The notes under the pieces were generated by a model. It was not told the origin of the DNA. It was given only the letters and a program-made list of their open reading frames with translations, and did not search any database. Below, in pieces: positions 1 through 64,000 of a stretch of 64,000 nt of DNA (its first letter is position 1; the number at the start of each line of letters is the position of its first letter). Both the position numbers and the translations under genes were made by a program. Where the stretch lies: assembly GCA_002839375.1 (NCBI GenBank), contig PGXY01000004.1, forward strand, positions 277,817-341,816, in the 5' to 3' direction. The DNA comes from Spirochaetae bacterium HGW-Spirochaetae-1. GTDB lineage: Bacteria > Spirochaetota > UBA4802 > UBA5550.

Positions 1-610
1 GGTATCCCTTATTGCCGGCGAAGTAATATCCCGTGCGGATCATGAAATCGAGGGTGGCGACGATAATGGGAGTTTCCTCACGCTTTTTCTTCGGTTCCTT
101 TTCTTTCTCCAGCGTGTCCTTTACGGTTTCCTTCTCCTGCCCCTTCCTCATCTCCCGTTCCTGCTGGAGCTTTTTCATGTAGGCGTCGGTGAGCCACTTC
201 AGCACCTCCTTGTTGTCGGGGTCGTACTTCAGCACCAGCTCGCCGATGCGGACGGCGTTGATGTAATCACCGGTTTTATAATATATGAAACCCAGTTTTT
301 CGCCGGAGAGGGTCTGGGATGGCAGCCGGCGGAGTGCCTCTTCATAGTTGACGATGGCCTCTTTGACATTGCCCGCAAGCTCATAGGACCAGGCCTTGTT
401 GTGGAAGGCCATGGCGGAGTCCTTATCGTATTTTTCAATGGCCCGGTCGAATTCACCGATAGCCTCTTTGTACATTTTCTTTTTTCCCAGGTCAACACCG
501 CGTTTATTCATGGTCTGCGGGTCTTCGGCGGAGAACGCCGCAGCACCCAGCAGCATCATGAATATGCCGGTGAGGAGGAGAAAGAGTAGCGATCTTTTTC
601 TTTTGATCAT
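1..610 (-). CDS. TPR-repeat secreted/lipoprotein-like protein (partial; C-terminus beyond window start)
   Basis: Manual translation of the minus strand from ATG at 610 gives MIKRKRSLLFLLLTGIFMMLLGAAAFSAEDP..., a signal-peptide-like N-terminus followed by TPR-like helical repeats (AIGEFDRAIEKYDKDSAMAFHNKAWSYELAGNVKEAIVNYEEAL...). The frame is open to position 1. It is absent from the ORF track because it is truncated at the window edge. Confidence 0.55.
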   Translation of the reverse strand, partial: MIKRKRSLLFLLLTGIFMMLLGAAAFSAEDPQTMNKRGVDLGKKKMYKEAIGEFDRAIEKYDKDSAMAFHNKAWSYELAGNVKEAIVNYEEALRRLPSQTLSGEKLGFIYYKTGDYINAVRIGELVLKYDPDNKEVLKWLTDAYMKKLQQEREMRKGQEKETVKDTLEKEKEPKKKREETPIIVATLDFMIRTGYYFAGNKGY

Positions 611-899
611 GGGCTGTTCCTGTCCGGTGAAAAATCGTTCTGTTTGATTCCAGGTATTTCACATATCAATTATTATGTTGAAGATGATATGCATGTACCT
701 GTAATATATACAGCATTATTTTATTTTCGGCAGAAAGAGGCAATTTTTTTTGTTGAATCGATTCATCCTGGATATATTTGACGTGCTTTCCGCTTTTTTG
801 GTTGCTTTTTTCGCGGAATACCCTATTGAAGAGGTATGTATCCGGCCCTGCAGACACGGGGGAAACAATTCCTCCCGATAGAAGGATTGGAGGCTTCCC

Positions 900-1442
900 A
901 TGCATGATACAGGAAAAATCCTACGGCATATCCATGTGAAACAGGGGGATATCACCGGGGAAGAGACCGATGCCATTGTCAACGCGGCCAATCCCTCCCT
1001 TCTGGGAGGCGGCGGAGTTGACGGCGCCATCCACCGGGCAGCCGGACCGGGACTCCTTAATGAATGCCGCGGTCTGGGTGGCTGCAGGCATGGAGAGGCG
1101 CGTATCACCGGCGGGCATAACCTGAAGGCCCGGTACGTCATCCATACGCCGGGACCCATCTACCGGGGAGGGAAGGACGGTGAAAGGAATATCCTCCAAA
1201 GCTCTTATCACAATTCCATGAACCTGGCCCGGGAAAAGGGCTGTACATCCATATCGTTCCCCGCCATATCCACGGGGGTATACGGGTATCCCCGCGATGA
1301 AGCATGCCGTGTTGCCGTTGATACGGTGATTGATTTTATGAAATCGGAAGAATATCTGATTGATGTATATTTCGTTCTTTTTGATAATGACAATTATTCT
1401 CGCTATGTTAAATATGTGAAGGAGCTGCAGGACGGGATATGA
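900..1442 (+). CDS. Macro domain protein (O-acetyl-ADP-ribose deacetylase / MacroD-YmdB-like)
   Basis: It has the GDITGEETDAIVNAAN...LLGGGGVDGAIHRAAGP motif characteristic of macro domains. A GGAGG RBS lies 10 nt upstream of the ATG. Confidence 0.8.
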   Translation: MHDTGKILRHIHVKQGDITGEETDAIVNAANPSLLGGGGVDGAIHRAAGPGLLNECRGLGGCRHGEARITGGHNLKARYVIHTPGPIYRGGKDGERNILQSSYHNSMNLAREKGCTSISFPAISTGVYGYPRDEACRVAVDTVIDFMKSEEYLIDVYFVLFDNDNYSRYVKYVKELQDGI

Positions 1443-2275
1443 ATTATACAGAAAGGCTGAAAGAAGCATCGGACAGGTTCGACAGTATTGTCTGCCTTGG
1501 ACTGGACCCGGTTGTGGAAGACATTCCGGAAAAGGGGGAACCGGCCGAGTGCATATTGCGGTTTTACGAAAACATCCTGGATAAAATTGTCCAGAAAAAG
1601 GTATTCCCCGGTTCGGTGAAACCAAACTACGCATTCTATGCCCAGTACGGTCTGAAGAGCATCGAGACCCTGGAGAAAATCGTGGGCCTGTACGCCAGGG
1701 AAGGCATTCCCGTCATACTCGATGTGAAACGCGGTGATATCGGGAAAACGGCCCAGGCCTATGCCCGCGAGGCCTATGAGTACTTCAAGGCCGATGCGGT
1801 CACCCTGTCCCCCTATCTGGGATATGATTCCATCGGTCCCTTTGTCGAGGAATATCCCGACAAGGGCAGCTACATACTAACCAAGACGTCGAACAAGAGT
1901 TCCGGCGAAATACAGGATGTTTCGTATAACGGCGCTCCGTTCTATGAATACATGGCGGCCATGATCCTGAAATGGCACCATCCCGGTATGGGTTCCGTTG
2001 TGGGTGCCACCTATCCCGAACAGCTCGACGCCATATCTTCTATTTTCATCGCGTCGGGGAAAGAGGTTCCCCTGCTGATTCCCGGTGTGGGAACCCAGGG
2101 TGGAAGCCTGGCGGAGGTGCTCCGGAGCCTTAAAAAATTTCCCGACATGCGCATTCACCGGATTAATTCCTCCAGCGCCATCAATTACGCCTACAAAAAG
2201 AATCCCGGTATTCATTATGCCGACGCGGCAGTTGAAGCCCTGAAACAGCTCAATGAAGAGATAGGGAGCATGTAA
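1439..2275 (+). CDS. pyrF: Orotidine 5'-phosphate decarboxylase, type 2
   Basis: It has the LDVKRGDIGKT signature of the long-form OMP decarboxylase and is about 278 aa. Its start overlaps the upstream gene's stop by 4 nt. Confidence 0.8.
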   Translation: MNYTERLKEASDRFDSIVCLGLDPVVEDIPEKGEPAECILRFYENILDKIVQKKVFPGSVKPNYAFYAQYGLKSIETLEKIVGLYAREGIPVILDVKRGDIGKTAQAYAREAYEYFKADAVTLSPYLGYDSIGPFVEEYPDKGSYILTKTSNKSSGEIQDVSYNGAPFYEYMAAMILKWHHPGMGSVVGATYPEQLDAISSIFIASGKEVPLLIPGVGTQGGSLAEVLRSLKKFPDMRIHRINSSSAINYAYKKNPGIHYADAAVEALKQLNEEIGSM

Positions 2276-4440
2276 TGACCAGGGACGCTCTGGACAGGGC
2301 GCGGGACACCGTTCTCATAGTGACGTCCCATGAAAAACTGGCCCGGGAAATAATTTTTTCTCTGGGCCCGGGATACGCGGCGACCCGGGCGGCAAACGCC
2401 ACGGAAGCCTTCAGCTTCATGACCTTCCAGCGGCCGGGAGTGATCATTGCCGACAGTGATCTTCCGGAGAAGAGCGGCATCGAGTTCCTGCATAACATTC
2501 GGGGCGGGTACCAGACCAAGCTGATACCCTTTATCATGATATCCCGAAAGGACAATACGCAGCAGCGTATCCGGGCCATAGAGGCGGGAGCCGATGCCTA
2601 TCTCAAGTACCCCTTTCTCGGCGAGGAACTGAGGGCCTTTGTGGCCTCCAAGCTGCATAAGTACCGGGAATTCTATCTTCTCTCCATCACCGATGAGCTG
2701 ACACGTCTCTATAACAGAAAAGAGTTTATCAAAAAATTCAATGACGAGACCGATGTCAGAAATTCGGGGACCATCGCCCTGGCTATTCTGGACCTGGATT
2801 TTTTCAAGCGGGTGAACGATTTATACGGCCACCAGATGGGGGACCAGGTTCTGCAGAAACTGGCCGAGATGCTTCGCGGAAGAAGCTCTTCCTCGTTTTT
2901 CCCCGCCCGCTTCGGCGGAGAGGAATTCGTTATTCTCTTTCCCGGGTTCAATACGGACCAGGCGAAGGTTGTCATGGAACGCCTTCTCCATGATTTTTCC
3001 CTCGTGCCTTTTAAAACAGAAAAGACAACTTTCTACGTGACATTCAGCGCCGGGATCGCTGAATATCCCGCCATGGCTTCCAATATATCGGAACTCCTTT
3101 CCCGATCGGACCAGGCCCTGTACGCCGCCAAAGAAGACGGCCGAAACCGGATCTATTCATTCAGCCCCATCATGGCCAGGAATGACAAGTTCTGGGAATA
3201 TCTTCGTTCGAACCGGGGGGTATTCATCGACAGCAGGGGTTGTGATTCTATCACAAAACTCCCGTATCTGCCCCAGCTCCTGGAAACCGTGGTGAACCTT
3301 GATTTTGAGCTTAACAGTATCGGGGTACTCGTGATCCGGTTCAGGCCCCTTTTTGATTTTGAAAAATATTTCGGCACGAAGAACTATTACTATGACATCG
3401 AAAATATCTCCATTATCATACAGAAATCCATAGAGCTCATATTCCCCACGGACATGTACGTGGGGCACAGCGATATTTTCGACCGGGAGTTTTTACTGCT
3501 GTTCCCCAGTATAATTGACTTCACCCTTAATACTGAAAGATTCAATGAAATTTGCCGTGAAATCTGCACGACAATTCAATACAGCCTCAGTGAATTTTCC
3601 ATGAATATGGAGTGTTCCTTCGGCATCATCCCGTATGAACGAATGAATCCCCACGGCATGTACCGTTCCATCAATGCCATACGCGGTGAAATGAGTATCC
3701 ATTCCGACAAGAGTGAAAAATTTATCAATTATCTGAAGACCATGGGCAATGGCGGCGGATCAGAGGACCTTCATGAAATCATGGAAATCAAGAATTTCTA
3801 TTCCATTGATCTCCTGGAGCCCCTGTACCAGTATCCGGCCCTGAAGGAGCCTCTTTCCCGCGATACATTTTTCAGCGCGATTCTGGAGGAAAGCATTACC
3901 GGCAGGGAGAGTCTCGGGACATTTCTTGTCGCCCTCAGGGGCGTCGTTCCCGGGGACACGGGGCTGCCGCTTCTTCTTCCCTGGATATCATCCATTTCCT
4001 TTGACGAATACGTTGATATAGCCGCGGGGGTTTTCGGCGAAAGGGAGCTTGTTATTCTCATCAATGAGAGCGGTATACCTGCCGTATTGAAGTCCGGCTA
4101 CATCAATACTCCCGCGTCGCTTCCCGGTACGGTGAGCATCGGGCTCGATAACTGCTTCATCGGCGCAGATATCCTGGGGTACCTTTCCATCATGGATTTC
4201 AGGGTATGCATTTTTTCCGAGAACATCTCCCGCAAGCTCCACCATTTCAAGGACCGGATCAAGATCATCAGCGGACTCATTCTTTTTCTCGACCAGGTGG
4301 GAATTCCCGCCCTGGCCCGGAACGTGCAGCTTGAGGAGGAATATCATATCCTCCGCGACCTGCACATTTCCTGCGCCGGCGGCGCTTATCTGGAAACCAT
4401 CAGGGAAGGCATCATGGAAGAGGCGCCGCTGAAGCTGTGA
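2275..4440 (+). CDS. Response-regulator receiver–GGDEF diguanylate cyclase with additional degenerate GGDEF-like and degenerate EAL-like C-terminal domains
   Basis: The N-terminal REC domain shows VIIADSDLPEKSG. The GGDEF domain has an intact RFGGEEFVILFPG. A second cyclase-like segment carries HSDIFDREFLLLFPS, and the C-terminus resembles EAL but with DNCFIGAD replacing DDFGTG and ARNVQ replacing EGVE. Confidence 0.75.
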   Translation: MTRDALDRARDTVLIVTSHEKLAREIIFSLGPGYAATRAANATEAFSFMTFQRPGVIIADSDLPEKSGIEFLHNIRGGYQTKLIPFIMISRKDNTQQRIRAIEAGADAYLKYPFLGEELRAFVASKLHKYREFYLLSITDELTRLYNRKEFIKKFNDETDVRNSGTIALAILDLDFFKRVNDLYGHQMGDQVLQKLAEMLRGRSSSSFFPARFGGEEFVILFPGFNTDQAKVVMERLLHDFSLVPFKTEKTTFYVTFSAGIAEYPAMASNISELLSRSDQALYAAKEDGRNRIYSFSPIMARNDKFWEYLRSNRGVFIDSRGCDSITKLPYLPQLLETVVNLDFELNSIGVLVIRFRPLFDFEKYFGTKNYYYDIENISIIIQKSIELIFPTDMYVGHSDIFDREFLLLFPSIIDFTLNTERFNEICREICTTIQYSLSEFSMNMECSFGIIPYERMNPHGMYRSINAIRGEMSIHSDKSEKFINYLKTMGNGGGSEDLHEIMEIKNFYSIDLLEPLYQYPALKEPLSRDTFFSAILEESITGRESLGTFLVALRGVVPGDTGLPLLLPWISSISFDEYVDIAAGVFGERELVILINESGIPAVLKSGYINTPASLPGTVSIGLDNCFIGADILGYLSIMDFRVCIFSENISRKLHHFKDRIKIISGLILFLDQVGIPALARNVQLEEEYHILRDLHISCAGGAYLETIREGIMEEAPLKL

Positions 4441-4510
4441 TCACCGCTTTGTTTTTTCCATAATGCATGTTTACAGAAAGGACGAGAAGAGCGCGAAGGC
4501 AAAAGCCCGG

Positions 4511-5038
4511 TCAGGTGATTTGGCGTTTCTTTGTACCCGCCTTCATCATGCTCCATACAACCATGTGATGAAAAGGCCGGATCAGGTTGAAATACACCGG
4601 CCCGGTCCAGTGAAGATACCTGACGGACGTGAATACGTGATACCGTGTACAATTCGAACTTAATTTTTCCGCTATGACACCGAATAACGCCGTTAAGTGT
4701 TTATCGTCGGGTGTTTCTGAAACCCAGTACTTATCCTCTTTTGCATCACGCACAATAAAGAATGACGCTTTTTCGCCGGGCGTAAAGGAAAGATCCTCCG
4801 GTTTTATTGAGGGCAATATCTCCGGCTTTTCATGACGAACCAGCCCGAGGATGCCTACAAGAAATTCCCTGATTCTATACAGAGAAACCATCCACCAGGG
4901 ATAGTAAGAGAGCATTCCGGAAATGAAACTTCTTAAATCGATATCACTCTCAATGGTTTTAACATCGATATGATCCGCATTCTGGAAATAAATCTCAAAC
5001 TCTTTGTATTTTTGAATTATATTCATTTTGTGATTCAT
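4511..5038 (-). CDS. Hypothetical protein (possibly DUF2867-like), at left edge of low-GC island
   Basis: It is a 175-aa ORF with intermediate GC and no motif I can assign with confidence. Confidence 0.45.
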   Translation of the reverse strand: MNHKMNIIQKYKEFEIYFQNADHIDVKTIESDIDLRSFISGMLSYYPWWMVSLYRIREFLVGILGLVRHEKPEILPSIKPEDLSFTPGEKASFFIVRDAKEDKYWVSETPDDKHLTALFGVIAEKLSSNCTRYHVFTSVRYLHWTGPVYFNLIRPFHHMVVWSMMKAGTKKRQIT

Positions 5039-5191
5039 ATAACGACAAAATGAGCTGTGCGAACCGCTGGTGAAGACTCCTTTAGCAAATCAGTTTAATC
5101 TCAACTGAATGGTTGAACTGCTTCAAATAAAGCGGGTCGAATCAGGCTCGATTTAATGTTAGATTTATTTTCTTATTGTGATTAATTCCTC

Positions 5192-6559
5192 TTAGACTTG
5201 ATGACGATAAAAACCTAATAAATCATAATTATAACTTAAATTTGAACCATTGAAATTTGATATAGCTATTAATTGAACGTCAATTTCTTCCATGTTAAAG
5301 AGCCTAATTATATCAGTAGTATATTCTTCATCATGTAACCACTCAAATGTGTTAGCAAGTTCCCTTCCTAGCTTTGTGATTATTATTACATTTATAGTTT
5401 TCTCTTTAATATTATTATTCCACGATATACGCCAGCCTCTATTTCCACATATCAAAGTTGAATCACTTTTTAAATTTACACTACGATTTGTAATCAATCC
5501 TACTTCTTTGAGTGTTTCTAAATCTTTTGAACTTATTCCAATAGAAGAATTATTTTTTATAAAAATAAACATTTCCTTTGGCTCGGGTAAATACAATGTT
5601 CTATGTTTCGCTATTTTGGTAAATATATCCTGTTCCTCTTTTGAAAGTGTTCTTAGTATTTTATCTGGTAACTCTTCTAGCATTTTATTCGCATTAAAGA
5701 AATATATTGGATTCCAAGATTTTACTTTCATCTTTACTTGTTGATCTTTTGTATTTCTCATAGGGAAAAATGAAATTCGGTGAGGATTATCTTCGATGTT
5801 AATACTTGATGTTAATTTAGCTTTTTCAATTGAAATGCATCTATTGATAATTGCATTAAAAAATAAACTAAGTTTTTTAAAATGAAAATCAATAAAATCA
5901 GTAGTTGTCCAATAATATTTTTGAGTTAATGGTGTATCAAGATTAGGATATCCATCTAATTGTTTTGGAATTGGGAGATAACCAATTTCAACAGGAGGTG
6001 ATATTGCTTGAATAGGGGGAGAAATTTGATGTATCCATCTATTACGTGTTGCAACAATACTATCAGAGGTAGGTCTATTTTCAGTTAGCCATACTTCTAG
6101 TGATTTTATGTGAGAACCAATTATATCATCTGAATTAGCTATTCCCTCACGAAATGCATGGTGTCTTAAATCACATTTTTTTTCCGGACGTCCAAGATTT
6201 AAATAACTATTTAGGAAAAGTCCTATAGAATCAAGAGATGCTTTTCCATGAGAAATGAAATCGAAAATTGCTTTTGAATGCTGCGCCTGTCCTACCGGGT
6301 CAAAGGGAAGAACACCTTCTTCGAATTGTTTTGAAATTCCACTTTCTATAGCTATTGCTTCTAAACCTGCAATTTTTGCCCATTGTAATTTTATAAGGGA
6401 ATCGATAAGAGCTTTGTATTTTTCCGACTTAATTTCAGATTCTTTTACAAGTTGAGATAGTAAGACAATTTCCTTATAACCTATTTCAGGCAAGAAATCA
6501 AATGCTACACGGACAAAAAAGTGAGGAGCTTTCTCAGGCAATTTAATGTCATTATTCAT
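5192..6559 (-). CDS. Hypothetical 455-aa soluble protein, low-GC island gene B (candidate effector of novel two-gene cassette)
   Basis: It is a long ORF in a roughly 30% GC region with AT-rich codon usage and no transmembrane segment. The N-terminal all-alpha region contains a basic/His motif CDLRHHAFREG. No family recognised. Confidence 0.6.
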   Translation of the reverse strand: MNNDIKLPEKAPHFFVRVAFDFLPEIGYKEIVLLSQLVKESEIKSEKYKALIDSLIKLQWAKIAGLEAIAIESGISKQFEEGVLPFDPVGQAQHSKAIFDFISHGKASLDSIGLFLNSYLNLGRPEKKCDLRHHAFREGIANSDDIIGSHIKSLEVWLTENRPTSDSIVATRNRWIHQISPPIQAISPPVEIGYLPIPKQLDGYPNLDTPLTQKYYWTTTDFIDFHFKKLSLFFNAIINRCISIEKAKLTSSINIEDNPHRISFFPMRNTKDQQVKMKVKSWNPIYFFNANKMLEELPDKILRTLSKEEQDIFTKIAKHRTLYLPEPKEMFIFIKNNSSIGISSKDLETLKEVGLITNRSVNLKSDSTLICGNRGWRISWNNNIKEKTINVIIITKLGRELANTFEWLHDEEYTTDIIRLFNMEEIDVQLIAISNFNGSNLSYNYDLLGFYRHQV

Positions 6560-6703
6560 TAAATTTTTCCTTTATTAATTGTTTTAGAATATTTTTCTAT
6601 ATTCTTGCCGCATAATAAGTTTTTGCAAATTCAAATCTAACGCTAAAGGTCACGAGGCCTGAAGCGCCAGCGCAAGGCTCCCGTGCACCTGTTTGTTCGG
6701 CTC

Positions 6704-7327
6704 TCATTTATTCTCAGAATTAGTCCAAAGAGATTTAAGGTATACTTTAGGATCAGTATTACTAGGCAATCTCTCTCTAAAAATAAGGCCCTTAAATGTC
6801 ACTTCTGGACGTTTATTAATTTCATCAGACACAACAGCCGTATAAACAAGCTGATATAATGATAAATCTGAATAAGATTGGCCTTTGGCTATGTATGATG
6901 AACCAATTATTATTGGTATACTCGTTTGATCAAAAATTTTCACATAACCTGTTTCCCTGAGTACATTTTTTTCAAGGTAGCCTTCAATATAACCTCGAAT
7001 GATTACGAGAGATAGCATGAAATCAGGTTGAGATATATTCCATTTGTCTTTATCAAGTTGTGGAGGTAGATGAACTGCAGCGCACTGTAATTGTATATTT
7101 GTATCTATCGTAGAAAGAAAAAGTTTATCATTGCTTTTGTTTATTGTCCCTCTATAAATTGCAGATCTGGAAGCAATAAAATCTTCTGTTGTTAAATTCA
7201 AAGCTTTCTCAGATATTGAACAACTTCTTATGGACACAACAATTGCGATTAATGAAAAAATTATAGATCCCACAGAGATTATAACTGTAGATGAAAACCA
7301 TGTTTTTTTTCTTTCATCATCATTCAT
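6704..7327 (-). CDS. Hypothetical 207-aa single-pass membrane protein, low-GC island gene A
   Basis: It has an N-terminal hydrophobic helix (WFSSTVIISVGSIIFSLIAIVVSI) followed by a roughly 170-aa hydrophilic domain. It runs co-directional with, and 144 bp upstream of, the 455-aa gene. GC is about 30%. Confidence 0.55.
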   Translation of the reverse strand: MNDDERKKTWFSSTVIISVGSIIFSLIAIVVSIRSCSISEKALNLTTEDFIASRSAIYRGTINKSNDKLFLSTIDTNIQLQCAAVHLPPQLDKDKWNISQPDFMLSLVIIRGYIEGYLEKNVLRETGYVKIFDQTSIPIIIGSSYIAKGQSYSDLSLYQLVYTAVVSDEINKRPEVTFKGLIFRERLPSNTDPKVYLKSLWTNSENK

Positions 7328-7806
7328 ATTTTCTTACCTGTATTAGCCTAACAATTCTTCTACAGATATTCCGTAAATATGCACAATATTAATAAAAATT
7401 GCTCTAAAAAGTCAACGACAATCGTATGTATAGTAGAAAATGATTTTTAAATTCTGTATTCCACGCTTAAAAGAATGATAAAAGGCATTCAAAAGTAAAT
7501 GTATTTTTAGATGTTCCCTGAACATACTTCGCGGCCTTCGCGCTCTTCTTGTAAAAATTCTTATCATTGAGATAAATATCCCTCTTTCCGGAATTTTGGG
7601 AAAGAGTGTTCTACAGCGACACAGTGGCACAGAGTTTTTAAGGGCAATATTTTTTCTATATTGAATGCTATTTTACGATGGTACAAATGCCATTTGAACA
7701 AATAGATAAAATATTTCTTGCAGCTAAACTTTATCAAGAAATCAAACTCTCTGTGTCTCCGTGCCTCTGTGGCAAATTATCTTTTTTCTCATCAGGTAAA
7801 ATATTA

Positions 7807-8325
7807 CTACCGCACCTGCCGGTAATAAATCCTCCGCATCTCGTAAAAGAATTCCAGGTATTCCGTCTTTTTATAATCAGGATAGGTCCAGGGCCAGAAC
7901 CGGAACTGCTTTCCGGAATAGTGGTATTCATTTTCCAGGTACACGCCCTTTTGCAGATACACGCGGTGATAGAAGTCCTTGCATGAGGCCAGGAAGACAT
8001 TGGCGAGGGTCATGTACCCGGGATCAATATTGACGCGGCGCTGCCCGCCCGTGGAGTGGATATCTTCAAGGGAATTGGTGAGGAGCTTGATAGCGGCGAT
8101 TTCCTCCCGATCCATAAGTCTCTCAAATGAAAGGAGTACTTTGTACAGGGGCTCGCCGATTTCACGGTAGTATTCCGTGTTGTCGAAAAGGATGGGGCCG
8201 CTGCAGAGATCGGAAGGGCCGAAATGCTCATTCAGTTTTTCTTCTATAGAGGAGAGATCGGCGGAATCCCTGTAGAGGATGCCGGCGAAGAGTTTTGCTT
8301 TTTCGGGAATTAATGGCTCAGCCAC
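7807..8325 (-). CDS. Conserved hypothetical protein (possibly DUF4416 family); start ambiguous (ATG 8367 overlapping ispD by 50 nt, or GTG 8325 with GGAGA RBS)
   Basis: The ORF track gives 7807..8367. A GTG at 8323-8325 preceded by cggagaagcaaaaac avoids a long overlap with ispD, whose stop is at 8318-8320. Confidence 0.55.
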   Translation of the reverse strand: MAEPLIPEKAKLFAGILYRDSADLSSIEEKLNEHFGPSDLCSGPILFDNTEYYREIGEPLYKVLLSFERLMDREEIAAIKLLTNSLEDIHSTGGQRRVNIDPGYMTLANVFLASCKDFYHRVYLQKGVYLENEYHYSGKQFRFWPWTYPDYKKTEYLEFFYEMRRIYYRQVR

Positions 8326-9013
8326 GTTTTTGCTTCTCCGCGATCCATTTCGCCAACTCGTAGTCAAAGGTCGTGGTTATTTTGAAATTTTCCGGACTTC
8401 CCTGGACAGCCGCAACGGCGGAGCCTGAACTCATGACCAGGGACACGTCGTCCGTGGCCGTGCCGCTGCCGGAACTGCGGGCCAGGTCGTGGGCGTGCCT
8501 GATAACACCGTACCTGAAGGCCTGGGGTGTCTGGGTTTGATAGAGGTACTGCCGGGGCGGGATGGCTCTGACCCTGGTATCGATTATTTCCGTAATGGTG
8601 TCCGTTGCCGGGATATATACACCGCAGGCCCCGGTATTCCGGGCCTCCTGTATGCAATTGGCGATGATTTCGACCGTCACAAAGGGACGCGCCGCGTCAT
8701 GGAAGAGGAGTATATCGTTGTCGTGAAAATCATGGCAGTTCAGCGCGTTCCAGGCCGATTCCTGGCGCGTGGCTCCGCCGGCCGTGATTTTCAGGACCTT
8801 GGGTTCAGGGCACGCCGCCACATGGTCTTTCATCCAGGGGATACGCTCCCGGGGACACACGATGATGATATGGTCAATTTCCCGTACTGCGGAGAAGGCG
8901 TCCATGGACCAGCGGATTACGGGTTTATCTCCCAGGGGGAGAAACTGTTTGGGGGTTTCGGCGCCGAGGCGGGTTCCCTGCCCGCCGGCCAGGATGATGG
9001 CATGGATGGTCAT
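8318..9013 (-). CDS. ispD: 2-C-methyl-D-erythritol 4-phosphate cytidylyltransferase
   Basis: The N-terminus reads ILAGGQGTRLGAETPKQFLPLGDKPVI, and the protein is 231 aa, typical IspD length. Confidence 0.85.
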   Translation of the reverse strand: MTIHAIILAGGQGTRLGAETPKQFLPLGDKPVIRWSMDAFSAVREIDHIIIVCPRERIPWMKDHVAACPEPKVLKITAGGATRQESAWNALNCHDFHDNDILLFHDAARPFVTVEIIANCIQEARNTGACGVYIPATDTITEIIDTRVRAIPPRQYLYQTQTPQAFRYGVIRHAHDLARSSGSGTATDDVSLVMSSGSAVAAVQGSPENFKITTTFDYELAKWIAEKQKRG

Positions 9014-9319
9014 GTGTTTTCTTCCCGGAAAAATGATTTTTTAGGCACCTCCATATAATGATGTATGGAGGCGCCCTTATTGAAGTAGTATGAAGTGTAT
9101 TGAAAAAAGTAAAGAAATAAAACGATGCTGAAATCAGTAACCTCATGATTGACGGTGAAGAATCAGCTGAATTTGCCGGATAGAAAAATTGATTGACCTG
9201 ATGGGAATAATGACAATATGAGTATGGATTATGACGTGAGGATATATACTCGGAAACACGGCATTTCCCGGGAAAACCGGGAATTCCATACCTAAATACC
9301 CTTTGCAGAATGAGTAACA

Positions 9320-10384
9320 ATGAAAAAAGCCCTTATTACCGGCATTACCGGCCAGGACGGTTCTTATCTCGCGGAATTACTCCTTGAAAAAGGATACGAG
9401 GTTCACGGCGTTGTCCGGCGAAGCTCTTCTTTTAACCGGGAAAGGATCGAACCCCTGTATCTGACCACGCTGATACAGGACAGTCATATCTATAATAAAC
9501 TGCAGCTGCATTACGGTGATATGACCGATTCAAGCAACCTGATCAGGCTTGTCCAGACCGTTCAGCCCCATGAGATATATAACCTGGCAGCGCAGTCCCA
9601 TGTGAAGGTCTCTTTCGATGTTCCGGAATACACGGCCGATACGGACGGCCTTGGTACGCTGCGTCTTCTCGAAGCTGTCCGGTTGCTGAACCTCGAGAAA
9701 GAGACGCGCATCTACCAGGCGTCAACATCGGAACTGTTCGGCAAAGTGCAGGAGGTTCCCCAGAGCGAGAACACGCCTTTCTATCCACGGAGCCCCTACG
9801 GTGTGGCGAAACTCTATGCCTACTGGATCGTGAAAAATTATCGCGAGGCCTACGGCATGCATGCCAGCAATGGCATTCTTTTTAATCATGAATCGGAACG
9901 CCGCGGTGAAAATTTCGTGACAAGGAAAATAAGCCTGGCTGCGGCGCGCATATCCCTGGGTATGCAGAAAAAGCTGTATCTCGGCAACCTCGATGCAAAA
10001 CGCGACTGGGGATACGCCCGGGACTATGTTGAATGCATGTGGCTCATGCTGCGTCAGGACGAGTCGGACGATTATGTCGTGGCTACGGGAGAGACTCATT
10101 CCGTCAGGGAATTTGTCACCCTGGCCTTCAGTGAGGCAGGGATCGATCTGGAATGGAAAGGCCAGGGAGTTGATGAAAAGGGAATCAACAGGGCTAACGG
10201 CGATACATTGATTGAAATTGATCCCGCCTACTTCAGGCCTGCCGAGGTTGATATTTTGGTGGGAGACGCATCAAAGGCCAGACAGCGCCTGGGATGGGTG
10301 CCGAAAACAACCTTTGGAGATTTATGCCGGATAATGGTGGCCGCTGATATGAGGAAATGTACCGATGAGCAAAAGATCCGGTAA
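9320..10384 (+). CDS. gmd: GDP-mannose 4,6-dehydratase
   Basis: It starts [30 protein letters not shown] with the conserved Gmd N-terminus and is 354 aa. Confidence 0.9.
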
Positions 10385-11285
10385 AGTTCTCATCATTGGA
10401 ATTGACAGTTTCACCGGGGGGTATCTTGAGAGAGAACTTCTCTCCGCCGGTTATGACGTGAACGGAACGGTTTTTGGCGAATCCCCCGGAGAAAATTATT
10501 TTCAGTGTAATGTGAAGGACAGGGAACAGGTTGCCGGTGTGCTTCAGAAAACGGCTCCGGACTATATTATTAATCTCGTAGCGCAGTCCTTCGTAGCCCA
10601 TGATGACATGCGGGAGTTTTATGAGGTGAATCTTTTCGGAACCATAAATCTTCTCGATGCCATACTGGATACTGCCGGACAGGGACTACCGGCTAAAATC
10701 ATTTTAGCCAGTACTGCCAATGTGTATGGAAAAACCGCCTATGCCGTCCTTGATGAGAATATTTGTCCCAATCCCGTGAATCATTACGCCCTGAGCAAAT
10801 ATGCCATGGAAAAAATCGCCGCGAATTATTTTGACCGGCTTAATATAATGATAACCCGTCCTTTCAACTATACCGGCGTGGGACAGTCGGAGAAATTTAT
10901 CATCCCCAAAATCGTCGGGCATTTCCTTGAGAAAAAAGACATTATCGAGCTGGGGAATATGGACAGCGAACGGGATTTTTCCGATGTGCGTGACGTAGTC
11001 AGGGCTTACCGGGTTATAATGGAATCGGACCTGAATTCCGGGATTATAAATATCTGTTCTTCCAGGACCATAAGCATATCCAGAATTCTGGAACTGGCCC
11101 GGGCATATTCCCATCATGATATAAAAATAGCCGTGAACAATTCATTCAAAAGGCGGAGCGATATCCGGAGCCTGAGGGGCGACAACGGCAAGCTTAGACA
11201 GCTTGGCTACGTAAGTCAATATACGATTGAAGATACCATCGCATGGATGCTTTCCGGGGAGCAGAAGAATGCCGGTGATAATTAA
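10365..11285 (+). CDS. NAD-dependent epimerase/dehydratase, probable GDP-4-keto-6-deoxy-D-mannose reductase (Rmd-like) or GDP-fucose synthase-like
   Basis: It has a Rossmann-type GxxGxxG N-terminus ([13 protein letters not shown]) and an SDR-extended fold, and lies immediately downstream of and overlapping gmd. Confidence 0.6.
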
Positions 11286-11877
11286 AAGTACGAATATCGC
11301 CAAAAAATTCAACCGCATGACCCTTTTCCGGGATATTTCTTTCTCTCTTTCCGCGGGCCAGTCCCTGTCCCTGACGGGGCGCAACGGTTCGGGAAAATCC
11401 ACACTGCTCAAAATAATTGCCGGTATCACCAGTCCTTCGTCGGGTTCCATGACCTATGCATTGAACGGTGCTGCCCTGGGGCGATATGATTTTTTCAGCC
11501 ATATAGGTTTTATCAGTCCCGTCATGAATGTTTATGAGGAACTCACGGGACTGGAAAATCTTCGGTTTGTCGGCGGGGTAAAGGACGATGATAGAAGCCT
11601 TGCCTTACTGGACAGGTTTGAGCTCCGGGGTCATGAGAACAAACCGGTTCGGCTCTATTCCTCGGGGATGAAGCAGCGGCTGAAACTGGCCTGCTGTCTT
11701 CTTAACGATCCTCCCGTACTCCTTCTCGATGAACCGGGCATGAACCTGGACCGGAAAGGCAGGGATATCATCTATTCATACCTGGATTCCGTCAGGGAAG
11801 ACAGGATAATCATCATCGCAACCAATGAAAATGAAGAGGCCGCACTGTGCCGGGGGAGGATCGACCTTGATCACTGA
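11269..11877 (+). CDS. ccmA: Cytochrome c biogenesis (heme export) ABC ATPase CcmA
   Basis: It carries Walker A GRNGSGKST, an ABC signature and a Walker B LLLDEP. I chose the start at ATG 11269, with GGGGAG upstream, rather than 11227, to limit overlap with the upstream gene. Confidence 0.8.
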   Translation: MPVIIKSTNIAKKFNRMTLFRDISFSLSAGQSLSLTGRNGSGKSTLLKIIAGITSPSSGSMTYALNGAALGRYDFFSHIGFISPVMNVYEELTGLENLRFVGGVKDDDRSLALLDRFELRGHENKPVRLYSSGMKQRLKLACCLLNDPPVLLLDEPGMNLDRKGRDIIYSYLDSVREDRIIIIATNENEEAALCRGRIDLDH

Positions 11878-12529
11878 TGTGCTGCGTCAGTTGAAAAAAG
11901 ACTTCCTTGTTGAATTTCGCAGCCGTGCTGCCGTGAATACGGCCCTGGCCTTCGCCGGCATCATCACCCTTTCCATAAGCCTGGCTGCAGGCGGAACGCC
12001 TTTTTCAGCACTGGTTCAGGCCGTATTTCTCTGGATCATCCTGTTTTTCAGCGCCATGAACGGGCTGCTTCATATTTTTACCCGCGAGGAAGAGGAGCAG
12101 ACATCGCTGTTCCTGAGCCTCAACGTTCAGGCTGAAGCGGTCTACCTGGCCAAACTTGTCTTCAACATCACCTTTTTTCTTGTCATTGAAATGGTTACCT
12201 GTCCGCTTTTTATTTTCTTCCTGCAGGTAACGGTGATGGATCTCATCCTGTTTGTCATGACCGTGCTTTCGGGCGGGCTCGCCCTTGCATCGGCGGTAAC
12301 CATGCTGGCGGCAATGACTGCACGGGCCGGGGGCAAGGGAGCGCTTTTTACGGTCATATCCTTTCCCGTTGTTCTTCCTGTTATATGGGTCAGCATCGGC
12401 GCCACTGTGGAGTCGCTCCAGGGGGCTTCCGGGGATGCGTGGAACAGCGTGGTTTTTTTACTTGCATTTTCCGGTGCTGTCACGGCTATATCGTTTCTAT
12501 TATTCCGATATGTGTGGTACGATGAATGA
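11825..12529 (+). CDS. ccmB: Heme exporter permease CcmB (start uncertain: ATG 11825, TTG 11867 or GTG 11879)
   Basis: It is a multi-pass membrane protein beginning ...FLVEFRSRAAVNTALAF, like CcmB. A GGGGGAGGA RBS at 11852-11860 favours the TTG at 11867. Confidence 0.75.
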   Translation: MKMKRPHCAGGGSTLITDVLRQLKKDFLVEFRSRAAVNTALAFAGIITLSISLAAGGTPFSALVQAVFLWIILFFSAMNGLLHIFTREEEEQTSLFLSLNVQAEAVYLAKLVFNITFFLVIEMVTCPLFIFFLQVTVMDLILFVMTVLSGGLALASAVTMLAAMTARAGGKGALFTVISFPVVLPVIWVSIGATVESLQGASGDAWNSVVFLLAFSGAVTAISFLLFRYVWYDE

Positions 12530-13203
12530 AAACAGGAAGACTGGTTTACCTATTCATGCCCGCGGCCATTATCATGGCCTTCTTATATGCTCCTCCGGCG
12601 GCAGGTCTCGGTGAGGCCAGCAGGATAGTATATTTTCATGTTCCCCTTGCCTGGGGTTCCGTACTGGCCTTCGCGGTCTCGGGGATTTTTTCCATCAGGT
12701 ATCTTTTCGGCAGTAACGGAAGCGAGGCGATGCTCGATATGAAAGCCCATCACTCCGCCGGCATCGGGCTTACCTTTACCGTGCTGGCCATTATATCCGG
12801 ATCGATCTGGGCTAAAATGAGCTGGGGAAGCTACTGGAACTGGGACCCGCGTGAAACTTCCATCGTTATTCTGTTACTGATATACATTTCCTATTTTGCT
12901 CTTTTCGGTGCCATGAGCGACAACGGGAATCGCGGAAGAATATCCTCGGTTTACCTGATACTTGTCATGGTGATTGTACCGTTCTTTATTTTCGTTGTGC
13001 CGAGAGTATATCCGTCTCTTCACCCCGATCCCATAATTAACGCGGAAAAGAAAATGAATATGGATATAAAAATGCGGATGACTCTCCTGGTTTCGACCGT
13101 GTCATTTACGCTGCTCTATGTTTATTTCATGGGAATGAGAAACAGGCTGATGGGAATTGAGCAAAAGATTGATGAAAAGATTGAGAACAGGCGAGAGATG
13201 TAA
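12526..13203 (+). CDS. ccmC: Heme exporter protein CcmC
   Basis: It has the Trp-rich WWD motif WGSYWNWDPRETS. ATGA stop/start overlap with ccmB. Confidence 0.85.
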   Translation: MKTGRLVYLFMPAAIIMAFLYAPPAAGLGEASRIVYFHVPLAWGSVLAFAVSGIFSIRYLFGSNGSEAMLDMKAHHSAGIGLTFTVLAIISGSIWAKMSWGSYWNWDPRETSIVILLLIYISYFALFGAMSDNGNRGRISSVYLILVMVIVPFFIFVVPRVYPSLHPDPIINAEKKMNMDIKMRMTLLVSTVSFTLLYVYFMGMRNRLMGIEQKIDEKIENRREM

Positions 13204-13205
13204 CT

Positions 13206-13535
13206 ATGAATAAATTATCAATGGCAATAGCAATCTGTTTATTAATGGCCGGTTCACTTGTACCGCGGGTAAACCAGGTAACCGATGGAAAAATATCAGC
13301 ATCAGCGCCGCAGTATTCCCTGGTGTATGCCGGTGAAAAGGATCTCCGGATTGCCGGTGATTCTTACAAGAAGGACGGCGGGAATGACATGAAGAAGAAC
13401 GACGATCGCGGCGGAGACGGCGTTCTCTACCGGGTTATGGCTATTGTCCTTGTTATATGGATGGGGCTTGCCCTGTATCTTTTCCGCATGGACCGGAAAA
13501 TTGTAAAACTGGAGAAGGACCTCAATGAACGTTAA
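13206..13535 (+). CDS. ccmD: CcmD-like small membrane protein
   Basis: It has a C-terminal TM helix plus basic tail (VLYRVMAIVLVIWMGLALYLFRMDRK) positioned between ccmC and ccmE. At 109 aa it is longer than the canonical CcmD. Confidence 0.55.
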   Translation: MNKLSMAIAICLLMAGSLVPRVNQVTDGKISASAPQYSLVYAGEKDLRIAGDSYKKDGGNDMKKNDDRGGDGVLYRVMAIVLVIWMGLALYLFRMDRKIVKLEKDLNER

Positions 13536-13917
13536 GCGTATTGTTATTTTTCTCGCTGCCGTCGCCCTGCTTATCACCGGTATCGTGGTTCTCAGCGACG
13601 ACATCATGTCTCCCTACGTGCCCTTTGACGAGGCGAAAAAGAAGGCCGGGACGTATGTACAGATCATCGGCTCTCTTGATAAGGCTGTTCCCGTGGTGCA
13701 TGGAGAAGGGAAGTACATGTTTACTATGGTCGACAAAGAGAATGGAAGCATGAGAGTCGTCCATGGTGACGTAAAACCCCTCAATTTTGAGCATGCCGAA
13801 CAAATAGTCGTACTGGGCAGGTTCAGTACTGCGGGAAATATCTTTGAAGCGGACAAGATCCTGGTAAAATGTCCGTCCAAATACAACAAAGATCCGAAAC
13901 AGTCCGTCAACGAATAA
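13525..13917 (+). CDS. ccmE: Heme chaperone CcmE, variant CxxxY type
   Basis: It has an N-terminal membrane anchor and an OB-fold-like body. The C-terminal ILVKCPSKYN aligns with the canonical LAKHDENY, with His replaced by Cys. Confidence 0.8.
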   Translation: MNVKRIVIFLAAVALLITGIVVLSDDIMSPYVPFDEAKKKAGTYVQIIGSLDKAVPVVHGEGKYMFTMVDKENGSMRVVHGDVKPLNFEHAEQIVVLGRFSTAGNIFEADKILVKCPSKYNKDPKQSVNE

Positions 13918-13938
13918 TATATCATGAGGTAGGAACCG

Positions 13939-16122
13939 ATGAATCTAGGATTTGTGCTGCTCATTTTTGTCCTGACCGTTTCACTGATTATACTGTTTTT
14001 TCTGGCCCGCAGCGCCTCGGGGAACATGTTCAATCTGGTGACTTCACGGCAGCTTTTTTATCTTACGACCATCCTTCTTTTTTTCGCCCTGATGTTTCTC
14101 CTCAGCGCTTTTCTCAATGATGAGTTCAAGTATCTCTATGTATACCAGAACTCATCGCGCAGTCTTTCCCCGATATATAAATTAGCCGCGGTCTGGGCCG
14201 GCAAGGAAGGGAGTTTTCTTCTCTGGGCCTTTATTCTGAATATAACCGGCGTTATCGTAACCCGCACGGAACATAAAAACGAAAATATCATCATGTCCGT
14301 CATAACCGTGACGCAGATTTTTATTCTGCTTCTGCTTATTGCCGAATCACCCTTCCGGTTCATATGGGACGCTTATCCTGAACACTTCAAGCAGGGCATC
14401 GTACCTATGGGCCTGGACGGCGAGGGCATGAATCCCCTTCTCATCGATCCCTGGATGGTGGTGCATCCGCCCGTGCTCTTCCTTGGATATGCTACGGCCA
14501 CGGTACCCTTCGGATACGCCATTGCCGCACTGCTGAAGAAAGAATATAAGGAATGGATCAAACCGGCCTATCCCTGGGTCCTTTTCAGCATGGTGACACT
14601 GGGAGTGGGCATTTTTCTGGGCGGCTACTGGGCATACAAGGTCCTGGGCTGGGGAGGCTTCTGGGGCTGGGACCCCGTTGAAAATTCATCGCTCATACCC
14701 TGGCTCGTCGTAGTGGCCCTCATGCATGGCATGTTTATTCAGAAGCGCAAGGGCGCCCTGGTGAAGACCAATATTATTCTGGCGATGGCCTATTTTATTC
14801 TCGTGTTCTACAGCACCTTTCTGACTAGGAGCGGCGTACTTTCTAATTTTTCCGTTCATTCCTTCGGGGCAGGGGGCATATCGGGCTATCTCCTGTATTT
14901 TATCATCTTCTACCTGTTCATAAGCGTTTTTCTCATAGTTAAAGGATATAAGGAAATTCAATCAACGGCACTGAGCAATCGGATCTGGACATGGGAAAAC
15001 CTTACTATTTACGGACTCATGACACTGGTCATATACTCTCTCATTATTCTGGCGGGAACATCCATGCCCATTATATCGGGCCTCTTCGTGGAAAATCCCA
15101 CGGCCGTGACGGAGCGTTTCTATAACAACCTGTCGGTTCCCCTGGGCCTGCTTATCATGGGACTCATGGTGGCCGCTACCATCGCTGCCCAGGGACAGCA
15201 TTTTCAGAAGCGGGCGGCCATAATACTTGCCGTCGCGGCGCTGCTCCTGGCCCTGGTCTTTAACGCCGGGACGACATTCAACCCCGTGGCCTATATCTTT
15301 ACCGCCGTGGCCCTGTTCATGGTCTTCAGCTATCTTTCTGATATGGTCCGATTTAAGATCAGGCTTGTTCTGGCCTCACGGCTGACTCATCTGGGAGTGG
15401 GGATTTTTATCATCGGTGTCATCGCATCGGGATATCATTCCACGACATTTCAGAAAGAGCTGGAAATCGGGAAGGAGGAACTGGTGGGTCCCGTGGCCCT
15501 GACCTTCACGGGATTCAACGAAGGTGAGAAATCCAGCGTTTCCTTCACCATCAGGGAAAGCAGCGGCACGAAAGATTTTAAAACGGATTACTATGTAACG
15601 GAAAAAACCAATTCTCTGTACCGCGAGCCTTATATTATGAGCGGACTGTTCGGCGATATCTATATAACCCCCCAGGAATATCATTCCGGTATAACAGCCA
15701 TATCCCTGGTAAATCTTTCCAAGGGTGAGGAGAAAAAGATCGGGGATCTCACGGTGAAATTCATTGGATTCAGAACCGAGGGTATGACCGAGGGTATGAC
15801 CGCCGGTATGCCCGTGGTGTATACCGATCTGGAAATCAACGGCCAGAGAGTATCGCCGGGCTTTAAAATAGTCGAGGGGCACCGTCATCCGATAGATGCG
15901 AAAATTCCCGGCAGCGGAAGGGTTGTAACATTGCGGCAGGTTGATGTGAACAGCCGTGCCGTGGAGCTTTTCATCGATCCGGGTAAGAATACAACGGTTC
16001 CGCCCGATTCCATCATAGTTGATCTTTCGGTCAAGCGCATGATATGGCTGGTATGGGCCGGGACAGTGCTCATCGCCCTGGGAGGGATTGTAACCCTGGT
16101 TCAGCGCGCCGGTAAAGATTGA
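13939..16122 (+). CDS. ccmF: Cytochrome c-type biogenesis protein CcmF (heme lyase component)
   Basis: It is a 727-aa polytopic membrane protein with the WWD domain WGGFWGWDPVENSSLIPWL. Confidence 0.9.
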   Translation: MNLGFVLLIFVLTVSLIILFFLARSASGNMFNLVTSRQLFYLTTILLFFALMFLLSAFLNDEFKYLYVYQNSSRSLSPIYKLAAVWAGKEGSFLLWAFILNITGVIVTRTEHKNENIIMSVITVTQIFILLLLIAESPFRFIWDAYPEHFKQGIVPMGLDGEGMNPLLIDPWMVVHPPVLFLGYATATVPFGYAIAALLKKEYKEWIKPAYPWVLFSMVTLGVGIFLGGYWAYKVLGWGGFWGWDPVENSSLIPWLVVVALMHGMFIQKRKGALVKTNIILAMAYFILVFYSTFLTRSGVLSNFSVHSFGAGGISGYLLYFIIFYLFISVFLIVKGYKEIQSTALSNRIWTWENLTIYGLMTLVIYSLIILAGTSMPIISGLFVENPTAVTERFYNNLSVPLGLLIMGLMVAATIAAQGQHFQKRAAIILAVAALLLALVFNAGTTFNPVAYIFTAVALFMVFSYLSDMVRFKIRLVLASRLTHLGVGIFIIGVIASGYHSTTFQKELEIGKEELVGPVALTFTGFNEGEKSSVSFTIRESSGTKDFKTDYYVTEKTNSLYREPYIMSGLFGDIYITPQEYHSGITAISLVNLSKGEEKKIGDLTVKFIGFRTEGMTEGMTAGMPVVYTDLEINGQRVSPGFKIVEGHRHPIDAKIPGSGRVVTLRQVDVNSRAVELFIDPGKNTTVPPDSIIVDLSVKRMIWLVWAGTVLIALGGIVTLVQRAGKD

Positions 16123-16247
16123 ATACTGTTTAACATCTTTTCAAATATGAACAGGGCCTATTAGATCATTGACAAAAAATATCAGTCTATTCTCCTTAGT
16201 AAAAAGCCCAATCAGGCTCTTTAAATGGGGAGAAAACCGATATAACC

Positions 16248-17534
16248 ATGAATATTATCGTAATAGCCTTTCTTCTTACGGCATTTTTTCTTTTTGAATC
16301 TGCCTTTACCGTGTACAGGCTGCATCGAGATGCTGCACTGAACCGGGTCTGCGCTTTGCTGCTTATGCTTTTTACTGTTTTATGTGTTATATTCGCTCTT
16401 TTTGTATCGGAGCGGAGCCATGATGCGGCATGGATGCTGTCAAAATTTTCCGTAATACTCTCGTGTTTTGTGGGGAGTATCACCCTGCATTTTCTTCTTC
16501 TCCTGGGAGGATATGAATCCCTGAAGGGGAAAAAAATACTCATAGCCCTTTTATATGTTCCCGCGGTTGTTCTGGCAATTTACGCTGTCATGCATAATCT
16601 CGTTGTTGTCGATGTTTATCTCACCGGTTTCGGATGGGATAACCGGCCCCGTTCAGAGCTGACGGTATGGGACGCGGTGTATTTTCTTTACAGTATGGGT
16701 TTTATCGCCGTGGGTATTGCCGTGGTTGTAGTGAAAAGTATTTTTTTTACTGTAGATGACCTGGCAAAAAAACAGAATTTAGCATTTATGAAGTTCAGCG
16801 GCGTGGGACTTTTCACGGTTATCATTTCCTCTTTGTTCCTGACATATCTCTACAACGATACATCACCTGATGTTATGATACTGGTATCGGATTTGTCGCA
16901 GGCAGGCTTCCTCATGGTATGGCTTGTCGGCCTGAGATATGTAATGTGGAAATATAAACTGCTTGTTGTGCTTCCCTCCTGTCATACCGGAGAACTCCTG
17001 TCGGGATTAAGCACGCCGATTTTGCTGATCGACGGCCGGGAAGAAATCATTTTTGCCAATAAAGAGGCGCTCAATATAATTTCCCCCGAACCTGAGAACA
17101 ATGAAGCTGTTGTAGGTCTATCCCTGAAGAAACTGATGGATAATTTCACGGCCCTGGAAGGTGAATATGAGAAAATTACCGGCGGCATGACCTCGCATCT
17201 GACGTGTACTGTCAGGTTTAATCTCGGCGATGAAAAGAGAAAAAGCGGCTATTTCCAGGTGCAGATGTATCCCATTCGGAATGAAGGCAACTATTATATC
17301 GGCAGCCTTATTATTATCAATCCGTCACCGGGTTTTTCTTTTCTCCGTTCCCAGTACGCTCTTACGGACCGGGAAATGGAAATAGTCCGGTTCTTAGACC
17401 AGGGTCTGAGCGCTCCGGCTATTGGCGGGCTTCTCTCCGTATCGGAACTGACGGTAAAGACCCATATCCACAACATATATCAAAAGACCGGTGCAAAGAA
17501 CAGGATCGGTCTTTCCCACCTGATCCGCAATTAG
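16248..17534 (+). CDS. Membrane-bound LuxR-family transcriptional regulator (multi-TM sensor + PAS-like + LuxR HTH)
   Basis: The N-terminal ~240 aa hold about 7 hydrophobic helices. The C-terminus has a LuxR-type HTH (LTDREMEIVRFLDQGLSAPAIGGLLSVSELTVKTHIHNIYQKTG). No receiver domain is present. Confidence 0.7.
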   Translation: MNIIVIAFLLTAFFLFESAFTVYRLHRDAALNRVCALLLMLFTVLCVIFALFVSERSHDAAWMLSKFSVILSCFVGSITLHFLLLLGGYESLKGKKILIALLYVPAVVLAIYAVMHNLVVVDVYLTGFGWDNRPRSELTVWDAVYFLYSMGFIAVGIAVVVVKSIFFTVDDLAKKQNLAFMKFSGVGLFTVIISSLFLTYLYNDTSPDVMILVSDLSQAGFLMVWLVGLRYVMWKYKLLVVLPSCHTGELLSGLSTPILLIDGREEIIFANKEALNIISPEPENNEAVVGLSLKKLMDNFTALEGEYEKITGGMTSHLTCTVRFNLGDEKRKSGYFQVQMYPIRNEGNYYIGSLIIINPSPGFSFLRSQYALTDREMEIVRFLDQGLSAPAIGGLLSVSELTVKTHIHNIYQKTGAKNRIGLSHLIRN

Positions 17535-17686
17535 TACGCCACTTTGTATACATCGATCGGTGTAGAAGGAATTAAAAAAATAAATCTCTGAAACTACACC
17601 GTTCGATGGATTTACGATCCTCCCTTTTAAGTTACATTAATCATGAAAAAACAAAAGACCATGCTTCGGAATCGTACTAACGGCGC

Positions 17687-18847
17687 ATGATCATTACTAT
17701 GGAGGATATGATGTTTTTTAAAAACTTTTACATGATCAGGTTGTCTCTTATTATGCTCATTTCTCTCTTCGCAGCGGGCTGCTTTCTTGATGATGAAGAG
17801 AATTTGGAGCTTGTTTTTGCTGATAATGTGGTAGTTATCGAGAATGATATTACCGTTCCGACAACCTGGGACAGCACCAAGGTGTATTATATCGAGTATA
17901 GAATGGGTGTGACCGCCTCGCTGACGATACCGGCCGGGACCGTTATCAAGTTTGGACGGGAGGGAGGTATCGATATAGATGCAACGGGAACGATTAACGC
18001 TGTCGGAACAGCGGGTCAACCTATTATCTTTACGTCTGTTAAGGACGACCGTTTCGGCGGTGATTCGATTCTTGACGGCGTAACCTCGGGATCAAGGGGT
18101 GACTGGGGTCAGCTCTGGTTTTCCTATGTGAACGGGTCAACCCTGAACTACTGCCAGTTTCATTTCGGCGGCAATGCCGGAACCGTGTCGGAATCGGTCA
18201 TCAATCTTTTCGGTGGCTCCAATGTCAGTATTACCAACTGTCTGTTTGCCTTTAATACCGGTTCGGGCAGTGATATGACGGGCGCTCTTGAAGCGAATGG
18301 TTCCGGGTCCGGAACAGTAATTACCGGCAATCGTTTCTACGGCAATATTTTGCCCCTCTCAATCAATGGGAACATGTCTCTCGATGACTCCAACAACTTT
18401 TCAAGCGTTGAAACTGATCCCAATACGGGGGAGCCCTTATTCATCAACACATACAATGGCGTTTTTATTGAAGTCAGCGATGGCATCGGTACGGTTGCAT
18501 GGCGCGAGACTGAAGTAGCCCTTGTACCGGCCACAAACAACACAATCCTGGTGAATGATAATGAAACGTTGACAATTGGAAACAATGTAGTAATGAAATT
18601 TCTTGATAGTGCTCATTTTGAATTTGATAGTAGTAACGGGGCATCCATCAATTATTCGGCGGGTGCGGTTGATTTTACCTCATACAAGGACGATTCTCGG
18701 CTGGGCGACACCAATGGGAACGGTGCAGCCAGTGCTCCCGATGCCGTAAATGGAAACTGGGACGGCGTATGGCGATGGAATTCAGGAACAGCGGAATGGG
18801 AAAGGTTATTTGTGACTGACTGCCAGTATCTAATTCCTCTTCCCTGA
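17687..18847 (+). CDS. Putative lipoprotein with Gly/Asn/Thr-rich beta-helix-like repeats
   Basis: It has a lipobox LFAAGC and a repetitive Gly/Asn/Thr-rich sequence typical of a parallel beta-helix. A strong terminator follows. Confidence 0.55.
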   Translation: MIITMEDMMFFKNFYMIRLSLIMLISLFAAGCFLDDEENLELVFADNVVVIENDITVPTTWDSTKVYYIEYRMGVTASLTIPAGTVIKFGREGGIDIDATGTINAVGTAGQPIIFTSVKDDRFGGDSILDGVTSGSRGDWGQLWFSYVNGSTLNYCQFHFGGNAGTVSESVINLFGGSNVSITNCLFAFNTGSGSDMTGALEANGSGSGTVITGNRFYGNILPLSINGNMSLDDSNNFSSVETDPNTGEPLFINTYNGVFIEVSDGIGTVAWRETEVALVPATNNTILVNDNETLTIGNNVVMKFLDSAHFEFDSSNGASINYSAGAVDFTSYKDDSRLGDTNGNGAASAPDAVNGNWDGVWRWNSGTAEWERLFVTDCQYLIPLP

Positions 18848-18873
18848 TTATTCAAGAATTAAATTGATAATTT

Positions 18874-18910
18874 ATCGCCCGGGGATGCATTCCCGGGCGA
18901 TCCTGTTTTA
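18874..18910 (+). terminator. Rho-independent terminator (10-bp perfect stem ATCGCCCGGG/CCCGGGCGAT, then CCTGTTTTA)
   Basis: Read directly from the sequence; located 27 nt after the stop of the 17687..18847 gene. Confidence 0.7.
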
Positions 18911-19045
18911 TGCTTGACGAAGTAGTTTTTATAATGTCCATTGCATGTGCTTGAGGCATTGTTTTAGTATGTTATATTCTATATTTTATAGAATATACTG
19001 ATTTAACTGCCTTGTCTAATTTAATCAACGGGAGGAAAGATAGAT

Positions 19046-19762
19046 ATGTTAAAAAAAGTTACTACTCTGCTCAGTGTTCTTATCAGCGCGGCGCTCATCG
19101 CCTCATGTGGTCCTTCGGTCAATCCGCAGCTCAAGAAAAAAACCGATAACCTGTTCTCAACGGCGCAGACGAAAAATTACGGCGTTTCACGTGCGTTTAA
19201 GGCCCCCATGAAATACGCCGTGGGCCAGTATGTCGTTCATGGCATGACAGAAGGCAGCGGTAATCGCTCTATTACAAAGACTTCCATCGTGGGCAAAGAG
19301 GGAAACGGCTGGGTCATGGAATTCTATTCCCTCAACAGTAAGCAGGAAGCTGTTGTGCAGATGCTCATTGTCGGCCTGGACAAGGCTGCTCAGACGGGCA
19401 ATACCGACGGTATTGAAATCCAGAGGATAAAAATCAAGGACGAGAAGGGACAGGTGCAGTCTTTCGAAGGCCCCATGCTTTCCATGATGAAAAACCTGTA
19501 CAAGAACAGCCTGTCTTCACTCGATGTCCAGACCGGTACGTTTTTAACGGGAAGCGCGGTGACGGTTCCTGCCGGTGTCTTTACGGGAACGTACACGATA
19601 AAATCAAAGGTGAAGCTTTTCGGGAAAACCTATACCGGTACGGGCTGGTATCATTCATCGGTTCCAATCAACGGTGTGGTTAAATCCGTCTCCGATGATG
19701 ACAAGACCACCATGGTTCTCCTGGACTTCGGTACTAAAGGGGCAGTTTCTCTGTTTGACTGA
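19046..19762 (+). CDS. Hypothetical lipoprotein
   Basis: Signal peptide with lipobox LIASCG. A GGGAGGAAAG RBS lies upstream of the ATG. Confidence 0.6.
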   Translation: MLKKVTTLLSVLISAALIASCGPSVNPQLKKKTDNLFSTAQTKNYGVSRAFKAPMKYAVGQYVVHGMTEGSGNRSITKTSIVGKEGNGWVMEFYSLNSKQEAVVQMLIVGLDKAAQTGNTDGIEIQRIKIKDEKGQVQSFEGPMLSMMKNLYKNSLSSLDVQTGTFLTGSAVTVPAGVFTGTYTIKSKVKLFGKTYTGTGWYHSSVPINGVVKSVSDDDKTTMVLLDFGTKGAVSLFD

Positions 19763-19918
19763 TCTCGCTGATAAGATGCAGACATTCAGGAAATAAAGAG
19801 ATAATAATGGGGATGGAGCTGATTATTATCAGCCTCATCCCTTTGTTATACTACAATTATAAATTTCCTATGACCTATGGGCTCTTATTCGCATAACAGG
19901 GGAAAATAGAATTACCTC

Positions 19919-21154
19919 ATGAAAATGATAACGCGATTTTCTCTCTATGGGTTTCTGAAGAATCTTGATTTTTCCGAACCATTCCTGATCCTCTTTTATC
20001 TTTCCATCGGATTGAACTTTTTCCAGATCGGCGTGCTGGTTTCATTTCTGAATATCTGCATTAATATCATGGAAGTTCCCAGCGGAGCTCTGGCCGATAT
20101 TTATGGAAGAAAAAACTGCATGATACTGTCCCTGACGAGCTATATTTTCTCCTTTGCTATTTTTGCTTTTTCCGAATCGTATATTCCTCTTTTCCCGGCC
20201 GTATTCTTTTTCTCAATCGGCGAGGCTTTCCGGACGGGCACGCACAAGGCAATGATTTTCGACTGGCTCAGGAAGAATGACCGCCTTGGTGAAAAAACCA
20301 AAGTTTATGGTTTTACGCGTTCGTGGTCTAAGTATGGGAGCGCCATATCGGTTGTTATAGCGACCATAATCATTATCTTTTCAAAGAGCTACCGCTGGAT
20401 TTTTATTTTTTCAATAATACCTTACATTGCCGGTGTCTGGAACATAGCCTGTTATCCCGACTACCTCAATAAAAAGCTCTCCGACAGGATCAGTATCAAA
20501 CTCATTTTTACACATACTTTTGAGAGCTTAAGAACGGTTTTTGCCAGCAGTAATCTCCGGAAACTCATAGTGCAGAGCATGGGATTTGAGGGTGTCTTTG
20601 AGGTTACAAAGGATTACCTCCAGCCGATCCTGAAGGCCCAGGCTGTGGTGCTTGCCGCCTTTCTCATGCTGCCCGAGAAGGAGAGTACTGCCGTTACCGT
20701 GGGAATAATATATTTTATTCTCCATATAATCTCGGCAAACGCGTCGCTACGTTCTCATATCTTTGCCGCAAGGTTCAGGTCAGAGCAAACAGCCATTATC
20801 GCAATGATCTTCTTTGGATTTGCCCTTGCTTTTGTATCTTCGGCAGGTCTTTATCTGAAGTTATATGCTGTGGCCATTATCGCATACATTGCTTATTATG
20901 TCATACAGAATCTGTGGCGGCCCATACTGGTTGCACAATACGATGATTATGCCGAAAGCAGCCAGCAGGCATCCATCCTTTCCATTGAATCGCAGACCAA
21001 GACCGTGGGCATTACGATAATTGCTCCCGTGGCCGGTTTTATGGCGGACCGGTGGGGTATCGAGTCATCGCTGATGCTTCTCGCCATCCTGCTTCTTATA
21101 CTCTGGGTTTATTCCGTGGCAGGGAGGAAAGAGAAGACCCCGGCCTCGTTATAA
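19919..21154 (+). CDS. MFS transporter
   Basis: It has about 12 predicted TM helices, with the MFS-like motif GALADIYGRKN after TM2. Confidence 0.75.
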   Translation: MKMITRFSLYGFLKNLDFSEPFLILFYLSIGLNFFQIGVLVSFLNICINIMEVPSGALADIYGRKNCMILSLTSYIFSFAIFAFSESYIPLFPAVFFFSIGEAFRTGTHKAMIFDWLRKNDRLGEKTKVYGFTRSWSKYGSAISVVIATIIIIFSKSYRWIFIFSIIPYIAGVWNIACYPDYLNKKLSDRISIKLIFTHTFESLRTVFASSNLRKLIVQSMGFEGVFEVTKDYLQPILKAQAVVLAAFLMLPEKESTAVTVGIIYFILHIISANASLRSHIFAARFRSEQTAIIAMIFFGFALAFVSSAGLYLKLYAVAIIAYIAYYVIQNLWRPILVAQYDDYAESSQQASILSIESQTKTVGITIIAPVAGFMADRWGIESSLMLLAILLLILWVYSVAGRKEKTPASL

Positions 21155-21215
21155 GTGCCAATAAACGATTCCGGGGTATGCGAATTGCCGGCTTGCGGAC
21201 TAACAAAGTGGTATA

Positions 21216-21944
21216 TTACGCCTTGTTGAAAAGAGCCTGTGCCGCTTCAACAAACTTCCGGAACTCGGCCCTTTCAAATTTTGAAGAATCATCCAGGCTG
21301 TGGCTGTTCCGGTATTCAATGAGCATTTTTATCTTCTTCATAAGGTCAGGATTGGTGGCGCCGATGAGCGAAGCCACTTCCCTGGCCCGGGTCATGAGGT
21401 TTTCTGCAGGCACCACTTCCGTGACCAGTCCCCACTCGAGAGCCCTGCGGGCATCGATATATTGGCAGGTGAGGGACATGAACTTGGCCCGCTGCTGCCC
21501 GATTTTCTGCTGCAGCAGCTGCGTCATGCCCCAGCCGGGATGAATTCCCACCTTTGCGTGGGTATCACCGAACTTGGCATTTTCCGACGCGATGAGAATG
21601 TCGCAGTTCAGGGCCAGTTCGAATCCGCCTGTCACCGCTGCTCCGTTAACCGCACCGATGATGGGCTTGTCGCAGGCTCCCATGATGTCGGGCAGCTCCT
21701 TGCCGTCACCGCGCGGATTAAAGAGATTCTCCTTACCGATGACCTGGAGATCGATCCCCGAGCAGAATGATTTGCCGTTACCGGTAATAATGGCGGCTCT
21801 TATGCCCGGTGTCTGGTCGACCTTTTCAATTGCGTCATAGAGCTGGGCCAGGAGCAGCTGCGTAAATGAATTATGCCGCTCCGGCCTGTTCAGCGTTATG
21901 ATTGCGATGTTTCCTTCTTCCTGGTATAATACGGGATTTTCCAT
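21216..21944 (-). CDS. Enoyl-CoA hydratase/isomerase family protein (crotonase)
   Basis: The N-terminus reads MENPVLYQEEGNIAIITLNRPERHNSF, the crotonase-fold N-terminus. The start is reassigned to ATG 21944 with an AGGAGG RBS; the longer ORF-track start at 22013 is unlikely. Confidence 0.85.
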   Translation of the reverse strand: MENPVLYQEEGNIAIITLNRPERHNSFTQLLLAQLYDAIEKVDQTPGIRAAIITGNGKSFCSGIDLQVIGKENLFNPRGDGKELPDIMGACDKPIIGAVNGAAVTGGFELALNCDILIASENAKFGDTHAKVGIHPGWGMTQLLQQKIGQQRAKFMSLTCQYIDARRALEWGLVTEVVPAENLMTRAREVASLIGATNPDLMKKIKMLIEYRNSHSLDDSSKFERAEFRKFVEAAQALFNKA

Positions 21945-22025
21945 ATAATGCCTCCTGTGCCATGCAAATATGCAACAGCGGCGAATATTGTAAACCACTA
22001 TTTCATCTAACACAAATGGACAAAT

Positions 22026-22043
22026 GGAGGGCTCTGACCCCTG
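22026..22043 (+). repeat. REP-like element copy (GGAGGGCTCTGACCCCTG)
   Basis: The core GCTCTGACCC recurs at 22093, and in inverted form at 22783 and 52309. Confidence 0.6.
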
Positions 22044-22086
22044 TTATTTCTAGCTCTCCTGAACGAGGCCATTAAAAATATTGAAA

Positions 22087-22106
22087 GAGGAAGCTCTGAC
22101 CCCAGG
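22087..22106 (+). repeat. REP-like element copy (GAGGAAGCTCTGACCCCAGG)
   Basis: Same core as the copy at 22031. It lies 73 nt upstream of the RAYT gene start. Confidence 0.6.
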
Positions 22107-22178
22107 TTTTTTTTAATAAAAGGAAACTCCCGCTCGTGTTATTTTAAACAGTTTGTACATGAACAGGAGGATCCATAA

Positions 22179-22769
22179 ATGCCAAGAGAACTGAGAAACA
22201 TAGCCCAAGGGAAAACACACCATTGCTTTTCACGCTGCCTGAGGATGATGGACCTTATGAAAAGCAGCCATGTTCGACGATATTTTATTGAAGCAATTAA
22301 AATGGCCCAGGAAAAATATACATTTGAACTAGTCGCAGCAGAGCCCGTGGGAAATCATATTCATCTCATCCTCCGCACACTGGAAGATGAAGAAACCGTA
22401 TCACGGATCATGCAATACATTAAATCACGCATTGCAGAAAAATATAACAGGGCCACGGGGAATAAAGGCCCTTTCTGGAATGAGCGGTTTGGGTCTTCTG
22501 TAATTGAGGAATCAGACAATCCTGAACAGTACCTGTTATGGCTTTTATGGTATATTGGTTACAATCCCGTTCGAAAAGGCCTGGCTCGAGATCCCCGGCA
22601 GACTACTATAAGTTTTATCAATGTATATCTTGATGAAAAATATGAGGCACCGGTTAAGATTACACGACATGTATTTTTCACCCGGTTGGGTGAGACTTTT
22701 GAACAGTGTGTGAAGGCCTTTCTGCTTTACGAAGAAGCCTATCTCAAAAGGCTGGCAATTTATTTTTGA
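22179..22769 (+). mobile_element. REP-associated tyrosine transposase (RAYT / TnpA_REP, IS200-like Y1 HUH transposase family)
   Basis: It has a HUH motif HIHLIL, a catalytic-Tyr region YIGYNPVRKGL, and is flanked by REP-like repeats. Confidence 0.75.
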
Positions 22770-22776
22770 ATAAAAA

Positions 22777-22793
22777 GCATGGAGGGTCAGAGC
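22777..22793 (-). repeat. REP-like element copy, inverted orientation (GCATGGAGGGTCAGAGC)
   Basis: It is identical as a 17-mer to the copy at 52302-52318, and lies 8 nt downstream of the RAYT stop. Confidence 0.6.
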
Positions 22794-22836
22794 TTGCTTT
22801 TCCCCCATGCCTTTTGTCAGCAAGATATCTGAAGAA

Positions 22837-23595
22837 TCACGCCAGGAAGCCGCCGTCACAGACAATGAGGCTTCCCGTTGTGAAGGAGGCCGCATCGGAA
22901 ACGAGATACAGCACGGCCCCGGCCATTTCATCGGGTTCGGCATGGCGTCCCATGGGTATCTGTTTTACCACGTAATCATAGATGGCGTCGTTGCCCATGA
23001 GCGCTTTGGAAAACTTGGTGTCCGTGAGTCCGGGCAGAAGGGCGTTGACCCGTATTTTTAACGGGGCCAGTTCCTTGGCAAAGGCCTTGGTCATGGCGAT
23101 AAGCGAAGCCTTGGTGATGGAATAGACTCCCTGGAAGGGGGCCGGCTTGATGCCGTTAACCGACGATACATTCACGACCGATCCGGAGCCGCTCTGCTTC
23201 ATGAGGGGGATGGCCTTCTGTATCATGAAGAAGGGACCCTTGAGATTGACATCGAAGGTCTTGTCCCATATGGCTTCATCGACGCCGTTCATGTCGCCGA
23301 AATAGGGATTGGTCGCGGCGTTGTTGACGAGGATATCAAGGCGGCCGTATTTCGCTTCGATGTCCTTATAGAGTTTTTCGATCTGCACATTCTCTCCCAC
23401 ATGACAGGCCATGGGTACGGCTTTGCCTCCTTCGCTGATTATGGAGTCGGCAACCTGCTGAAGAGACTCTATCTTTCTGCTCACCAGTATGACTTCCGCG
23501 CCGTAGGCGGCCAGGGTCCTGGCGATGGATTCTCCTATGCCCCGGCTTGCGCCCGTGACTAAAGCTACCTTACCGTCAAGTTTGAAATTGATCAT
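22837..23595 (-). CDS. SDR-family oxidoreductase (3-oxoacyl/3-hydroxyacyl reductase-like)
   Basis: N-terminus KVALVTGASRGIGESIA with the TGxxxGxG motif. 252 aa. Confidence 0.85.
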   Translation of the reverse strand: MINFKLDGKVALVTGASRGIGESIARTLAAYGAEVILVSRKIESLQQVADSIISEGGKAVPMACHVGENVQIEKLYKDIEAKYGRLDILVNNAATNPYFGDMNGVDEAIWDKTFDVNLKGPFFMIQKAIPLMKQSGSGSVVNVSSVNGIKPAPFQGVYSITKASLIAMTKAFAKELAPLKIRVNALLPGLTDTKFSKALMGNDAIYDYVVKQIPMGRHAEPDEMAGAVLYLVSDAASFTTGSLIVCDGGFLA

Positions 23596-25562
23596 TATTT
23601 TTCTCCTGCAATGTTTTTTTCAATATTGATTCCAGCCCACGCACCTTCATGGATGGCCTCGAGAAAGCGCCGGGGTGATATGGAGTCGCCCACGTCAGCT
23701 GTGGGAATTCCCAGCTTTTTCAGATCTTCCGACAGGCCCTTCCGGGATTTTGCGCCCAGGGCGTTGATGACCGTTACGGCCTCGATACTTTTTTCTGTAC
23801 CGTCCTGCTTTTTGATTCTGACCAGGTTTTTCTCAATAGAAATGATTTCTGTTCCCAGCTCAAGCAGGGATCCGCTTTTATACAGGCGACGATGAAGCCA
23901 GTAGCCGTGGGCCGTGATGGCATTGACGGGCGGGAAAGGGGCCTTTTCAATGACCGTCACTTTCATTCCCCGCTGAATCAGGAAATCGGCCGTTTCCATG
24001 CCCACATACCCGGCCCCAAGGATGACCACGGGATCAGTGGTGACGGACTTGATTCCCGTGAGCACATCCCGTGCATCTATGACGATTGCGGTATCAATTC
24101 CCGGAATGGGAGGAACCAGTGGAGCGGCGCCCGTGGCGCAGATGACCAGATCGGGCTTTTCCTTTGCTGCCTCATCGGGGGTCAGAGCCGTGTTATATTC
24201 CGGCGTTATCCCCTTTGCAGCGAGTCGACGCAGTGCCCAGGCGAGCCACTGGCGGAGCCCTTCTTTATGGGGAGGCATACTGGCCGAGATGAGCTGGCCC
24301 CCGGGCTCTGTCCCGCTTTCAAAGATGCGGACCCCGTGGCCCTTTTCAGCGGCATACATGGCGGCCGACAAACCTGCCGGTCCGGCACCGGCAATCCACA
24401 CGGTACGTGGTTTTTCGGCCGGACCGAGATCCATGCGGTATTCCTCGCCGCATTCGGGATTGAATACACACGTGGCTGATTTGAATTCGAACATGAGGCG
24501 CTCAATGCATCCCTGGTTGCAGGCTATGCAGAAGCGGATGTCATCATAGTTGCCGGCCTTGGCCTTGTTCAGGAAATCGGGGTCCGTGAGATGCTGCCGG
24601 CCGAAGCTGATGAGATCAGCGTCACCCCTGGACAAGGCATCTTCGGCCAGACGCGGGTCGTGAATCCTTCCCACGCCGATAACCGGCACGGACACCACTT
24701 CCTTTATGGCCCGGGCCCGGAACAGGTTGAAGCCCGGCTCCACATCCATGGATGCAATGGTGAGGTTGCCCGGTGTTGAGTAGACACCAAGGGACACATG
24801 GATGGCGTCCGCCCCGGCCTCCACCAGTTTCGGCGCAAGCCAGCGGGAGAATTCCAGGTCATGACCGCCTTTCACAGCCTCGTCCGATGATATGCGTATG
24901 ATGATGGGAAAATCCGGTCCCACGGCTTTTCTTGTTTTTTCAAGGATCTCCAGGGCGAAGCGGGCCCGGTTTTCCGGACTGCCGCCATATTGGTCCGTGC
25001 GGTGATTGGAGAAGGGCGACAGGAACTGGCAGACCAGGTAGCCATGGGCGCCGTGAATCTCCACGGCGTCGAAACCGGCGTTTTTTGCCCGAAGAGCGGC
25101 GTCGGCGAAGGCCTGCGTCACTTTGTTTATGCGTTCTATGGTCATCTCTTCGCAGGGCTGGCGGAGGATGATGCTGGGCAGGGGAGACGGTGCTTCCGGT
25201 TTTGCTCCCACAATCCCTTCAGCGGTTTCACGCCCGGCATGATGGAGCTGGGCCGCTATAAGCGCTCCCTTACGGTGAACCGCTTCCGTAAGCCGTGTGA
25301 GCCCGGGGATAAAAGAGTCGTCCCATATGCCCACTTCGGCAGGAAATCCCTTTCCCCGGCGGTCCACGGCGAAAACCTCGGTTATGATGAGGCCCACGCC
25401 TCCGGCAGCCCGTCGTTCGAGATAGGTGATGAGCCGGTCACTCACGGTGCTGTCCGTATTGCCGTAACCCGTTCCCATGGCGGGCATGACGGCCCGGTTC
25501 TTCAGGGTCATGCCGTTTATACTGATTGGTGAAAATAATTTATCCAGATTTTTTGTCATCAT
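23595..25562 (-). CDS. 2,4-dienoyl-CoA reductase-like flavoenzyme (OYE-type FMN domain + FAD/NAD(P)-binding domain)
   Basis: The N-terminal Old Yellow Enzyme-like region reads NRAVMPAMGTGY...ITE. The C-terminus has a Rossmann GAGPAGL motif. 655 aa. Confidence 0.8.
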   Translation of the reverse strand: MMTKNLDKLFSPISINGMTLKNRAVMPAMGTGYGNTDSTVSDRLITYLERRAAGGVGLIITEVFAVDRRGKGFPAEVGIWDDSFIPGLTRLTEAVHRKGALIAAQLHHAGRETAEGIVGAKPEAPSPLPSIILRQPCEEMTIERINKVTQAFADAALRAKNAGFDAVEIHGAHGYLVCQFLSPFSNHRTDQYGGSPENRARFALEILEKTRKAVGPDFPIIIRISSDEAVKGGHDLEFSRWLAPKLVEAGADAIHVSLGVYSTPGNLTIASMDVEPGFNLFRARAIKEVVSVPVIGVGRIHDPRLAEDALSRGDADLISFGRQHLTDPDFLNKAKAGNYDDIRFCIACNQGCIERLMFEFKSATCVFNPECGEEYRMDLGPAEKPRTVWIAGAGPAGLSAAMYAAEKGHGVRIFESGTEPGGQLISASMPPHKEGLRQWLAWALRRLAAKGITPEYNTALTPDEAAKEKPDLVICATGAAPLVPPIPGIDTAIVIDARDVLTGIKSVTTDPVVILGAGYVGMETADFLIQRGMKVTVIEKAPFPPVNAITAHGYWLHRRLYKSGSLLELGTEIISIEKNLVRIKKQDGTEKSIEAVTVINALGAKSRKGLSEDLKKLGIPTADVGDSISPRRFLEAIHEGAWAGINIEKNIAGEK

Positions 25563-25578
25563 ATAATCCTTTATGATA

Positions 25579-26487
25579 TTATTTTTGTCCCATGAGAAAA
25601 TCCGGCCTTAGAAAGGCGGGATCGGGATAGGTGTAGAATCCCCGACCTGTTTTGCTTCCCAGGTGTCCCTGGTCCACATAGCCTTTGAGAAAGGCGGCAT
25701 TTCTTTTTCCCTGGTTATTATTGGTAACATTGGCCCAGTAATCGGTGATTTTATACACGGTGTCGATACCGATCTGGTCCATGAGCGCAAAGGGGCCCAG
25801 TGGCGAGCGCATGACGCCGACGAAAGAGCGGTCGATGTCCTCAATGGAGGCAACATCGCGCGCAGCCAGGGTCAGAGCCGAGGCCAGGAGCATCATGAAC
25901 ATGGCGTTGAAGACATAGCCATTGTTTTCCTTGTGCATGACGATGGGTATCTGTTTTATGGACAGGGAAAAATCATAGAGCAGGTCCACGATCTCTTTCG
26001 CTGTTCCCGGGTGGGGCATGATATCGACTACTGGGGCCATCTGGGCGTCATGAAAATGCAGGGCGGCGAATCTTTCGGGCCTGCCCGTGGCTGCGGCGAA
26101 CTGTGACGGGAGCAGTGAAGAGGTGTTCGTGGTGAAGATGGTGTGGACAGGACATATTGCATTGAACTGCCCAAATACTTTGCCTTTCAAATCAGGATCT
26201 TCGGGTATGGATTCACTGACCAGGTCGGCATCACTCCCGGCCTTTTCCGCCGAGGAGGTTGCTGTTATGCGCGCCATGACTGCGGGAACATCATCTTCTT
26301 TCAGCTGGTTTCCACGGACAAGACGCCTGGCGATTTTCTGAATGCGCAGCATGGCCTTTTCCAGCAGTTCATCTTTTATGTCGTAGAGAACCACGTTATA
26401 CCCGTTCAGGGCGCACTGAAGGCCGATCTGCTGGCCCATGGTGCCGCTGCCGATTATCAGCACTTTTTTAATATCATTGACATTCAT
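25579..26487 (-). CDS. 3-hydroxyacyl-CoA dehydrogenase (3-hydroxybutyryl-CoA dehydrogenase-like)
   Basis: N-terminus VLIIGSGTMGQQIGLQCALNGYNVVLYD with the NAD-binding fold. 302 aa. Confidence 0.85.
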   Translation of the reverse strand: MNVNDIKKVLIIGSGTMGQQIGLQCALNGYNVVLYDIKDELLEKAMLRIQKIARRLVRGNQLKEDDVPAVMARITATSSAEKAGSDADLVSESIPEDPDLKGKVFGQFNAICPVHTIFTTNTSSLLPSQFAAATGRPERFAALHFHDAQMAPVVDIMPHPGTAKEIVDLLYDFSLSIKQIPIVMHKENNGYVFNAMFMMLLASALTLAARDVASIEDIDRSFVGVMRSPLGPFALMDQIGIDTVYKITDYWANVTNNNQGKRNAAFLKGYVDQGHLGSKTGRGFYTYPDPAFLRPDFLMGQK

Positions 26488-26506
26488 GACTTTACTCCTT
26501 TAACCT

Positions 26507-27574
26507 TTACAGGTCCGATTTTTCTGTAATAGAAAGGGCGAAGCCCTCAAGTATTTTCACGGCATGAATGAGCATGGCAAAGCGCTTATCCTTTGTCTGG
26601 CCGTGGAAATATCGATAATATATCTGCTGCGCGATGACTGCCAGCCGGAACAGGCCGAAACAGAGATAATAATCGAAGTTGTCTATTTTTCTGCCGGTGA
26701 TATCACCGTAGAGATCGACCTGTTCGTTTCTCGTCAGCATGCCTTCGAGATTCGTGGGCATCATCCTGATCATCTGGACAACCTTCGGGTCGTTCATTTC
26801 AACCCAGTAGGCCAGGCTGTTTCCCAGGTCCATGAGGGGATCACCGATGGTGGCCATCTCCCAGTCAAGGATGCCCGTTATTTCCAGTGGATTGTCGGGA
26901 TTCAGCACGGCATTATCGAGCTTATAGTCGTTATGGATGATGGTGGGTCGGTCCGTGTCGGGAGGCATTTTGACATGGAGCCATTCCATGACCTTTTCAT
27001 AATCGGGTGCGTCTTCGGTGCGGGCATCGCGGTATCGCTTACTCCAGCCCTCGACCTGTCGCTGCACATAACCTTCCGGTTTTCCGAAATCATCAAGCCC
27101 GACTGCCTTATAATCGATGCTGTGGAGTTCACAGAGCACCTTCACCAGGTTTTCACTCAGGGTCCGGGCTTCGTCGGGCGGCAGGATCATCCCCTCGGGA
27201 AGATCTTTTCTGAAAATGATACCCTTCAGGCGCTCCATGACATAGAAAGGAACATCCATAACCGCCGGGTCTTCGCAGTAGGCCAGCGCCTCGGGACAAT
27301 ATCTGAAGTGCGGCTTCAGTGTTTTCAGGATGCGGTACTCACGCAGCATATCATGGGCGCTCTTGGCCTTTTTCCCGAAGGGGGGCCTGCGCAGCACCAG
27401 TTCGCGGTCTCCGAACTTCACCAGGTAGGTGAGATTGGAAAAGCCGCTGGGAAACTGGCTGATTTCTATCTGCCCCTGGAGACCGCTGAGGGTATCCCGG
27501 AGATATGCCTCTACCTTTGAGGCGTCCAGCTCTTCACCCTGCCGGACATTGATGGCTTTATCGATGGCGCTCAT
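26507..27574 (-). CDS. Phosphotransferase (APH/choline-kinase-like) family protein, acyl-CoA dehydrogenase-associated (LvaA / ACAD10-N-terminal-like)
   Basis: It has a kinase-like fold with a Brenner motif region (IIHNDYKLDNAVL), and sits in a beta-oxidation operon next to an ACAD gene. Confidence 0.7.
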   Translation of the reverse strand: MSAIDKAINVRQGEELDASKVEAYLRDTLSGLQGQIEISQFPSGFSNLTYLVKFGDRELVLRRPPFGKKAKSAHDMLREYRILKTLKPHFRYCPEALAYCEDPAVMDVPFYVMERLKGIIFRKDLPEGMILPPDEARTLSENLVKVLCELHSIDYKAVGLDDFGKPEGYVQRQVEGWSKRYRDARTEDAPDYEKVMEWLHVKMPPDTDRPTIIHNDYKLDNAVLNPDNPLEITGILDWEMATIGDPLMDLGNSLAYWVEMNDPKVVQMIRMMPTNLEGMLTRNEQVDLYGDITGRKIDNFDYYLCFGLFRLAVIAQQIYYRYFHGQTKDKRFAMLIHAVKILEGFALSITEKSDL

Positions 27575-28257
27575 GTCTGCCTCCTTAAATACGTTTCAAT
27601 AAAGCTGATTAAATAATCAGCGTACTCGTCGACGGATATGTTTCTCCGCTTGTATTTCCATCGCTTGAGATACCAGTCCTGCATCATGGCCTTGATGACC
27701 GATGCCGTGAGACGGGTATCGATATCGGTAAAGATATCCTGGTCGATACCCTCTTTGAGAATATCAATAATCATGCCTTCCGTGAGAAGTTCGCTATCAA
27801 TGGAGAAGGTTCTTGATTCTTTGCTGAAATTCTTTGTTTCCATGAAAAGAAAATAGAACCAGTACTGCATTGCTTCACTCAGATAGAGATGGGTCTTCAC
27901 CATGGCATGGAGCTTTTCCCGGACAGTTCCGCATTTTTCCAGTTCGTCCCGGAGAATTCTCTTCATGGTGAGCTGCCCGTGTTTCTGAATGAGCAGGAGC
28001 AGCTCGTCCTTGCTGGCGAAATAGGAATAGAGGGCCCCCATGCTGAGACCGGAATCGGCGCTGAGATCACGGAGACTCATGGCGTTAAAACCTTTCTCAT
28101 TGCTCAGTTTCAGTGTACTGTTCACAATAATAGAAAGGTTTTTAACGGCAACGGCCTCTTTTTTAATTTTGATCCGTTCACGGTTCTGGTTAAAATACTC
28201 GCGGCAGATGTCCTCAACCGCGGTAGCATAATCGGCAATAAAAGTTTTAAAGGTCAT
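27571..28257 (-). CDS. TetR/AcrR family transcriptional regulator
   Basis: It has an N-terminal TetR-type HTH (MSLRDLSADSGLSMGALYSYFASKDELL). Confidence 0.8.
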   Translation of the reverse strand: MTFKTFIADYATAVEDICREYFNQNRERIKIKKEAVAVKNLSIIVNSTLKLSNEKGFNAMSLRDLSADSGLSMGALYSYFASKDELLLLIQKHGQLTMKRILRDELEKCGTVREKLHAMVKTHLYLSEAMQYWFYFLFMETKNFSKESRTFSIDSELLTEGMIIDILKEGIDQDIFTDIDTRLTASVIKAMMQDWYLKRWKYKRRNISVDEYADYLISFIETYLRRQT

Positions 28258-28275
28258 GGTCTGGCAATCCTCGTC

Positions 28276-29481
28276 CTACTTACCGTTTCTCCCGTATCTG
28301 TTCAGATAGCGACGGGCGAAGGAGGCCTTGTGTACCTCGTCGGCGCCGTCATAGATTCGGGCGGCCCTTTCATGCCGGTAGAAGAATGCCAGGATAGTGT
28401 CATCGGTCATTCCCAGTCCGCCGTGAACCTGGAGCGCCCGGTCGATGACATGCTGCATGGTGTTGGCCACGACAAATTTTATCAGGCTCACCTCGTCACG
28501 GGCTTCCTTTGCCCCCACGGTATCAATCTTCCATGCCGCGTGCAGGGTCATGAGCCGCGCGGCCTGGATTTCCGCGGCGGAGTCGGCCACCCACTGCTGT
28601 ATGATCTGCCGTGTGGCCAGGGTCTTGCCGTCGGGAGATATTTTTCTCTCGGAGGCGCGCTGACACATGAGATCCATGGAACGCTTGCAGATACCGAGCC
28701 AGCGCATGCAGTGATGGATGCGTCCCGGCCCCAGGCGGTCCTGGGCAATAACGAAGCCCTGGCCCTCGGCGCCCAGGAGGTTTTTCTGCGGTACACGGCA
28801 GGACTGGTACAGAATCTCGCCGTGGCTGGCATAATCGTCACCGCTATGACCCATGACGGGAATATTTCTCACCAGGTTAAATCCCGGCGTGTTCGTGGGG
28901 ACGATGATCATGCTGGCTTGGAGATACATGGGAGCCTCGGGGTTTGTCACGGCCATGACAATGGCAAATTCCGATCCGTCGGCGGCCGTGGTGTACCATT
29001 TATGGCCGTTGATGATGTAATCGTCGCCGTCTTTTACAGCTGTTGTTTCCAGCATGACGGGATTGGAGCCCGGCATGTCCACTTCGGTCATGGAGAAACA
29101 GCTGCGTATATCGCCGCCGGCCAGGGGCTTCAGGTATTGTTTCTTCTGCTCCTCCGTGCCGTGGGTGTGAAGAATTTCAATGTTTCCGGCGTCGGGAGCC
29201 TGGCAGCCGAAGACGTAGTGCCCCAGTGGTGTCCGGCCCAGGGATTCGGAGACGAGGCCGTGATCGACCAGGTTAAGCCCCATGCCCCCCAGTTCTTTCG
29301 GGATCTGAGGGCCCCACAGTTCCATCTGTTTCACCATTTTTCTTTTTTCCTTCAGGACGGGAACCATCTCACTGAAATTGTGAGTGATGAATTCCGGCTC
29401 CAGGGGAATCAGTTCCTTATCGACGAATTCATCGATCATTCCCAGAATGGTCTGCATTTTGTCGCTAATCGTAAAATCCAT
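28276..29481 (-). CDS. Acyl-CoA dehydrogenase family protein
   Basis: 401 aa with the ACAD N-, middle- and C-domain pattern; the catalytic Glu region reads ...IYDGADEVHK. Confidence 0.85.
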   Translation of the reverse strand: MDFTISDKMQTILGMIDEFVDKELIPLEPEFITHNFSEMVPVLKEKRKMVKQMELWGPQIPKELGGMGLNLVDHGLVSESLGRTPLGHYVFGCQAPDAGNIEILHTHGTEEQKKQYLKPLAGGDIRSCFSMTEVDMPGSNPVMLETTAVKDGDDYIINGHKWYTTAADGSEFAIVMAVTNPEAPMYLQASMIIVPTNTPGFNLVRNIPVMGHSGDDYASHGEILYQSCRVPQKNLLGAEGQGFVIAQDRLGPGRIHHCMRWLGICKRSMDLMCQRASERKISPDGKTLATRQIIQQWVADSAAEIQAARLMTLHAAWKIDTVGAKEARDEVSLIKFVVANTMQHVIDRALQVHGGLGMTDDTILAFFYRHERAARIYDGADEVHKASFARRYLNRYGRNGK

Positions 29482-29517
29482 GACGGCCTCCTTAATTTTT
29501 CATTGTTCGGTACTGCT

Positions 29518-30225
29518 TTATCTGTATGTTATGAGTTCCCTGTCTCCCGTCAGTTCAAGATGACACACATCATTGAAACTCATGAGAGAAAAGCGGTCCT
29601 CGGTGCATTTGAACCGGCTGACCGATGTATTGATGATCTGCCATGTGAGTCTCATGGACTCTTCATCGGAAATATGCAGAGCCATCATCACTGCCGCGGC
29701 AATTGGACCGCCCGAGGTGAAAACGGCGATATTTTTCCCCCGGCCGAAATGCTTCATAATTTCATTGATCCCGCTGTGAACGGCATCACGGAAACTCCGG
29801 TAAGGAAGAAGTTCCCCGGGGTGGTTCCCGGAAATCCAGCGCAGCATGGATAGCTCGAAAATTTTCTGAAAGGATGTTCTGCTGGTAAATAGACGGTCCA
29901 CATCATACTTCAGCGATGGGTCCTCGGTCAGGAGGAGGGGCACCAGGGTGGTGAGAACAGCTCTTGAATCATATTCATTGAAGGCATCGTTGAGATACAT
30001 GCGCGGAGCGTTCATACCCTTTTCACCACTGAGGCGCAGGATTTCACTGGCTGTTCCAATCTGTCTCTCCAGGGTCCCCGTATAGATAACGTCAAAGGCA
30101 ACTCCCGTATGCATGAAATGCTGTCCCAGCAGGGATGCCTGCATGATGCCCCGTTCGCTGAGACGGTCATAATTCTCTTTCCCGAAGGAGGCCTGCCCGT
30201 GCCGTATGAAGTACAGTGTACTCAT
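29518..30225 (-). CDS. Histidine phosphatase (phosphoglycerate mutase) family protein
   Basis: The N-terminal RHG catalytic motif reads LYFIRHGQASF. Confidence 0.8.
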   Translation of the reverse strand: MSTLYFIRHGQASFGKENYDRLSERGIMQASLLGQHFMHTGVAFDVIYTGTLERQIGTASEILRLSGEKGMNAPRMYLNDAFNEYDSRAVLTTLVPLLLTEDPSLKYDVDRLFTSRTSFQKIFELSMLRWISGNHPGELLPYRSFRDAVHSGINEIMKHFGRGKNIAVFTSGGPIAAAVMMALHISDEESMRLTWQIINTSVSRFKCTEDRFSLMSFNDVCHLELTGDRELITYR

Positions 30226-30397
30226 AAGTAATTTTTTCCTCTATTTTGAACACATTGTCTAATATATACATGTTTAGGGCAGGTGAATATGCTTGTCAAG
30301 AAAAAATATAGCGAGCGTTCGTTTTTTTTCTTGCAATATTTCCAATCCCTTCTATATTTTGCTCACAGACGCAAGAAAAAAAAAGCGAGGTTTTTCA

Positions 30398-32548
30398 ATG
30401 ACACGATCCTTCCTGCATACATTAATGAATCCCAAATCCATTGCCACGGCAGGGGCCGGCAATAATGTTATGAAAATGGGGACCATGCATCTCCTGAGTA
30501 TTCTGAAAGACGGTTATAGCGGGAAGGTCTATCCGATACATCCCAATGATGAGATTGTGCTGGGTCAGAAAGCGTATAAATCACCGCTTGACCTGCCGGA
30601 AGCGCCGGAACTGGTCCTGTTTATCCTGCCCTCGAATCAGCTTCTGCCGGTTTTTGAGGATTTTGGGAAAAGGGGCACTAAATATGCCATCGTTATAACG
30701 GCAGGTTTCAGGGAAACGGGTTCCGAGGGCCGGGTACTGGAAAAAAAGCTTGTTGATATTGCCGACAAATACGGCATGCGTTTCATAGGGCCTAACTGCA
30801 TGGGGATTATCAACACTGAAATATCCCTCAATACCACGGTTGTTCCTCTTCAGTCGCCGCCGGGTCTCCTGGGATTTGCTTCCCAGAGTGGTACCTATGT
30901 GACGCAGTCCCTTCCCTATCTCGCGAAAAAGGGCATCCGTTTCAGTAAGGCCATCAGTGTGGGGAATCAGGCCAATGTGAATATCATAGATGCCCTGGAA
31001 TATCTCGGTGAAGATGAGCAGACCAGGGCTATATCGCTGTACATCGAGGCCTTGAGCGATGTGGACCGCTTTCTTGAAACGGCCCGGAGAATAACACAGC
31101 TTAAACCGGTCCTTGCTCAGTACATCGGCGGATCCGAGGCCGGGGCAAGATCGGGCTTAAGTCACACCGGAGCCATGGCGGGGCCCGATCATCTCTACGA
31201 CGGGTTATTCAGGCAAGCGGGAATAATCCGTGTTCATTCCATTGAGGATCTCTACGGCTTCGGATGGGCCCTGGCGACGCAGCCTCCACTCAGAGGAAAC
31301 CGTATCGGCATAGTTACCAATTCGGGCGGACCGGGTTCGGCCGTGGCCAATACCTGTGAGACAGCAGGCTTCAGCATACCTGCTTTCAGTGAGAACCTGC
31401 AGGAGCAGATCAAGCCTCTCATGCCGGCTCATGCCCCGGCGGGAAATCCAGTTGATCTTACCTTTGCCATGGATATAAATATTCTAGCCCATACTATACC
31501 GGAACTGGTCATGAAAAGCGGCGAGGTGGATGGTGTTGTTCTCCATGGGGCCATGTCCTCGGGGTTCATGAAGGTATTGTCGAAGAATCTCAAAACGGTT
31601 CTCGGCGACAAACCCGTCAATGATGTGGTAAAACTTTCGGAGAGCCGGGATCTCTCGGAGAATATGCAGCTTCCATTTAAATACGGCATTCCTTTGATAG
31701 TATCGTCGTTTTTTGACCGTGATGACCATTATACCGACTGTTTTATGGAAAATAATATTCCCGTCTACGAAGCACCTGAAAGGGCGGCTCTGGCCATGGG
31801 GATGCTTTTGAAGTATAAAAAAATCCGGGAGCGGAAGACGGGAAACGGCACTACCGCAGGGAATCCCTCCAGCGAAGCCCTGGAAATTATAAGGAAGGCT
31901 GTGAGCCAGAATCGGGTCGCCCTTGATGAATATGAGGCCAAGCGTCTTCTTACCTCCTACGGGATTCCCGTTTCCCGGGAGTTTCTGGCCGCCGGGGAAA
32001 AGGAACTGGCGGAAATCGGGGGAAAACTCAGCTTCCCCGTGGCCGTTAAGGTCTGTCATCATGAGATCATGCACAAGACCGAGCGGGGACTGGTCCATCT
32101 GGGAATAAAGGACAGCACAGGCATGATAGAGGCTTTCAGGAAGATACGGGCCGAGGCCGGTGAGGATGTTCCCGTCCTTGTGAGCGAGATGGTTCCGGGC
32201 AAGAGGGAGTTCCTGGCCGGTATACTGCGGGAGAAGAATTTCGGCACCTGGACCGCTTTTGGCGTGGGCGGTATTTTTACCGAGGCCCTGAAAGACGCGG
32301 TGTACCGCCTTTCTCCGCTTTCAGTCGAGGAGGCCCGGGAGATGATCGGCGATATCAGGCTCTCATCCCTCCTGGGTGATTTCAGGAAAATGGGTCCGGT
32401 TAATATTGATTCTCTGGCGGCAGTCCTGCAGCGCCTCAGTATGATACCGCTCATTCATCCCGAGATTCGGGAGATCGATATCAATCCCTTAATTATCTGC
32501 GGCAGCGAACCCGTGGTGGTCGATTCGCTCATCGTCCTGGGGAACTGA
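30398..32548 (+). CDS. Acyl-CoA synthetase (NDP/ADP-forming), fused alpha/beta domains
   Basis: It has a CoA-binding domain, a succinyl-CoA-synthetase-like ligase domain and a C-terminal ATP-grasp. I chose the start at ATG 30398, with a GCGAGG RBS, rather than the ORF-track 30293. Confidence 0.8.
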   Translation: MTRSFLHTLMNPKSIATAGAGNNVMKMGTMHLLSILKDGYSGKVYPIHPNDEIVLGQKAYKSPLDLPEAPELVLFILPSNQLLPVFEDFGKRGTKYAIVITAGFRETGSEGRVLEKKLVDIADKYGMRFIGPNCMGIINTEISLNTTVVPLQSPPGLLGFASQSGTYVTQSLPYLAKKGIRFSKAISVGNQANVNIIDALEYLGEDEQTRAISLYIEALSDVDRFLETARRITQLKPVLAQYIGGSEAGARSGLSHTGAMAGPDHLYDGLFRQAGIIRVHSIEDLYGFGWALATQPPLRGNRIGIVTNSGGPGSAVANTCETAGFSIPAFSENLQEQIKPLMPAHAPAGNPVDLTFAMDINILAHTIPELVMKSGEVDGVVLHGAMSSGFMKVLSKNLKTVLGDKPVNDVVKLSESRDLSENMQLPFKYGIPLIVSSFFDRDDHYTDCFMENNIPVYEAPERAALAMGMLLKYKKIRERKTGNGTTAGNPSSEALEIIRKAVSQNRVALDEYEAKRLLTSYGIPVSREFLAAGEKELAEIGGKLSFPVAVKVCHHEIMHKTERGLVHLGIKDSTGMIEAFRKIRAEAGEDVPVLVSEMVPGKREFLAGILREKNFGTWTAFGVGGIFTEALKDAVYRLSPLSVEEAREMIGDIRLSSLLGDFRKMGPVNIDSLAAVLQRLSMIPLIHPEIREIDINPLIICGSEPVVVDSLIVLGN

Positions 32549-33321
32549 TGAAGATACTGGTGTGCATAAAACAGGTCCGCGATGACACATCGCCGATTAT
32601 GATCGGTTCGGAAGGAAAGGATTACCTGGACGACGGGAACACGGTTTTCAGGATGAACCGGCTCGATGAATACGCCCTGGAAGAGGCAATCCTTATCCGT
32701 GAGAAAAATAAGGGAATCGTGGTTGATGCCGTATCCGTGGGACCGGACAGGGCCAGGGCCGTTGTCCGGAAAGCCCTGGAAAAGGGTGCCGATAATGGCT
32801 TTCATATTGTAACAGGGGAAGCTGCATATGCCCCTCCCCTAGTCACGGCTGCACTCCTGGCGTCCTTTGCACGGTCTGGGGATTACGATCTTATTCTTAC
32901 GGGCGTCATGTCCGAGGACGATATGAACGGCCAGACCGGTTCAATGCTGGCCGGATTCCTGGGGCTGCCCTGCGCGGTTTCGGTTATAGAGGAAGAGATC
33001 AACGGAAACGCCTTTATTGATGTTACTTCAGAACTGGAGGGCGGTATGCGGGAGCAGGCCGTCATATCCATGCCCTGCGTGCTCACCATCCAGTCAGGAA
33101 TAAACCGGCCCCGGTACCCGTCCCTCTCCAATGTCCTGCGGGCAAAAACCCAGGAAATTATTACCAGGGACGGAACAGAGCAGGCTGAGCAGGACGGGGG
33201 AATGGCACAGGTCACACTCTCCTATCCGGTAAAAACGGGCCGCGGAATTATCCTGGACGGTACGCCCGAAGAAAAGGCGATTCAACTCCTGGATATTCTT
33301 CATGAGAAGGCCCTGGTATAG
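32548..33321 (+). CDS. etfB: Electron transfer flavoprotein beta subunit
   Basis: It begins MKILVCIKQVRD, the EtfB N-terminus. Confidence 0.85.
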   Translation: MKILVCIKQVRDDTSPIMIGSEGKDYLDDGNTVFRMNRLDEYALEEAILIREKNKGIVVDAVSVGPDRARAVVRKALEKGADNGFHIVTGEAAYAPPLVTAALLASFARSGDYDLILTGVMSEDDMNGQTGSMLAGFLGLPCAVSVIEEEINGNAFIDVTSELEGGMREQAVISMPCVLTIQSGINRPRYPSLSNVLRAKTQEIITRDGTEQAEQDGGMAQVTLSYPVKTGRGIILDGTPEEKAIQLLDILHEKALV

Positions 33322-33326
33322 AAGCA

Positions 33327-34331
33327 ATGGAAATGGACGGAAAAAGTACTATCAGATATCTCCTGGTCATCGAGACCCTGGAAGGAAAGATAAACCGCGA
33401 GAGCCTGGAGACCCTGGGCTTCGCTCTTTCCTTTCACAATACGATCGATAACTGCGTCCTGGTCATTGCCGGCGAGGGAATTACGCAAACAGCCGGATCC
33501 CTGGCAGCGGCCTGGGGACTCGATGTCGTTGTATTCGATGACCCGGCATTCCGCTATCCCAACGGAGACCTGCTGGCCGCGGCACTCGTTGAGACCATAA
33601 AGAAATATAATGCCGGGAGCGTTGTTCTGCTCCATACGATTACCGGTGTCCATGCCGCTTCACGGGCAGCCGCTACGGCGGGCATGGCCTGTATAACTGC
33701 CGTGGAATCAGTGACCCGGGAAGGAGAATCGACGGTATTTCAGCGGTGCCTGCAGTACGGGAAAATCAGGGCATCGATAATGCTTCAAAGTGATAGGTGT
33801 ATCCTGACCATACTTGCCGGTTCATTTACAGCTCCTGAGCCGGGAGATTTTCGAAAAACGCCGGGGACTGTCTATGATGATAAAATCGGGCGCAGTGCGT
33901 CTTATTCACCCCGGAGTATTGAACGGGCCGAGAGCAGCCGGTCCCTGGATGAGGCGGAAGTCATCGTGTCCGCGGGCAGGGGAATCGGAAAAGAAGAAAA
34001 CCTGGAGATGATCCGTGACGTGGCGAAGATATTTTCCCGGTCTGCCGTGGGTTCGTCGCGTCCCCTCTGCGACCTGGGTTGGCTTCCCTACGGGCAACAG
34101 GTGGGCTCGACGGGAAAAACCGTATCGCCGAAGCTGTATCTGGCCTGCGGTATCTCAGGAGCCAGTCAGCACCTGGCCGGCATGAAGAGCTCGCAGATCA
34201 TTGTGGCCGTGAACCGTGACCCTAATGCCGCAATATTTTCCTTAGCGGATTACGGCGTGGTGGAGGATTTGACGGTTTTTCTCCCCCTCCTGGCGGAGAA
34301 GTACCGGGACGGAAAGTGGTTGAAGAAGTAA
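33327..34331 (+). CDS. etfA: Electron transfer flavoprotein alpha subunit
   Basis: It has the C-terminal FAD-binding motif LYLACGISGASQHLAGMKSSQIIVAVNRDPNAAIF. Confidence 0.85.
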   Translation: MEMDGKSTIRYLLVIETLEGKINRESLETLGFALSFHNTIDNCVLVIAGEGITQTAGSLAAAWGLDVVVFDDPAFRYPNGDLLAAALVETIKKYNAGSVVLLHTITGVHAASRAAATAGMACITAVESVTREGESTVFQRCLQYGKIRASIMLQSDRCILTILAGSFTAPEPGDFRKTPGTVYDDKIGRSASYSPRSIERAESSRSLDEAEVIVSAGRGIGKEENLEMIRDVAKIFSRSAVGSSRPLCDLGWLPYGQQVGSTGKTVSPKLYLACGISGASQHLAGMKSSQIIVAVNRDPNAAIFSLADYGVVEDLTVFLPLLAEKYRDGKWLKK

Positions 34332-34395
34332 GAAGGGGCATGGATAAACGCCATATCAGTACGATTCTGATCATAAAAAACATGAGGTTGAAGGA

Positions 34396-35211
34396 ATGAA
34401 ATCAATGGAGGAAAAAACAGCCGTGATTACCGGCGCGGCATCGGGAATCGGCAGAGCCCTGGCCGTACAGCTTGCGGCTGAAGGATGTGCCCTGGCCATA
34501 GCCGATGTGAACGATAAGGGCCTGAAAGAGACTGCCGACCTGGTGAAGGGTGCCGGTGTAGATGTCATGACGGCTAAGCTCGATGTGTCCGTTGAAAAGG
34601 ATGTGAATAAATTTGCCGCCGCCGTGATGAAGCGCTTCGGCTCCGTGGATATCGTCATCAATAATGCCGGTGTCAATCATAACGGCAACATGATGGACGC
34701 CTCAATTGAGGATTTTGAGTGGATTTTCAGCATTAACTTCTGGGGTGTTGTGTACGGCACAAGGGCCTTCCTGCCCCATCTTGTAAAGCGTTCTGAAGCG
34801 AGCCTCGTCAATATATCCAGTCTCTTTGGTCTGCTGAGTGTTCGGAAGCAATCGGCCTATTGCGCCACAAAGTTTGCTGTCCGGGGTTTTACCGAGGCCC
34901 TGCGCCAGGAGCTGAGAGCCACGGGTGTTGCCGTAACCTGTGTGCATCCCGGAGGGATAAAGACTAATATTGCCCATACGGCCCGCATATCAACGGCAGG
35001 AGGGCGCGGTTCAAAACAGGACCAGGAAAAGCTGATAAAGCTTTTTGACAGGGTGGCAGCCACGAGTCCTGAAGAGGCGGCACGTGTCATTATCGACGGC
35101 ATTAAAAAGAAAAGTACCCGGGTTCTCATAGGGAAAGACGCGAAGCTCGGTTCCCTGGTTCTGCGCCTTTTCCCCGCTATCTATGACAGGGTGTTGGAAA
35201 AGATATTGTAA
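34396..35211 (+). CDS. SDR-family oxidoreductase
   Basis: N-terminus TAVITGAASGIGRALA. Confidence 0.85.
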   Translation: MKSMEEKTAVITGAASGIGRALAVQLAAEGCALAIADVNDKGLKETADLVKGAGVDVMTAKLDVSVEKDVNKFAAAVMKRFGSVDIVINNAGVNHNGNMMDASIEDFEWIFSINFWGVVYGTRAFLPHLVKRSEASLVNISSLFGLLSVRKQSAYCATKFAVRGFTEALRQELRATGVAVTCVHPGGIKTNIAHTARISTAGGRGSKQDQEKLIKLFDRVAATSPEEAARVIIDGIKKKSTRVLIGKDAKLGSLVLRLFPAIYDRVLEKIL

Positions 35212-35247
35212 AAGATCACGCCGGGCGGCTATTCTATCGGTGTGTTT

Positions 35248-35868
35248 TCAGTTATTTTCCTGAACGATATAGAGTTTTTCCGACCGGAACATCTGCACGG
35301 GAGCAATGACTGTTTCATTATAGGGAATAGACGCACCGTAGCGTTTTTTCATGAGCTGCCGGACTTTTGGATGTGTCAGGTCAAAATCCCTGAGTTTCTG
35401 CAGTTCCCCAACCTCGATATGGGCGGCGCGCTTATAGACTTTCCACACGAGTTCGGAACAGTATATGCGCGCGTCGCTCCAGAGAAAGGCGCTGTCATAA
35501 TTTTTCCCCAGGAAACCTGTCGCTATTCCTTTCATCTTTCGTATCACCTGGGGGGTCAGAGCCTCATCCCTGTTTTTAAGACGTTTTATTACAAAATGTC
35601 CGTTGAGGCCCCGGCTTGTGAACTGGCGGAGCGGGGTTATCTTCACGGGTTGAACCGCCTCATAGACATAAGAATCCTTTCCCTTTTTAAATATGATGCC
35701 CATGTGTGTGTATCGTGATTTTGTCGCCAGCTTTAATTCCTCGCCCTGGAGGGATTGTGATTCCTGGAAGATAATATCGCCGTCGAGCAGTACGGGTTTT
35801 TTCCCGCTTATGCATGTTGAGGATAAAAAGAAAAATATCATGATGAAAGAGAGGGCTTTTTTGTTCAT
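35248..35868 (-). CDS. YiiX-family permuted papain-like (NlpC/P60-type) putative hydrolase, secreted
   Basis: Conserved His (THMGIIF) precedes Cys (ARIYCSELVWKVY), in permuted catalytic order. Signal peptide present. The start is reassigned to ATG 35868 (MNKKALSF...) with an AGGAAG RBS. Confidence 0.65.
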   Translation of the reverse strand: MNKKALSFIMIFFFLSSTCISGKKPVLLDGDIIFQESQSLQGEELKLATKSRYTHMGIIFKKGKDSYVYEAVQPVKITPLRQFTSRGLNGHFVIKRLKNRDEALTPQVIRKMKGIATGFLGKNYDSAFLWSDARIYCSELVWKVYKRAAHIEVGELQKLRDFDLTHPKVRQLMKKRYGASIPYNETVIAPVQMFRSEKLYIVQENN

Positions 35869-36065
35869 GGGATACTTCCTGAATTTTTGCAATATCATCT
35901 GATGACCTGAGTATTCCCATATGGTATGGCACGCCTTTCATTTTTCAATACATTTTTGCCTTGATCCATTTATTGAATCACTCTCAATAATTGTCTTGCT
36001 TTTATGGATTATACCGGTGATCCTTTCTGCCGTATCGACGCGAGGAAACTGAAGAGGAAACTGAA

Positions 36066-37481
36066 ATGAACAATAATAAAACAAAAAGCCCCTTTATAAG
36101 CGATCTCCGCGATCTTGATCCGCGCGTTCATATCACTTTCTGGCTGGTAACCCTCATTATGGTCCTTCTTCTCAGCCAGCAGAATCTCGATTCACCCAAC
36201 CTGACGCAGATAGGCAAAAGCTTCGGCCTCGATCCCGGTAATATACGATTGTTCATCGGGGGTAAGGCCTACCTGGGAACAACTATCGTATCGTCCATTG
36301 CTCTTATCATCTTCGGCTATCTCACGGACAAGGTGAACCGAAAGACGCTGCTGGTCATCTCGGCTGCCATAAGCGGCGCAGCATACCTGGTCGCTCCCTT
36401 TGCCGTTACCGTGGATCAGTATATCATCATGCGGTCCGCTGCCGGTGTAGGTATCGGCGGAATCGTGCCGGTCATGTTTTCCATAACGGGGGATATATTC
36501 ACGGAGCGGAGCCGGGCGGCTGCATCGGGCGTCATCATGGTGATAATCAATATGGGCATCGGATTCGGATTTGTGCTGGGAAGCGTGGCAGGACCGGAAA
36601 ACATGCTGGGCTGGCGCGGATCTTTTTTTCTCCAGAGCATTCTTTTACTCTGCGTGGTGGCACTGTTCCTGGCATACGGCAGATTTCCCCTGCGCGGCCA
36701 TGCGGAAAAGAGCCTTCATGACAGGCTGGCAGAAGGTAAAAGGGAATATAAGGAGCGAATCAAGCTTTCGGACGTAAAAAACATTCTGACGAATCCCACC
36801 AATCTGGTTTTCATTTTTGCCAGTTTCTTTGCCACTTTTTCCGGCGGCTTTGTGCAGCGCTTCATGGTGGATGCCTATGCCACGCATGGGGGCATATCGG
36901 AAATGGCCGCGGCCCTTTTTCTCATGCTGGTCCTTTCGGGTACCATCATCGGCGATATGCTGGGGGGATTTTTCGGTGATTTTCTCAGAAAGAAGAACAG
37001 GGTCTATCCAATATATTTCGCCCTTACCGTGCCTGTTGCGGGGACCTTTCTCCTGTTTCTCTTTTTTTCACTTCCTCTGACCGGGGGCTTTGCCTTCCCA
37101 CAGGTCCTTCTGCCTGTGTTGATCGGTTTTACCGGTGCCGCCCTTATCGAGGTGCATATCCCCATTCAGAAAGCGATGATGCTGAATGTTAATGTTCCCG
37201 AGAACCGCGGCACCATTTCAGCCATTATTCAGACCAGCGCACAGATGGGATTCGGCGCCGGCGCATACCTGATTTCCCTCATGGGTGTACGCGTAGCCGC
37301 TCTGTTGAACAGGGAACACACTCCTTTTTTTGATTTTCAGTTTGCCGCGCTTCTGTGGCTTATCCCCATCCTGTCCTGGGCATTCATCATATTTACGGGA
37401 AGACGCGACGAGGATCGCGCCGCAGCCCTTATCGGGGAAAGGGCGAAGAAACTGGAAGGCAACGATAGTGATCAAACCTGA
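36066..37481 (+). CDS. MFS transporter
   Basis: 12–14 predicted TM helices, with the MFS motif GYLTDKVNRKTLL. Confidence 0.75.
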   Translation: MNNNKTKSPFISDLRDLDPRVHITFWLVTLIMVLLLSQQNLDSPNLTQIGKSFGLDPGNIRLFIGGKAYLGTTIVSSIALIIFGYLTDKVNRKTLLVISAAISGAAYLVAPFAVTVDQYIIMRSAAGVGIGGIVPVMFSITGDIFTERSRAAASGVIMVIINMGIGFGFVLGSVAGPENMLGWRGSFFLQSILLLCVVALFLAYGRFPLRGHAEKSLHDRLAEGKREYKERIKLSDVKNILTNPTNLVFIFASFFATFSGGFVQRFMVDAYATHGGISEMAAALFLMLVLSGTIIGDMLGGFFGDFLRKKNRVYPIYFALTVPVAGTFLLFLFFSLPLTGGFAFPQVLLPVLIGFTGAALIEVHIPIQKAMMLNVNVPENRGTISAIIQTSAQMGFGAGAYLISLMGVRVAALLNREHTPFFDFQFAALLWLIPILSWAFIIFTGRRDEDRAAALIGERAKKLEGNDSDQT

Positions 37482-37558
37482 TTTAGTATTGACAGACATT
37501 CCGGTAGTAATAAAAAGACATTCATTTATTTATTGTTGTTCACGAAAGAGGTGATGAA

Positions 37559-38200
37559 GTGATAGGGGAATTTTTTGGAAATATAATCGGATGGTACATG
37601 AGCAATATCAACTACGGAACAGTGATTTTCCTCATGGCCGTAGAGAGCTCCTTCATCCCTTTTCCATCCGAGGTTGTGATTCCCCCGGCAGGATGGAAGG
37701 CGGCCCAGGGAGAGATGAACCTCCTCCTTGTCATTGTTGCCGGCACTGTGGGAAGCATGATCGGCGCTCTTTTTAACTATTACCTGGCCATACTGGCCGG
37801 GAGAAAAATCATCTATGCCTTTGTCGACACAAGACTTGCCCGGGCTCTCATGCTCAGCCGCGAGGGCGTGGAAAAGGCGGAGTTGTTTTTTAACCGGTAT
37901 GGGAATATCTCCACGTTCACGGCGCGTCTGATTCCGGCAGTAAGACAGCTCATATCCATCCCGGCCGGTCTTGCCCGCATGCCCCTGAAGAACTTTCTTC
38001 TGTATACCCTGGCCGGTTCCCTGACGTGGAACATCATTCTCGGTCTTATGGGATATTTCCTTTACTCACAAAAGGAATTGCTTGAGGAGTATTATCGCGA
38101 ACTGACCTATGCCGGCATATTCCTCGCGCTGGCTGTCAGCGCATATATATTATGGTCCGCAATGAGGAAAAAATCCGGAAATAACAGTACGGCAGATTAA
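37559..38200 (+). CDS. DedA-family membrane protein
   Basis: It has the DedA/SNARE-associated motif region FIPFPSEVVIPPAGW. GTG start with an AAGAGG RBS. Confidence 0.75.
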   Translation: MIGEFFGNIIGWYMSNINYGTVIFLMAVESSFIPFPSEVVIPPAGWKAAQGEMNLLLVIVAGTVGSMIGALFNYYLAILAGRKIIYAFVDTRLARALMLSREGVEKAELFFNRYGNISTFTARLIPAVRQLISIPAGLARMPLKNFLLYTLAGSLTWNIILGLMGYFLYSQKELLEEYYRELTYAGIFLALAVSAYILWSAMRKKSGNNSTAD

Positions 38201-38316
38201 AAGGCCGCATCACCTGAAATATTTTATTATTATTGAAGGAAAACTGAAACAAATCGAGATGACTTATTAACAAATACAATGGTAATGCCGTAAAGGTATT
38301 CGATAAAGATCATACT

Positions 38317-38649
38317 ATGATACATTATAGACGGAAGTCATTAACGCTGCTTTTTTCGCTGCTTATCGCCTGTTCAATTTCGGCGGTTCAGAGGGCCTAT
38401 GCTGACAGCCCGCGTGATTCAGCGTCATCCCTGGGTGAAATTCAATACGATGAATATTCAGTTTTCAAAAAGGTTGACTCATCATCTTTCAGCTTCAAGC
38501 CCAGGGTCTTACAATCAGCCGGCCTTTTCCCCAGTCCATTTTATATCGGTAATTCCAATCATGCCGTCTTTAAAAAACGTATATTTCAATACTATCAGAA
38601 CGCACAGCATAAAAAATTCGTAATCCGCTCCAAGGGAACATTCTTCTAA
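38317..38649 (+). CDS. Hypothetical small secreted protein
   Basis: Signal peptide; no recognised domain. Confidence 0.45.
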   Translation: MIHYRRKSLTLLFSLLIACSISAVQRAYADSPRDSASSLGEIQYDEYSVFKKVDSSSFSFKPRVLQSAGLFPSPFYIGNSNHAVFKKRIFQYYQNAQHKKFVIRSKGTFF

Positions 38650-38842
38650 CCACCTCCCTCACATAACAGCATTTTGCTGAACCAGTGTCATTTATTTTCT
38701 GCCGGCAGCGGCACATGAAGCTTTATATAATGACCGGTTCATGCCCTTTTCAGTACTGTTTTGTTGGAAAGGCCGATCGCTGAAATTGTATAGCCGCGGC
38801 CCTTCAATTGACGGAAATATCAAACATATGAGGAAGAATGCC

Positions 38843-41599
38843 ATGCTGGATTTAATACTGTATATACTGTTCGGGTCCAAATTTGAGAGAGAGATGAAGA
38901 GAATACGACCCATCGTCAATAGAATCAATTCCCTTGAAGCGGAAATGAAAAAATTGTCTTCCGATGAAATGAAAGCCAAAACCGGGGAATTCCGGGACAG
39001 GCTGAAAGGCGGAGCTAGCCTGGAGAGCCTGCTCCCCGAAGCCTTCGCTTTGGTACGTGAGGCTTCGGTGCGAACTCTGGGCATGCGGCCATTTGATGTG
39101 CAGCTCATCGGGGGAATCGTTCTGCACGAAGGCCGTATCGCCGAGATGAAGACCGGTGAGGGCAAAACACTGGTGGCTGTCATGCCGGCCTACCTGCATG
39201 CCCTGACGGACGAGGGCGTTCATATCATCACGGTAAATGACTATCTTGCCCGCCGGGATGCGCAATGGGTGGGGAGGATATACACGTTTCTCGGCCTCTC
39301 GGTCGGCGTCATCCAGCAGGATATGGATGTCCGCCAGCGGCAGATTGCCTATAACTGTGATGTCGTATATGGCATGAACAGCGAGTTCGGCTTTGATTAT
39401 CTGCGCGACAACATGGCGGTATCGAGGGCATACCGCGTGCAGCGCGGCCATGTGTATGCGATCGTCGATGAAGTTGATTCAATTCTCATAGACGAGGCCC
39501 GGACTCCCCTCATAATTTCCGGACAGGCCCCTGATTCTCAGAAGAACTATATCCTGGCCGACGGCATTGTTTCCAGGCTGAAGCCGGGAGCGGATTACGA
39601 AATCAGGGAAAAAGAGCATACTGCACTGTTCACTGAAGAGGGTGTCAGGCGCGCCGAAGGTATGCTGCATGTTGATAATTTATATGACGTCGATAACTTA
39701 GGGCTTGTTCATTGCATCGGCCAGGCACTCAAAGCACATGGCCTCTTTAAGCGTGACGTAGATTATATTGTCGAAGGGGGCCAGGTTCTCATAGTAGACG
39801 AATTCACGGGGCGCGTTATGGCAGGACGCCGTTATTCCGACGGACTCCACGAGGCGCTGGAAGCCAAGGAGGGCGTAAAAATAGCCCGTGAGACCATGAC
39901 GCATGCCACGATAAGTTTTCAGAACTATTTCCGAATGTACAAGAGACTTGCCGGCATGTCGGGCACGGCGGATTCTGAAGCCTTCGAGTTCAGAATAATT
40001 TATAATCTTGATGTGGTCGTTATACCGACAAATGAGCCCATGATACGGAAGGACCATACGGACCAGGTATTCATGACCGAGGCTGAAAAATTCGAAGCAG
40101 TGGCCCGTGAAATCGGAGATATGGCTAACAAGGGACGGCCTGTACTGACAGGAACGGTCTCCGTGGAGAAATCGGAAAAACTCTCACGAATCCTGAAAAG
40201 CAGGGGCATCCGTCACAATGTCCTTAACGCAAAGAATCATGAAAGAGAAGCGGCTGTCATAGCTGAAGCAGGGAGACCCGGGGCAGTTACTATCGCCACC
40301 AACATGGCGGGCAGGGGGACGGACATCGTTCTGGGAGGAAGCAGGACGTATATCGATGAACTGGAGGCGTATGAACCGGTTATTGATAAGGCCGCCTGGG
40401 ATGATTTCCGGGGACTGGTTTTAAAGGATGACTTAGACGCGGCAGTGGCTGTCTATGACAGGATGCCCGGCGAGGAACGGCAGAAAGCCGAAGAGATCAT
40501 TAAGAAGGCCTATGAATGGGACGGGAATCACCGCGCGGTTGTCGAGGCCGGCGGGCTTCACATCATAGGCACTGAACGCCATGAAGCAGGCCGTGTGGAC
40601 AACCAGCTGCGGGGCCGGTCCGGCCGTCAGGGGGACCCAGGTTCATCACGCTTTTTTATTTCCCTGGATGACAGCATTGTGCGGATATATGGAGCGAAGG
40701 ATCTGCCGCATGTGTTGAAGGGAATAACGGCGGTGAAGGGAGAATCGATATGGAGCAGTGATGTTTACCGGTTGATTGAAAAGGCTCAGAAAGGCGTGGA
40801 AAAAAGAAATTTTGAGATACGGAAGCATCTGCTTGATTATGATGAAATAATGAATACGCAGCGGCTCTATATCTATGGTCTCCGCGACAGAATCATTGAC
40901 GGGAATGATATTTCCGGCGATGTTATGCGTCAAATAAAGGATCTCTGCAGAAGAGAATTTGAGCCGTATCTTGATAATAAACATAATAACCATGTCGTAT
41001 ATGAGGAAATAGATCGCTGGCTCAGGTCCATGCTCGGTCTGGATATGGCGGCATTATCCATTCTTCCCGATAGTCTCACCATGGAGGAACTATCGGGCAT
41101 AATTGAAGAAAGGATCATAAGGCAGTATGCAGAAAAGAAGGAGGCGCTGGGCGCCGGCGTACTGAGCCGTGTTGAGGGAATGATAACCCTGCGGACCATT
41201 GACGCTTTATGGGTAGAGCACCTGCTGGCTATGGATGAGCTACGGGAGGGAATCTGGACCGCAGGGTACAGCGAGCGCGATCCCCTGGTAGAATACAGGA
41301 TACAGGGATCACTGCTTTTTGACCAGGTTATGCGGAATATTGAACAGGGAGTCGTTCAATTTATACTCAGGATGCCCGCGGAAGCAATGGCGGAAATGGC
41401 CCGGCAGGATACCGGTGACGGGACGGGCGATGTGGAATTCACAGGTAAGGAGTATGCGTCGGATAACAAGAAGATGAAATATTCCGAGGGCAGTTATGCC
41501 GGTGATAAAGAGCCGGGGAAGGGGAATAGTGGCAACAAGGTCCGTATTACCACGGGAGGCGTTGAGCGGAAAAGCTCCCGGCGGGCGAAACGGCGGTGA
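38843..41599 (+). CDS. secA: Preprotein translocase ATPase SecA
   Basis: N-terminus MLDLILYILFGSKFEREMKRIRPIVNRIN, Walker A MKTGEGKTL, and a DEAD-like DEVDSILIDEARTPLIIS. I set the start at ATG 38843 with an AGGAAG RBS, rather than the ORF-track 38741. Confidence 0.9.
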   Translation: MLDLILYILFGSKFEREMKRIRPIVNRINSLEAEMKKLSSDEMKAKTGEFRDRLKGGASLESLLPEAFALVREASVRTLGMRPFDVQLIGGIVLHEGRIAEMKTGEGKTLVAVMPAYLHALTDEGVHIITVNDYLARRDAQWVGRIYTFLGLSVGVIQQDMDVRQRQIAYNCDVVYGMNSEFGFDYLRDNMAVSRAYRVQRGHVYAIVDEVDSILIDEARTPLIISGQAPDSQKNYILADGIVSRLKPGADYEIREKEHTALFTEEGVRRAEGMLHVDNLYDVDNLGLVHCIGQALKAHGLFKRDVDYIVEGGQVLIVDEFTGRVMAGRRYSDGLHEALEAKEGVKIARETMTHATISFQNYFRMYKRLAGMSGTADSEAFEFRIIYNLDVVVIPTNEPMIRKDHTDQVFMTEAEKFEAVAREIGDMANKGRPVLTGTVSVEKSEKLSRILKSRGIRHNVLNAKNHEREAAVIAEAGRPGAVTIATNMAGRGTDIVLGGSRTYIDELEAYEPVIDKAAWDDFRGLVLKDDLDAAVAVYDRMPGEERQKAEEIIKKAYEWDGNHRAVVEAGGLHIIGTERHEAGRVDNQLRGRSGRQGDPGSSRFFISLDDSIVRIYGAKDLPHVLKGITAVKGESIWSSDVYRLIEKAQKGVEKRNFEIRKHLLDYDEIMNTQRLYIYGLRDRIIDGNDISGDVMRQIKDLCRREFEPYLDNKHNNHVVYEEIDRWLRSMLGLDMAALSILPDSLTMEELSGIIEERIIRQYAEKKEALGAGVLSRVEGMITLRTIDALWVEHLLAMDELREGIWTAGYSERDPLVEYRIQGSLLFDQVMRNIEQGVVQFILRMPAEAMAEMARQDTGDGTGDVEFTGKEYASDNKKMKYSEGSYAGDKEPGKGNSGNKVRITTGGVERKSSRRAKRR

Positions 41600-41717
41600 G
41601 AGACAATACCGACGGACCGGGGATATGTATGTGTGTACACTTCCCCGGCACCGGGGGGAAACAATGAGTACGGAAATATGCGGTCGATAACGAAAAAATG
41701 GTGTCGCATAACAAGAG

Positions 41718-43367
41718 TTAATTTCTGGAATGCATGAGTCTCAGAAGTTTATTTTCAAGGATTTTTTTATCGATGGGTTTTGAAATATAGTCGTCGCACC
41801 CATTGAGTATGAACCGCTCCTCGTCTCCCTTCATGGCATAGGCTGTCTGGGCTATAACGTGAATTCCCTTCATGGCCTCATTCCGCCGTATCCGCACAAG
41901 GGCTTCCTCGCCGCCCATGACCGGCATCTGCATGTCAAGCAGCAGGACATCATAGTCTTTGTCGGCGAGCATCTCCAGGGCTATTTTTCCGTTCCCGGCC
42001 ATGTCGCACCGGAATCCCAGCTTCTCGATCATCATTCGCAGTACGCGCTGATTGATTTCATTGTCTTCGGCTACGAGTATTTTCAGGTCATATATGGTTT
42101 CTGTTTTCGTTGAAGACGATTCTGGCGGCGGGACGGGCAAGGTGTCCCGGGTTTCCGAGCCGGGCATCCCGGGACGGCTTTCATCGTACTCCTCGACTGC
42201 TTCTGGCATGGGAATGGTGACGGAAAAAACTGATCCACTGCCCGGTACGCTTTCAACGGTGATGGAGCCTCCCATGAGCTGTATGAGCTGACGTGAAATG
42301 GCCAGCCCCAGACCTGTTCCGCCGAATCCGTTGCTGATGGTATCATGAGCCTGTTTGAAGGCCGTGAATATATCCTCCTGTTTTTCTTTTTCGATACCGA
42401 TGCCCGTATCTGCGATGGAAAAGGAGACAAGACCGTCAGAGTATTGAACCGTGATAGTGATACTGCCTTTCTCGGTGAATTTAAAGGCATTCCCCAGGAT
42501 ATTGAGAAGCACCTGCTTCAGGGAACGCTCATCACCAAGAACGGAAGAGGGCATCTCTTCAGGAAGCTTGATGAGATATGTCAGGCCTTTTTCGCGAGCC
42601 ATGGAATTGAACATTTCCTTGATGGATTTGAGCGTGTTAACGATATTGAAAGGCCTGTAGAGCAGATCATGCTTTCCCGCCTCGATTTTCGACAGGTCCA
42701 GAATACCGTTTATAAGCTCCAGGAGGATATTGCCTGATTTTTTCATGACTTCCAGGATATTGATTTTTGCCCGATCCGTTTCATCCTGGAGAAGTATATC
42801 GGTGAAGCCGATAAGGGCATTCATGGGTGTCCGGATCTCGTGACTCATGTTGGCGAGAAAGTGGCTCTTGGCCCGGTTTGCCTTTTCTGCCTCCAGCTTT
42901 GCCTCCAGGAGTTGCCGCTCAAATTTTTTATTATCGGTCATGTCGGTCATGAGACCCACAACGCACTGCGGTTCTCCCTGCTTGTCGCGCAGCAATACCG
43001 TTGTGCACAGGGTGGGCACCACGGTTCCTTCCTTGTTTATGAAGGAAAGCTCGCCGCGCCAGTACCCCGTTTCCAGTATTTCCTCAAAGGCCTTCTCCCG
43101 CTTTGATAATTCATCGGGGGGATAGTTATCGTGGAAATCCTTGCTGAGAAGCTCCTCTTTTGTATATCCTCTGAGTTGTTCATAGCTGCGGTTGACGAAA
43201 ATATACTTCCCGTTGATATCCTGGACCGCCACGGATTCCCTGGTCTCCTCAATAATTGCGGCATAGAGGTTCAGCCTTTCCAGGGTCAGCCGGGCATTAT
43301 CAACCAGGATGTCCATACTCTGAATGAGCTCGATGAGCTCCTTCTGCGTCATTTCTTCATATTTCAT
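41718..43367 (-). CDS. Hybrid sensor histidine kinase (PAS–HisKA–HATPase_c–REC)
   Basis: It has an H-box FLANMSHEIRTPMNAL, the G-boxes of the ATPase domain, and a C-terminal receiver (LLLDMQMP). Confidence 0.85.
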   Translation of the reverse strand: MKYEEMTQKELIELIQSMDILVDNARLTLERLNLYAAIIEETRESVAVQDINGKYIFVNRSYEQLRGYTKEELLSKDFHDNYPPDELSKREKAFEEILETGYWRGELSFINKEGTVVPTLCTTVLLRDKQGEPQCVVGLMTDMTDNKKFERQLLEAKLEAEKANRAKSHFLANMSHEIRTPMNALIGFTDILLQDETDRAKINILEVMKKSGNILLELINGILDLSKIEAGKHDLLYRPFNIVNTLKSIKEMFNSMAREKGLTYLIKLPEEMPSSVLGDERSLKQVLLNILGNAFKFTEKGSITITVQYSDGLVSFSIADTGIGIEKEKQEDIFTAFKQAHDTISNGFGGTGLGLAISRQLIQLMGGSITVESVPGSGSVFSVTIPMPEAVEEYDESRPGMPGSETRDTLPVPPPESSSTKTETIYDLKILVAEDNEINQRVLRMMIEKLGFRCDMAGNGKIALEMLADKDYDVLLLDMQMPVMGGEEALVRIRRNEAMKGIHVIAQTAYAMKGDEERFILNGCDDYISKPIDKKILENKLLRLMHSRN

Positions 43368-43615
43368 TTGAAAAATATAATATCATGGTACTTTTTCTTT
43401 TGCAAGCAGATAAGGCCGGTTTTTAGGTGGGTTTCAGATACATTAACTCACCGTATCGCTGGCTCCCGGGCCTGGAGTAAAATGGACTTATATATAAAAA
43501 CGGGGTATATTCAGGTTGAAACAGCTAATTATTTCCTGTATTCTGAAAAATAGTTGATAAAAATAATATATACTACTAAATAGACCAAAATGGTAGTATA
43601 TAAAAGGAGGCATTT

Positions 43616-44551
43616 ATGAAAATTGCTGATAGTATTGTGGATTTAATTGGTAATACACCTCTGGTAAAAATAAACGCTCTCAATAACGGCGGATACGCAC
43701 GGGTAGCGGCCAAGCTGGAATGGTTCAATCCCCTATCAAGTGTCAAGGACCGCATCGGCTTTGCCATGATTGATGCCGCTGAAAAAAAAGGCATTTTGAC
43801 GAAAGAATCAGTCATCATTGAACCCACAAGCGGGAATACGGGCATAGCCCTGGCCTTTGTAGCGGCAGCCAAAGGCTATCGCCTCATACTGACCATGCCT
43901 GAGACCATGAGCGTGGAACGCCGGAAGCTCCTGAAAGCGCTGGGTGCTGAAGTGGTTCTCACCGATGGATCGAAGGGAATGAAGGGGGCGATCGCGAAAG
44001 CGGAAGAGCTGGTAAAGGAATTACCGAAGGCATATATGCCGCAGCAGTTTAATAATCGGGCAAACCCGGAGATTCACCGGCAAACCACCGCAGAAGAGAT
44101 ATGGAACGACACCGATGGACAAATTGATATTATTGTGGGCGGCGTCGGAACGGGCGGCACGCTTACCGGTATAGGAGAGGTGATAAAACAGCGGAAGTCT
44201 TCCTGCAGGGTTGTGGCGATCGAACCGGAAGGCTCCCCTGTCCTGTCGGGCGGGCAGCCGGGTCCTCATAAGATCCAGGGTATCGGTGCGGGATTTGTAC
44301 CCGAAGTGCTGAACACGGCAATCATAGATGAAATAATACGGGTGCGAGAAACTGACGCCGGAATTGTGGCTCGCCGCCTCGCTAAAGAGGAAGGGCTCCT
44401 CGTGGGCATATCCTCCGGTGCGGCCATCTGGGCCGCGCTTCAGCTGTCCCTGCGTGAGGAGAATAGAGGAAAGCTTATAGTAGCTATCAGTCCCAGTTCC
44501 GGAGAACGGTATCTCAGTACCTGGCTCTTCGATGAACCGGATGCGGAATGA
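43616..44551 (+). CDS. cysK: Cysteine synthase A (O-acetylserine sulfhydrylase)
   Basis: It has the PLP-Lys region [11 protein letters not shown] and the N-terminus [11 protein letters not shown]. Confidence 0.9.
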
Positions 44552-44602
44552 CCGATTTTCTGTGGTCGGGTTACAGAAATTATCATGCGAGGAGATTGTA
44601 TC

Positions 44603-45886
44603 ATGTCCGAAAGAAAATATCGTTTTGAAACCCTGGCTCTTCACGCGGGGCAGGTTCCTGACCCGACTACGCTGTCCAGGGGCGTTCCGGTGTACCGGAC
44701 AAGCTCCTATGTGTTCAAAAACACGGAACACGCCGCGAATCTTTTTGCCTTGAAGGAACTGGGAAACATCTACTCAAGGCTCACGAATCCCACCAATGCC
44801 GTATTGGAGGATCGTGTGACGGCACTCGAAAGCGGTGCCGCATCGGTGGCACTGGCTTCGGGCACGAGCGCCATTCATTACGCCGTCATCAATCTTACCG
44901 GCCAGGGCGATGAGATCGTGGCAGCGAACAATCTCTACGGCGGCACCTACACCATGTTTGATGCTATTTTTCCGCAGTTCGGCATAACCACGAAGTTCGT
45001 TGACCCCAGGGACCCGAAAAATTTCGAGAAGGCAATCACGGCAAAGACGAAGCTGATATTCATTGAAACAATCGGCAACCCGGCCCTTGATTTTACCGAC
45101 GTAAAGGCCGTGGCTGATATCGCCCATGCCCATGGTCTCCCTCTCGTTGTGGACGCCACATTTACGACGCCGTATCTGTTGCGGACCATTGAGCACGGCG
45201 CCGATATCGTTATTAATTCCCTGACAAAATGGATCGGCGGGCACGGGTCGGCCATCGGCGGTATTGTGACCGATTCGGGGAAGTTCAACTGGAAAAGCGA
45301 CAAGTTCCCGCTCTTCAACGAACCGGACACCAATTATCACGGCCTGAGATGGGCCCATGATCTTCCTGAACCGCTGGCATCCATTGCCTATGCACTTCGC
45401 CTGCGCACGGTCCCCCTGCGGAACCTGGGAGCGGCCATTTCCCCTGACAATGCCTGGATTTTCATCCAGGGCGTGGAGACTCTGCCGATCCGTATGCAGC
45501 GGCACAGCGAAAACGCCTTGAAAGTAGCGGAATTTCTGAACAATGACAAACGGGTCGAATGGGTGCGATACCCGGGCCTTCCCGGCGATCCCTCCCATGA
45601 TACGGCAAAAAAATATCTGAAACAGGGTTTCGGCGGCATGGTGGTCTTCGGTATCAGGGGGGGATATGACGCAGCAGTGAAGCTCATTGACGGGATAGAT
45701 CTCTTTTCGCATCTCGCCAATGTCGGCGACGCCAAAAGTCTCATTCTCCATCCCGCTTCCACGTCACATTCGCAGATGAGTGATGCGCAGCAGAGGGAAG
45801 GAGGACTGACCCCGGAACTCATCAGGCTCTCCATAGGCCTGGAGCACTCCGATGACATTATCGAAGCCCTGGACAGGGCGCTGTAG
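44603..45886 (+). CDS. metY: O-acetylhomoserine aminocarboxypropyltransferase / sulfhydrylase
   Basis: It is a Cys/Met-metabolism PLP enzyme with N-terminus RFETLALHAGQ and 433 aa. Start set at ATG 44603 with a GAGGAG RBS. Confidence 0.85.
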   Translation: MSERKYRFETLALHAGQVPDPTTLSRGVPVYRTSSYVFKNTEHAANLFALKELGNIYSRLTNPTNAVLEDRVTALESGAASVALASGTSAIHYAVINLTGQGDEIVAANNLYGGTYTMFDAIFPQFGITTKFVDPRDPKNFEKAITAKTKLIFIETIGNPALDFTDVKAVADIAHAHGLPLVVDATFTTPYLLRTIEHGADIVINSLTKWIGGHGSAIGGIVTDSGKFNWKSDKFPLFNEPDTNYHGLRWAHDLPEPLASIAYALRLRTVPLRNLGAAISPDNAWIFIQGVETLPIRMQRHSENALKVAEFLNNDKRVEWVRYPGLPGDPSHDTAKKYLKQGFGGMVVFGIRGGYDAAVKLIDGIDLFSHLANVGDAKSLILHPASTSHSQMSDAQQREGGLTPELIRLSIGLEHSDDIIEALDRAL

Positions 45887-45960
45887 GGATTGCGGGAGGA
45901 ACCCTTTCCCGGCGATGCGGCAGTACCGGCATCGTCACCGGTTCCATATATATCAGGAGA

Positions 45961-46398
45961 TTGGCGATGAAACTCTCAACGAGAAGCAGGTACGGCGTAC
46001 GGATGATGCATGAACTGGCCCTTCACTATGAAGGGGAGCCGGTGATACTGAAGGATATAGCGGCACGGCAGGATATTTCCGAGAAATACCTTTCAAAGCT
46101 GGTCATTCCCCTGAAAGGGGCCAGCCTGGTGAATTCCGCCAGGGGAGCCCACGGAGGGTATACGCTGTCGCGCCATCCCTCAAAGATCACCCTCCTGGAG
46201 ATCGTAAAGATTCTTGAAGGAGGTATCACCCCCGTGGAATGTGTAAAAAATGAAAAGCTATGCGGAAGGTCCGGCTCATGTACGACGCGGGATGTCTGGT
46301 GCAGGCTTGACCGGTCAATATCGGGCTTTCTTGCGAGCGTCACCCTGGAGGACCTGGTTCAGGGAAGGGACTCCGGAACTTCGGCCTACTGTATTTAG
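45961..46398 (+). CDS. Rrf2-family transcriptional regulator (IscR/CymR-like, three conserved Cys)
   Basis: Its HTH reads MKLSTRSRYGVRMM... A C-x7-C-x5-C cluster (CVKNEKLCGRSGSC) suggests Fe-S or redox sensing. Confidence 0.8.
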   Translation: MAMKLSTRSRYGVRMMHELALHYEGEPVILKDIAARQDISEKYLSKLVIPLKGASLVNSARGAHGGYTLSRHPSKITLLEIVKILEGGITPVECVKNEKLCGRSGSCTTRDVWCRLDRSISGFLASVTLEDLVQGRDSGTSAYCI

Positions 46399-46652
46399 GA
46401 TGAGTTCACAGGAAGAGCGCGAAGGCCGCGAAGAGGAAACCCCGGTAACGTTAATCTTGCAACATGGAAATCGAAAAAAGACATGCCTGTAAGGACTTTT
46501 AAATTCAAAATCACCCCTTTCCAGAACAGGAACTAAAAATAGTATTGAAAATTCCCCAATTTCTTTGTTATACTCTATTCATCTTCAGTATTGAGGTATC
46601 ATTCCGTTTCGCTTTTACGTAAAAGTGATAAACAGTTTTTCCGGAAAGAGGG

Positions 46653-48536
46653 GTGAAAATGGACACGAGTTTGAAAGTTCTCATGGTGGATGCCGCATCG
46701 GGATATTACCGCGTGAACCGGTACCGTGTGGGTGATTTCTTCGGTCCCGTAGATCTGGGCCTGCATCTTTCGGCAAAACATAACAGTCTGAATATAGGTG
46801 CCGGGCTTCTGGCCGGGTCCATTTTTCCCGGAACAAATCGTCTTATTTTTACGGGATTTTCCCCCTGCTGGGGGGGCTTTTTTATTTCATCCATGGGGGG
46901 CGCAGCCCTGGTCTTTGACAACCTGGGAATAAACCTTCTTTCCCTGACTGGAAGGGCGCCCGTGCCTTCGGTGATGTACCTGAACCGGCTCCACGGTGAG
47001 GAGGTGGAACTGGAACTTCGCCCCGTGGACCCTGCAGCGGTGTGGGGCCAGGGAAGGGGCGGCATCTATGCCATGATGGACCATGCCTACGGGCTCTTCG
47101 GCAACCGGTACGCCACAGACCCCCGCATTCTGGCCGTTGGTCCGGCTGCCCTGGCAACGGATTTCGGCGCCATCGCCTCGGTGCCTATCACAAAGGGTGA
47201 AATCAGCTGCGTGGACACCTGGGCGGGCCGCGGCGGATTCGGTACAAAAATGCTTCGGGAGCACAATATCGCCGCCATCATCTACGGCGGTACTGTCGTG
47301 GACGAAGACTTCCGCGACCGGAAGGTGGCTGACCAGTGGTTTGTGGACAAGTACGAGAAGCGCATCGCGGCCAAGGACATCGAGGCCACGGCGAAATACC
47401 GCTTCGTGGAAAAACTCGAAACGGGCGGCACCTTCGGCGTGAACTACGCCACGCTTGCCGGGGCCATGATCTCTTTCAATTACCGCAGCATATATATGAG
47501 CGAGGAGGAGCGTCTCCGTATCCATAAAGAGTTCGTCCTGGACCACTACCTGAAGCAGTTCAACGAAGAGACCATCAAAACGAAACAGCAGAAGACCTGC
47601 GGCGAGCCCTGCGGTGCCGTGTGCAAGAAGATGAACCATGAATTCAAAAAGGACTACGAGCCCTACCAGACCATGGGCCCCCTGTCGGGGATATTCGATC
47701 AGCGGGCCGCCGAGAAGCTGAACCATCACGCCGACCTGCTGGGATTCGACGGCATTTCAGCGGGAGGCGTTGTTGCCTGGCTCATGGAATGCCTGCATGA
47801 AAAATATATTATTCCCGAAGACCTGGGAATTACCGGCGTGCCGCGCTTTTCTCCCGAAGGCTTCGATGTGGTTGGGGACTCCATGCACAACGCTGAAATC
47901 GGCGTGGCTATCCTCGATGCCATTGTTGAAAGGAAAGGGGTCCTGGACTTCAGTGAAGGCGCGCGGAAATTCGCACGCAGACTTTCCCGGGAACGGGGCG
48001 GGGCGGTCATGGACTGTTTTGTGTATAATGCCTACGCAAGAACAGGGTGGATGGTGCCAAACCAGTACTGGACCCCGGGAGCCCTGTCGCCCATGGCCAT
48101 CATGGGGAAATATTACATGCATTACGGCAGCGAGTTTGTGCCGCCCCGGGAGCTGGGCCGGAAGAACGCCGACCGGTTTAAGAAGGAGCTCGTCATGGAC
48201 AACCTGGGCCTGTGCCGCTTCCACCGGGGCTGGGGCGAGGAGATGCTTCCCGAAATCATGGAATCCCTCTACGGCATGAAGGATGAGTATCTCTCCAGTA
48301 TCTCCTTTACCGCTGCGCGGATCAACAGCAGGAATTCATCAATTTACTGGGAGTCGAAACGCAATGTGGATTTTATCCACCGGTTCCTGAAAAGGAAACG
48401 CGATGTGGAAGGGAATAAAGATCCGGTACTGCAGACCTGGATTGAGTTCTTTGACCGCGACCCCGGCGAGGCCGCGCTTTCCTTCTGGTACGAGGTGCAC
48501 AAGGGGATTACGGAGTCATTAAGGGAGTTCCGGTGA
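46653..48536 (+). CDS. Aldehyde ferredoxin oxidoreductase (AOR) family protein, putative tungsten/molybdopterin enzyme
   Basis: The N-terminal pattern LKVLMVDAASGYYRVNRYRVGDFFGPVDLGLHL resembles the AOR N-domain, and a Cys cluster KTCGEPCGAVC lies mid-protein. 627 aa. Divergent family member; the assignment is moderate. Confidence 0.5.
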   Translation: MKMDTSLKVLMVDAASGYYRVNRYRVGDFFGPVDLGLHLSAKHNSLNIGAGLLAGSIFPGTNRLIFTGFSPCWGGFFISSMGGAALVFDNLGINLLSLTGRAPVPSVMYLNRLHGEEVELELRPVDPAAVWGQGRGGIYAMMDHAYGLFGNRYATDPRILAVGPAALATDFGAIASVPITKGEISCVDTWAGRGGFGTKMLREHNIAAIIYGGTVVDEDFRDRKVADQWFVDKYEKRIAAKDIEATAKYRFVEKLETGGTFGVNYATLAGAMISFNYRSIYMSEEERLRIHKEFVLDHYLKQFNEETIKTKQQKTCGEPCGAVCKKMNHEFKKDYEPYQTMGPLSGIFDQRAAEKLNHHADLLGFDGISAGGVVAWLMECLHEKYIIPEDLGITGVPRFSPEGFDVVGDSMHNAEIGVAILDAIVERKGVLDFSEGARKFARRLSRERGGAVMDCFVYNAYARTGWMVPNQYWTPGALSPMAIMGKYYMHYGSEFVPPRELGRKNADRFKKELVMDNLGLCRFHRGWGEEMLPEIMESLYGMKDEYLSSISFTAARINSRNSSIYWESKRNVDFIHRFLKRKRDVEGNKDPVLQTWIEFFDRDPGEAALSFWYEVHKGITESLREFR

Positions 48537-48893
48537 GGGGATCACCTTTTAAAATATCCTGCTTGTAGCACCAGGCACATTGTAAGCGCTATTTACAATT
48601 TGCGCGGCTCCACTGTTTTATTGTTCGGGATAAATAATTGACATCTTATTCAGGGTATGCCAATTTTCTTGTTCCATGACAAGGGGGATGCCCGCGGTTG
48701 CACCCAGGGATTAAAGGTGAGAAGTAAATCAAACAAATGTGGATACTATATTACTAGTTGCATCTGTTGGACGTACTCCTGAATTTAGCAAAATCAACTT
48801 TTAACTTAAACCTGATAAAACTATTATCAGGCAAAGTAAATATTATGAATAATATTTTAGAGCCATTTTTTACATTATGAAGCATAAAGATAT

Positions 48894-49550
48894 ATGAGAA
48901 AATTTATATTATCAGAGAATCAGCTCCGTGTATTCCGGTTTATCATGATTCCCCTTGTTGTTATATTCATCGGGCTTTTTTTCTATGCAGAATATGAAGG
49001 AGAGAAAGAGGCACAAAAAATAATCGATGATTTCTTTCATTCAATTAGGAATATAAAAGCTGGAGATGTCCAAAAGATTTCGTTAATGAGCAGCGATGGA
49101 ATAAACAAATGTGAAATAACAATTATTAATCGAAAGGTTATTCAAGACTTCATCGAAAATATAACTCAAAGGACTGTAATAAGAGAAGATCATGCTGCTA
49201 GATTCTCATATAAGGTTGATTTAACATTAACATTTAAAGACAATTACCTGAGTTTTATGTTAAATAGTTCTCCAGTAAATAAGCTGACAACTGGTGCCAA
49301 TGATACTGTAGAAATTGCTTCATTTAAAAATGGTAATTTTACTATTGAGGACTATTTTGGTATTGATAATTATTATAAGTTTAATAAAACAATATCTGAG
49401 ATTTTTATGAAATATGGTGGTGATTTATCTGGTAATATCAGAAACGACTCCCTCTTACCCTTCATAGAAAAATACATCAAGGAACCCATGCGCAACAAGA
49501 CCATCAAAGATGAAAACGGCGTCAGCATCCGTTGCGTGGAGCTGGAATAA
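48894..49550 (+). CDS. Hypothetical membrane-anchored protein in low-GC island 2
   Basis: It has an N-terminal TM helix (FRFIMIPLVVIFIGLFFY) and lies in a roughly 30% GC island. No recognised domain. Confidence 0.5.
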   Translation: MRKFILSENQLRVFRFIMIPLVVIFIGLFFYAEYEGEKEAQKIIDDFFHSIRNIKAGDVQKISLMSSDGINKCEITIINRKVIQDFIENITQRTVIREDHAARFSYKVDLTLTFKDNYLSFMLNSSPVNKLTTGANDTVEIASFKNGNFTIEDYFGIDNYYKFNKTISEIFMKYGGDLSGNIRNDSLLPFIEKYIKEPMRNKTIKDENGVSIRCVELE

Positions 49551-49620
49551 TATCATATATATCATGGAGTCTTACATACGCAAAAACGGGAAAAAATTTT
49601 ATTTCGAAAGATAAATAAAT

Positions 49621-50043
49621 TTATTCGGCCAATCTTTTTTCAAATTCCAGGGCTGTTACTATTTTTATATTGTGATATGGATTCAGGACAAGAAGGTCTT
49701 TATCCCCGGTAATAAGATAGTCAGCATTAGCTGAAACAGCAAGTTCAAGCAGGAAGTTATCTTTTTCATCCCTGCAGTCTTTGATAGCGCAGTCTGGTTT
49801 AATAATCTTAATTTTTTCACCCAGTAATGAAATCAGCTCATAGAATTTAATGGCAGGTATTATTTTTTGTATGCGGGGATACTCGAGGACTTTAATAATT
49901 TCTTCAAATAATTCTTCGGAGAAAATTAACCGGATATTTCCATTTACTAACATTTTTTGCAGTGTGGCCAGGTTCCTGCCAACGAGCATGCTTATCCAGA
50001 GGTTGGTATCAACGACGACTTTTATTACGTTCTGATCTGACAT
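49621..50043 (-). CDS. PIN-domain toxin (VapC-like) of type II toxin–antitoxin system
   Basis: N-terminus VVVDTNLWIS with the first PIN acidic residue, and a distal ITGDKDLL motif. It overlaps the upstream small antitoxin gene. Confidence 0.75.
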   Translation of the reverse strand: MSDQNVIKVVVDTNLWISMLVGRNLATLQKMLVNGNIRLIFSEELFEEIIKVLEYPRIQKIIPAIKFYELISLLGEKIKIIKPDCAIKDCRDEKDNFLLELAVSANADYLITGDKDLLVLNPYHNIKIVTALEFEKRLAE

Positions 50044-50230
50044 TTTCAACTATCGCAGTAATCTCTTCGTCGGAAATTTCGTCCGATCTGAATTCTTTAA
50101 AAAGATTTTCAATACGATATTGGATAATTTCATCTTTTATTGTATCGTACAGCTTTAGCTTTTCATTAAAGGGCATGGCAGCTGCCGCATCAATAATCTG
50201 TTTTGTGTCTATATTCATTTTTATCTGCAT
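50009..50230 (-). CDS. Putative antitoxin ('addiction module component', TIGR02574-like)
   Basis: It is a 73-aa acidic protein (...KQIIDAAAAMPFNEKLKLYDTI...) immediately upstream of, and overlapping, the PIN gene. Confidence 0.6.
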   Translation of the reverse strand: MQIKMNIDTKQIIDAAAAMPFNEKLKLYDTIKDEIIQYRIENLFKEFRSDEISDEEITAIVENVRSERNKSRR

Positions 50231-50443
50231 CTTTATTTTTCCTCACGGGACTCATTATAGTAATAATATATAAAAAAGTACGGTCAAGTTATAATTTTTT
50301 TTTGATTGTTTTTATTTTAATCGAGACTCTGGCAAAGATATACCGTTCTCCGTAAAAACTGGACATGTAATAAGCAATATTTTAAGAGGGATTACATGGA
50401 ACAGAAAAATCAAAGATGGACCGAAGGCCGAAAGGCATACCCG

Positions 50444-52087
50444 TTACTGAAAATGCACCCGGTCCCGGCCCATCTCTTTGGCGCGATACATGGCCGCATC
50501 GGCCCTTTTTAGCGAATCGTGGGCATTATCATCGTTTTCCATGAGGGACGTGAGCCCTATACTGACCGTGAAATCCGCTGTGATGTTGTCCAGGGATACG
50601 CGCGTTGTGGAAATCTCGTTTCTGAGGCGCTGGGCCACATCCAGGGCTCTGTCCCGGTCGGTGTCGATGAGAACCACGGCGAATTCCTCGCCACCCATAC
50701 GTCCCAGAATATCACTTTCCCGCAAAACCTGGCGGGTTTTTTCCACCAGGCTCCGCAGTACCATATCGCCGAAGAAGTGCCCGTGGGCATCATTAATGCT
50801 CTTGAAGTGGTCCACGTCCATCATGAGGAATGACAGGGGATAGCTGTAACGCCGTGACCTGCTGATCTCGTATTCAGCTTTTTCGAAGAAGCTTCGGCGG
50901 TTGTCGATACTGGTTAGGGGGTCCGTGGCAGCCAGGTACTTCAGCCTGTTCTCATGGCTCTTACGCTGGGTTATATCGCGCACCAGGGACTGTATGTATT
51001 TTTTACCTCCCAGGTCGAGTACGCTGAGCATGATCTCGGCGGGGAATATATCACCATCTCGTCTTCGGTGCGTCCATTCGAAGAGATGACTTCCCCTGTC
51101 CATGGCTTTTTGTATGTGTTCACGCGACAGCTTGACGGAATTTTCACCGCCGGGCTGTTCAGGAGGAGAAAAGTCATAGGGGTGATGATTGATAAACTGT
51201 TCCCGGCTGTCGCACCGGAACATGGTCAGCGTTGCCTCGTTGCAGTCCACGAAAGAGTCATTTTCAAGAATCATTACTGCGTCACGTGTCGATTCAAAGA
51301 GGAGACGGTGTTTCATCTCAGATTCCCGCAGTGCGCGTTCCGTCATTTTCTGAGGGGTGATGTCGATGGTGAATCCCGCCAGGAGTGGCGGATGGTCTTT
51401 ACGGATGATGGGGAACTTTGTCGTTGAATAATAGCGCCCATCAAGCTCCTCCACCACTTCCAGGGGTTTTCCTTCCTGCAGGATCCTCTCATCATCGGCC
51501 ACCATGCCTTTTGCCAGGTCCGAAGGGAAGAGGTCGAACATGGTTTTTCCCAGCAGTTCTTCTATGGGCCGGCCGATCATTGTTTCATAGTTTTTACTCA
51601 GTTTAAGGGAACGGATATGGTCGTCTTTAAAAAATACATAGCTGGGGCTGTGTTCCAGAAAGAGGTCGAGCAGATCCCGGTCGGTTTCCAGTTCATTGAG
51701 CCGGTCTTTCTGCCTGTTATGTTGCGAAAGGGCTGAACGGATTGCCATGGGAAGAAGAGTAGCGATATGGGATTCCGGTATGTATCCGCAGGAGATCAGG
51801 GATTCCGATTTCTGCAGCAGTTCCGGGCCGGTATTATCGCCGACAATAAACAGCAGGGGAAGGTCATGGTCCATGAGAAATGCGGCCAGGGTCTGAATAT
51901 CGTCGGGAATGCATTTTCGGGAAAGATTCACGATGATGATCTTGTCGGTATTTCCGGTAATGAGCTCCCTGAATGATTCAGTATTATACACCGGTGATAT
52001 GCTGAATCCCTGCTCCCTCATGAAGGAGAGGGCTTTTCCTTCATCGGTTGCTCGTGGGTCAAAAAAGAGAATTTCGGTTTTATCCAT
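50444..52087 (-). CDS. Response-regulator-like N-domain–PAS–PAS–GGDEF diguanylate cyclase
   Basis: The C-terminal GGDEF domain has an intact GGEEF (RMGGEEFAVVL) and an RxxD I-site region. Two PAS-like segments precede it. Confidence 0.8.
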   Translation of the reverse strand: MDKTEILFFDPRATDEGKALSFMREQGFSISPVYNTESFRELITGNTDKIIIVNLSRKCIPDDIQTLAAFLMDHDLPLLFIVGDNTGPELLQKSESLISCGYIPESHIATLLPMAIRSALSQHNRQKDRLNELETDRDLLDLFLEHSPSYVFFKDDHIRSLKLSKNYETMIGRPIEELLGKTMFDLFPSDLAKGMVADDERILQEGKPLEVVEELDGRYYSTTKFPIIRKDHPPLLAGFTIDITPQKMTERALRESEMKHRLLFESTRDAVMILENDSFVDCNEATLTMFRCDSREQFINHHPYDFSPPEQPGGENSVKLSREHIQKAMDRGSHLFEWTHRRRDGDIFPAEIMLSVLDLGGKKYIQSLVRDITQRKSHENRLKYLAATDPLTSIDNRRSFFEKAEYEISRSRRYSYPLSFLMMDVDHFKSINDAHGHFFGDMVLRSLVEKTRQVLRESDILGRMGGEEFAVVLIDTDRDRALDVAQRLRNEISTTRVSLDNITADFTVSIGLTSLMENDDNAHDSLKRADAAMYRAKEMGRDRVHFQ

Positions 52088-52227
52088 TGATTAAATTTGC
52101 TCCGTATTGCAGCACTATATATACAGTAAAAATAAACGTACAGTTATTTTCAAATATTTTATTTTTGCTTTTCCAATATTTATCAGACCATGGAGAGAAT
52201 TTTCCCCTCTGCGTCGCCTATGATACG

Positions 52228-52242
52228 GCTCTGACCCCAGGA
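52228..52242 (+). repeat. REP-like element copy (GGCTCTGACCCCAGG)
   Basis: Same core as the REPs flanking the RAYT gene. It is paired with an inverted copy 66 bp downstream. Confidence 0.6.
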
Positions 52243-52301
52243 AGTATCCCCGGGAATTGACTATGATGTGGTGAATACCGCAGCCGGAACCGGATCTGGC
52301 T

Positions 52302-52319
52302 GCATGGAGGGTCAGAGCC
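52302..52319 (-). repeat. REP-like element copy, inverted (GCATGGAGGGTCAGAGCC)
   Basis: Its 17-mer is identical to the copy at 22777-22793. Confidence 0.6.
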
Positions 52320-52583
52320 TCCCCGGAAAAGATCCGGCCCAGGCGTTTACCTACGGCAGTATAGTAATCCAGAATACCCATCTCTTCAGGCGGGCTTTCC
52401 AGGAAAAGCTGGTTCTCGTTGTTCAGGTCGCCCGTGGTCTGGAGAAAATAGAACTTCATGGAAATATCCTGCCATAAATAAAAGATAATTACAAATAAAA
52501 AATGATTGTCAGGTGATTGTTGCGGCGCTATGACATCTGTATGGTTGTTGAAAATTAGAATGGCAATTATATAAAAGAGGGAC

Positions 52584-53531
52584 ATGGTTGAAGTAACGGA
52601 GCTTACCAAGTTTTTTGTCACACGGAAAAAGGGGTTCTTTGAAAAACCCGGCACTATCCGGGCCGTGGACAACATCAGCTTTTCCATCAGGCGCGGCGAG
52701 ACCCTGGGCATGGTGGGCGAGAGCGGCAGCGGCAAGACTACGGCGGTGCGTTCCCTCCTGCGACTTATCGAGCCCGATGCCGGAACCGTCATCATCAATG
52801 GTGTAAGGGTCGATTCCCTGGCCGGGAAGGACCTGCGGGAATTCCGTAAGAATGTACAGATCGTGTTCCAGGACCCCTACAGCGCCCTGGACCCGCGCAT
52901 GACCGTGGGTAAAATTATTTCCGAGCCGTTGCGCATTCACACCGATATGAACAGGACCCTGATACAGGAGCGCCTGGAGGAACTGATCGACCTGGTGGGT
53001 CTCACACCGGACCACATAGACCGGTATCCCCATGAATTCAGCGGAGGGCAGCGCCAACGTATCGGCATCGCCCGGGCCATTGCCCTGAACCCCTCCTTCA
53101 TCATTCTCGATGAACCGGTCTCGGCGCTGGACGTTTCCATACAGGGACAGATTCTTAACCTGCTGAACGACATACAGGAAAAGATGGGCCTGACCTATCT
53201 TTTCGTGGCCCACAACCTGGCCGTGGTGGAGCATATGAGCGATACCATCGTGGTCATGTACCTGGGGAAAATCGTCGAGGAGAGCCCCAGGGCCGATCTC
53301 TTTGCAAATCCGCTTCATCCCTATACGCGGAGCCTCCTCAAATCCGTTCCCGAGATGAAGGCCCGCAAACACGGTTTTTCCGTTCTGAAGGGTGAGATAC
53401 CCTCGCCGGAAAATCCTCCGCAGGGCTGTCATTTTCATCCCCGGTGCCCCCAGGCTATGGATATATGCAGGGACGTCTATCCCGACATGAAAAAGACGGG
53501 CAATGCTCGCGCCGCCTGTCATCTCTATTGA
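52584..53531 (+). CDS. Oligopeptide/dipeptide ABC transporter ATP-binding protein (OppF/DppF-like), apparently orphan
   Basis: Walker A GESGSGKTT, ABC signature LSGGQRQR, and the C-terminal oligopeptide-ABC extension (HPYTRSLL...CHFHPRCP). Confidence 0.85.
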   Translation: MVEVTELTKFFVTRKKGFFEKPGTIRAVDNISFSIRRGETLGMVGESGSGKTTAVRSLLRLIEPDAGTVIINGVRVDSLAGKDLREFRKNVQIVFQDPYSALDPRMTVGKIISEPLRIHTDMNRTLIQERLEELIDLVGLTPDHIDRYPHEFSGGQRQRIGIARAIALNPSFIILDEPVSALDVSIQGQILNLLNDIQEKMGLTYLFVAHNLAVVEHMSDTIVVMYLGKIVEESPRADLFANPLHPYTRSLLKSVPEMKARKHGFSVLKGEIPSPENPPQGCHFHPRCPQAMDICRDVYPDMKKTGNARAACHLY

Positions 53532-53550
53532 TGGGGCCGGTCACAATCAT

Positions 53551-54366
53551 ATGAAGGAACGGGAAACCATTCGCCGCCGAATTCGTTTAATCATCGCCTG
53601 TACTTTTATTACTGCCATGACCGTTTCGTGCCACCGCAGCGCTTTCGACCTGAGCGGCTTCATCTATCCCGGCAACGACAGCACCATGGTACCCCGCATT
53701 GGTGCCGGTGAAATGATATCCGTTCCTTCGGGGGAGCGCCTGTCGCGGGGATATTTTTCACCCCGGGGTCAGCGTCTTGTCGTGTTTTTCCACGGCAACG
53801 GTGAATCGATGTACCACATGGAAATAACGGGGAAAAAATTTTACGAGGCCGGTTACGGTATTCTCTTGGCGGAATATCCCGGTTACGGTGTTTCGGCGCA
53901 GTACGAGGCGAACGAAAAAAATATTTATGAAGACGGCGATGCCCTTATTCGTCATGTTCAGTCCTCACATTCAATTTCACCGCGGGATACGGTGCTGTTC
54001 GGATATTCCCTGGGGACCGGCGTGGCCGTCGAGATGGCCTCACGGGGACTGGGTTCGAAGATGATACTCATCGCGCCCTACACGGCAACCTATGATGTGG
54101 CCGCCCATTACTTCATTCCCGGACTGCCCCGCATGCTTATAAATGACATCTATGAAACAAAAAACAAAGCGCCATCCATTACCATGCCGGTGCTGATCAT
54201 ACACGGGAAGCGCGATAAAACAATACCCTTCAGAATGAGCGAGGAGCTGACGCCCCTTTTCAGGGACGCCGTGATGATTCCCGTTGAGGACGCGGGCCAC
54301 GAGGTCATCGTGCGTGTTACCGATGGGGAACTGTGGAAGGCTGTCTCGGATTTTCTTGCCCGCTGA
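53551..54366 (+). CDS. Alpha/beta hydrolase (secreted/lipoprotein-like)
   Basis: HG oxyanion region VVFFHGNGE, nucleophile elbow GYSLG, and a C-terminal His (DAGHEV). Confidence 0.75.
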   Translation: MKERETIRRRIRLIIACTFITAMTVSCHRSAFDLSGFIYPGNDSTMVPRIGAGEMISVPSGERLSRGYFSPRGQRLVVFFHGNGESMYHMEITGKKFYEAGYGILLAEYPGYGVSAQYEANEKNIYEDGDALIRHVQSSHSISPRDTVLFGYSLGTGVAVEMASRGLGSKMILIAPYTATYDVAAHYFIPGLPRMLINDIYETKNKAPSITMPVLIIHGKRDKTIPFRMSEELTPLFRDAVMIPVEDAGHEVIVRVTDGELWKAVSDFLAR

Positions 54367-54420
54367 TCACCTGCTGCATTTTCCGATAATGATCACAACG
54401 GGCATTATAGAAACTAGTTT

Positions 54421-54900
54421 CTAAAAGTAATACCGGGCTCCGATGCCGCCGTCGATGTCAAATTCCGTGGCCGGATAGAGGGATATCCCCGGGGCAAGCT
54501 CGGCAAAAAGCTCCACCCGGGGGATGACAAAGAACTGGAGACCCACGGGAATGCGGATGCCGAAACCGGCCGTTGTATCATCATGATGGTTATTGTCGTC
54601 CCTGCTGTGCTTATCCATGATGCGCAGTTTCAATCCGGCGCCGATGAACCAGTTAACGGGCTGGGCAAGGGTGGCGTTGTAGATCCAGTAATCGCAATGC
54701 AGGTGGAAATGGTTGTTGACTGACCAGGCAATGCCCACCACGGGGAAGTTTTTATATTTCAATGAAATTCCCGTTGGTTCGCCAAGAATGACGCCCAGGC
54801 CGAAGTCGGTTTTTCCCTGGGCCCGGAGACCAGAAATTCCCGAAAGAATAAAACCGGCTATCAGCACAGTCAATAAAAGAGTACGTTTTTTCATGTCCAT
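54421..54900 (-). CDS. Small outer-membrane beta-barrel protein (OmpW/OmpA-like porin family)
   Basis: It has a signal peptide, alternating amphipathic strands and a C-terminal aromatic residue (…GARYYF). Confidence 0.7.
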   Translation of the reverse strand: MDMKKRTLLLTVLIAGFILSGISGLRAQGKTDFGLGVILGEPTGISLKYKNFPVVGIAWSVNNHFHLHCDYWIYNATLAQPVNWFIGAGLKLRIMDKHSRDDNNHHDDTTAGFGIRIPVGLQFFVIPRVELFAELAPGISLYPATEFDIDGGIGARYYF

Positions 54901-55076
54901 AATGGGTGGTTCCTTTTTAGTTTTTTCCGGCAGTTGTTCCGGGTTGTTGACTGATTGTATATAAAATGGTATTTCAAGTTGAATAGTGTCAATTAAAAAG
55001 TTGCCTGATGCCCGTTGTTTTTTATTGCAAATTTTTGGCTGACATGAGCTAAGGTATTCCCGAGGAGAATCATTCG

Positions 55077-55652
55077 ATGGATTTTATATCGGTTTTAGTC
55101 ATAGCAGTTGCCCTGGCCATGGATGCCTTTTCCGTGTCGGTGTCGGCCGGCATGACAATCGACTGTCCCGGGCCCCGGCATTATTTCCGCATGAGTTTTC
55201 ATTTCGGCCTGTTCCAGTTCATGATGCCCATCCTCGGGTACCTGGGCGGCAAATATCTTGAAAATTTTATTCGAAATTACGATCACTGGGTGGCTTTTTC
55301 ACTTCTTTTTCTGATCGGGATAAAAATGATCAAGGAATCCTTCGATAAAAAAGACGAACAACGGGAACCCGGCAGTAATGCCTGCAAGGACCCGTCACGG
55401 GGCTGGACGCTTATCGTCCTTGCCGTGGCCACCAGTATTGACGCCCTGGCAGTGGGTCTTACCATCGGTGTCCTGGACAAACCCATTATTCTGCCCAGCA
55501 TCATAATCGGTATTGTTTGCGCCGGTTTTTCAATTATCGGTATCGCCCTGGGGAACCGGGTCGGCAAATATGTGAGCAGTGGCGGAGAGGTTATCGGCGG
55601 CGTTATGCTTATTCTCATCGGGATAAAAATACTGGCTGAGCACCTGCTGTGA
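55077..55652 (+). CDS. mntP: Manganese efflux pump MntP
   Basis: It starts MDFISVLVIAVALAMDAFSVS (the MntP/DUF204 N-terminus) and shows a duplicated motif (SIDALAVGL). Confidence 0.85.
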   Translation: MDFISVLVIAVALAMDAFSVSVSAGMTIDCPGPRHYFRMSFHFGLFQFMMPILGYLGGKYLENFIRNYDHWVAFSLLFLIGIKMIKESFDKKDEQREPGSNACKDPSRGWTLIVLAVATSIDALAVGLTIGVLDKPIILPSIIIGIVCAGFSIIGIALGNRVGKYVSSGGEVIGGVMLILIGIKILAEHLL

Positions 55653-55793
55653 CCTGTCCATTTAAGTCTGAATAATGATTTTCATTCATTCCTTGTTTTA
55701 AATAATAGTAACGGTTATCTTAAAAAAGTGGAACCGGCAGATCATTACCGGGGTCAAATGATTAAAACAACAAACAGGAAAAGGAGAAAATCA

Positions 55794-56207
55794 ATGAATA
55801 CTGTATGGAACAAAAAAATGCCCTTTGCCTTATTACTGGCGACTGCTCTGGTCTTTACGGCGGGCGGACTATCGGCCCGGGAAGGGAAAAAATGCTGCGG
55901 CGCACCTGATGGACCGGGATTCGGTTATCATATGGGCAGTATCCATCATCTGGAATTTATGCAGAAGGAGCTGGGCCTTTCGGACCAGCAACTCAAGGAT
56001 GTTTTTGATATAACCCAGAAATATCGTCAGAAATATTTTGACAACCGAGGCAATGTGGACAAGACACTGGAGCTCAGGCTAGAGGAAAGAAAGGAAATCA
56101 AAAAGGTGCTCTCCGCAGAGCAGCAAAAAAAGTTTGATGATCTGACCATGAGAAAGGGCCGGGGGATGAAGGGCAACATGAAAGACTGTCCGTACCGGAA
56201 TAAATAG
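55794..56207 (+). CDS. Periplasmic Spy/CpxP-family (LTXXQ-motif) protein
   Basis: It has a signal peptide and LTXXQ-like helical repeats (LSDQQLKDVFDITQKYRQK; LSAEQQKKFDDL). Start set at ATG 55794 with an AAGGAG RBS. Confidence 0.7.
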   Translation: MNTVWNKKMPFALLLATALVFTAGGLSAREGKKCCGAPDGPGFGYHMGSIHHLEFMQKELGLSDQQLKDVFDITQKYRQKYFDNRGNVDKTLELRLEERKEIKKVLSAEQQKKFDDLTMRKGRGMKGNMKDCPYRNK

Positions 56208-56291
56208 CAGAGAATGACAGGAATGAACGGAGCCGTCATCTGCTTATAACAAATCGGATGACGGTCCCGTGTTTAAAAAGGAGTATCAGCC

Positions 56292-56798
56292 ATGAATAAA
56301 GTACTGATTGCATTACCCTTACTGATCGTCATACTCACTGCTCCGGTAATGGCCGGGGAGGGAGAAAGGTTTCAGGGAAGGAATATGCGAAACGGTGAAT
56401 GTATTGCCGGCCCGGGACCCGATGGGCATATGGGCCCCTACCACGGACTCTGCTACGGTGATCCGAAGTTCCTCCGGGAAGAGCTGAATCTCAGCAGTGA
56501 GCAGATCGGGAAAGTGGCGGAAATAAACGACCGGTTCCGGAAGGAAAGGGATGTCTATTACAAGGAGATGAAACCCGGGAAGGAAGAACTGAAAAAACTG
56601 CTGCTGGCCGAGAAAATCAATTATGATGAGGTGCGGAAAAAGCTGAAGCAGATATCAGACATTGAAATAGAGTTGAGAATACTTCAGATCAAACACCGTC
56701 TTGAGCTGCAGAAAGTACTGACACCGGAGCAGCTGAATAAGCTGAAGAACGAGTACCGGCATATGAAGCATCGGAGGATGCGCAGAAACAATGACTGA
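56292..56798 (+). CDS. Periplasmic Spy/CpxP-family (LTXXQ-motif) protein, paralog
   Basis: It has a signal peptide and the motifs LSSEQIGKVAEIN and LTPEQLNKLKNEY. Confidence 0.7.
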   Translation: MNKVLIALPLLIVILTAPVMAGEGERFQGRNMRNGECIAGPGPDGHMGPYHGLCYGDPKFLREELNLSSEQIGKVAEINDRFRKERDVYYKEMKPGKEELKKLLLAEKINYDEVRKKLKQISDIEIELRILQIKHRLELQKVLTPEQLNKLKNEYRHMKHRRMRRNND

Positions 56799-57294
56799 CC
56801 GTGAATTCGCCGACATTGTAGGCCAGACAAAGGCCGTGGTGCTTTCTGCGGTGGGGAAGCACCTGGACAGCAGACATTATCATGCCATTGATGATGTGGT
56901 GCAGGAGACCTATCTCCGGGCCTATAAAAATCTGGCAAAGAACGGTTTTCGCCAGGATTCATCTATCGGCACCTGGCTTTACACTATTGCCAGGAACGAA
57001 TCGATCCGGATGAACATGAGGCTGGGCCGTGAAGAGAAAAAATCCTTAAAAGCTGCCGAAGACATGAAGAATGTTGATGCGGCCGGTAACCTGCCGGATT
57101 TTGAAATTGAGCATCTGCATGATACAATCGCCAGGCTTCCGGGAAAATACCGGGAGGTGCTGGAACTGGTGGCCCGGGGCTTTTCCATCGAAGAGATAGC
57201 GGGCAAACTGGGTATGCGCCGGGGAACGGTGAAATCCAGGACATCGCGGGGAAAGGAGATGCTGAAAAAAATGATGCAGGAGGTGACACAATGA
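56791..57294 (+). CDS. RNA polymerase sigma-70 factor, ECF subfamily
   Basis: Its region 2 reads ETYLRAYKNLAKNG...WLYTIARNE, and region 4 carries an HTH. It overlaps the upstream gene by 8 nt. Confidence 0.85.
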   Translation: MTDREFADIVGQTKAVVLSAVGKHLDSRHYHAIDDVVQETYLRAYKNLAKNGFRQDSSIGTWLYTIARNESIRMNMRLGREEKKSLKAAEDMKNVDAAGNLPDFEIEHLHDTIARLPGKYREVLELVARGFSIEEIAGKLGMRRGTVKSRTSRGKEMLKKMMQEVTQ

Positions 57295-57656
57295 TTTTAA
57301 AAAATTACGACGATATGATGCAGAAGGAAATACAGGCCCGCATGGAAAGCAGTGCGTGGGATTTTTCCATTGCCACGGCAGTGATGCGCGAAAAGCGAAA
57401 GACCCTCCGGCATTTCACCTATGCAGCCTCATCCCTGGCATTCGCGGCCGTGTTTACCGTGGTATTCATCTTTGGCCTGGGACGGGATGCTGAAAAGCCC
57501 GTTTACAGCAACTTTATTTCGCAGCAGGTTGAGAAGACCCATGCCGGGAGCTTTGAAAAAAATATTCTGCTCGTATCTTCCACTAAAGCCGAACAAGCCG
57601 TGATATTTTCCGATGATATGACCAGTCTTATCGATGATGCTCTCATCCTGAGATAG
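57291..57656 (+). CDS. Putative anti-sigma factor (single-pass membrane protein)
   Basis: It is translationally coupled to the ECF sigma gene by ATGA. A TM helix follows a short N-terminal domain. Confidence 0.55.
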   Translation: MILKNYDDMMQKEIQARMESSAWDFSIATAVMREKRKTLRHFTYAASSLAFAAVFTVVFIFGLGRDAEKPVYSNFISQQVEKTHAGSFEKNILLVSSTKAEQAVIFSDDMTSLIDDALILR

Positions 57657-57703
57657 AGTCCCGGGAGCGTTTTTTTCTCCATAGACGCGACACGGTAAAA
57701 ACC

Positions 57704-58684
57704 TTGACAGGTCGGCCTTTCGCGTCCATCCTGCATGACATGGGAACCGATAAAAATATTTCTCATTATGGATTCAATGCATCCCCCAATTCAGGTCTGT
57801 CTTTTTCAGGGAAAATAGCCCGTATCATACTGCTTATCCTTTTATTCCAATTCACCATCAGCCTCCAGGCCGGAGAAATCTGGAAGGAGGTGCGGTATCT
57901 CAATGATCTGCTGAGAATCGCCGAGAATCCTCCTGTTGAAGAGCTGCCCACGGAAAAGATATACCTTGGAAAGGAGGCCCTTTTCTGCACCGGCGAGGAG
58001 AAAGTGGCTGTGGAAAACAACCGGGCAGCCCGGCTGCTGGAGGAGGGGAAGTATGAGGAAGCCAGGGAAATACTGAACAACGCTCTTCCCCATGCAGCGC
58101 TTTTTTTCCCTTTCCGCTACAATCTGGGCCTGTGCTATCTCCATCTCGATGATCTCAAGATGGCCCATTTACATTTCACCAAGGCGCAGCAGGTTGTTCC
58201 CCAGTTTCCCAAGACGTATCTGCAGTTGGGATACATCTATGAACGATGGAACAGGGACAGCGAAGCTGTGGAAACCTTTCGCGAGGCCCTGCGGCGGAAT
58301 GCCAGGGAGCTCGATACCTTTATCCTGATCGGCGACATATTTTTCAAGAGGCACCAACTGGAGATGGCGCAGAAGTATTATGATGCGTCCCTGACACTGC
58401 AGCGCCGCTTCCCCAACGGGCTCCTGGGCAGGGCGAAAATACAGTTCATGAGGAAGAGATATCTACAGGCTTTGAACCTCCTGAAGGCCATTGACACAAA
58501 GGGAGACTATGATAAATCGCTTCATTATTACTACGGTGAAGCGGCCTTCAAGCTGCGTGATTATAAAACTGCGGCGGAACAGTATGAAATACTGCTGAAA
58601 AACCGTACGTCACGATTTTTTCTTACCAACTCGTCGCGACTGATTGAACACAAGCTGAATCTGAGCAGGCAGTTCATTCAGTAA
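57704..58684 (+). CDS. TPR-repeat protein (secreted; start may be internal ATG ~57740)
   Basis: It has TPR-like repeats (YNLGLCYLHLDDLKMAHLHFTKAQQV...; YLQLGYIYERWNRDSEAVETFREALRRN). Confidence 0.65.
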   Translation: MTGRPFASILHDMGTDKNISHYGFNASPNSGLSFSGKIARIILLILLFQFTISLQAGEIWKEVRYLNDLLRIAENPPVEELPTEKIYLGKEALFCTGEEKVAVENNRAARLLEEGKYEEAREILNNALPHAALFFPFRYNLGLCYLHLDDLKMAHLHFTKAQQVVPQFPKTYLQLGYIYERWNRDSEAVETFREALRRNARELDTFILIGDIFFKRHQLEMAQKYYDASLTLQRRFPNGLLGRAKIQFMRKRYLQALNLLKAIDTKGDYDKSLHYYYGEAAFKLRDYKTAAEQYEILLKNRTSRFFLTNSSRLIEHKLNLSRQFIQ

Positions 58685-58726
58685 GGGTCTTGCGCAAATG
58701 TTTTTTAATTATCAGCAGGGATAAAA

Positions 58727-59701
58727 ATGGACAACAAGGAGAAAAATACCAGGTTGGAGAATATGCTTAATCCTGAATACCGGGCCCGAATCAACCGCGT
58801 CATGGATTATATTGAGAGCAACCTTGACCGGGAATTTACGCTCGATGAGCTTGCCAGCGTGGCCTTTTTCTCAAAATATCATTTTCACCGCCTGTTCTCT
58901 TCGATCATGAATGAGACGCTTTTTGATTTTATTCAGCGGACCAGAATCGAGAAAGCGGCTTACATTCTTCTGGTTGAACGCGGCAGAACCGTAACCTCTA
59001 TAGCCTATAACTGCGGCTTCTCCAGCCATGCCCTATTCACAAGGACATTCAGGAAGTATTTCGGTATGAGTCCAAGCCTCTGGCGCCGTGAGAAAAGCAA
59101 GCAGGGTCAAGAGAAAAGCAAGAACAGTCAACGGGGGAGCAACGAGGGGAAAGCGCCGGAATCATCAAAGGTATATGTTGAGTACAGAGAAAATAGAAAT
59201 CGCTGGAGGTTTTCAATGGATACTCAACAACAAACCGTGGAAGTAAAGGACTTCCCCGAAATGACAATGGCCTATGTGCGCCACATAGGGCCCTATAAGG
59301 GCAATGCTGCACTTTTCGAAACCCTGTACGGGAAATTATGCGGCTGGGCAGGGCCGAGGAATCTTATCGGCCGGAATACGAAGTTTATCAACATCTATCA
59401 TGATAATCCGGAAATTACCGATGAGGAAAAGCTGCGAGTCAGCGTCTGTCTTGAGATTGACCGGTCTGTGGAGGTCAGCGGTGAAATTGGAAAAATGACT
59501 GTGACGGGCGGCAGGTATGCCGTGTCACGATTTGTCGTATCCGAAGACGGGTTTCAGGAGGCATGGCAATGGGTTTACGGCACCTGGCTGCCCCAGAGCG
59601 GCTATCAGCCCGACGACAGGCCCTGCTTTGAACTTTTCCCGGAAGAACCGAAAGATGGGAAATTTACTGTGGATATATGCGTGCCGGTGAAACCACTGTA
59701 A
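58727..59701 (+). CDS. AraC-family transcriptional regulator with C-terminal GyrI-like effector-binding domain
   Basis: The AraC HTH reads HFHRLFSSIMNETLFDFIQRTRIEKAAYIL...SHALFTRTFRKYFGMSP, followed by a GyrI-like domain. Confidence 0.8.
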   Translation: MDNKEKNTRLENMLNPEYRARINRVMDYIESNLDREFTLDELASVAFFSKYHFHRLFSSIMNETLFDFIQRTRIEKAAYILLVERGRTVTSIAYNCGFSSHALFTRTFRKYFGMSPSLWRREKSKQGQEKSKNSQRGSNEGKAPESSKVYVEYRENRNRWRFSMDTQQQTVEVKDFPEMTMAYVRHIGPYKGNAALFETLYGKLCGWAGPRNLIGRNTKFINIYHDNPEITDEEKLRVSVCLEIDRSVEVSGEIGKMTVTGGRYAVSRFVVSEDGFQEAWQWVYGTWLPQSGYQPDDRPCFELFPEEPKDGKFTVDICVPVKPL

Positions 59702-59714
59702 TATCCTTCCTGCT

Positions 59715-59756
59715 CTCTGCCTCCTGGAGATAAAGGAGGCAGAGATATTATTTTTC
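59715..59756. terminator. Bidirectional rho-independent terminator (10-bp stem CTCTGCCTCC/GGAGGCAGAG, then ATATTATTTTT)
   Basis: Read from the sequence; it sits between the convergent AraC and GDYXXLXY genes. Confidence 0.7.
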
Positions 59757-60272
59757 AGAGAGCGCTTCGCGCCAGGGCTTCCCATCGATCAGGAGCTCCT
59801 TGATAGAAGCATTGCCTTTATTGTCAATGCTCACCACCAGGGAGCCCTTACCCTGTCTCACAGCCCGGTCAAGTAAGACGCTTTCATTTTCCGGGATATA
59901 AAAGCGCTCGATACCCGCCATGAAAGATCCGCGACGGCATGTCCCTTTCAGGACTGCACTGCAACGATCACGCCAGTCTTCGTCAAGATATTCCATAGGG
60001 TAGCTGCCTATGACGGCACCATTTTTATCAAGGGAAAGACAGAGGAACAGGTTTCCTCTGTCCCTGTCATGACCGCTGCAGACATCGGTGTTAAGAGCCA
60101 GGCGGTATGTCAGGTAATGGCCCGAGAGCAGGTCCCGGGGATCGAAACCCGTAATGGGAATAATCACTTTTCTGCCCGAATAGATTTTAACCGCCTTGTA
60201 GAGTGTAAGCAGCGCCAGCATTACAATGGGGATGAGAAGGGCCGCGGCCAGCTTTTTATTCAATCCTGTCAT
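59748..60272 (-). CDS. GDYXXLXY-domain protein
   Basis: It has the motif GFDPRDLLSGHYLTYRL, an N-terminal TM helix, and overlaps the upstream membrane-protein gene. Confidence 0.7.
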   Translation of the reverse strand: MTGLNKKLAAALLIPIVMLALLTLYKAVKIYSGRKVIIPITGFDPRDLLSGHYLTYRLALNTDVCSGHDRDRGNLFLCLSLDKNGAVIGSYPMEYLDEDWRDRCSAVLKGTCRRGSFMAGIERFYIPENESVLLDRAVRQGKGSLVVSIDNKGNASIKELLIDGKPWREALSEK

Positions 60273-61452
60273 GGCTTTCGGCTCCTGTTATTTTTCTGAA
60301 AAACAGCTCCAGCCTGTCGCGCTGCCTGAACCAGAGAAGAGAAACGCCGATGATGATCATTCCCGAAAATATCAGGCCGAAGCCCGTGGAAGCCAGATCT
60401 TCGAAGACCTGGAAGTAGACTACGAGAAACCGGATGCCGGCGAGAAAGGTCATGGCGTTGAAAAGTCTCCTGTTGTCCCTGATGATGAAGAGGGCGCCGG
60501 CGAAAAGAAGCATCATTATTGAATAGAGCGCGCCGTAGAATTCATTACCGGTGCGTGATATATCGACGTCCCCGGAAAGAATCAGGGGGAGATAGGGAAG
60601 TATGGTGATGATAATCATCATGAGAACAGTTGCTTTTTCTTTCAGTGATTTTTTAGTTTCGGAGAAGAGCGCAGCTATGAAAAAAAGAATGAGCAGACCC
60701 GCGGGAGCCAGGACTTTTACGGAAAAATCCACCTCCTCCTGTGAAAGGTAGATGTCGGTGAAGAAGACCAGGCCCAGGAAACCGGCTAATCCCCACCGGG
60801 CAAAGGCCCCGGCGTGTAACCTGAGTAGGGCAATCCTTTCCATGACACTGCTGAAAAAAAGGCACAGGAAGGGGAGCATGAGGCCGAGGGCGATAATGGC
60901 TTCATCGTCGTCGCCGATTCTTTGCCACCACGAAGCTTCCGATGCGGACCAGGATGCGAGCGCCCCGAGAAAGCCAGCCGTCCACAGGTAGGGGAGGAAT
61001 CCCTTTTTACTGAAAAGGCTAAGGGGGAAGATAATGGCTGTCCAGAAGAACAGGGCCATGTAGAGTTCACCGCCGGTATGCAGTACCTGGGAGATCAGGC
61101 CAATGGAGGCCAGAACGAGCAGGGCGAAGAAGGATAGTGCTGCGTCATAGAGAATATCCTTTTCCCTGCGGTCAAGCCGGAGCACCGTGAAGGCAACGCC
61201 CAGAAGTATCATGAAGTCGATGAATATCTTTACTGAGCCGGGAATTTCGTCCCAGTTTGCCGCTATGAGGGAGATTATCCCGATACCCACAACGCTGATT
61301 CCCAGGATGAGGAAGCCGTAGAGGGCCCACCGGGTTCTTGCGCCGCCGGAACGGCTTTCTTCAAAACTGATGATGGATTTTCGCTGCGCGTCGGTAATAA
61401 TACCCTCGGCGGTCCAGTTTTCCAGGCTTTTTAAGATACTTTTTTTCATCAT
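60256..61452 (-). CDS. Polytopic membrane protein, DUF2157/DUF4401-like partner of the GDYXXLXY protein
   Basis: It has about 10 TM helices. I reassigned the start to ATG 61452 (MMKKSILKSLENW...) because the ORF-track start at 61680 would overlap the next upstream gene. Confidence 0.6.
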   Translation of the reverse strand: MMKKSILKSLENWTAEGIITDAQRKSIISFEESRSGGARTRWALYGFLILGISVVGIGIISLIAANWDEIPGSVKIFIDFMILLGVAFTVLRLDRREKDILYDAALSFFALLVLASIGLISQVLHTGGELYMALFFWTAIIFPLSLFSKKGFLPYLWTAGFLGALASWSASEASWWQRIGDDDEAIIALGLMLPFLCLFFSSVMERIALLRLHAGAFARWGLAGFLGLVFFTDIYLSQEEVDFSVKVLAPAGLLILFFIAALFSETKKSLKEKATVLMMIIITILPYLPLILSGDVDISRTGNEFYGALYSIMMLLFAGALFIIRDNRRLFNAMTFLAGIRFLVVYFQVFEDLASTGFGLIFSGMIIIGVSLLWFRQRDRLELFFRKITGAESHDRIE

Positions 61453-61549
61453 GTCCCTGACAAGTGTTTTGTCCCAGTATAAGTGGTGATTATTCGTTCT
61501 GGCAACTCTTTTATGTTTGATGAGGCAAATATGGATAAGCACTGCTTTT

Positions 61550-61969
61550 TCATGGGAAAACCTGTTTTTGTTTCCGGAGATATATAAATACATAGAGAAA
61601 AAAAACGCCAAAGAGAAAGTCATTAACGCCGTAAATACTGTAGAAGAATCCCGTGAGGGTATCCTGTGCATATATAGCATTCAATTCTCCCCCATGTTGC
61701 CAGAGCCATCTGCCCCAGAAAGCGGTATAAAAGAATTTCTCCAGTGCAAAGACGGCGATAATACCGGGAACGAGCGAATAAGACACGGACACGGCAATAT
61801 AAGCAAGCCCCCAGAGCATGATTACGCCCAGGCCGACGATGGAAAAAGCCCCGGCATCGGTCGTCATCAGTAATTGATTGCTGAACAGTTTGCTGAAGAC
61901 CGGAATCCCCGCTACGTTTACGCAGCCGGCAAGGATAAATCCCGCTGTAATCCATTTCTCCTTATGCAT
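61550..61969 (-). CDS. Hypothetical small membrane protein
   Basis: It has 4 predicted TM helices and an ATGA overlap with the upstream SDR gene. Confidence 0.5.
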   Translation of the reverse strand: MHKEKWITAGFILAGCVNVAGIPVFSKLFSNQLLMTTDAGAFSIVGLGVIMLWGLAYIAVSVSYSLVPGIIAVFALEKFFYTAFWGRWLWQHGGELNAIYAQDTLTGFFYSIYGVNDFLFGVFFLYVFIYLRKQKQVFP

Positions 61970-62819
61970 GTTTTTCCTCCCCGGCTTGTATGGTATGTCC
62001 GCCTGTCCATTCCTTCATGCATTCACCTGCGCCTGCAATGATGAGCAGGCGGTTTAAAATAATGTCTGGCAGGAGGGCCCGCGCCACCTGTCCAAGGTTC
62101 AGGCTCCATGGTTTTTTCACAACGCATCGTTCTTTTTTCACCGCCTTGTTTACCACTGCTCTGGCAATATCATCATGGCACTCCACCCTGGGAAGGAGCA
62201 GTTCCCCGAGGAAATTCATTTTACTTCCTTCAAAGAGTCCTTTTTTCAGGATACCGGGATGGACCGATGAAAACCTGACACCGTTTTTCCCGTCTGCCAT
62301 CGCTTCGAGCCGGAGGGATTCGGTGAATCCATAAACTGCCCATTTTGTCGCACAATATACGGCAAGGTCCGGAAGTCCCACCAGCCCGGCACCCGATGAA
62401 ATATTCACGATTTGGCCGCTGTTTCGCTCATACATGTCCGGCAGGAAAGCGGCAGTGGTATAGTAAATAGAATTGAGATTGATTTTTGTGAGCCTGTCCC
62501 ATGACTCGACGGGATGAGAGGTAAACCTGCCCGCCGTCACCGTACCTGCGTTATTGATAAGAATATCAACATCCCCCATGTCTCTTTTCGTTTCCAGGGC
62601 GGTAACCCTGACCTTTTCGCTGTCGCTGATATCGCAGAGATAGAACCTGAGCTTCGGGGTATATTCCACCAATTCACTTTCTGCTTTCTTTATTGCCTCA
62701 GAATTGTTATCCCACACAGCGACACTGCACCCTTCATCGAGGAGACGCTTAACAGTGGCAAAACCGATTCCCATGGCGCCGCCGGTAACCACAACTTTTT
62801 TATTGTGTATGTTCTTCAT
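61962..62819 (-). CDS. SDR-family oxidoreductase
   Basis: N-terminus KVVVTGGAMGIGFATV. Confidence 0.85.
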   Translation of the reverse strand: MKNIHNKKVVVTGGAMGIGFATVKRLLDEGCSVAVWDNNSEAIKKAESELVEYTPKLRFYLCDISDSEKVRVTALETKRDMGDVDILINNAGTVTAGRFTSHPVESWDRLTKINLNSIYYTTAAFLPDMYERNSGQIVNISSGAGLVGLPDLAVYCATKWAVYGFTESLRLEAMADGKNGVRFSSVHPGILKKGLFEGSKMNFLGELLLPRVECHDDIARAVVNKAVKKERCVVKKPWSLNLGQVARALLPDIILNRLLIIAGAGECMKEWTGGHTIQAGEEKHA

Positions 62820-62837
62820 TTATTTTACTCCGGATTT

Positions 62838-63278
62838 TTATTTTTCCACTGGAAGCGTTACATAACGGCCGTTCAGACAGACCGGGATAAGGCCACCCGT
62901 GAGCCCCACCGTGGCGTCGACAGGGCGGATGGCGTGAGGCGTATGTTTCGGTATATACACCGCCGCTGGCGTGGATACCTCGTAGAATTCATCACCCAGC
63001 ATTACTTCAAAGGTAATGGCCTTTTCATCTCCGATCATCAGATACATTTCATCATAATCATGCATGTGCGGAACAGCCCTGTCGCCCTTTATGGCGATAT
63101 TTTTGAGGGACTCTGTTATTTCCTTGATGTAAAGATAAAGGACCCAGGCAGCTGCTTCCGGAACAAGTTCACTGCCCATGAGGACCGGATATGGAATTAC
63201 CTGACTCAAATCATGGTCCGGCAGCTCATTGACATTGATAGGTTTTCTGACGATAAATCTTTCATATTTTCCCGACAT
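62838..63278 (-). CDS. Cupin-like small protein (hypothetical)
   Basis: 146 aa with a His-rich beta-rich core (PHMHDYDEMYLMIGD...PKHTPH). Confidence 0.5.
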   Translation of the reverse strand: MSGKYERFIVRKPINVNELPDHDLSQVIPYPVLMGSELVPEAAAWVLYLYIKEITESLKNIAIKGDRAVPHMHDYDEMYLMIGDEKAITFEVMLGDEFYEVSTPAAVYIPKHTPHAIRPVDATVGLTGGLIPVCLNGRYVTLPVEK

Positions 63279-63306
63279 AGTATCCCCCTTTCTTGTTTAA
63301 TATTAT

Positions 63307-63337
63307 GGTAACCAGTGGTTAGTAACTAACGGTTACC
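63307..63337. promoter_or_regulatory. Palindromic candidate TetR operator (GGTAACC-AGTGGTTAGTAACTAAC-GGTTACC) in divergent promoter region
   Basis: It has a perfect 7-bp outer inverted repeat with an inner near-palindrome TTAGTAACTAA. It sits between the divergent cupin/SDR operon and the TetR gene. Confidence 0.5.
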
Positions 63338-63496
63338 TTTTACACTATTTGATGTAAATGTCAAGATCAAATGCACAATTTATTCTAAAAATTGTCACAT
63401 TAGATTCATTGATATACGCCATGATCGGTGTGCTGATATACGGGGCATGTTGAAATATACTTGACCATTATATACACATGCGGAATAGCTTTGCAC

Positions 63497-64000
63497 ATGG
63501 CAAAAAAAACAGAAAAACCCATGAGAAACCGAAGAGAGGAAATAATCAAATCGGCGAGACAGCTTTTTCTTAAAAAAGGCTACCGCCTGACATCGATAGA
63601 GCAGATAGCGGAAAAAGCCGGCTACAGCAAACGCACCGTGTATCTTGAGTATGTCAGCAAGGATGACCTTTTCCTGGATATTGCAACAGACGGGCTTGAG
63701 ATACTATTGAATCTCTTACAGGAAATAAAGGGGAGCGATATTTCTCTTTATGATTATATAGTGAAATACATTGGTGTTATTACCGATTTCGCTTTTCTCC
63801 AGGGAAATTATTTCAGACTGCTGGCCTCCGATGTTTCAGCTGAAGTTATCGCCAACAGTACCGACAGGGTAAAGCAGCGGGCCGCCGGAATTGAGCGGGC
63901 TGGCGTAAAGCTCCTGTCGGATCAGATAGAAAGGGCCATACGTGAAAAAAAGATAAAAAAAGTCGATTCATGGGAAACATCGGAGATCATCATCGGCTCC
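63497..64000 (+). CDS. TetR/AcrR family transcriptional regulator (partial, continues past window end)
   Basis: The N-terminal HTH reads SIEQIAEKAGYSKRTVYLEY. Confidence 0.75.
   Translation, partial: MAKKTEKPMRNRREEIIKSARQLFLKKGYRLTSIEQIAEKAGYSKRTVYLEYVSKDDLFLDIATDGLEILLNLLQEIKGSDISLYDYIVKYIGVITDFAFLQGNYFRLLASDVSAEVIANSTDRVKQRAAGIERAGVKLLSDQIERAIREKKIKKVDSWETSEIIIGS

Follow-up and report, generated by a model that had tools for sequence, protein, structure and literature searches.

A conserved histidine phosphatase-ACAD-TetR-kinase module of Spirochaetota and Desulfobacterota predicted to bring 4-hydroxy acids into beta-oxidation

The stretch of DNA analysed here (64,000 nucleotides of the uncultured anaerobe Spirochaetae bacterium HGW-Spirochaetae-1, henceforth the window) carries seven close-set minus-strand genes at positions 22837-30225, encoding in this order a histidine phosphatase, an acyl-CoA dehydrogenase (ACAD) family protein, a TetR-family regulator, an APH-fold kinase, a 3-hydroxyacyl-CoA dehydrogenase, a FadH-like flavoenzyme and an SDR. 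Divergently oriented on the plus strand are genes for an ADP-forming (NDP-forming) acyl-CoA synthetase, the two electron transfer flavoprotein (ETF) subunits and a second SDR. An earlier note on this DNA had described the same gene order and facing genes, and all seven reading frames were indeed found where it had placed them, with strong Pfam matches. Since the minus-strand intergenic distances are 36, 18, −4, 19, 16 and −1 bp, the seven genes form one operon without space for an LvaB-like small gene, and the earlier claim that such a gene is lacking is correct.

The first gene (29518-30225, minus strand) encodes an atypical histidine-phosphatase-fold protein of 235 aa (Pfam His_Phos_1, 6e-17). 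It retains R8-H9-G10, R54 and E84, while S171-G-G stands in for the canonical S-H-G. The protein belongs to a large subfamily (1363 clusters), and this Ser at the position of the second core His is invariant over 149 diverse representatives. The top PDB sequence match reaches just 27 bits. In an AF2 model (pLDDT 93), the closest Foldseek match is the phosphoserine phosphatase PspA (TM 0.65, 21% identity). The protein shares with branch 1 of the histidine phosphatases (PhoE, PspA, CobC, dPGM) the fold (TM about 0.65), the RHG motif, the second Arg and the Glu acid, but differs in the Ser replacement, in a larger helical cap (residues ~87-160), in an identity of only ~20% and in being dedicated to an ACAD/kinase/ETF module. 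Of the 41 kinase-seeded loci, 14 have this gene directly 5' of the ACAD gene, as do all four additional phosphatase-seeded loci. The earlier note had regarded it as an unusual extra member. This view needs qualifying, as the gene is a conserved member in this clade and has a precedent in a levulinate-induced cluster of Pseudomonas citronellolis, where a histidine phosphatase gene is found instead of lvaB (PMC6692424).

The second gene (28276-29481, minus strand) encodes an ACAD-fold enzyme of 401 aa with three ACAD Pfam domains (up to 6e-36). Its best PDB match is ACAD11 (1.3e-88, 300 bits), versus 164 bits for the top ordinary ACAD, and it is 41% identical to the ACAD domain of mouse ACAD11. 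R249, H257-C-M-R260 and D378 correspond to mouse R626, H634-R637 and D753, and with them all published ACAD10/11 signature residues, which were defined and mutated by Rashan et al., are found in the enzyme. By these sequence criteria it belongs to the ACAD10/11/LvaC clade and is predicted to be a 4-phosphoacyl-CoA phosphate eliminase. The normal catalytic-base arrangement, which the earlier note had named as grounds for rejecting its reading, is absent from this enzyme: Asp D378 occupies the position of Glu in other ACADs, in combination with the R249...H257CMR260 helix. Every kinase-adjacent ACAD among the 41 kinase-seeded genome loci (29 within 1.6 kb) carries R...H(C/A/V)MR and the xDG Asp, while distal ACADs of the same loci, serving as an internal control, do not.

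The kinase gene (26507-27574, minus strand; Pfam APH, 8e-53) encodes 355 aa. Strong PDB matches are confined to ACAD10/11-type kinases, with 334 bits and 47% identity for 9o56, 184 bits for 3dxp, and 165 bits and 31% identity for the ACAD11 kinase domain; entry 9o56 is most likely the ACAD10-type kinase of Caldalkalibacillus thermarum, as judged from agreement in residue numbers. NCBIfam models for aminoglycoside and thiamine kinases score just 22-30 bits. The kinase does not group with aminoglycoside or homoserine kinases, a placement that the earlier note had likewise named as grounds for rejection. The protein retains R62, E79, H214-x-D216-x-K218, N221 and D237-W-E239 as well as the CoA-contact residue R172. 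On the basis of its sequence, the kinase is of the ACAD10/11 type and is predicted to be a 4-hydroxyacyl-CoA 4-kinase. ACAD10 and ACAD11 do not phosphorylate the free acid, and CoA is therefore required.

Between the ACAD and kinase genes, an arrangement kept in 12 loci, lies the TetR-family gene (27571-28257, minus strand; Pfam TetR_N and TetR_C_24), the stop of which shares 4 bp with the kinase start. Its top NCBIfam match, a Bacillus-type FadR, falls under the cutoff (4e-11). A conserved palindrome of ~45 bp, TGTCAAGAAAAAATATAGCGAGCGTTCGTTTTTTTTCTTGCAATAT, is located at 30294-30339 with its core CGAGCGTTCG at 30312-30321, and overlaps the −35 box of each of the two divergent promoters; the promoter scan identified TTGCAA-16-TATATT at 30331-30358. 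The palindrome occurs once in the window (0.13 matches expected), once per locus in all ten TetR-bearing loci with upstream sequence, and also in loci L042-44, and was not found in the fetched loci without a TetR gene. We therefore consider it a candidate TetR operator.

The synthetase gene (30398-32548, plus strand) encodes 716 aa with CoA_binding_2, Succ_CoA_lig and ATP-grasp_5 domains (Pfam). A mechanically called TTG start at 30293 was rejected as spurious, since ATG 30398 is called in near-identical contigs (L042). The top NCBIfam match, 4-hydroxybutyrate-CoA ligase, scores 421 bits, well under its cutoff of 1300. The genes etfB (32548-33321; Pfam ETF) and etfA (33327-34331; Pfam ETF and ETF_alpha) follow on the plus strand. 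The etfB product scores 103-122 bits against ETF-beta of Methylophilus, Paracoccus and human, versus 70-77 bits against bifurcating ETFs, and by sequence is nearest to the non-bifurcating ETFs; the etfA product scores 120-142 bits in the PDB against both types. The second SDR (34396-35211, plus strand; 271 aa; adh_short, 2e-55) is the final gene of this operon and has the equivalent position in loci L042-44.

At the downstream end of the minus-strand operon, the 3-hydroxyacyl-CoA dehydrogenase (25579-26487) matches Pfam 3HCDH_N/3HCDH (8e-48) and NCBIfam NF006143 (356 bits, cutoff 312). The adjacent FadH-type Fe-S flavoenzyme (23595-25562, minus strand; OYE and FAD/NAD(P) domains; Oxidored_FMN, 4e-88, and Pyr_redox_2) matches 2-naphthoyl-CoA reductase (326 bits) and E. 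coli FadH (323 bits) in the PDB, carries a C345-x2-C348-x3-C352...C365 cluster motif, and is predicted to be an acyl-CoA ene-reductase or 2,4-dienoyl-CoA-reductase-like enzyme. Its gene recurs in loci L001, L042-45 and L047. The last gene (22837-23595, minus strand) encodes a DHRS4-like SDR of 252 aa (Pfam, 5e-67; NCBIfam NF005446, 412 bits, cutoff 373), with 191 bits for human DHRS4 as top PDB match versus ~155 for FabG. Homologues with 58-69% identity directly follow the kinase gene in loci L006-9, L011-13 and L027, of which L013 comes from a cultured organism, Desulfosarcina widdelii PP31. By analogy with LvaD, it is a candidate 4-oxoacyl-CoA/4-hydroxyacyl-CoA oxidoreductase. Just outside the operon, and separated from this SDR gene by an IS200-like gene, lies a crotonase (enoyl-CoA hydratase) gene (21216-21944, minus strand; ECH_1, 7.5e-55), the counterpart of which is called as 242 aa in loci L042-44, and homologues of which (58%) end the cluster in loci L002 and L003.

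Taken together, the two divergent, TetR-controlled operons probably bring 4-hydroxy acids, and presumably also 4-oxo acids, into beta-oxidation via 4-phosphoacyl-CoA. This was the central claim of the earlier note, and it is largely supported by the clade and signature of the ACAD and the type of the kinase. In such a pathway, the ADP-forming synthetase would make the acyl-CoA, an SDR would interconvert its 4-oxo and 4-hydroxy forms, and the kinase would phosphorylate the 4-hydroxyl group. The ACAD-fold enzyme, by means of FAD, Asp378 and the Arg/His-Cys-Met-Arg helix, would then eliminate phosphate to give 2-enoyl-CoA, with which crotonase and 3-hydroxyacyl-CoA dehydrogenase could continue beta-oxidation. 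TetR probably sits on the palindrome and may release the DNA upon binding of a pathway acyl-CoA. Conserved accessories of the pathway are the atypical histidine phosphatase, an ETF of the non-bifurcating type and a FadH-like reductase; our best guess is that they would, respectively, hydrolyse stranded 4-phospho intermediates, re-oxidise enzyme left with FADH2 and clear released dienoyl- or 4-substituted enoyl-CoA. The beta-oxidation neighbourhood of 3-hydroxyacyl-CoA dehydrogenase, crotonase, acyl-CoA synthetase, ETF and FadH-like enzyme supports the 4-phosphoacyl-CoA route, as do the retention of the module in more than one phylum, the strict co-occurrence of palindrome and TetR gene, and the in vitro activity of related bacterial kinase/ACAD pairs. 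Counting against it are the tight linkage of ETF to an ACAD, while the mammalian reaction requires no electron acceptor, the absence of a thiolase gene from the window, and the in vitro phosphorylation of alkylglycerols by ACAD10-type kinases.

The linkage to ETF could also be explained by a net oxidation of 4-phosphoacyl-CoA by the bacterial ACAD, in which electrons pass to ETF, 2,4-dienoyl-CoA leaves after phosphate elimination, and the FadH-like enzyme reduces it at the expense of NAD(P)H; such a route would follow the logic of ACAD10/11 with different redox wiring. The etfBA genes adjoin the phosphatase-ACAD pair in essentially all loci of the clade, even in L046, where no kinase gene is nearby. 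ETF-beta resembles plain electron-accepting ETFs, and a CoA-ester ene-reductase of the FadH type with an Fe-S motif is recurrent in the operon. Moreover, in the mechanism proposed by Paquay et al., oxidation, elimination and reduction follow one another inside the ACAD domain, which makes a dienoyl-type intermediate chemically plausible. Nevertheless, we consider this explanation unlikely: the ACAD10/11 reaction is redox-neutral, with FAD regenerated without an acceptor, and the signature residues are all identical in the enzyme described here. In addition, most of the ETF-bearing Desulfobacterota loci have no FadH-like gene, and ETF may just serve ordinary beta-oxidation ACADs elsewhere, an additional long ACAD being present in the L001 operon.

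Many Desulfobacterota make alkylglycerol ether lipids. It is conceivable, but quite improbable, that the kinase is a CoA- or acetyl-CoA-stimulated lipid kinase acting on 1-O-alkylglycerol or monoacylglycerol, and that the cluster serves ether-lipid salvage or remodelling instead of 4-hydroxy acid catabolism, with the neighbouring phosphatase, a member of the module, taking the part of the HAD domain of ACAD10. According to a 2026 preprint (Ye et al.), prokaryotic ACAD10-type kinases phosphorylate 1-O-alkylglycerol in vitro, stimulated by CoA or acetyl-CoA, and the ACAD10 HAD domain is a lipid phosphatase. These kinases probably include the closest solved homologue of the present enzyme, as the numbering of 9o56 agrees with that of the enzyme from C. 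thermarum, for which phosphorylation of chimyl alcohol was reported. All catalytic residues named in the preprint are kept here. The genomic context, however, indicates an acyl-CoA substrate: the kinase is translationally coupled within an operon of CoA-thioester enzymes, among them an ACAD with the phosphate-pocket signature, for which an ether-lipid model leaves no role, and glycerolipid or AGPS-type genes were not found among the scanned reading frames of the window. The CoA dependence of the lipid activity would be consistent with a site built for acyl-CoA, and the preprint itself calls the relation of the two activities unclear.

The cluster shares with lvaABCDE of P. putida (Rand 2017) the predicted chemistry, a kinase followed by an ACAD-family eliminase, and adjoining SDR and CoA ligase genes, and with the variant of P. 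citronellolis LA18T the histidine-phosphatase-family gene and lack of lvaB. That it is a true lva orthologue dedicated to levulinate or 4-hydroxyvalerate is nevertheless highly improbable and was rejected, given the missing LvaB, a TetR regulator with palindromic candidate operator instead of the sigma54-type LvaR, an ADP-forming synthetase instead of the AMP-forming LvaE, a kinase of ACAD10-like subtype (LvaA being just 29% identical to the ACAD10/11 kinases; Paquay et al.), another gene order, the extra ETF and FadH-like genes, and hosts that are anaerobic Spirochaetota and Desulfobacterota.

In mammals, 4-hydroxyacyl-CoA kinase and 4-phosphoacyl-CoA-eliminating ACAD domains are fused in ACAD10 and ACAD11 (Rashan 2025; Paquay 2024), and in bacteria the kinase/ACAD chemistry has been demonstrated in vitro for LvaA/LvaC and the Burkholderia pseudomallei orthologues (Paquay et al.). 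The operon described here resembles ACAD10/11 in its homologous ACAD, in the HxDxK, N, DWE, beta3 Arg, alphaC Glu and CoA-contact Arg of its kinase and, as in ACAD10, in an attached phosphatase-fold partner, although of the histidine-phosphatase instead of the HAD fold. It differs in that the two enzymes are encoded separately, with a TetR gene between them, that ETF, FadH-like reductase and ADP-forming ligase are co-encoded, and that the hosts are anaerobic bacteria. The operon is thus a variant of a known pathway with additional conserved partners, namely the phosphatase, ETF, TetR and a candidate operator. New are the phosphatase-ACAD-TetR-kinase module with etfBA, kept across Spirochaetota and Desulfobacterota, the Ser-for-His phosphatase subfamily and the TetR-linked palindrome. 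The mammalian ACAD10/11 route feeds 4-hydroxy fatty acids into beta-oxidation, and the operon encodes its two modules as stand-alone genes.

The minus-strand operon at 22837-30225 comprises seven ORFs with intergenic gaps of 36, 18, −4, 19, 16 and −1 bp. Pfam assigns its products to a His_Phos_1 protein (29518-30225), a three-domain acyl-CoA dehydrogenase (ACAD; 28276-29481), a TetR_N/TetR_C_24 regulator (27571-28257), an APH kinase (26507-27574; 8e-53) and an Oxidored_FMN + Pyr_redox_2 flavoenzyme (23595-25562). NCBIfam models, each above its cutoff, identify a 3-hydroxyacyl-CoA dehydrogenase (3HCDH; 25579-26487; NF006143) and an SDR (22837-23595; NF005446). The opposite strand carries genes for an ADP-forming acyl-CoA synthetase, etfB, etfA and a second SDR. 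These assignments bear out the gene list of the earlier note for the operon and the divergent genes, and its statement that an LvaB-like small gene is absent was right as well, because no gap in the operon exceeds 36 bp. The synthetase has the CoA_binding_2/Succ_CoA_lig/ATP-grasp_5 domains of the ADP-forming type. Its top NCBIfam match is 4-hydroxybutyrate-CoA ligase, but this identification was rejected at 421 bits versus a cutoff of 1300, and for that reason no substrate is assigned.

Beyond the operon lies an enoyl-CoA hydratase (crotonase) gene at 21216-21944, separated from the SDR gene by an IS200-like Y1 transposase gene (22179-22769, plus strand; Pfam Y1_Tnp 9.5e-09). The transposase gene occupies the identical position in L042-44, approximately 94%-related contigs from three other samples; the insertion is therefore stable and may have been domesticated. 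MFS transporter genes at 19919-21154 (+) and 36066-37481 (+) border the regulon at both ends, are retained in L042-44 and encode possible substrate importers. Elsewhere in the window, two low-GC islands (4001-8000 and 48001-50000; GC 0.35-0.40 versus about 0.50 elsewhere) contain ORFs lacking a Pfam match (5192-6559, 6704-7327 and 48894-49550) and may have been horizontally acquired. A divergent aldehyde:ferredoxin-oxidoreductase-like protein (46653-48536, plus strand; AFOR_N/AFOR_C at just 65-70 bits) and Ccm cytochrome c maturation genes (11227-16122) suggest an anaerobic host. An Rfam scan of the whole window returned 0 matches, and the terminator scan gave no signal above shuffled expectation.

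Only four distinct PDB sequences match the kinase with E < 1e-30: 9o56 (334 bits, 47% identity), the Cupriavidus protein 3dxp (184 bits) and the kinase domain of mouse ACAD11 in two versions (161-165 bits, 31% identity). The NCBIfam models for APH(2'') and thiamine kinase score 22 and 30 bits, respectively. A grouping with aminoglycoside, homoserine or choline kinases is excluded, the PDB relatives being of the ACAD10/11 type. The catalytic set is complete, with R62 (β3), E79 (αC), H214/D216/K218, N221 and D237-W-E239, and aligns with R61, E78, D214, K216, N219, D234 and E236 of the C. thermarum kinase as well as with mouse D220 and N225. Because the residue numbers match, we infer that 9o56 is this C. 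thermarum protein; a literature search for the PDB code retrieved no relevant paper. Furthermore, R172 aligns with R176, a CoA-contacting residue of the ACAD11 model, and R78-E79 with the αC Arg-Glu pair of ACAD11, for which the published 'R86' numbering does not exactly follow the chain index. By sequence, the kinase is of the ACAD10/11/LvaAC kind and a predicted 4-hydroxyacyl-CoA kinase.

The ACAD encoded in the same operon carries the corresponding features. When compared with all PDB sequences, it is closest to human and mouse ACAD11 (297-301 bits; top score 300.7), followed by M. abscessus 4hr3 (288 bits), versus 164 bits for the best ordinary ACAD family; identity to the mouse ACAD11 ACAD domain is 41%. 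Markers described for the ACAD10/11/LvaC clade are a catalytic Asp (mouse D753), an HCMR motif (H634, R637) and the upstream R626, with R626, H634 and R637 building the phosphate pocket (Rashan et al. 2025, PMC12440821). The window ACAD matches mouse ACAD11 exactly across the 12 residues R249-LGPGRIH-H257-C-M-R260, and its D378 (R-I-Y-D-G-A-D-E) aligns with D753 (L-A-D753-G-P-D-E), an Asp replacing the canonical Glu. The published LvaC signature is present too. D378 and the R249/HCMR signature exclude a normal catalytic-base arrangement, and the enzyme is accordingly placed in the ACAD10/11/LvaC kind, as a predicted 4-phosphoacyl-CoA eliminase.

In 29 of 41 kinase-seeded loci, a signature-bearing ACAD lies no more than 1.6 kb from the kinase, and all kinase-adjacent ACADs in the 41 loci have R...H(C/A/V)MR together with the xDG aspartate. 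ACADs of these loci that lie at a distance of 6-9 kb and are only 25-29% identical to that of the window show neither feature; in two of the loci, L017 and L018, the distal copies retain the HCMR helix. The contrast between adjacent and distal copies is an internal control that makes the ACAD assignment stronger. In L010, a long-read MAG locus, the ACAD orthologue (~8052-9260) ends with ARAPHGLCRVQE instead of the conserved C-terminal motif ARIYDGADEVHK, probably a frameshift from an assembly error.

The earlier note had interpreted the kinase and ACAD as a route via 4-phosphoacyl-CoA, and the family membership and signatures established here support that interpretation. In the proposed scheme, the ADP-forming synthetase would activate the acid, an SDR would interconvert its 4-oxo and 4-hydroxy forms and the kinase would phosphorylate the 4-OH of the acyl-CoA. 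The ACAD, with FAD assistance, would then eliminate phosphate to give an enoyl-CoA, to be hydrated and oxidized by crotonase and subsequently 3HCDH. Every activity in the scheme is extrapolated from assayed homologues, namely LvaA/LvaC, the B. pseudomallei orthologues and ACAD10/11, and any roles proposed for the phosphatase, ETF and FadH-like enzyme are guesses.

The redox accessories can be placed by family. Against the PDB, the flavoenzyme scores 326 bits with 2-naphthoyl-CoA reductase (6qkg) and 323 bits with E. coli FadH (1ps9). It combines an OYE FMN domain with a FAD/NAD(P) domain and a CxxCxxxC...C motif (C345, C348, C352, C365; [4Fe-4S]), and would group with the CoA-ester ene-reductases of the FadH-type family. 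For the SDR at 22837-23595, the nearest solved structure is DHRS4 (191 bits versus about 155 for FabG). DHRS4, a carbonyl reductase of unclear physiological role, is peroxisomal, and so is ACAD11; the DHRS4-like SDR, the one most consistently following the kinase in bacteria, could be a lead to a missing 4-oxo/4-hydroxyacyl step in animals. The ETF beta subunit scores 103-122 bits with non-bifurcating ETFs versus 70-77 bits with bifurcating ones. A bifurcating ETF is unsupported, as the beta subunit is nearer to non-bifurcating ETFs and the alpha subunit is ambiguous. Since ACAD10/11 carry out a net redox-neutral reaction that requires no acceptor (Rashan et al. 2025, PMC12440821), the tight ETF linkage is unexplained by the known mechanism. 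A net-oxidizing ACAD variant, employing ETF and FadH, is one reading of the cluster, though we consider it unlikely.

A further alternative concerns the kinase, whose true substrate is disputed: a 2026 preprint reports that prokaryotic homologues phosphorylate alkylglycerol in vitro, so that the enzyme might serve ether lipids. This is improbable here given the CoA-thioester gene context; it would leave the ACAD without a role, no HAD or AGPS-type gene is found among the window ORFs scanned, and the phosphatase fold differs from HAD. That the cluster is a strict lva orthologue is more improbable still, because LvaB (a 12-kDa kinase partner; PMC6692424), the sigma54-dependent LvaR and the AMP-forming LvaE are all absent, the window having no small ORF in the operon, a TetR regulator and an ADP-forming synthetase instead.

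No lva locus was found in the kinase genome scan, where the Pseudomonas loci L034 and L036 are ordered ACAD then kinase at only 33-40% identity, and tblastn of plasmids revealed kinase/ACAD pairs in other settings and no lva operon. On the Burkholderia humptydooensis plasmid pMSMB43 (L049, 5926-8060), an ACAD 46% identical to that of the window overlaps a phosphotransferase gene by 4 bp, with two NRPS genes directly upstream and a thioesterase gene downstream; this pair has apparently been co-opted by a natural-product cluster. In mammalian ACAD10/11 the kinase and ACAD are fused, whereas in the window operon they are separate genes. Taken together, the predicted 4-phosphoacyl-CoA cluster is a variant lacking a description in the literature searched: its genes are split, a TetR with a conserved operator is embedded among them, and it includes an atypical His-phosphatase, ETF and an ADP-forming ligase in anaerobic bacterial hosts.

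The 172-bp divergent region contains the palindrome TGTCAAGAAAAAATATAGCGAGCGTTCGTTTTTTTTCTTGCAATAT (30294-30339, ~45 bp). One copy of its consensus, CAAgAAAAAAACGAaCGtTCGcTatATTTTTcTTGACA, is located upstream of the phosphatase gene in all 10 TetR-bearing loci with upstream sequence, and the palindrome is also present in the close relatives L042-44; none was found in the fetched loci lacking TetR. It is conserved across phyla, strictly co-occurring with the TetR gene, and its core pattern matches once in the window versus 0.13 expected. The arms finish in outward-facing −35 hexamers, such that the palindrome overlaps both divergent −35 boxes: TTGACA faces the phosphatase operon, and TTGCAA-16 nt-TATATT, independently picked up by the promoter scan, faces the synthetase. 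The synthetase starts at ATG 30398 according to near-identical contigs; the TTG start at 30293 called by the ORF-finder falls within the palindrome and is an artefact. We propose the palindrome as a candidate TetR operator, a single one that would govern both operons, and the TetR/operator pair as a candidate biosensor part.

The kinase family is very large, with no fewer than 8000 clusters at 90% identity, and identities of 65-74% extend over Spirochaetota, Bacillota, Myxococcota, Desulfobacterota and Actinomycetota. MAGs of Spirochaetota and Desulfobacterota are the closest named relatives, and the gene layout of the window is exactly shared by near-identical contigs of three other samples. 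Among named genomes, the HisPhos-ACAD-TetR-kinase order, accompanied by divergent etfBA, is found again in Spirochaetota, Syntrophaceae, Desulfosarcina (among them the isolate D. widdelii PP31) and Desulfosudaceae, mostly with an SDR immediately after the kinase. In all four further loci retrieved with the phosphatase, the gene immediately downstream of it encodes a 401-aa ACAD, and etfBA is adjacent; TetR and kinase are present in three, a FadH-like gene in two. Near the more distant kinases of Arenibacter, Anaerolineae and Ktedonobacteria, only an ACAD and an SDR or crotonase are retained. L046, on a Desulfobacterales chromosome (CP070697.1, 6001-9865), has HisPhos-ACAD-etfAB and no kinase or TetR within 6 kb; from this arrangement, phosphatase, ACAD and ETF seem more tightly tied to one another than to the kinase. 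A Spirochaetota MAG (L001, 11169-13847) has an extra long ACAD (Acyl-CoA_dh_C) and an Amidohydro_2 protein between kinase and 3HCDH; lactonases belong to this family, a hint that gamma-lactones may supply the 4-hydroxy acids. In a Syntrophaceae MAG (L002, 9228-18033), the kinase is followed 3' by a GlcD-like FAD oxidase, two CCG/Fe-S proteins, an aldehyde:ferredoxin oxidoreductase and a HAD hydrolase.

The phosphatase lies far from all characterized enzymes. Its best PDB sequence match reaches 27 bits; its AF2 model (pLDDT 93) has the histidine-phosphatase fold (Foldseek TM about 0.65, about 20% identity), in which the helical cap is enlarged. The subfamily numbers 3118 clusters at 90% identity and 1363 at 50% identity with E ≤ 1e-30, nearly all of ~235 aa. 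Seven residues (R8, H9, R54, E84, S171, G173 and N199) are invariant in 149 representatives 33-56% identical to the window protein. With branch-1 histidine phosphatases it shares, besides the fold, the RHG nucleophile (R8, H9), the second Arg (R54) and the acid (E84). However, where those enzymes carry a second core His (S-H-G / H-G-N), the subfamily has S171, in an S171-G-G context conserved in 149/149 representatives and all syntenic orthologues. The protein thus looks like a constrained, active one with a redesigned phosphate pocket and not a relic; the alternative of a decaying pseudo-enzyme was rejected against the invariance of the seven residues.

Among the best 150 of 8305 phosphatase matches, no Rosetta-stone fusion with kinase or ACAD occurs, all being stand-alone proteins of about 235 aa. 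His-phosphatase-family genes are also found in P. citronellolis and Gordonia clusters. The single published precedent is the levulinate-induced cluster of P. citronellolis LA18T, where such a gene lies between the lvaA and lvaC homologues, lvaB is lacking, and the authors assigned the gene no function (PMC6692424). ACAD10 has a HAD domain at the equivalent place, non-homologous to the fold found here; one study attributes kinase restraint to this domain and another lipid phosphatase activity. At least two non-homologous kinds of phosphatase-type partner have been recruited, the HAD domain of ACAD10 and the His-phosphatase fold of the window operon.

A bolder proposal, which we advance tentatively and regard as having a rather low chance of being correct, is that the bacterial ACAD10/11-type enzyme does not act alone as a 'rebound' eliminase but works within a conserved four-part machine. 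In it, the Ser-pocket phosphatase would act on the 4-phospho intermediate and ETF, in some cases joined by a FadH-type reductase, would genuinely deliver electrons to the ACAD or accept them from it. The phosphatase would then be a proofreading or recycling enzyme, or a partner of kinase and ACAD that corresponds to LvaB or to the HAD domain of ACAD10. If true, redox and phosphate bookkeeping would surround 4-phosphoacyl-CoA, unseen so far in mammalian studies.

The 4-hydroxyacid route via 4-phosphoacyl-CoA was tied to genes in 2017 in bacteria and in 2024-25 in mammals. The core chemistry is already known, and it is the conserved accessories that bear on mechanism and on the extra domain of ACAD10. 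Anaerobic bacteria carry the two catalytic modules unfused, in an operon that is widespread and strongly conserved; its genomic context is evidence for the bacterial kinase acting on CoA thioesters, and its stand-alone proteins are tractable for mechanism tests. The operon also offers a lead on why an electron-transfer partner stays with a redox-neutral flavoenzyme and on what phosphatase-type partners do. In practical terms, the predicted pathway would provide an oxygen-insensitive alternative to the radical 4-hydroxybutyryl-CoA dehydratase for gamma-hydroxy acids, gamma-lactones or levulinate.

Follow-up and report, generated by a model that had tools for sequence, protein, structure and literature searches.

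Results

Gene content and composition of the low-GC patch

The DNA analyzed was a stretch of 64,000 nucleotides (the window) from the metagenome-assembled genome of a groundwater spirochaete. Between an AOR-family gene and a diguanylate cyclase gene, the window carried a patch of low GC content that held three genes only. One was an orphan gene, orf218, encoding a membrane-anchored protein. The other two, on the opposite strand, encoded a PIN-domain toxin and its antitoxin. The positions of the genes and of the features within them are listed in Table 1.

Table 1. Features of the low-GC patch and its flanks (positions in the window)
Feature	Position	Strand	Remarks
Left flank, AOR-family (GAPOR-like) gene, intact	46653..48536	+	Alignment with homologs extends to residue 626 of 627
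Low-GC patch	48551..50500	.	Core ~48,600-50,400 at GC 0.33; flanked by the 3' ends of the AOR-family and PAS-GGDEF genes, which converge on it
orf218, orphan gene, signal-anchored protein of 218 aa	48894..49550	+	Start at M18 (201 aa) in the NCBI and JGI gene calls
Predicted transmembrane signal-anchor of orf218, residues ~16-32, FIMIPLVVIFIGLFFYA	48939..48989	+	Positive-inside rule used for topology
PIN_3/TIGR00305 toxin (VapC-type), 140 aa	49621..50043	-	D12, E48, D92/D95, D114/D116 intact
Overlap of antitoxin 3' end and toxin 5' end, 35 nt	50009..50043	-	Same overlap in homologous pairs
Cognate antitoxin, 73 aa	50009..50230	-	Related to the NCBIfam VapB15 family, below its cut-off; solved-structure matches helical only
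Cassette 5' region	50231..50300	-	Ribosome-binding site (GAGGA) 9 nt ahead of the antitoxin ATG; upstream ACTTGACC...TTTTTATAT block common to L083 and L084
Right flank, PAS-PAS-GGDEF diguanylate cyclase gene, intact	50444..52087	-	GGDEF domain to residue 543-545 of 547

The GC content from 48,600 to 50,400 was 0.331, compared to a mean of 0.490 for the 64 kb window (S.D. 0.071, calculated in 300-nt windows). The drop was sharp. At about 48,650-50,450 the 300-nt windows ranged from 0.26 to 0.37, versus 0.50-0.63 on both sides, with values of 0.54-0.59 inside the AOR gene and a recovery to 0.55 within the GGDEF gene. Across the window, GC remained below 0.40 for more than 1 kb in just two places, at 4,751-7,950 and at 48,551-50,500. 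The third codon positions followed the same pattern: GC3 was 0.32 in orf218, 0.38 in the PIN gene, and 0.30 in the antitoxin gene, versus 0.63, 0.71, 0.61, and 0.71 in the four neighboring genes (Rrf2, AOR, GGDEF, and ABC respectively). A previous sequence-only reading of this DNA had described a low-GC stretch of about 1.9 kb between an AOR-family gene and a GGDEF gene, and the GC of 0.33 together with the GC3 contrast supported that description. The AFOR_N and AFOR_C domains were found in one flanking gene and the PAS and GGDEF domains in the other, in line with the same reading, and the three open reading frames it had called were recovered at the same positions and on the same strands (Table 1).

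The orf218 and PIN genes were convergent and separated by a gap of 70 nt, in which no stable fold was found. No Rfam matches were present in 48,300-50,700, and promoter and terminator scans of the patch gave results at the level of shuffled sequence.

The flanking genes and the probable insertion site

Two intact genes converged on the patch, which lay between their stop codons and therefore interrupted neither a gene nor a promoter. Relatives of the AOR gene were collected from 185,579 GTDB species genomes and from JGI metagenomes. They shared at most 73% protein identity with the gene in the window, came from many phyla, and showed no synteny. None of 160 AOR-bearing loci carried any of the three patch genes, although with AOR identities of 73% or lower these loci were too distant to count as empty sites. 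The change in GC downstream of the AOR gene was -0.235 in the window versus -0.013 ± 0.042 in 107 loci, which placed the window 5 S.D. outside the spread. By these comparisons of composition and gene content, the absence of the patch genes and the size of the GC drop are consistent with an insertion.

The PIN toxin

The gene convergent with orf218 had been read as that of a PIN-domain toxin, and its product indeed proved to be a full-length PIN_3/TIGR00305 member with scores well above the cut-offs: 67.2 bits against PF13470 (PIN_3; cut-off 27) and 114.2 bits against TIGR00305 (cut-off 29.15), in each case over profile positions 1-115 of 115. A total of 695 toxin homologs were retrieved; among the matches listed, those on plasmids were just 32-36% identical. 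In an alignment of 22 homologs (42-71% identity), the invariant residues were D12, T13, N14, S42, E48, R91, D92, D95, N96, T112, G113, D114, and D116, every one of which was present in the window toxin. The acidic active-site set, consisting of the DTN Asp, the central Glu, the RDxxDN Asp, and the TGDxD Asp, was complete. Loss of the conserved acidic residues had been named beforehand as an observation that would refute the earlier reading, and all of them were in place in the 22-homolog alignment.

An AlphaFold2 model of the toxin, built on the same 22-homolog alignment, reached a pLDDT of 83.6, and nearly all of the top matches to this model in a Foldseek search of the PDB were PIN-like domains. 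The predicted fold was the same as that of the solved PIN domains AF0591 (1o4w), PAE2754 (1v8o), P. horikoshii VapC4 (5h4g), M. tuberculosis VapBC (5x3t), and human SMG6 (2hww), with TM scores of 0.58-0.66 and a probability of 1.00, although sequence identity to these proteins was just 14-22%. No solved structure was detectable from the toxin sequence, including any from this PIN_3 subgroup.

The toxin reading frame has an ATG at 50,043 and an in-frame TTG at 50,049, and the JGI gene call starts from M19 instead, giving a product of 122 aa that would drop D12, the first catalytic Asp. All homologs begin at an MSDQN motif; therefore the ATG at 50,043 is the correct start, and the JGI call of 122 aa should give way to the one of 140 aa.

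The antitoxin

The only NCBIfam match of the antitoxin was NF047401 (the VapB15 family), with an E-value of 1.6e-15 and a score of 57 bits versus a cut-off of 80. The alignment covered antitoxin residues 5-68 of 73 and model positions 2-65 of 66. As judged from this alignment, the antitoxin is homologous to the VapB15 family and is not a member of it by the NCBI criterion. The protein had previously been called TIGR02574-like. This label was not upheld, as neither TIGR02574 nor Pfam Unstab_antitox matched at E <= 0.1, and there was no Pfam family for the antitoxin at all. When a profile of nine homologs was compared with the PDB, it retrieved designed helical repeats and a weak match to an archaeal RelB (1wmi_B, E 0.015), and no VapB chain. 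The antitoxin is probably a small helical protein, with a mildly acidic pI of 5.1. Neither Pfam nor the PDB profile search gave a recognizable DNA-binding domain (RHH, AbrB, HTH, or Phd), and no clear operator was identified in the conserved block of the promoter region.

The toxin-antitoxin cassette as a recurring unit

The overlap of about 35 nt that had been noticed between the PIN gene and a small antitoxin gene was confirmed, and the pair was found together in other genomes. The closest toxin homologs occurred in three distinct genomic contexts represented by six loci (L083; L084/85; L086-88). In each context a homolog of the 73-aa antitoxin preceded the toxin with the same overlap of about 35 nt, and the surrounding genes were unrelated. 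The overlap fits translational coupling. Antitoxin and toxin diverged in parallel, with identities to the window proteins (antitoxin/toxin) of 71/73% in L083, 69/69% in L084/85, and 62/63% in L086-88. On the upstream side, DNA similarity to L083 and L084 ended about 70 nt from the antitoxin ATG, and past the toxin stop codon there was no conserved DNA relative to the homologous cassettes. The recurring unit is therefore about 680 nt long and consists of promoter, antitoxin, and toxin (approximately 49,621-50,300, minus strand).

Much like the copy in the window, the cassette in L083-85 had a GC content of 31-32% in loci of about 39-40%. The cassette in L086-88 adjoined an RHS/NADase polymorphic toxin gene and a phage-type integrase gene, which marks variable DNA.

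The orphan gene orf218

The chance that 218 codons would stay open at this base composition was about 4e-8, and the protein shared 32% identity over 185 residues (pairwise E 2e-21) with a frame on a metagenome contig described below. On these two observations, orf218 is a real gene. The protein had been described as having one N-terminal TM helix and no recognizable domain, and both points held. A single hydrophobic segment was found, with a Kyte-Doolittle 19-residue maximum of 2.44, and no family in Pfam, NCBIfam, PADLOC, or PHROGs matched. The anchor was preceded by four basic residues (R2, K3, R12, and R15) and followed by an acidic stretch. This distribution of charges suggests an N-in, C-out topology, and the remainder of the protein, a putative alpha/beta domain of about 185 aa, is predicted to face the periplasm, outside the cytoplasm. 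No lipobox was present in orf218.

Relatives were exceedingly rare. In a word-indexed search of 5.8 billion clusters, orf218 returned only itself. A full HMMER search of 1.84 billion representatives, standing for about 15 billion predicted proteins, gave one relative (P0002), encoded on a metagenome contig of 943 nt (L082). The homology ran upstream in frame past the called GTG start of this relative and covered orf218 residues 34-214. The conserved positions included C73, C214, and E98-D99-H100-A101. The L082 copy had neither a start codon nor a TM segment. It lay in DNA of 15-32% GC that adjoined DNA of 54-69% GC, and the homology ended at the switch. By reading of the sequence, the GC-rich part appeared to encode a GH27-like fragment on the opposite strand. 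Since each of the two genes is cut short where the two parts meet, the contig is either chimeric or derived from a rearranged locus. Taken with the GC contrast in the window, the contrast on L082 means that both known copies of the gene lie in AT-rich DNA that borders on GC-rich DNA.

Other searches with orf218 were negative. No relative was found by tblastn in phages and plasmids, pattern scans of viral and metagenome contigs gave nothing reproducible, and a profile search of the PDB returned nothing. A possible kinship with NikR was raised by the L082 copy alone (18.8 bits, E 0.0012, cut-off 111); the window protein gave no match, and we treated the signal as compositional noise. The AlphaFold2 model of orf218, for which the alignment held two sequences, had a pLDDT of 37 and was unusable.

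Discussion

We consider it likely that the patch is a small, compositionally foreign block made up of two independent units, a toxin-antitoxin (TA) cassette and an orphan gene, which sits in a promoter-free gap between convergent host genes. Judged by base composition, the patch was probably acquired horizontally; this is the best reading of the GC and GC3 values. The TA cassette and orf218 probably both arrived in this way, perhaps in separate events. The sequence-only reading had treated the three genes as one coherent island, which our results did not bear out. The TA cassette was found alone elsewhere, and the orphan gene was never seen to adjoin it there. Nor did the DNA carry the usual marks of an island. 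No tRNA gene was found in the 64 kb window, no integrase or transposase gene in the patch, and no att site for the patch. Two sets of repeats near the boundaries were considered as island ends and rejected, as they were no better than those of shuffled sequence: a 13-nt inverted repeat at 48,545/50,377 was equalled in 30 of 500 shuffles, and a 28-nt direct repeat at 48,706/50,387 in 210 of 500. In distant mode, the patch DNA had no match to plasmids.

The other low-GC segment of the window (4,751-7,950) was compared with the patch. The 218-aa protein had been said to show no similarity to the 207-aa membrane protein encoded there, and the comparison agreed, with none found. The two segments had no DNA similarity in common either, and a link between them was rejected.

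The composition could also be explained by a patch that is native or anciently resident, its low GC being due to small accessory genes and AT-rich intergenic DNA that are under relaxed or different constraints. Such an origin would account for the absence of mobility signatures, and it gains something from the many short dips below 0.40 GC in the window and from the TA cassettes of L083-85, which also lie below the GC of their own genomes (0.31-0.32 versus 0.39-0.40). The dips elsewhere, however, do not exceed 500 nt, except for the long segment at 4,751-7,950, and the GC3 of the patch genes (0.30-0.38 versus 0.61-0.71 in the neighbors) is far past normal within-genome variation. Moreover, the nearest relatives of the cassette reside in genomes of about 39-41% GC, and the GC drop is 5 S.D. 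beyond that seen downstream of AOR genes elsewhere. We therefore regard a native origin as unlikely, and a foreign origin as the preferred explanation of the composition.

Whether the patch acts as one functional unit is a separate matter. The three genes might together form a membrane sensor or effector coupled to a PIN TA module, serving in anti-phage defense or abortive infection. They are close to each other, with 70 nt between orf218 and the PIN gene, and all three share a similarly low GC. In PADLOC-DB, the PIN domain gave a weak match to PDC-M11A (E 3e-4, 17.8 bits), a candidate defense protein; of the 501 residues of that profile, only the PIN domain was covered, and orf218 and the antitoxin had no match in the same database. 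The convergent arrangement means that the genes do not form one operon. The homologous TA cassette occurred in three contexts (six loci) with no orf218 relative nearby, and the single orf218 homolog of the exhaustive search was on a contig with no TA gene. A joint function is thus very unlikely, and we do not think that orf218 is the partner of the TA pair; we take it to be independent. An artefact of assembly or binning, in which foreign reads were joined into the contig, is scarcely credible as the origin of the patch: the source is a metagenome-assembled genome and the sole orf218 homolog is on a short, possibly chimeric contig with a truncated gene in each half, but in two records (NCBI and JGI) the patch lies in the interior of very long contigs (850,579 and 556,528 bases). 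The sequence on either side of it is host-like, and each flanking gene is complete and ends cleanly.

Of the two independent units, the TA cassette appears to be an ordinary, intact, and functional VapBC-like (PIN_3) type II module. Matelska et al. 2017 (PMC5499597), in their PIN_3 groups, list PIN_3 toxins as TA toxins of the VapC type. The cassette resembles VapBC-type PIN_3 modules (PF13470/TIGR00305/COG1569) in the scores of its toxin, the acidic residues, the PIN fold, the overlapping genes with the antitoxin first, and the movement of the cassette between contexts. PIN_3 toxins are also known passengers of Tn3-family transposons, where they are paired with RHH_6 antitoxins (PMC7157771). 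The cassette in the window differs from those pairs in that its antitoxin is not RHH_6 and belongs to no Pfam antitoxin family, and no transposon or resolvase gene is nearby. The VapB15 family (NF047401) offers the only family model that recognizes the 73-aa antitoxin, whereas the partner toxin was recognized by TIGR00305 only and by no VapC15-type model. No experimental or biochemical data on this PIN_3 subgroup were found in the literature.

If the cassette follows VapBC biology, the toxin would be a Mg2+/Mn2+-dependent endoribonuclease, and the co-translated antitoxin would bind over the active site and thereby keep the toxin inactive. Loss of a labile antitoxin would then free the nuclease and arrest growth. 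The antitoxin would probably autoregulate the cassette promoter as well, which we assume for a protein that carries no recognizable DNA-binding domain.

For orf218, our best guess is an envelope-located accessory protein carried as cargo. In this it would resemble the "moron"-like cargo of AT-rich islets, being a single AT-rich gene that encodes a small membrane-anchored protein of no family. Unlike such cargo, it had no phage or plasmid relative in the collections searched, and the likeness is one of analogy only. A further and rather doubtful suggestion is that orf218 and its single relative define a very rare new family of signal-anchored extracytoplasmic proteins, with a Cys pair and an EDHA motif, which enter GC-rich genomes as AT-rich single-gene cargo and have an envelope function, such as the exclusion of phages or other mobile elements or immunity to secreted toxins.

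The two units differ in what they would mean. The TA cassette adds one more member to a very large family that has already been catalogued. It matters little beyond annotation, although the subgroup with a 73-aa helical antitoxin lacking a Pfam family could provide a compact VapBC variant that is convenient to study. If orf218 does belong to a rare family of the kind suggested above, its site beside a TA cassette would mark a hotspot for the insertion of defense and accessory genes.

Neighboring genes and the second low-GC segment

Next to the low-GC patch, the AOR-family (GAPOR-like) protein encoded at 46,653-48,536 scored 330 bits, where the family cut-off is 1,300. Its homologs, at 64-73% identity, came from MAGs carrying the labels of many phyla (Spirochaetota, Bacteroidota, Desulfobacterota, Planctomycetota, Campylobacterota, Acidobacteriota, and others), so its conservation across phyla was unusually even. 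The neighbors of the gene were not conserved across its homologous loci, and the Rrf2 regulator upstream of it in the window was not kept with AOR in other loci.

A second long low-GC segment of the window was located at 4,751-7,950 (GC 0.29-0.35). Neither the 455-aa nor the 207-aa ORF in this segment matched a Pfam family, and the latter looked by eye to have a hydrophobic N-terminus. The segment showed no similarity to the patch (48,551-50,500) at the DNA or protein level. We also found no Pfam family for the 227-aa ORF, which overlapped a short intergenic low-GC dip (51,900-52,200) and at whose site the JGI gene was 156 aa; this ORF may not be a real gene.

ORFs outside the patch and the genes around them (window positions)
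Feature	Position	Strand	Location
DUF2867 protein	4,511-5,038	-	adjoins the 455-aa and 207-aa ORFs
455-aa ORF	5,192-6,559	-	within low-GC segment 4,751-7,950
207-aa ORF	6,704-7,327	-	within low-GC segment 4,751-7,950
227-aa ORF	52,115-52,798	-	between the GGDEF and ABC-ATPase genes

The contig carrying the orf218 homolog

L082 (1-943), the 943-nt metagenome contig with the sole homolog of the orphan protein orf218, changed near nt 320 from a GC-rich fragment to an AT-rich frame resembling orf218. The fragment, which on a by-eye reading looked like a GH27 alpha-galactosidase, contained an internal stop, and the junction cut short both genes. A chimeric assembly could account for this arrangement, as could a rearrangement of the locus.

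The toxin-antitoxin cassette

JGI called the PIN toxin (window 49,621-50,043; L001 10,677-11,045) as 122 aa from M19, a version in which the invariant catalytic D12 was lost. Comparison with homologs showed that the correct start is that of the 140-aa version.

In three loci with a homologous cassette (L086-L088, at about 1,100-4,000; Spirochaetota contigs), the genes directly adjoining the cassette encoded an RHS-repeat protein that carries a Peptidase_C39_2 domain, a protein with a NADase_transloc domain, a phage-type integrase, and small proteins without a Pfam family. The region around the cassette in these loci looks like a polymorphic-toxin island.
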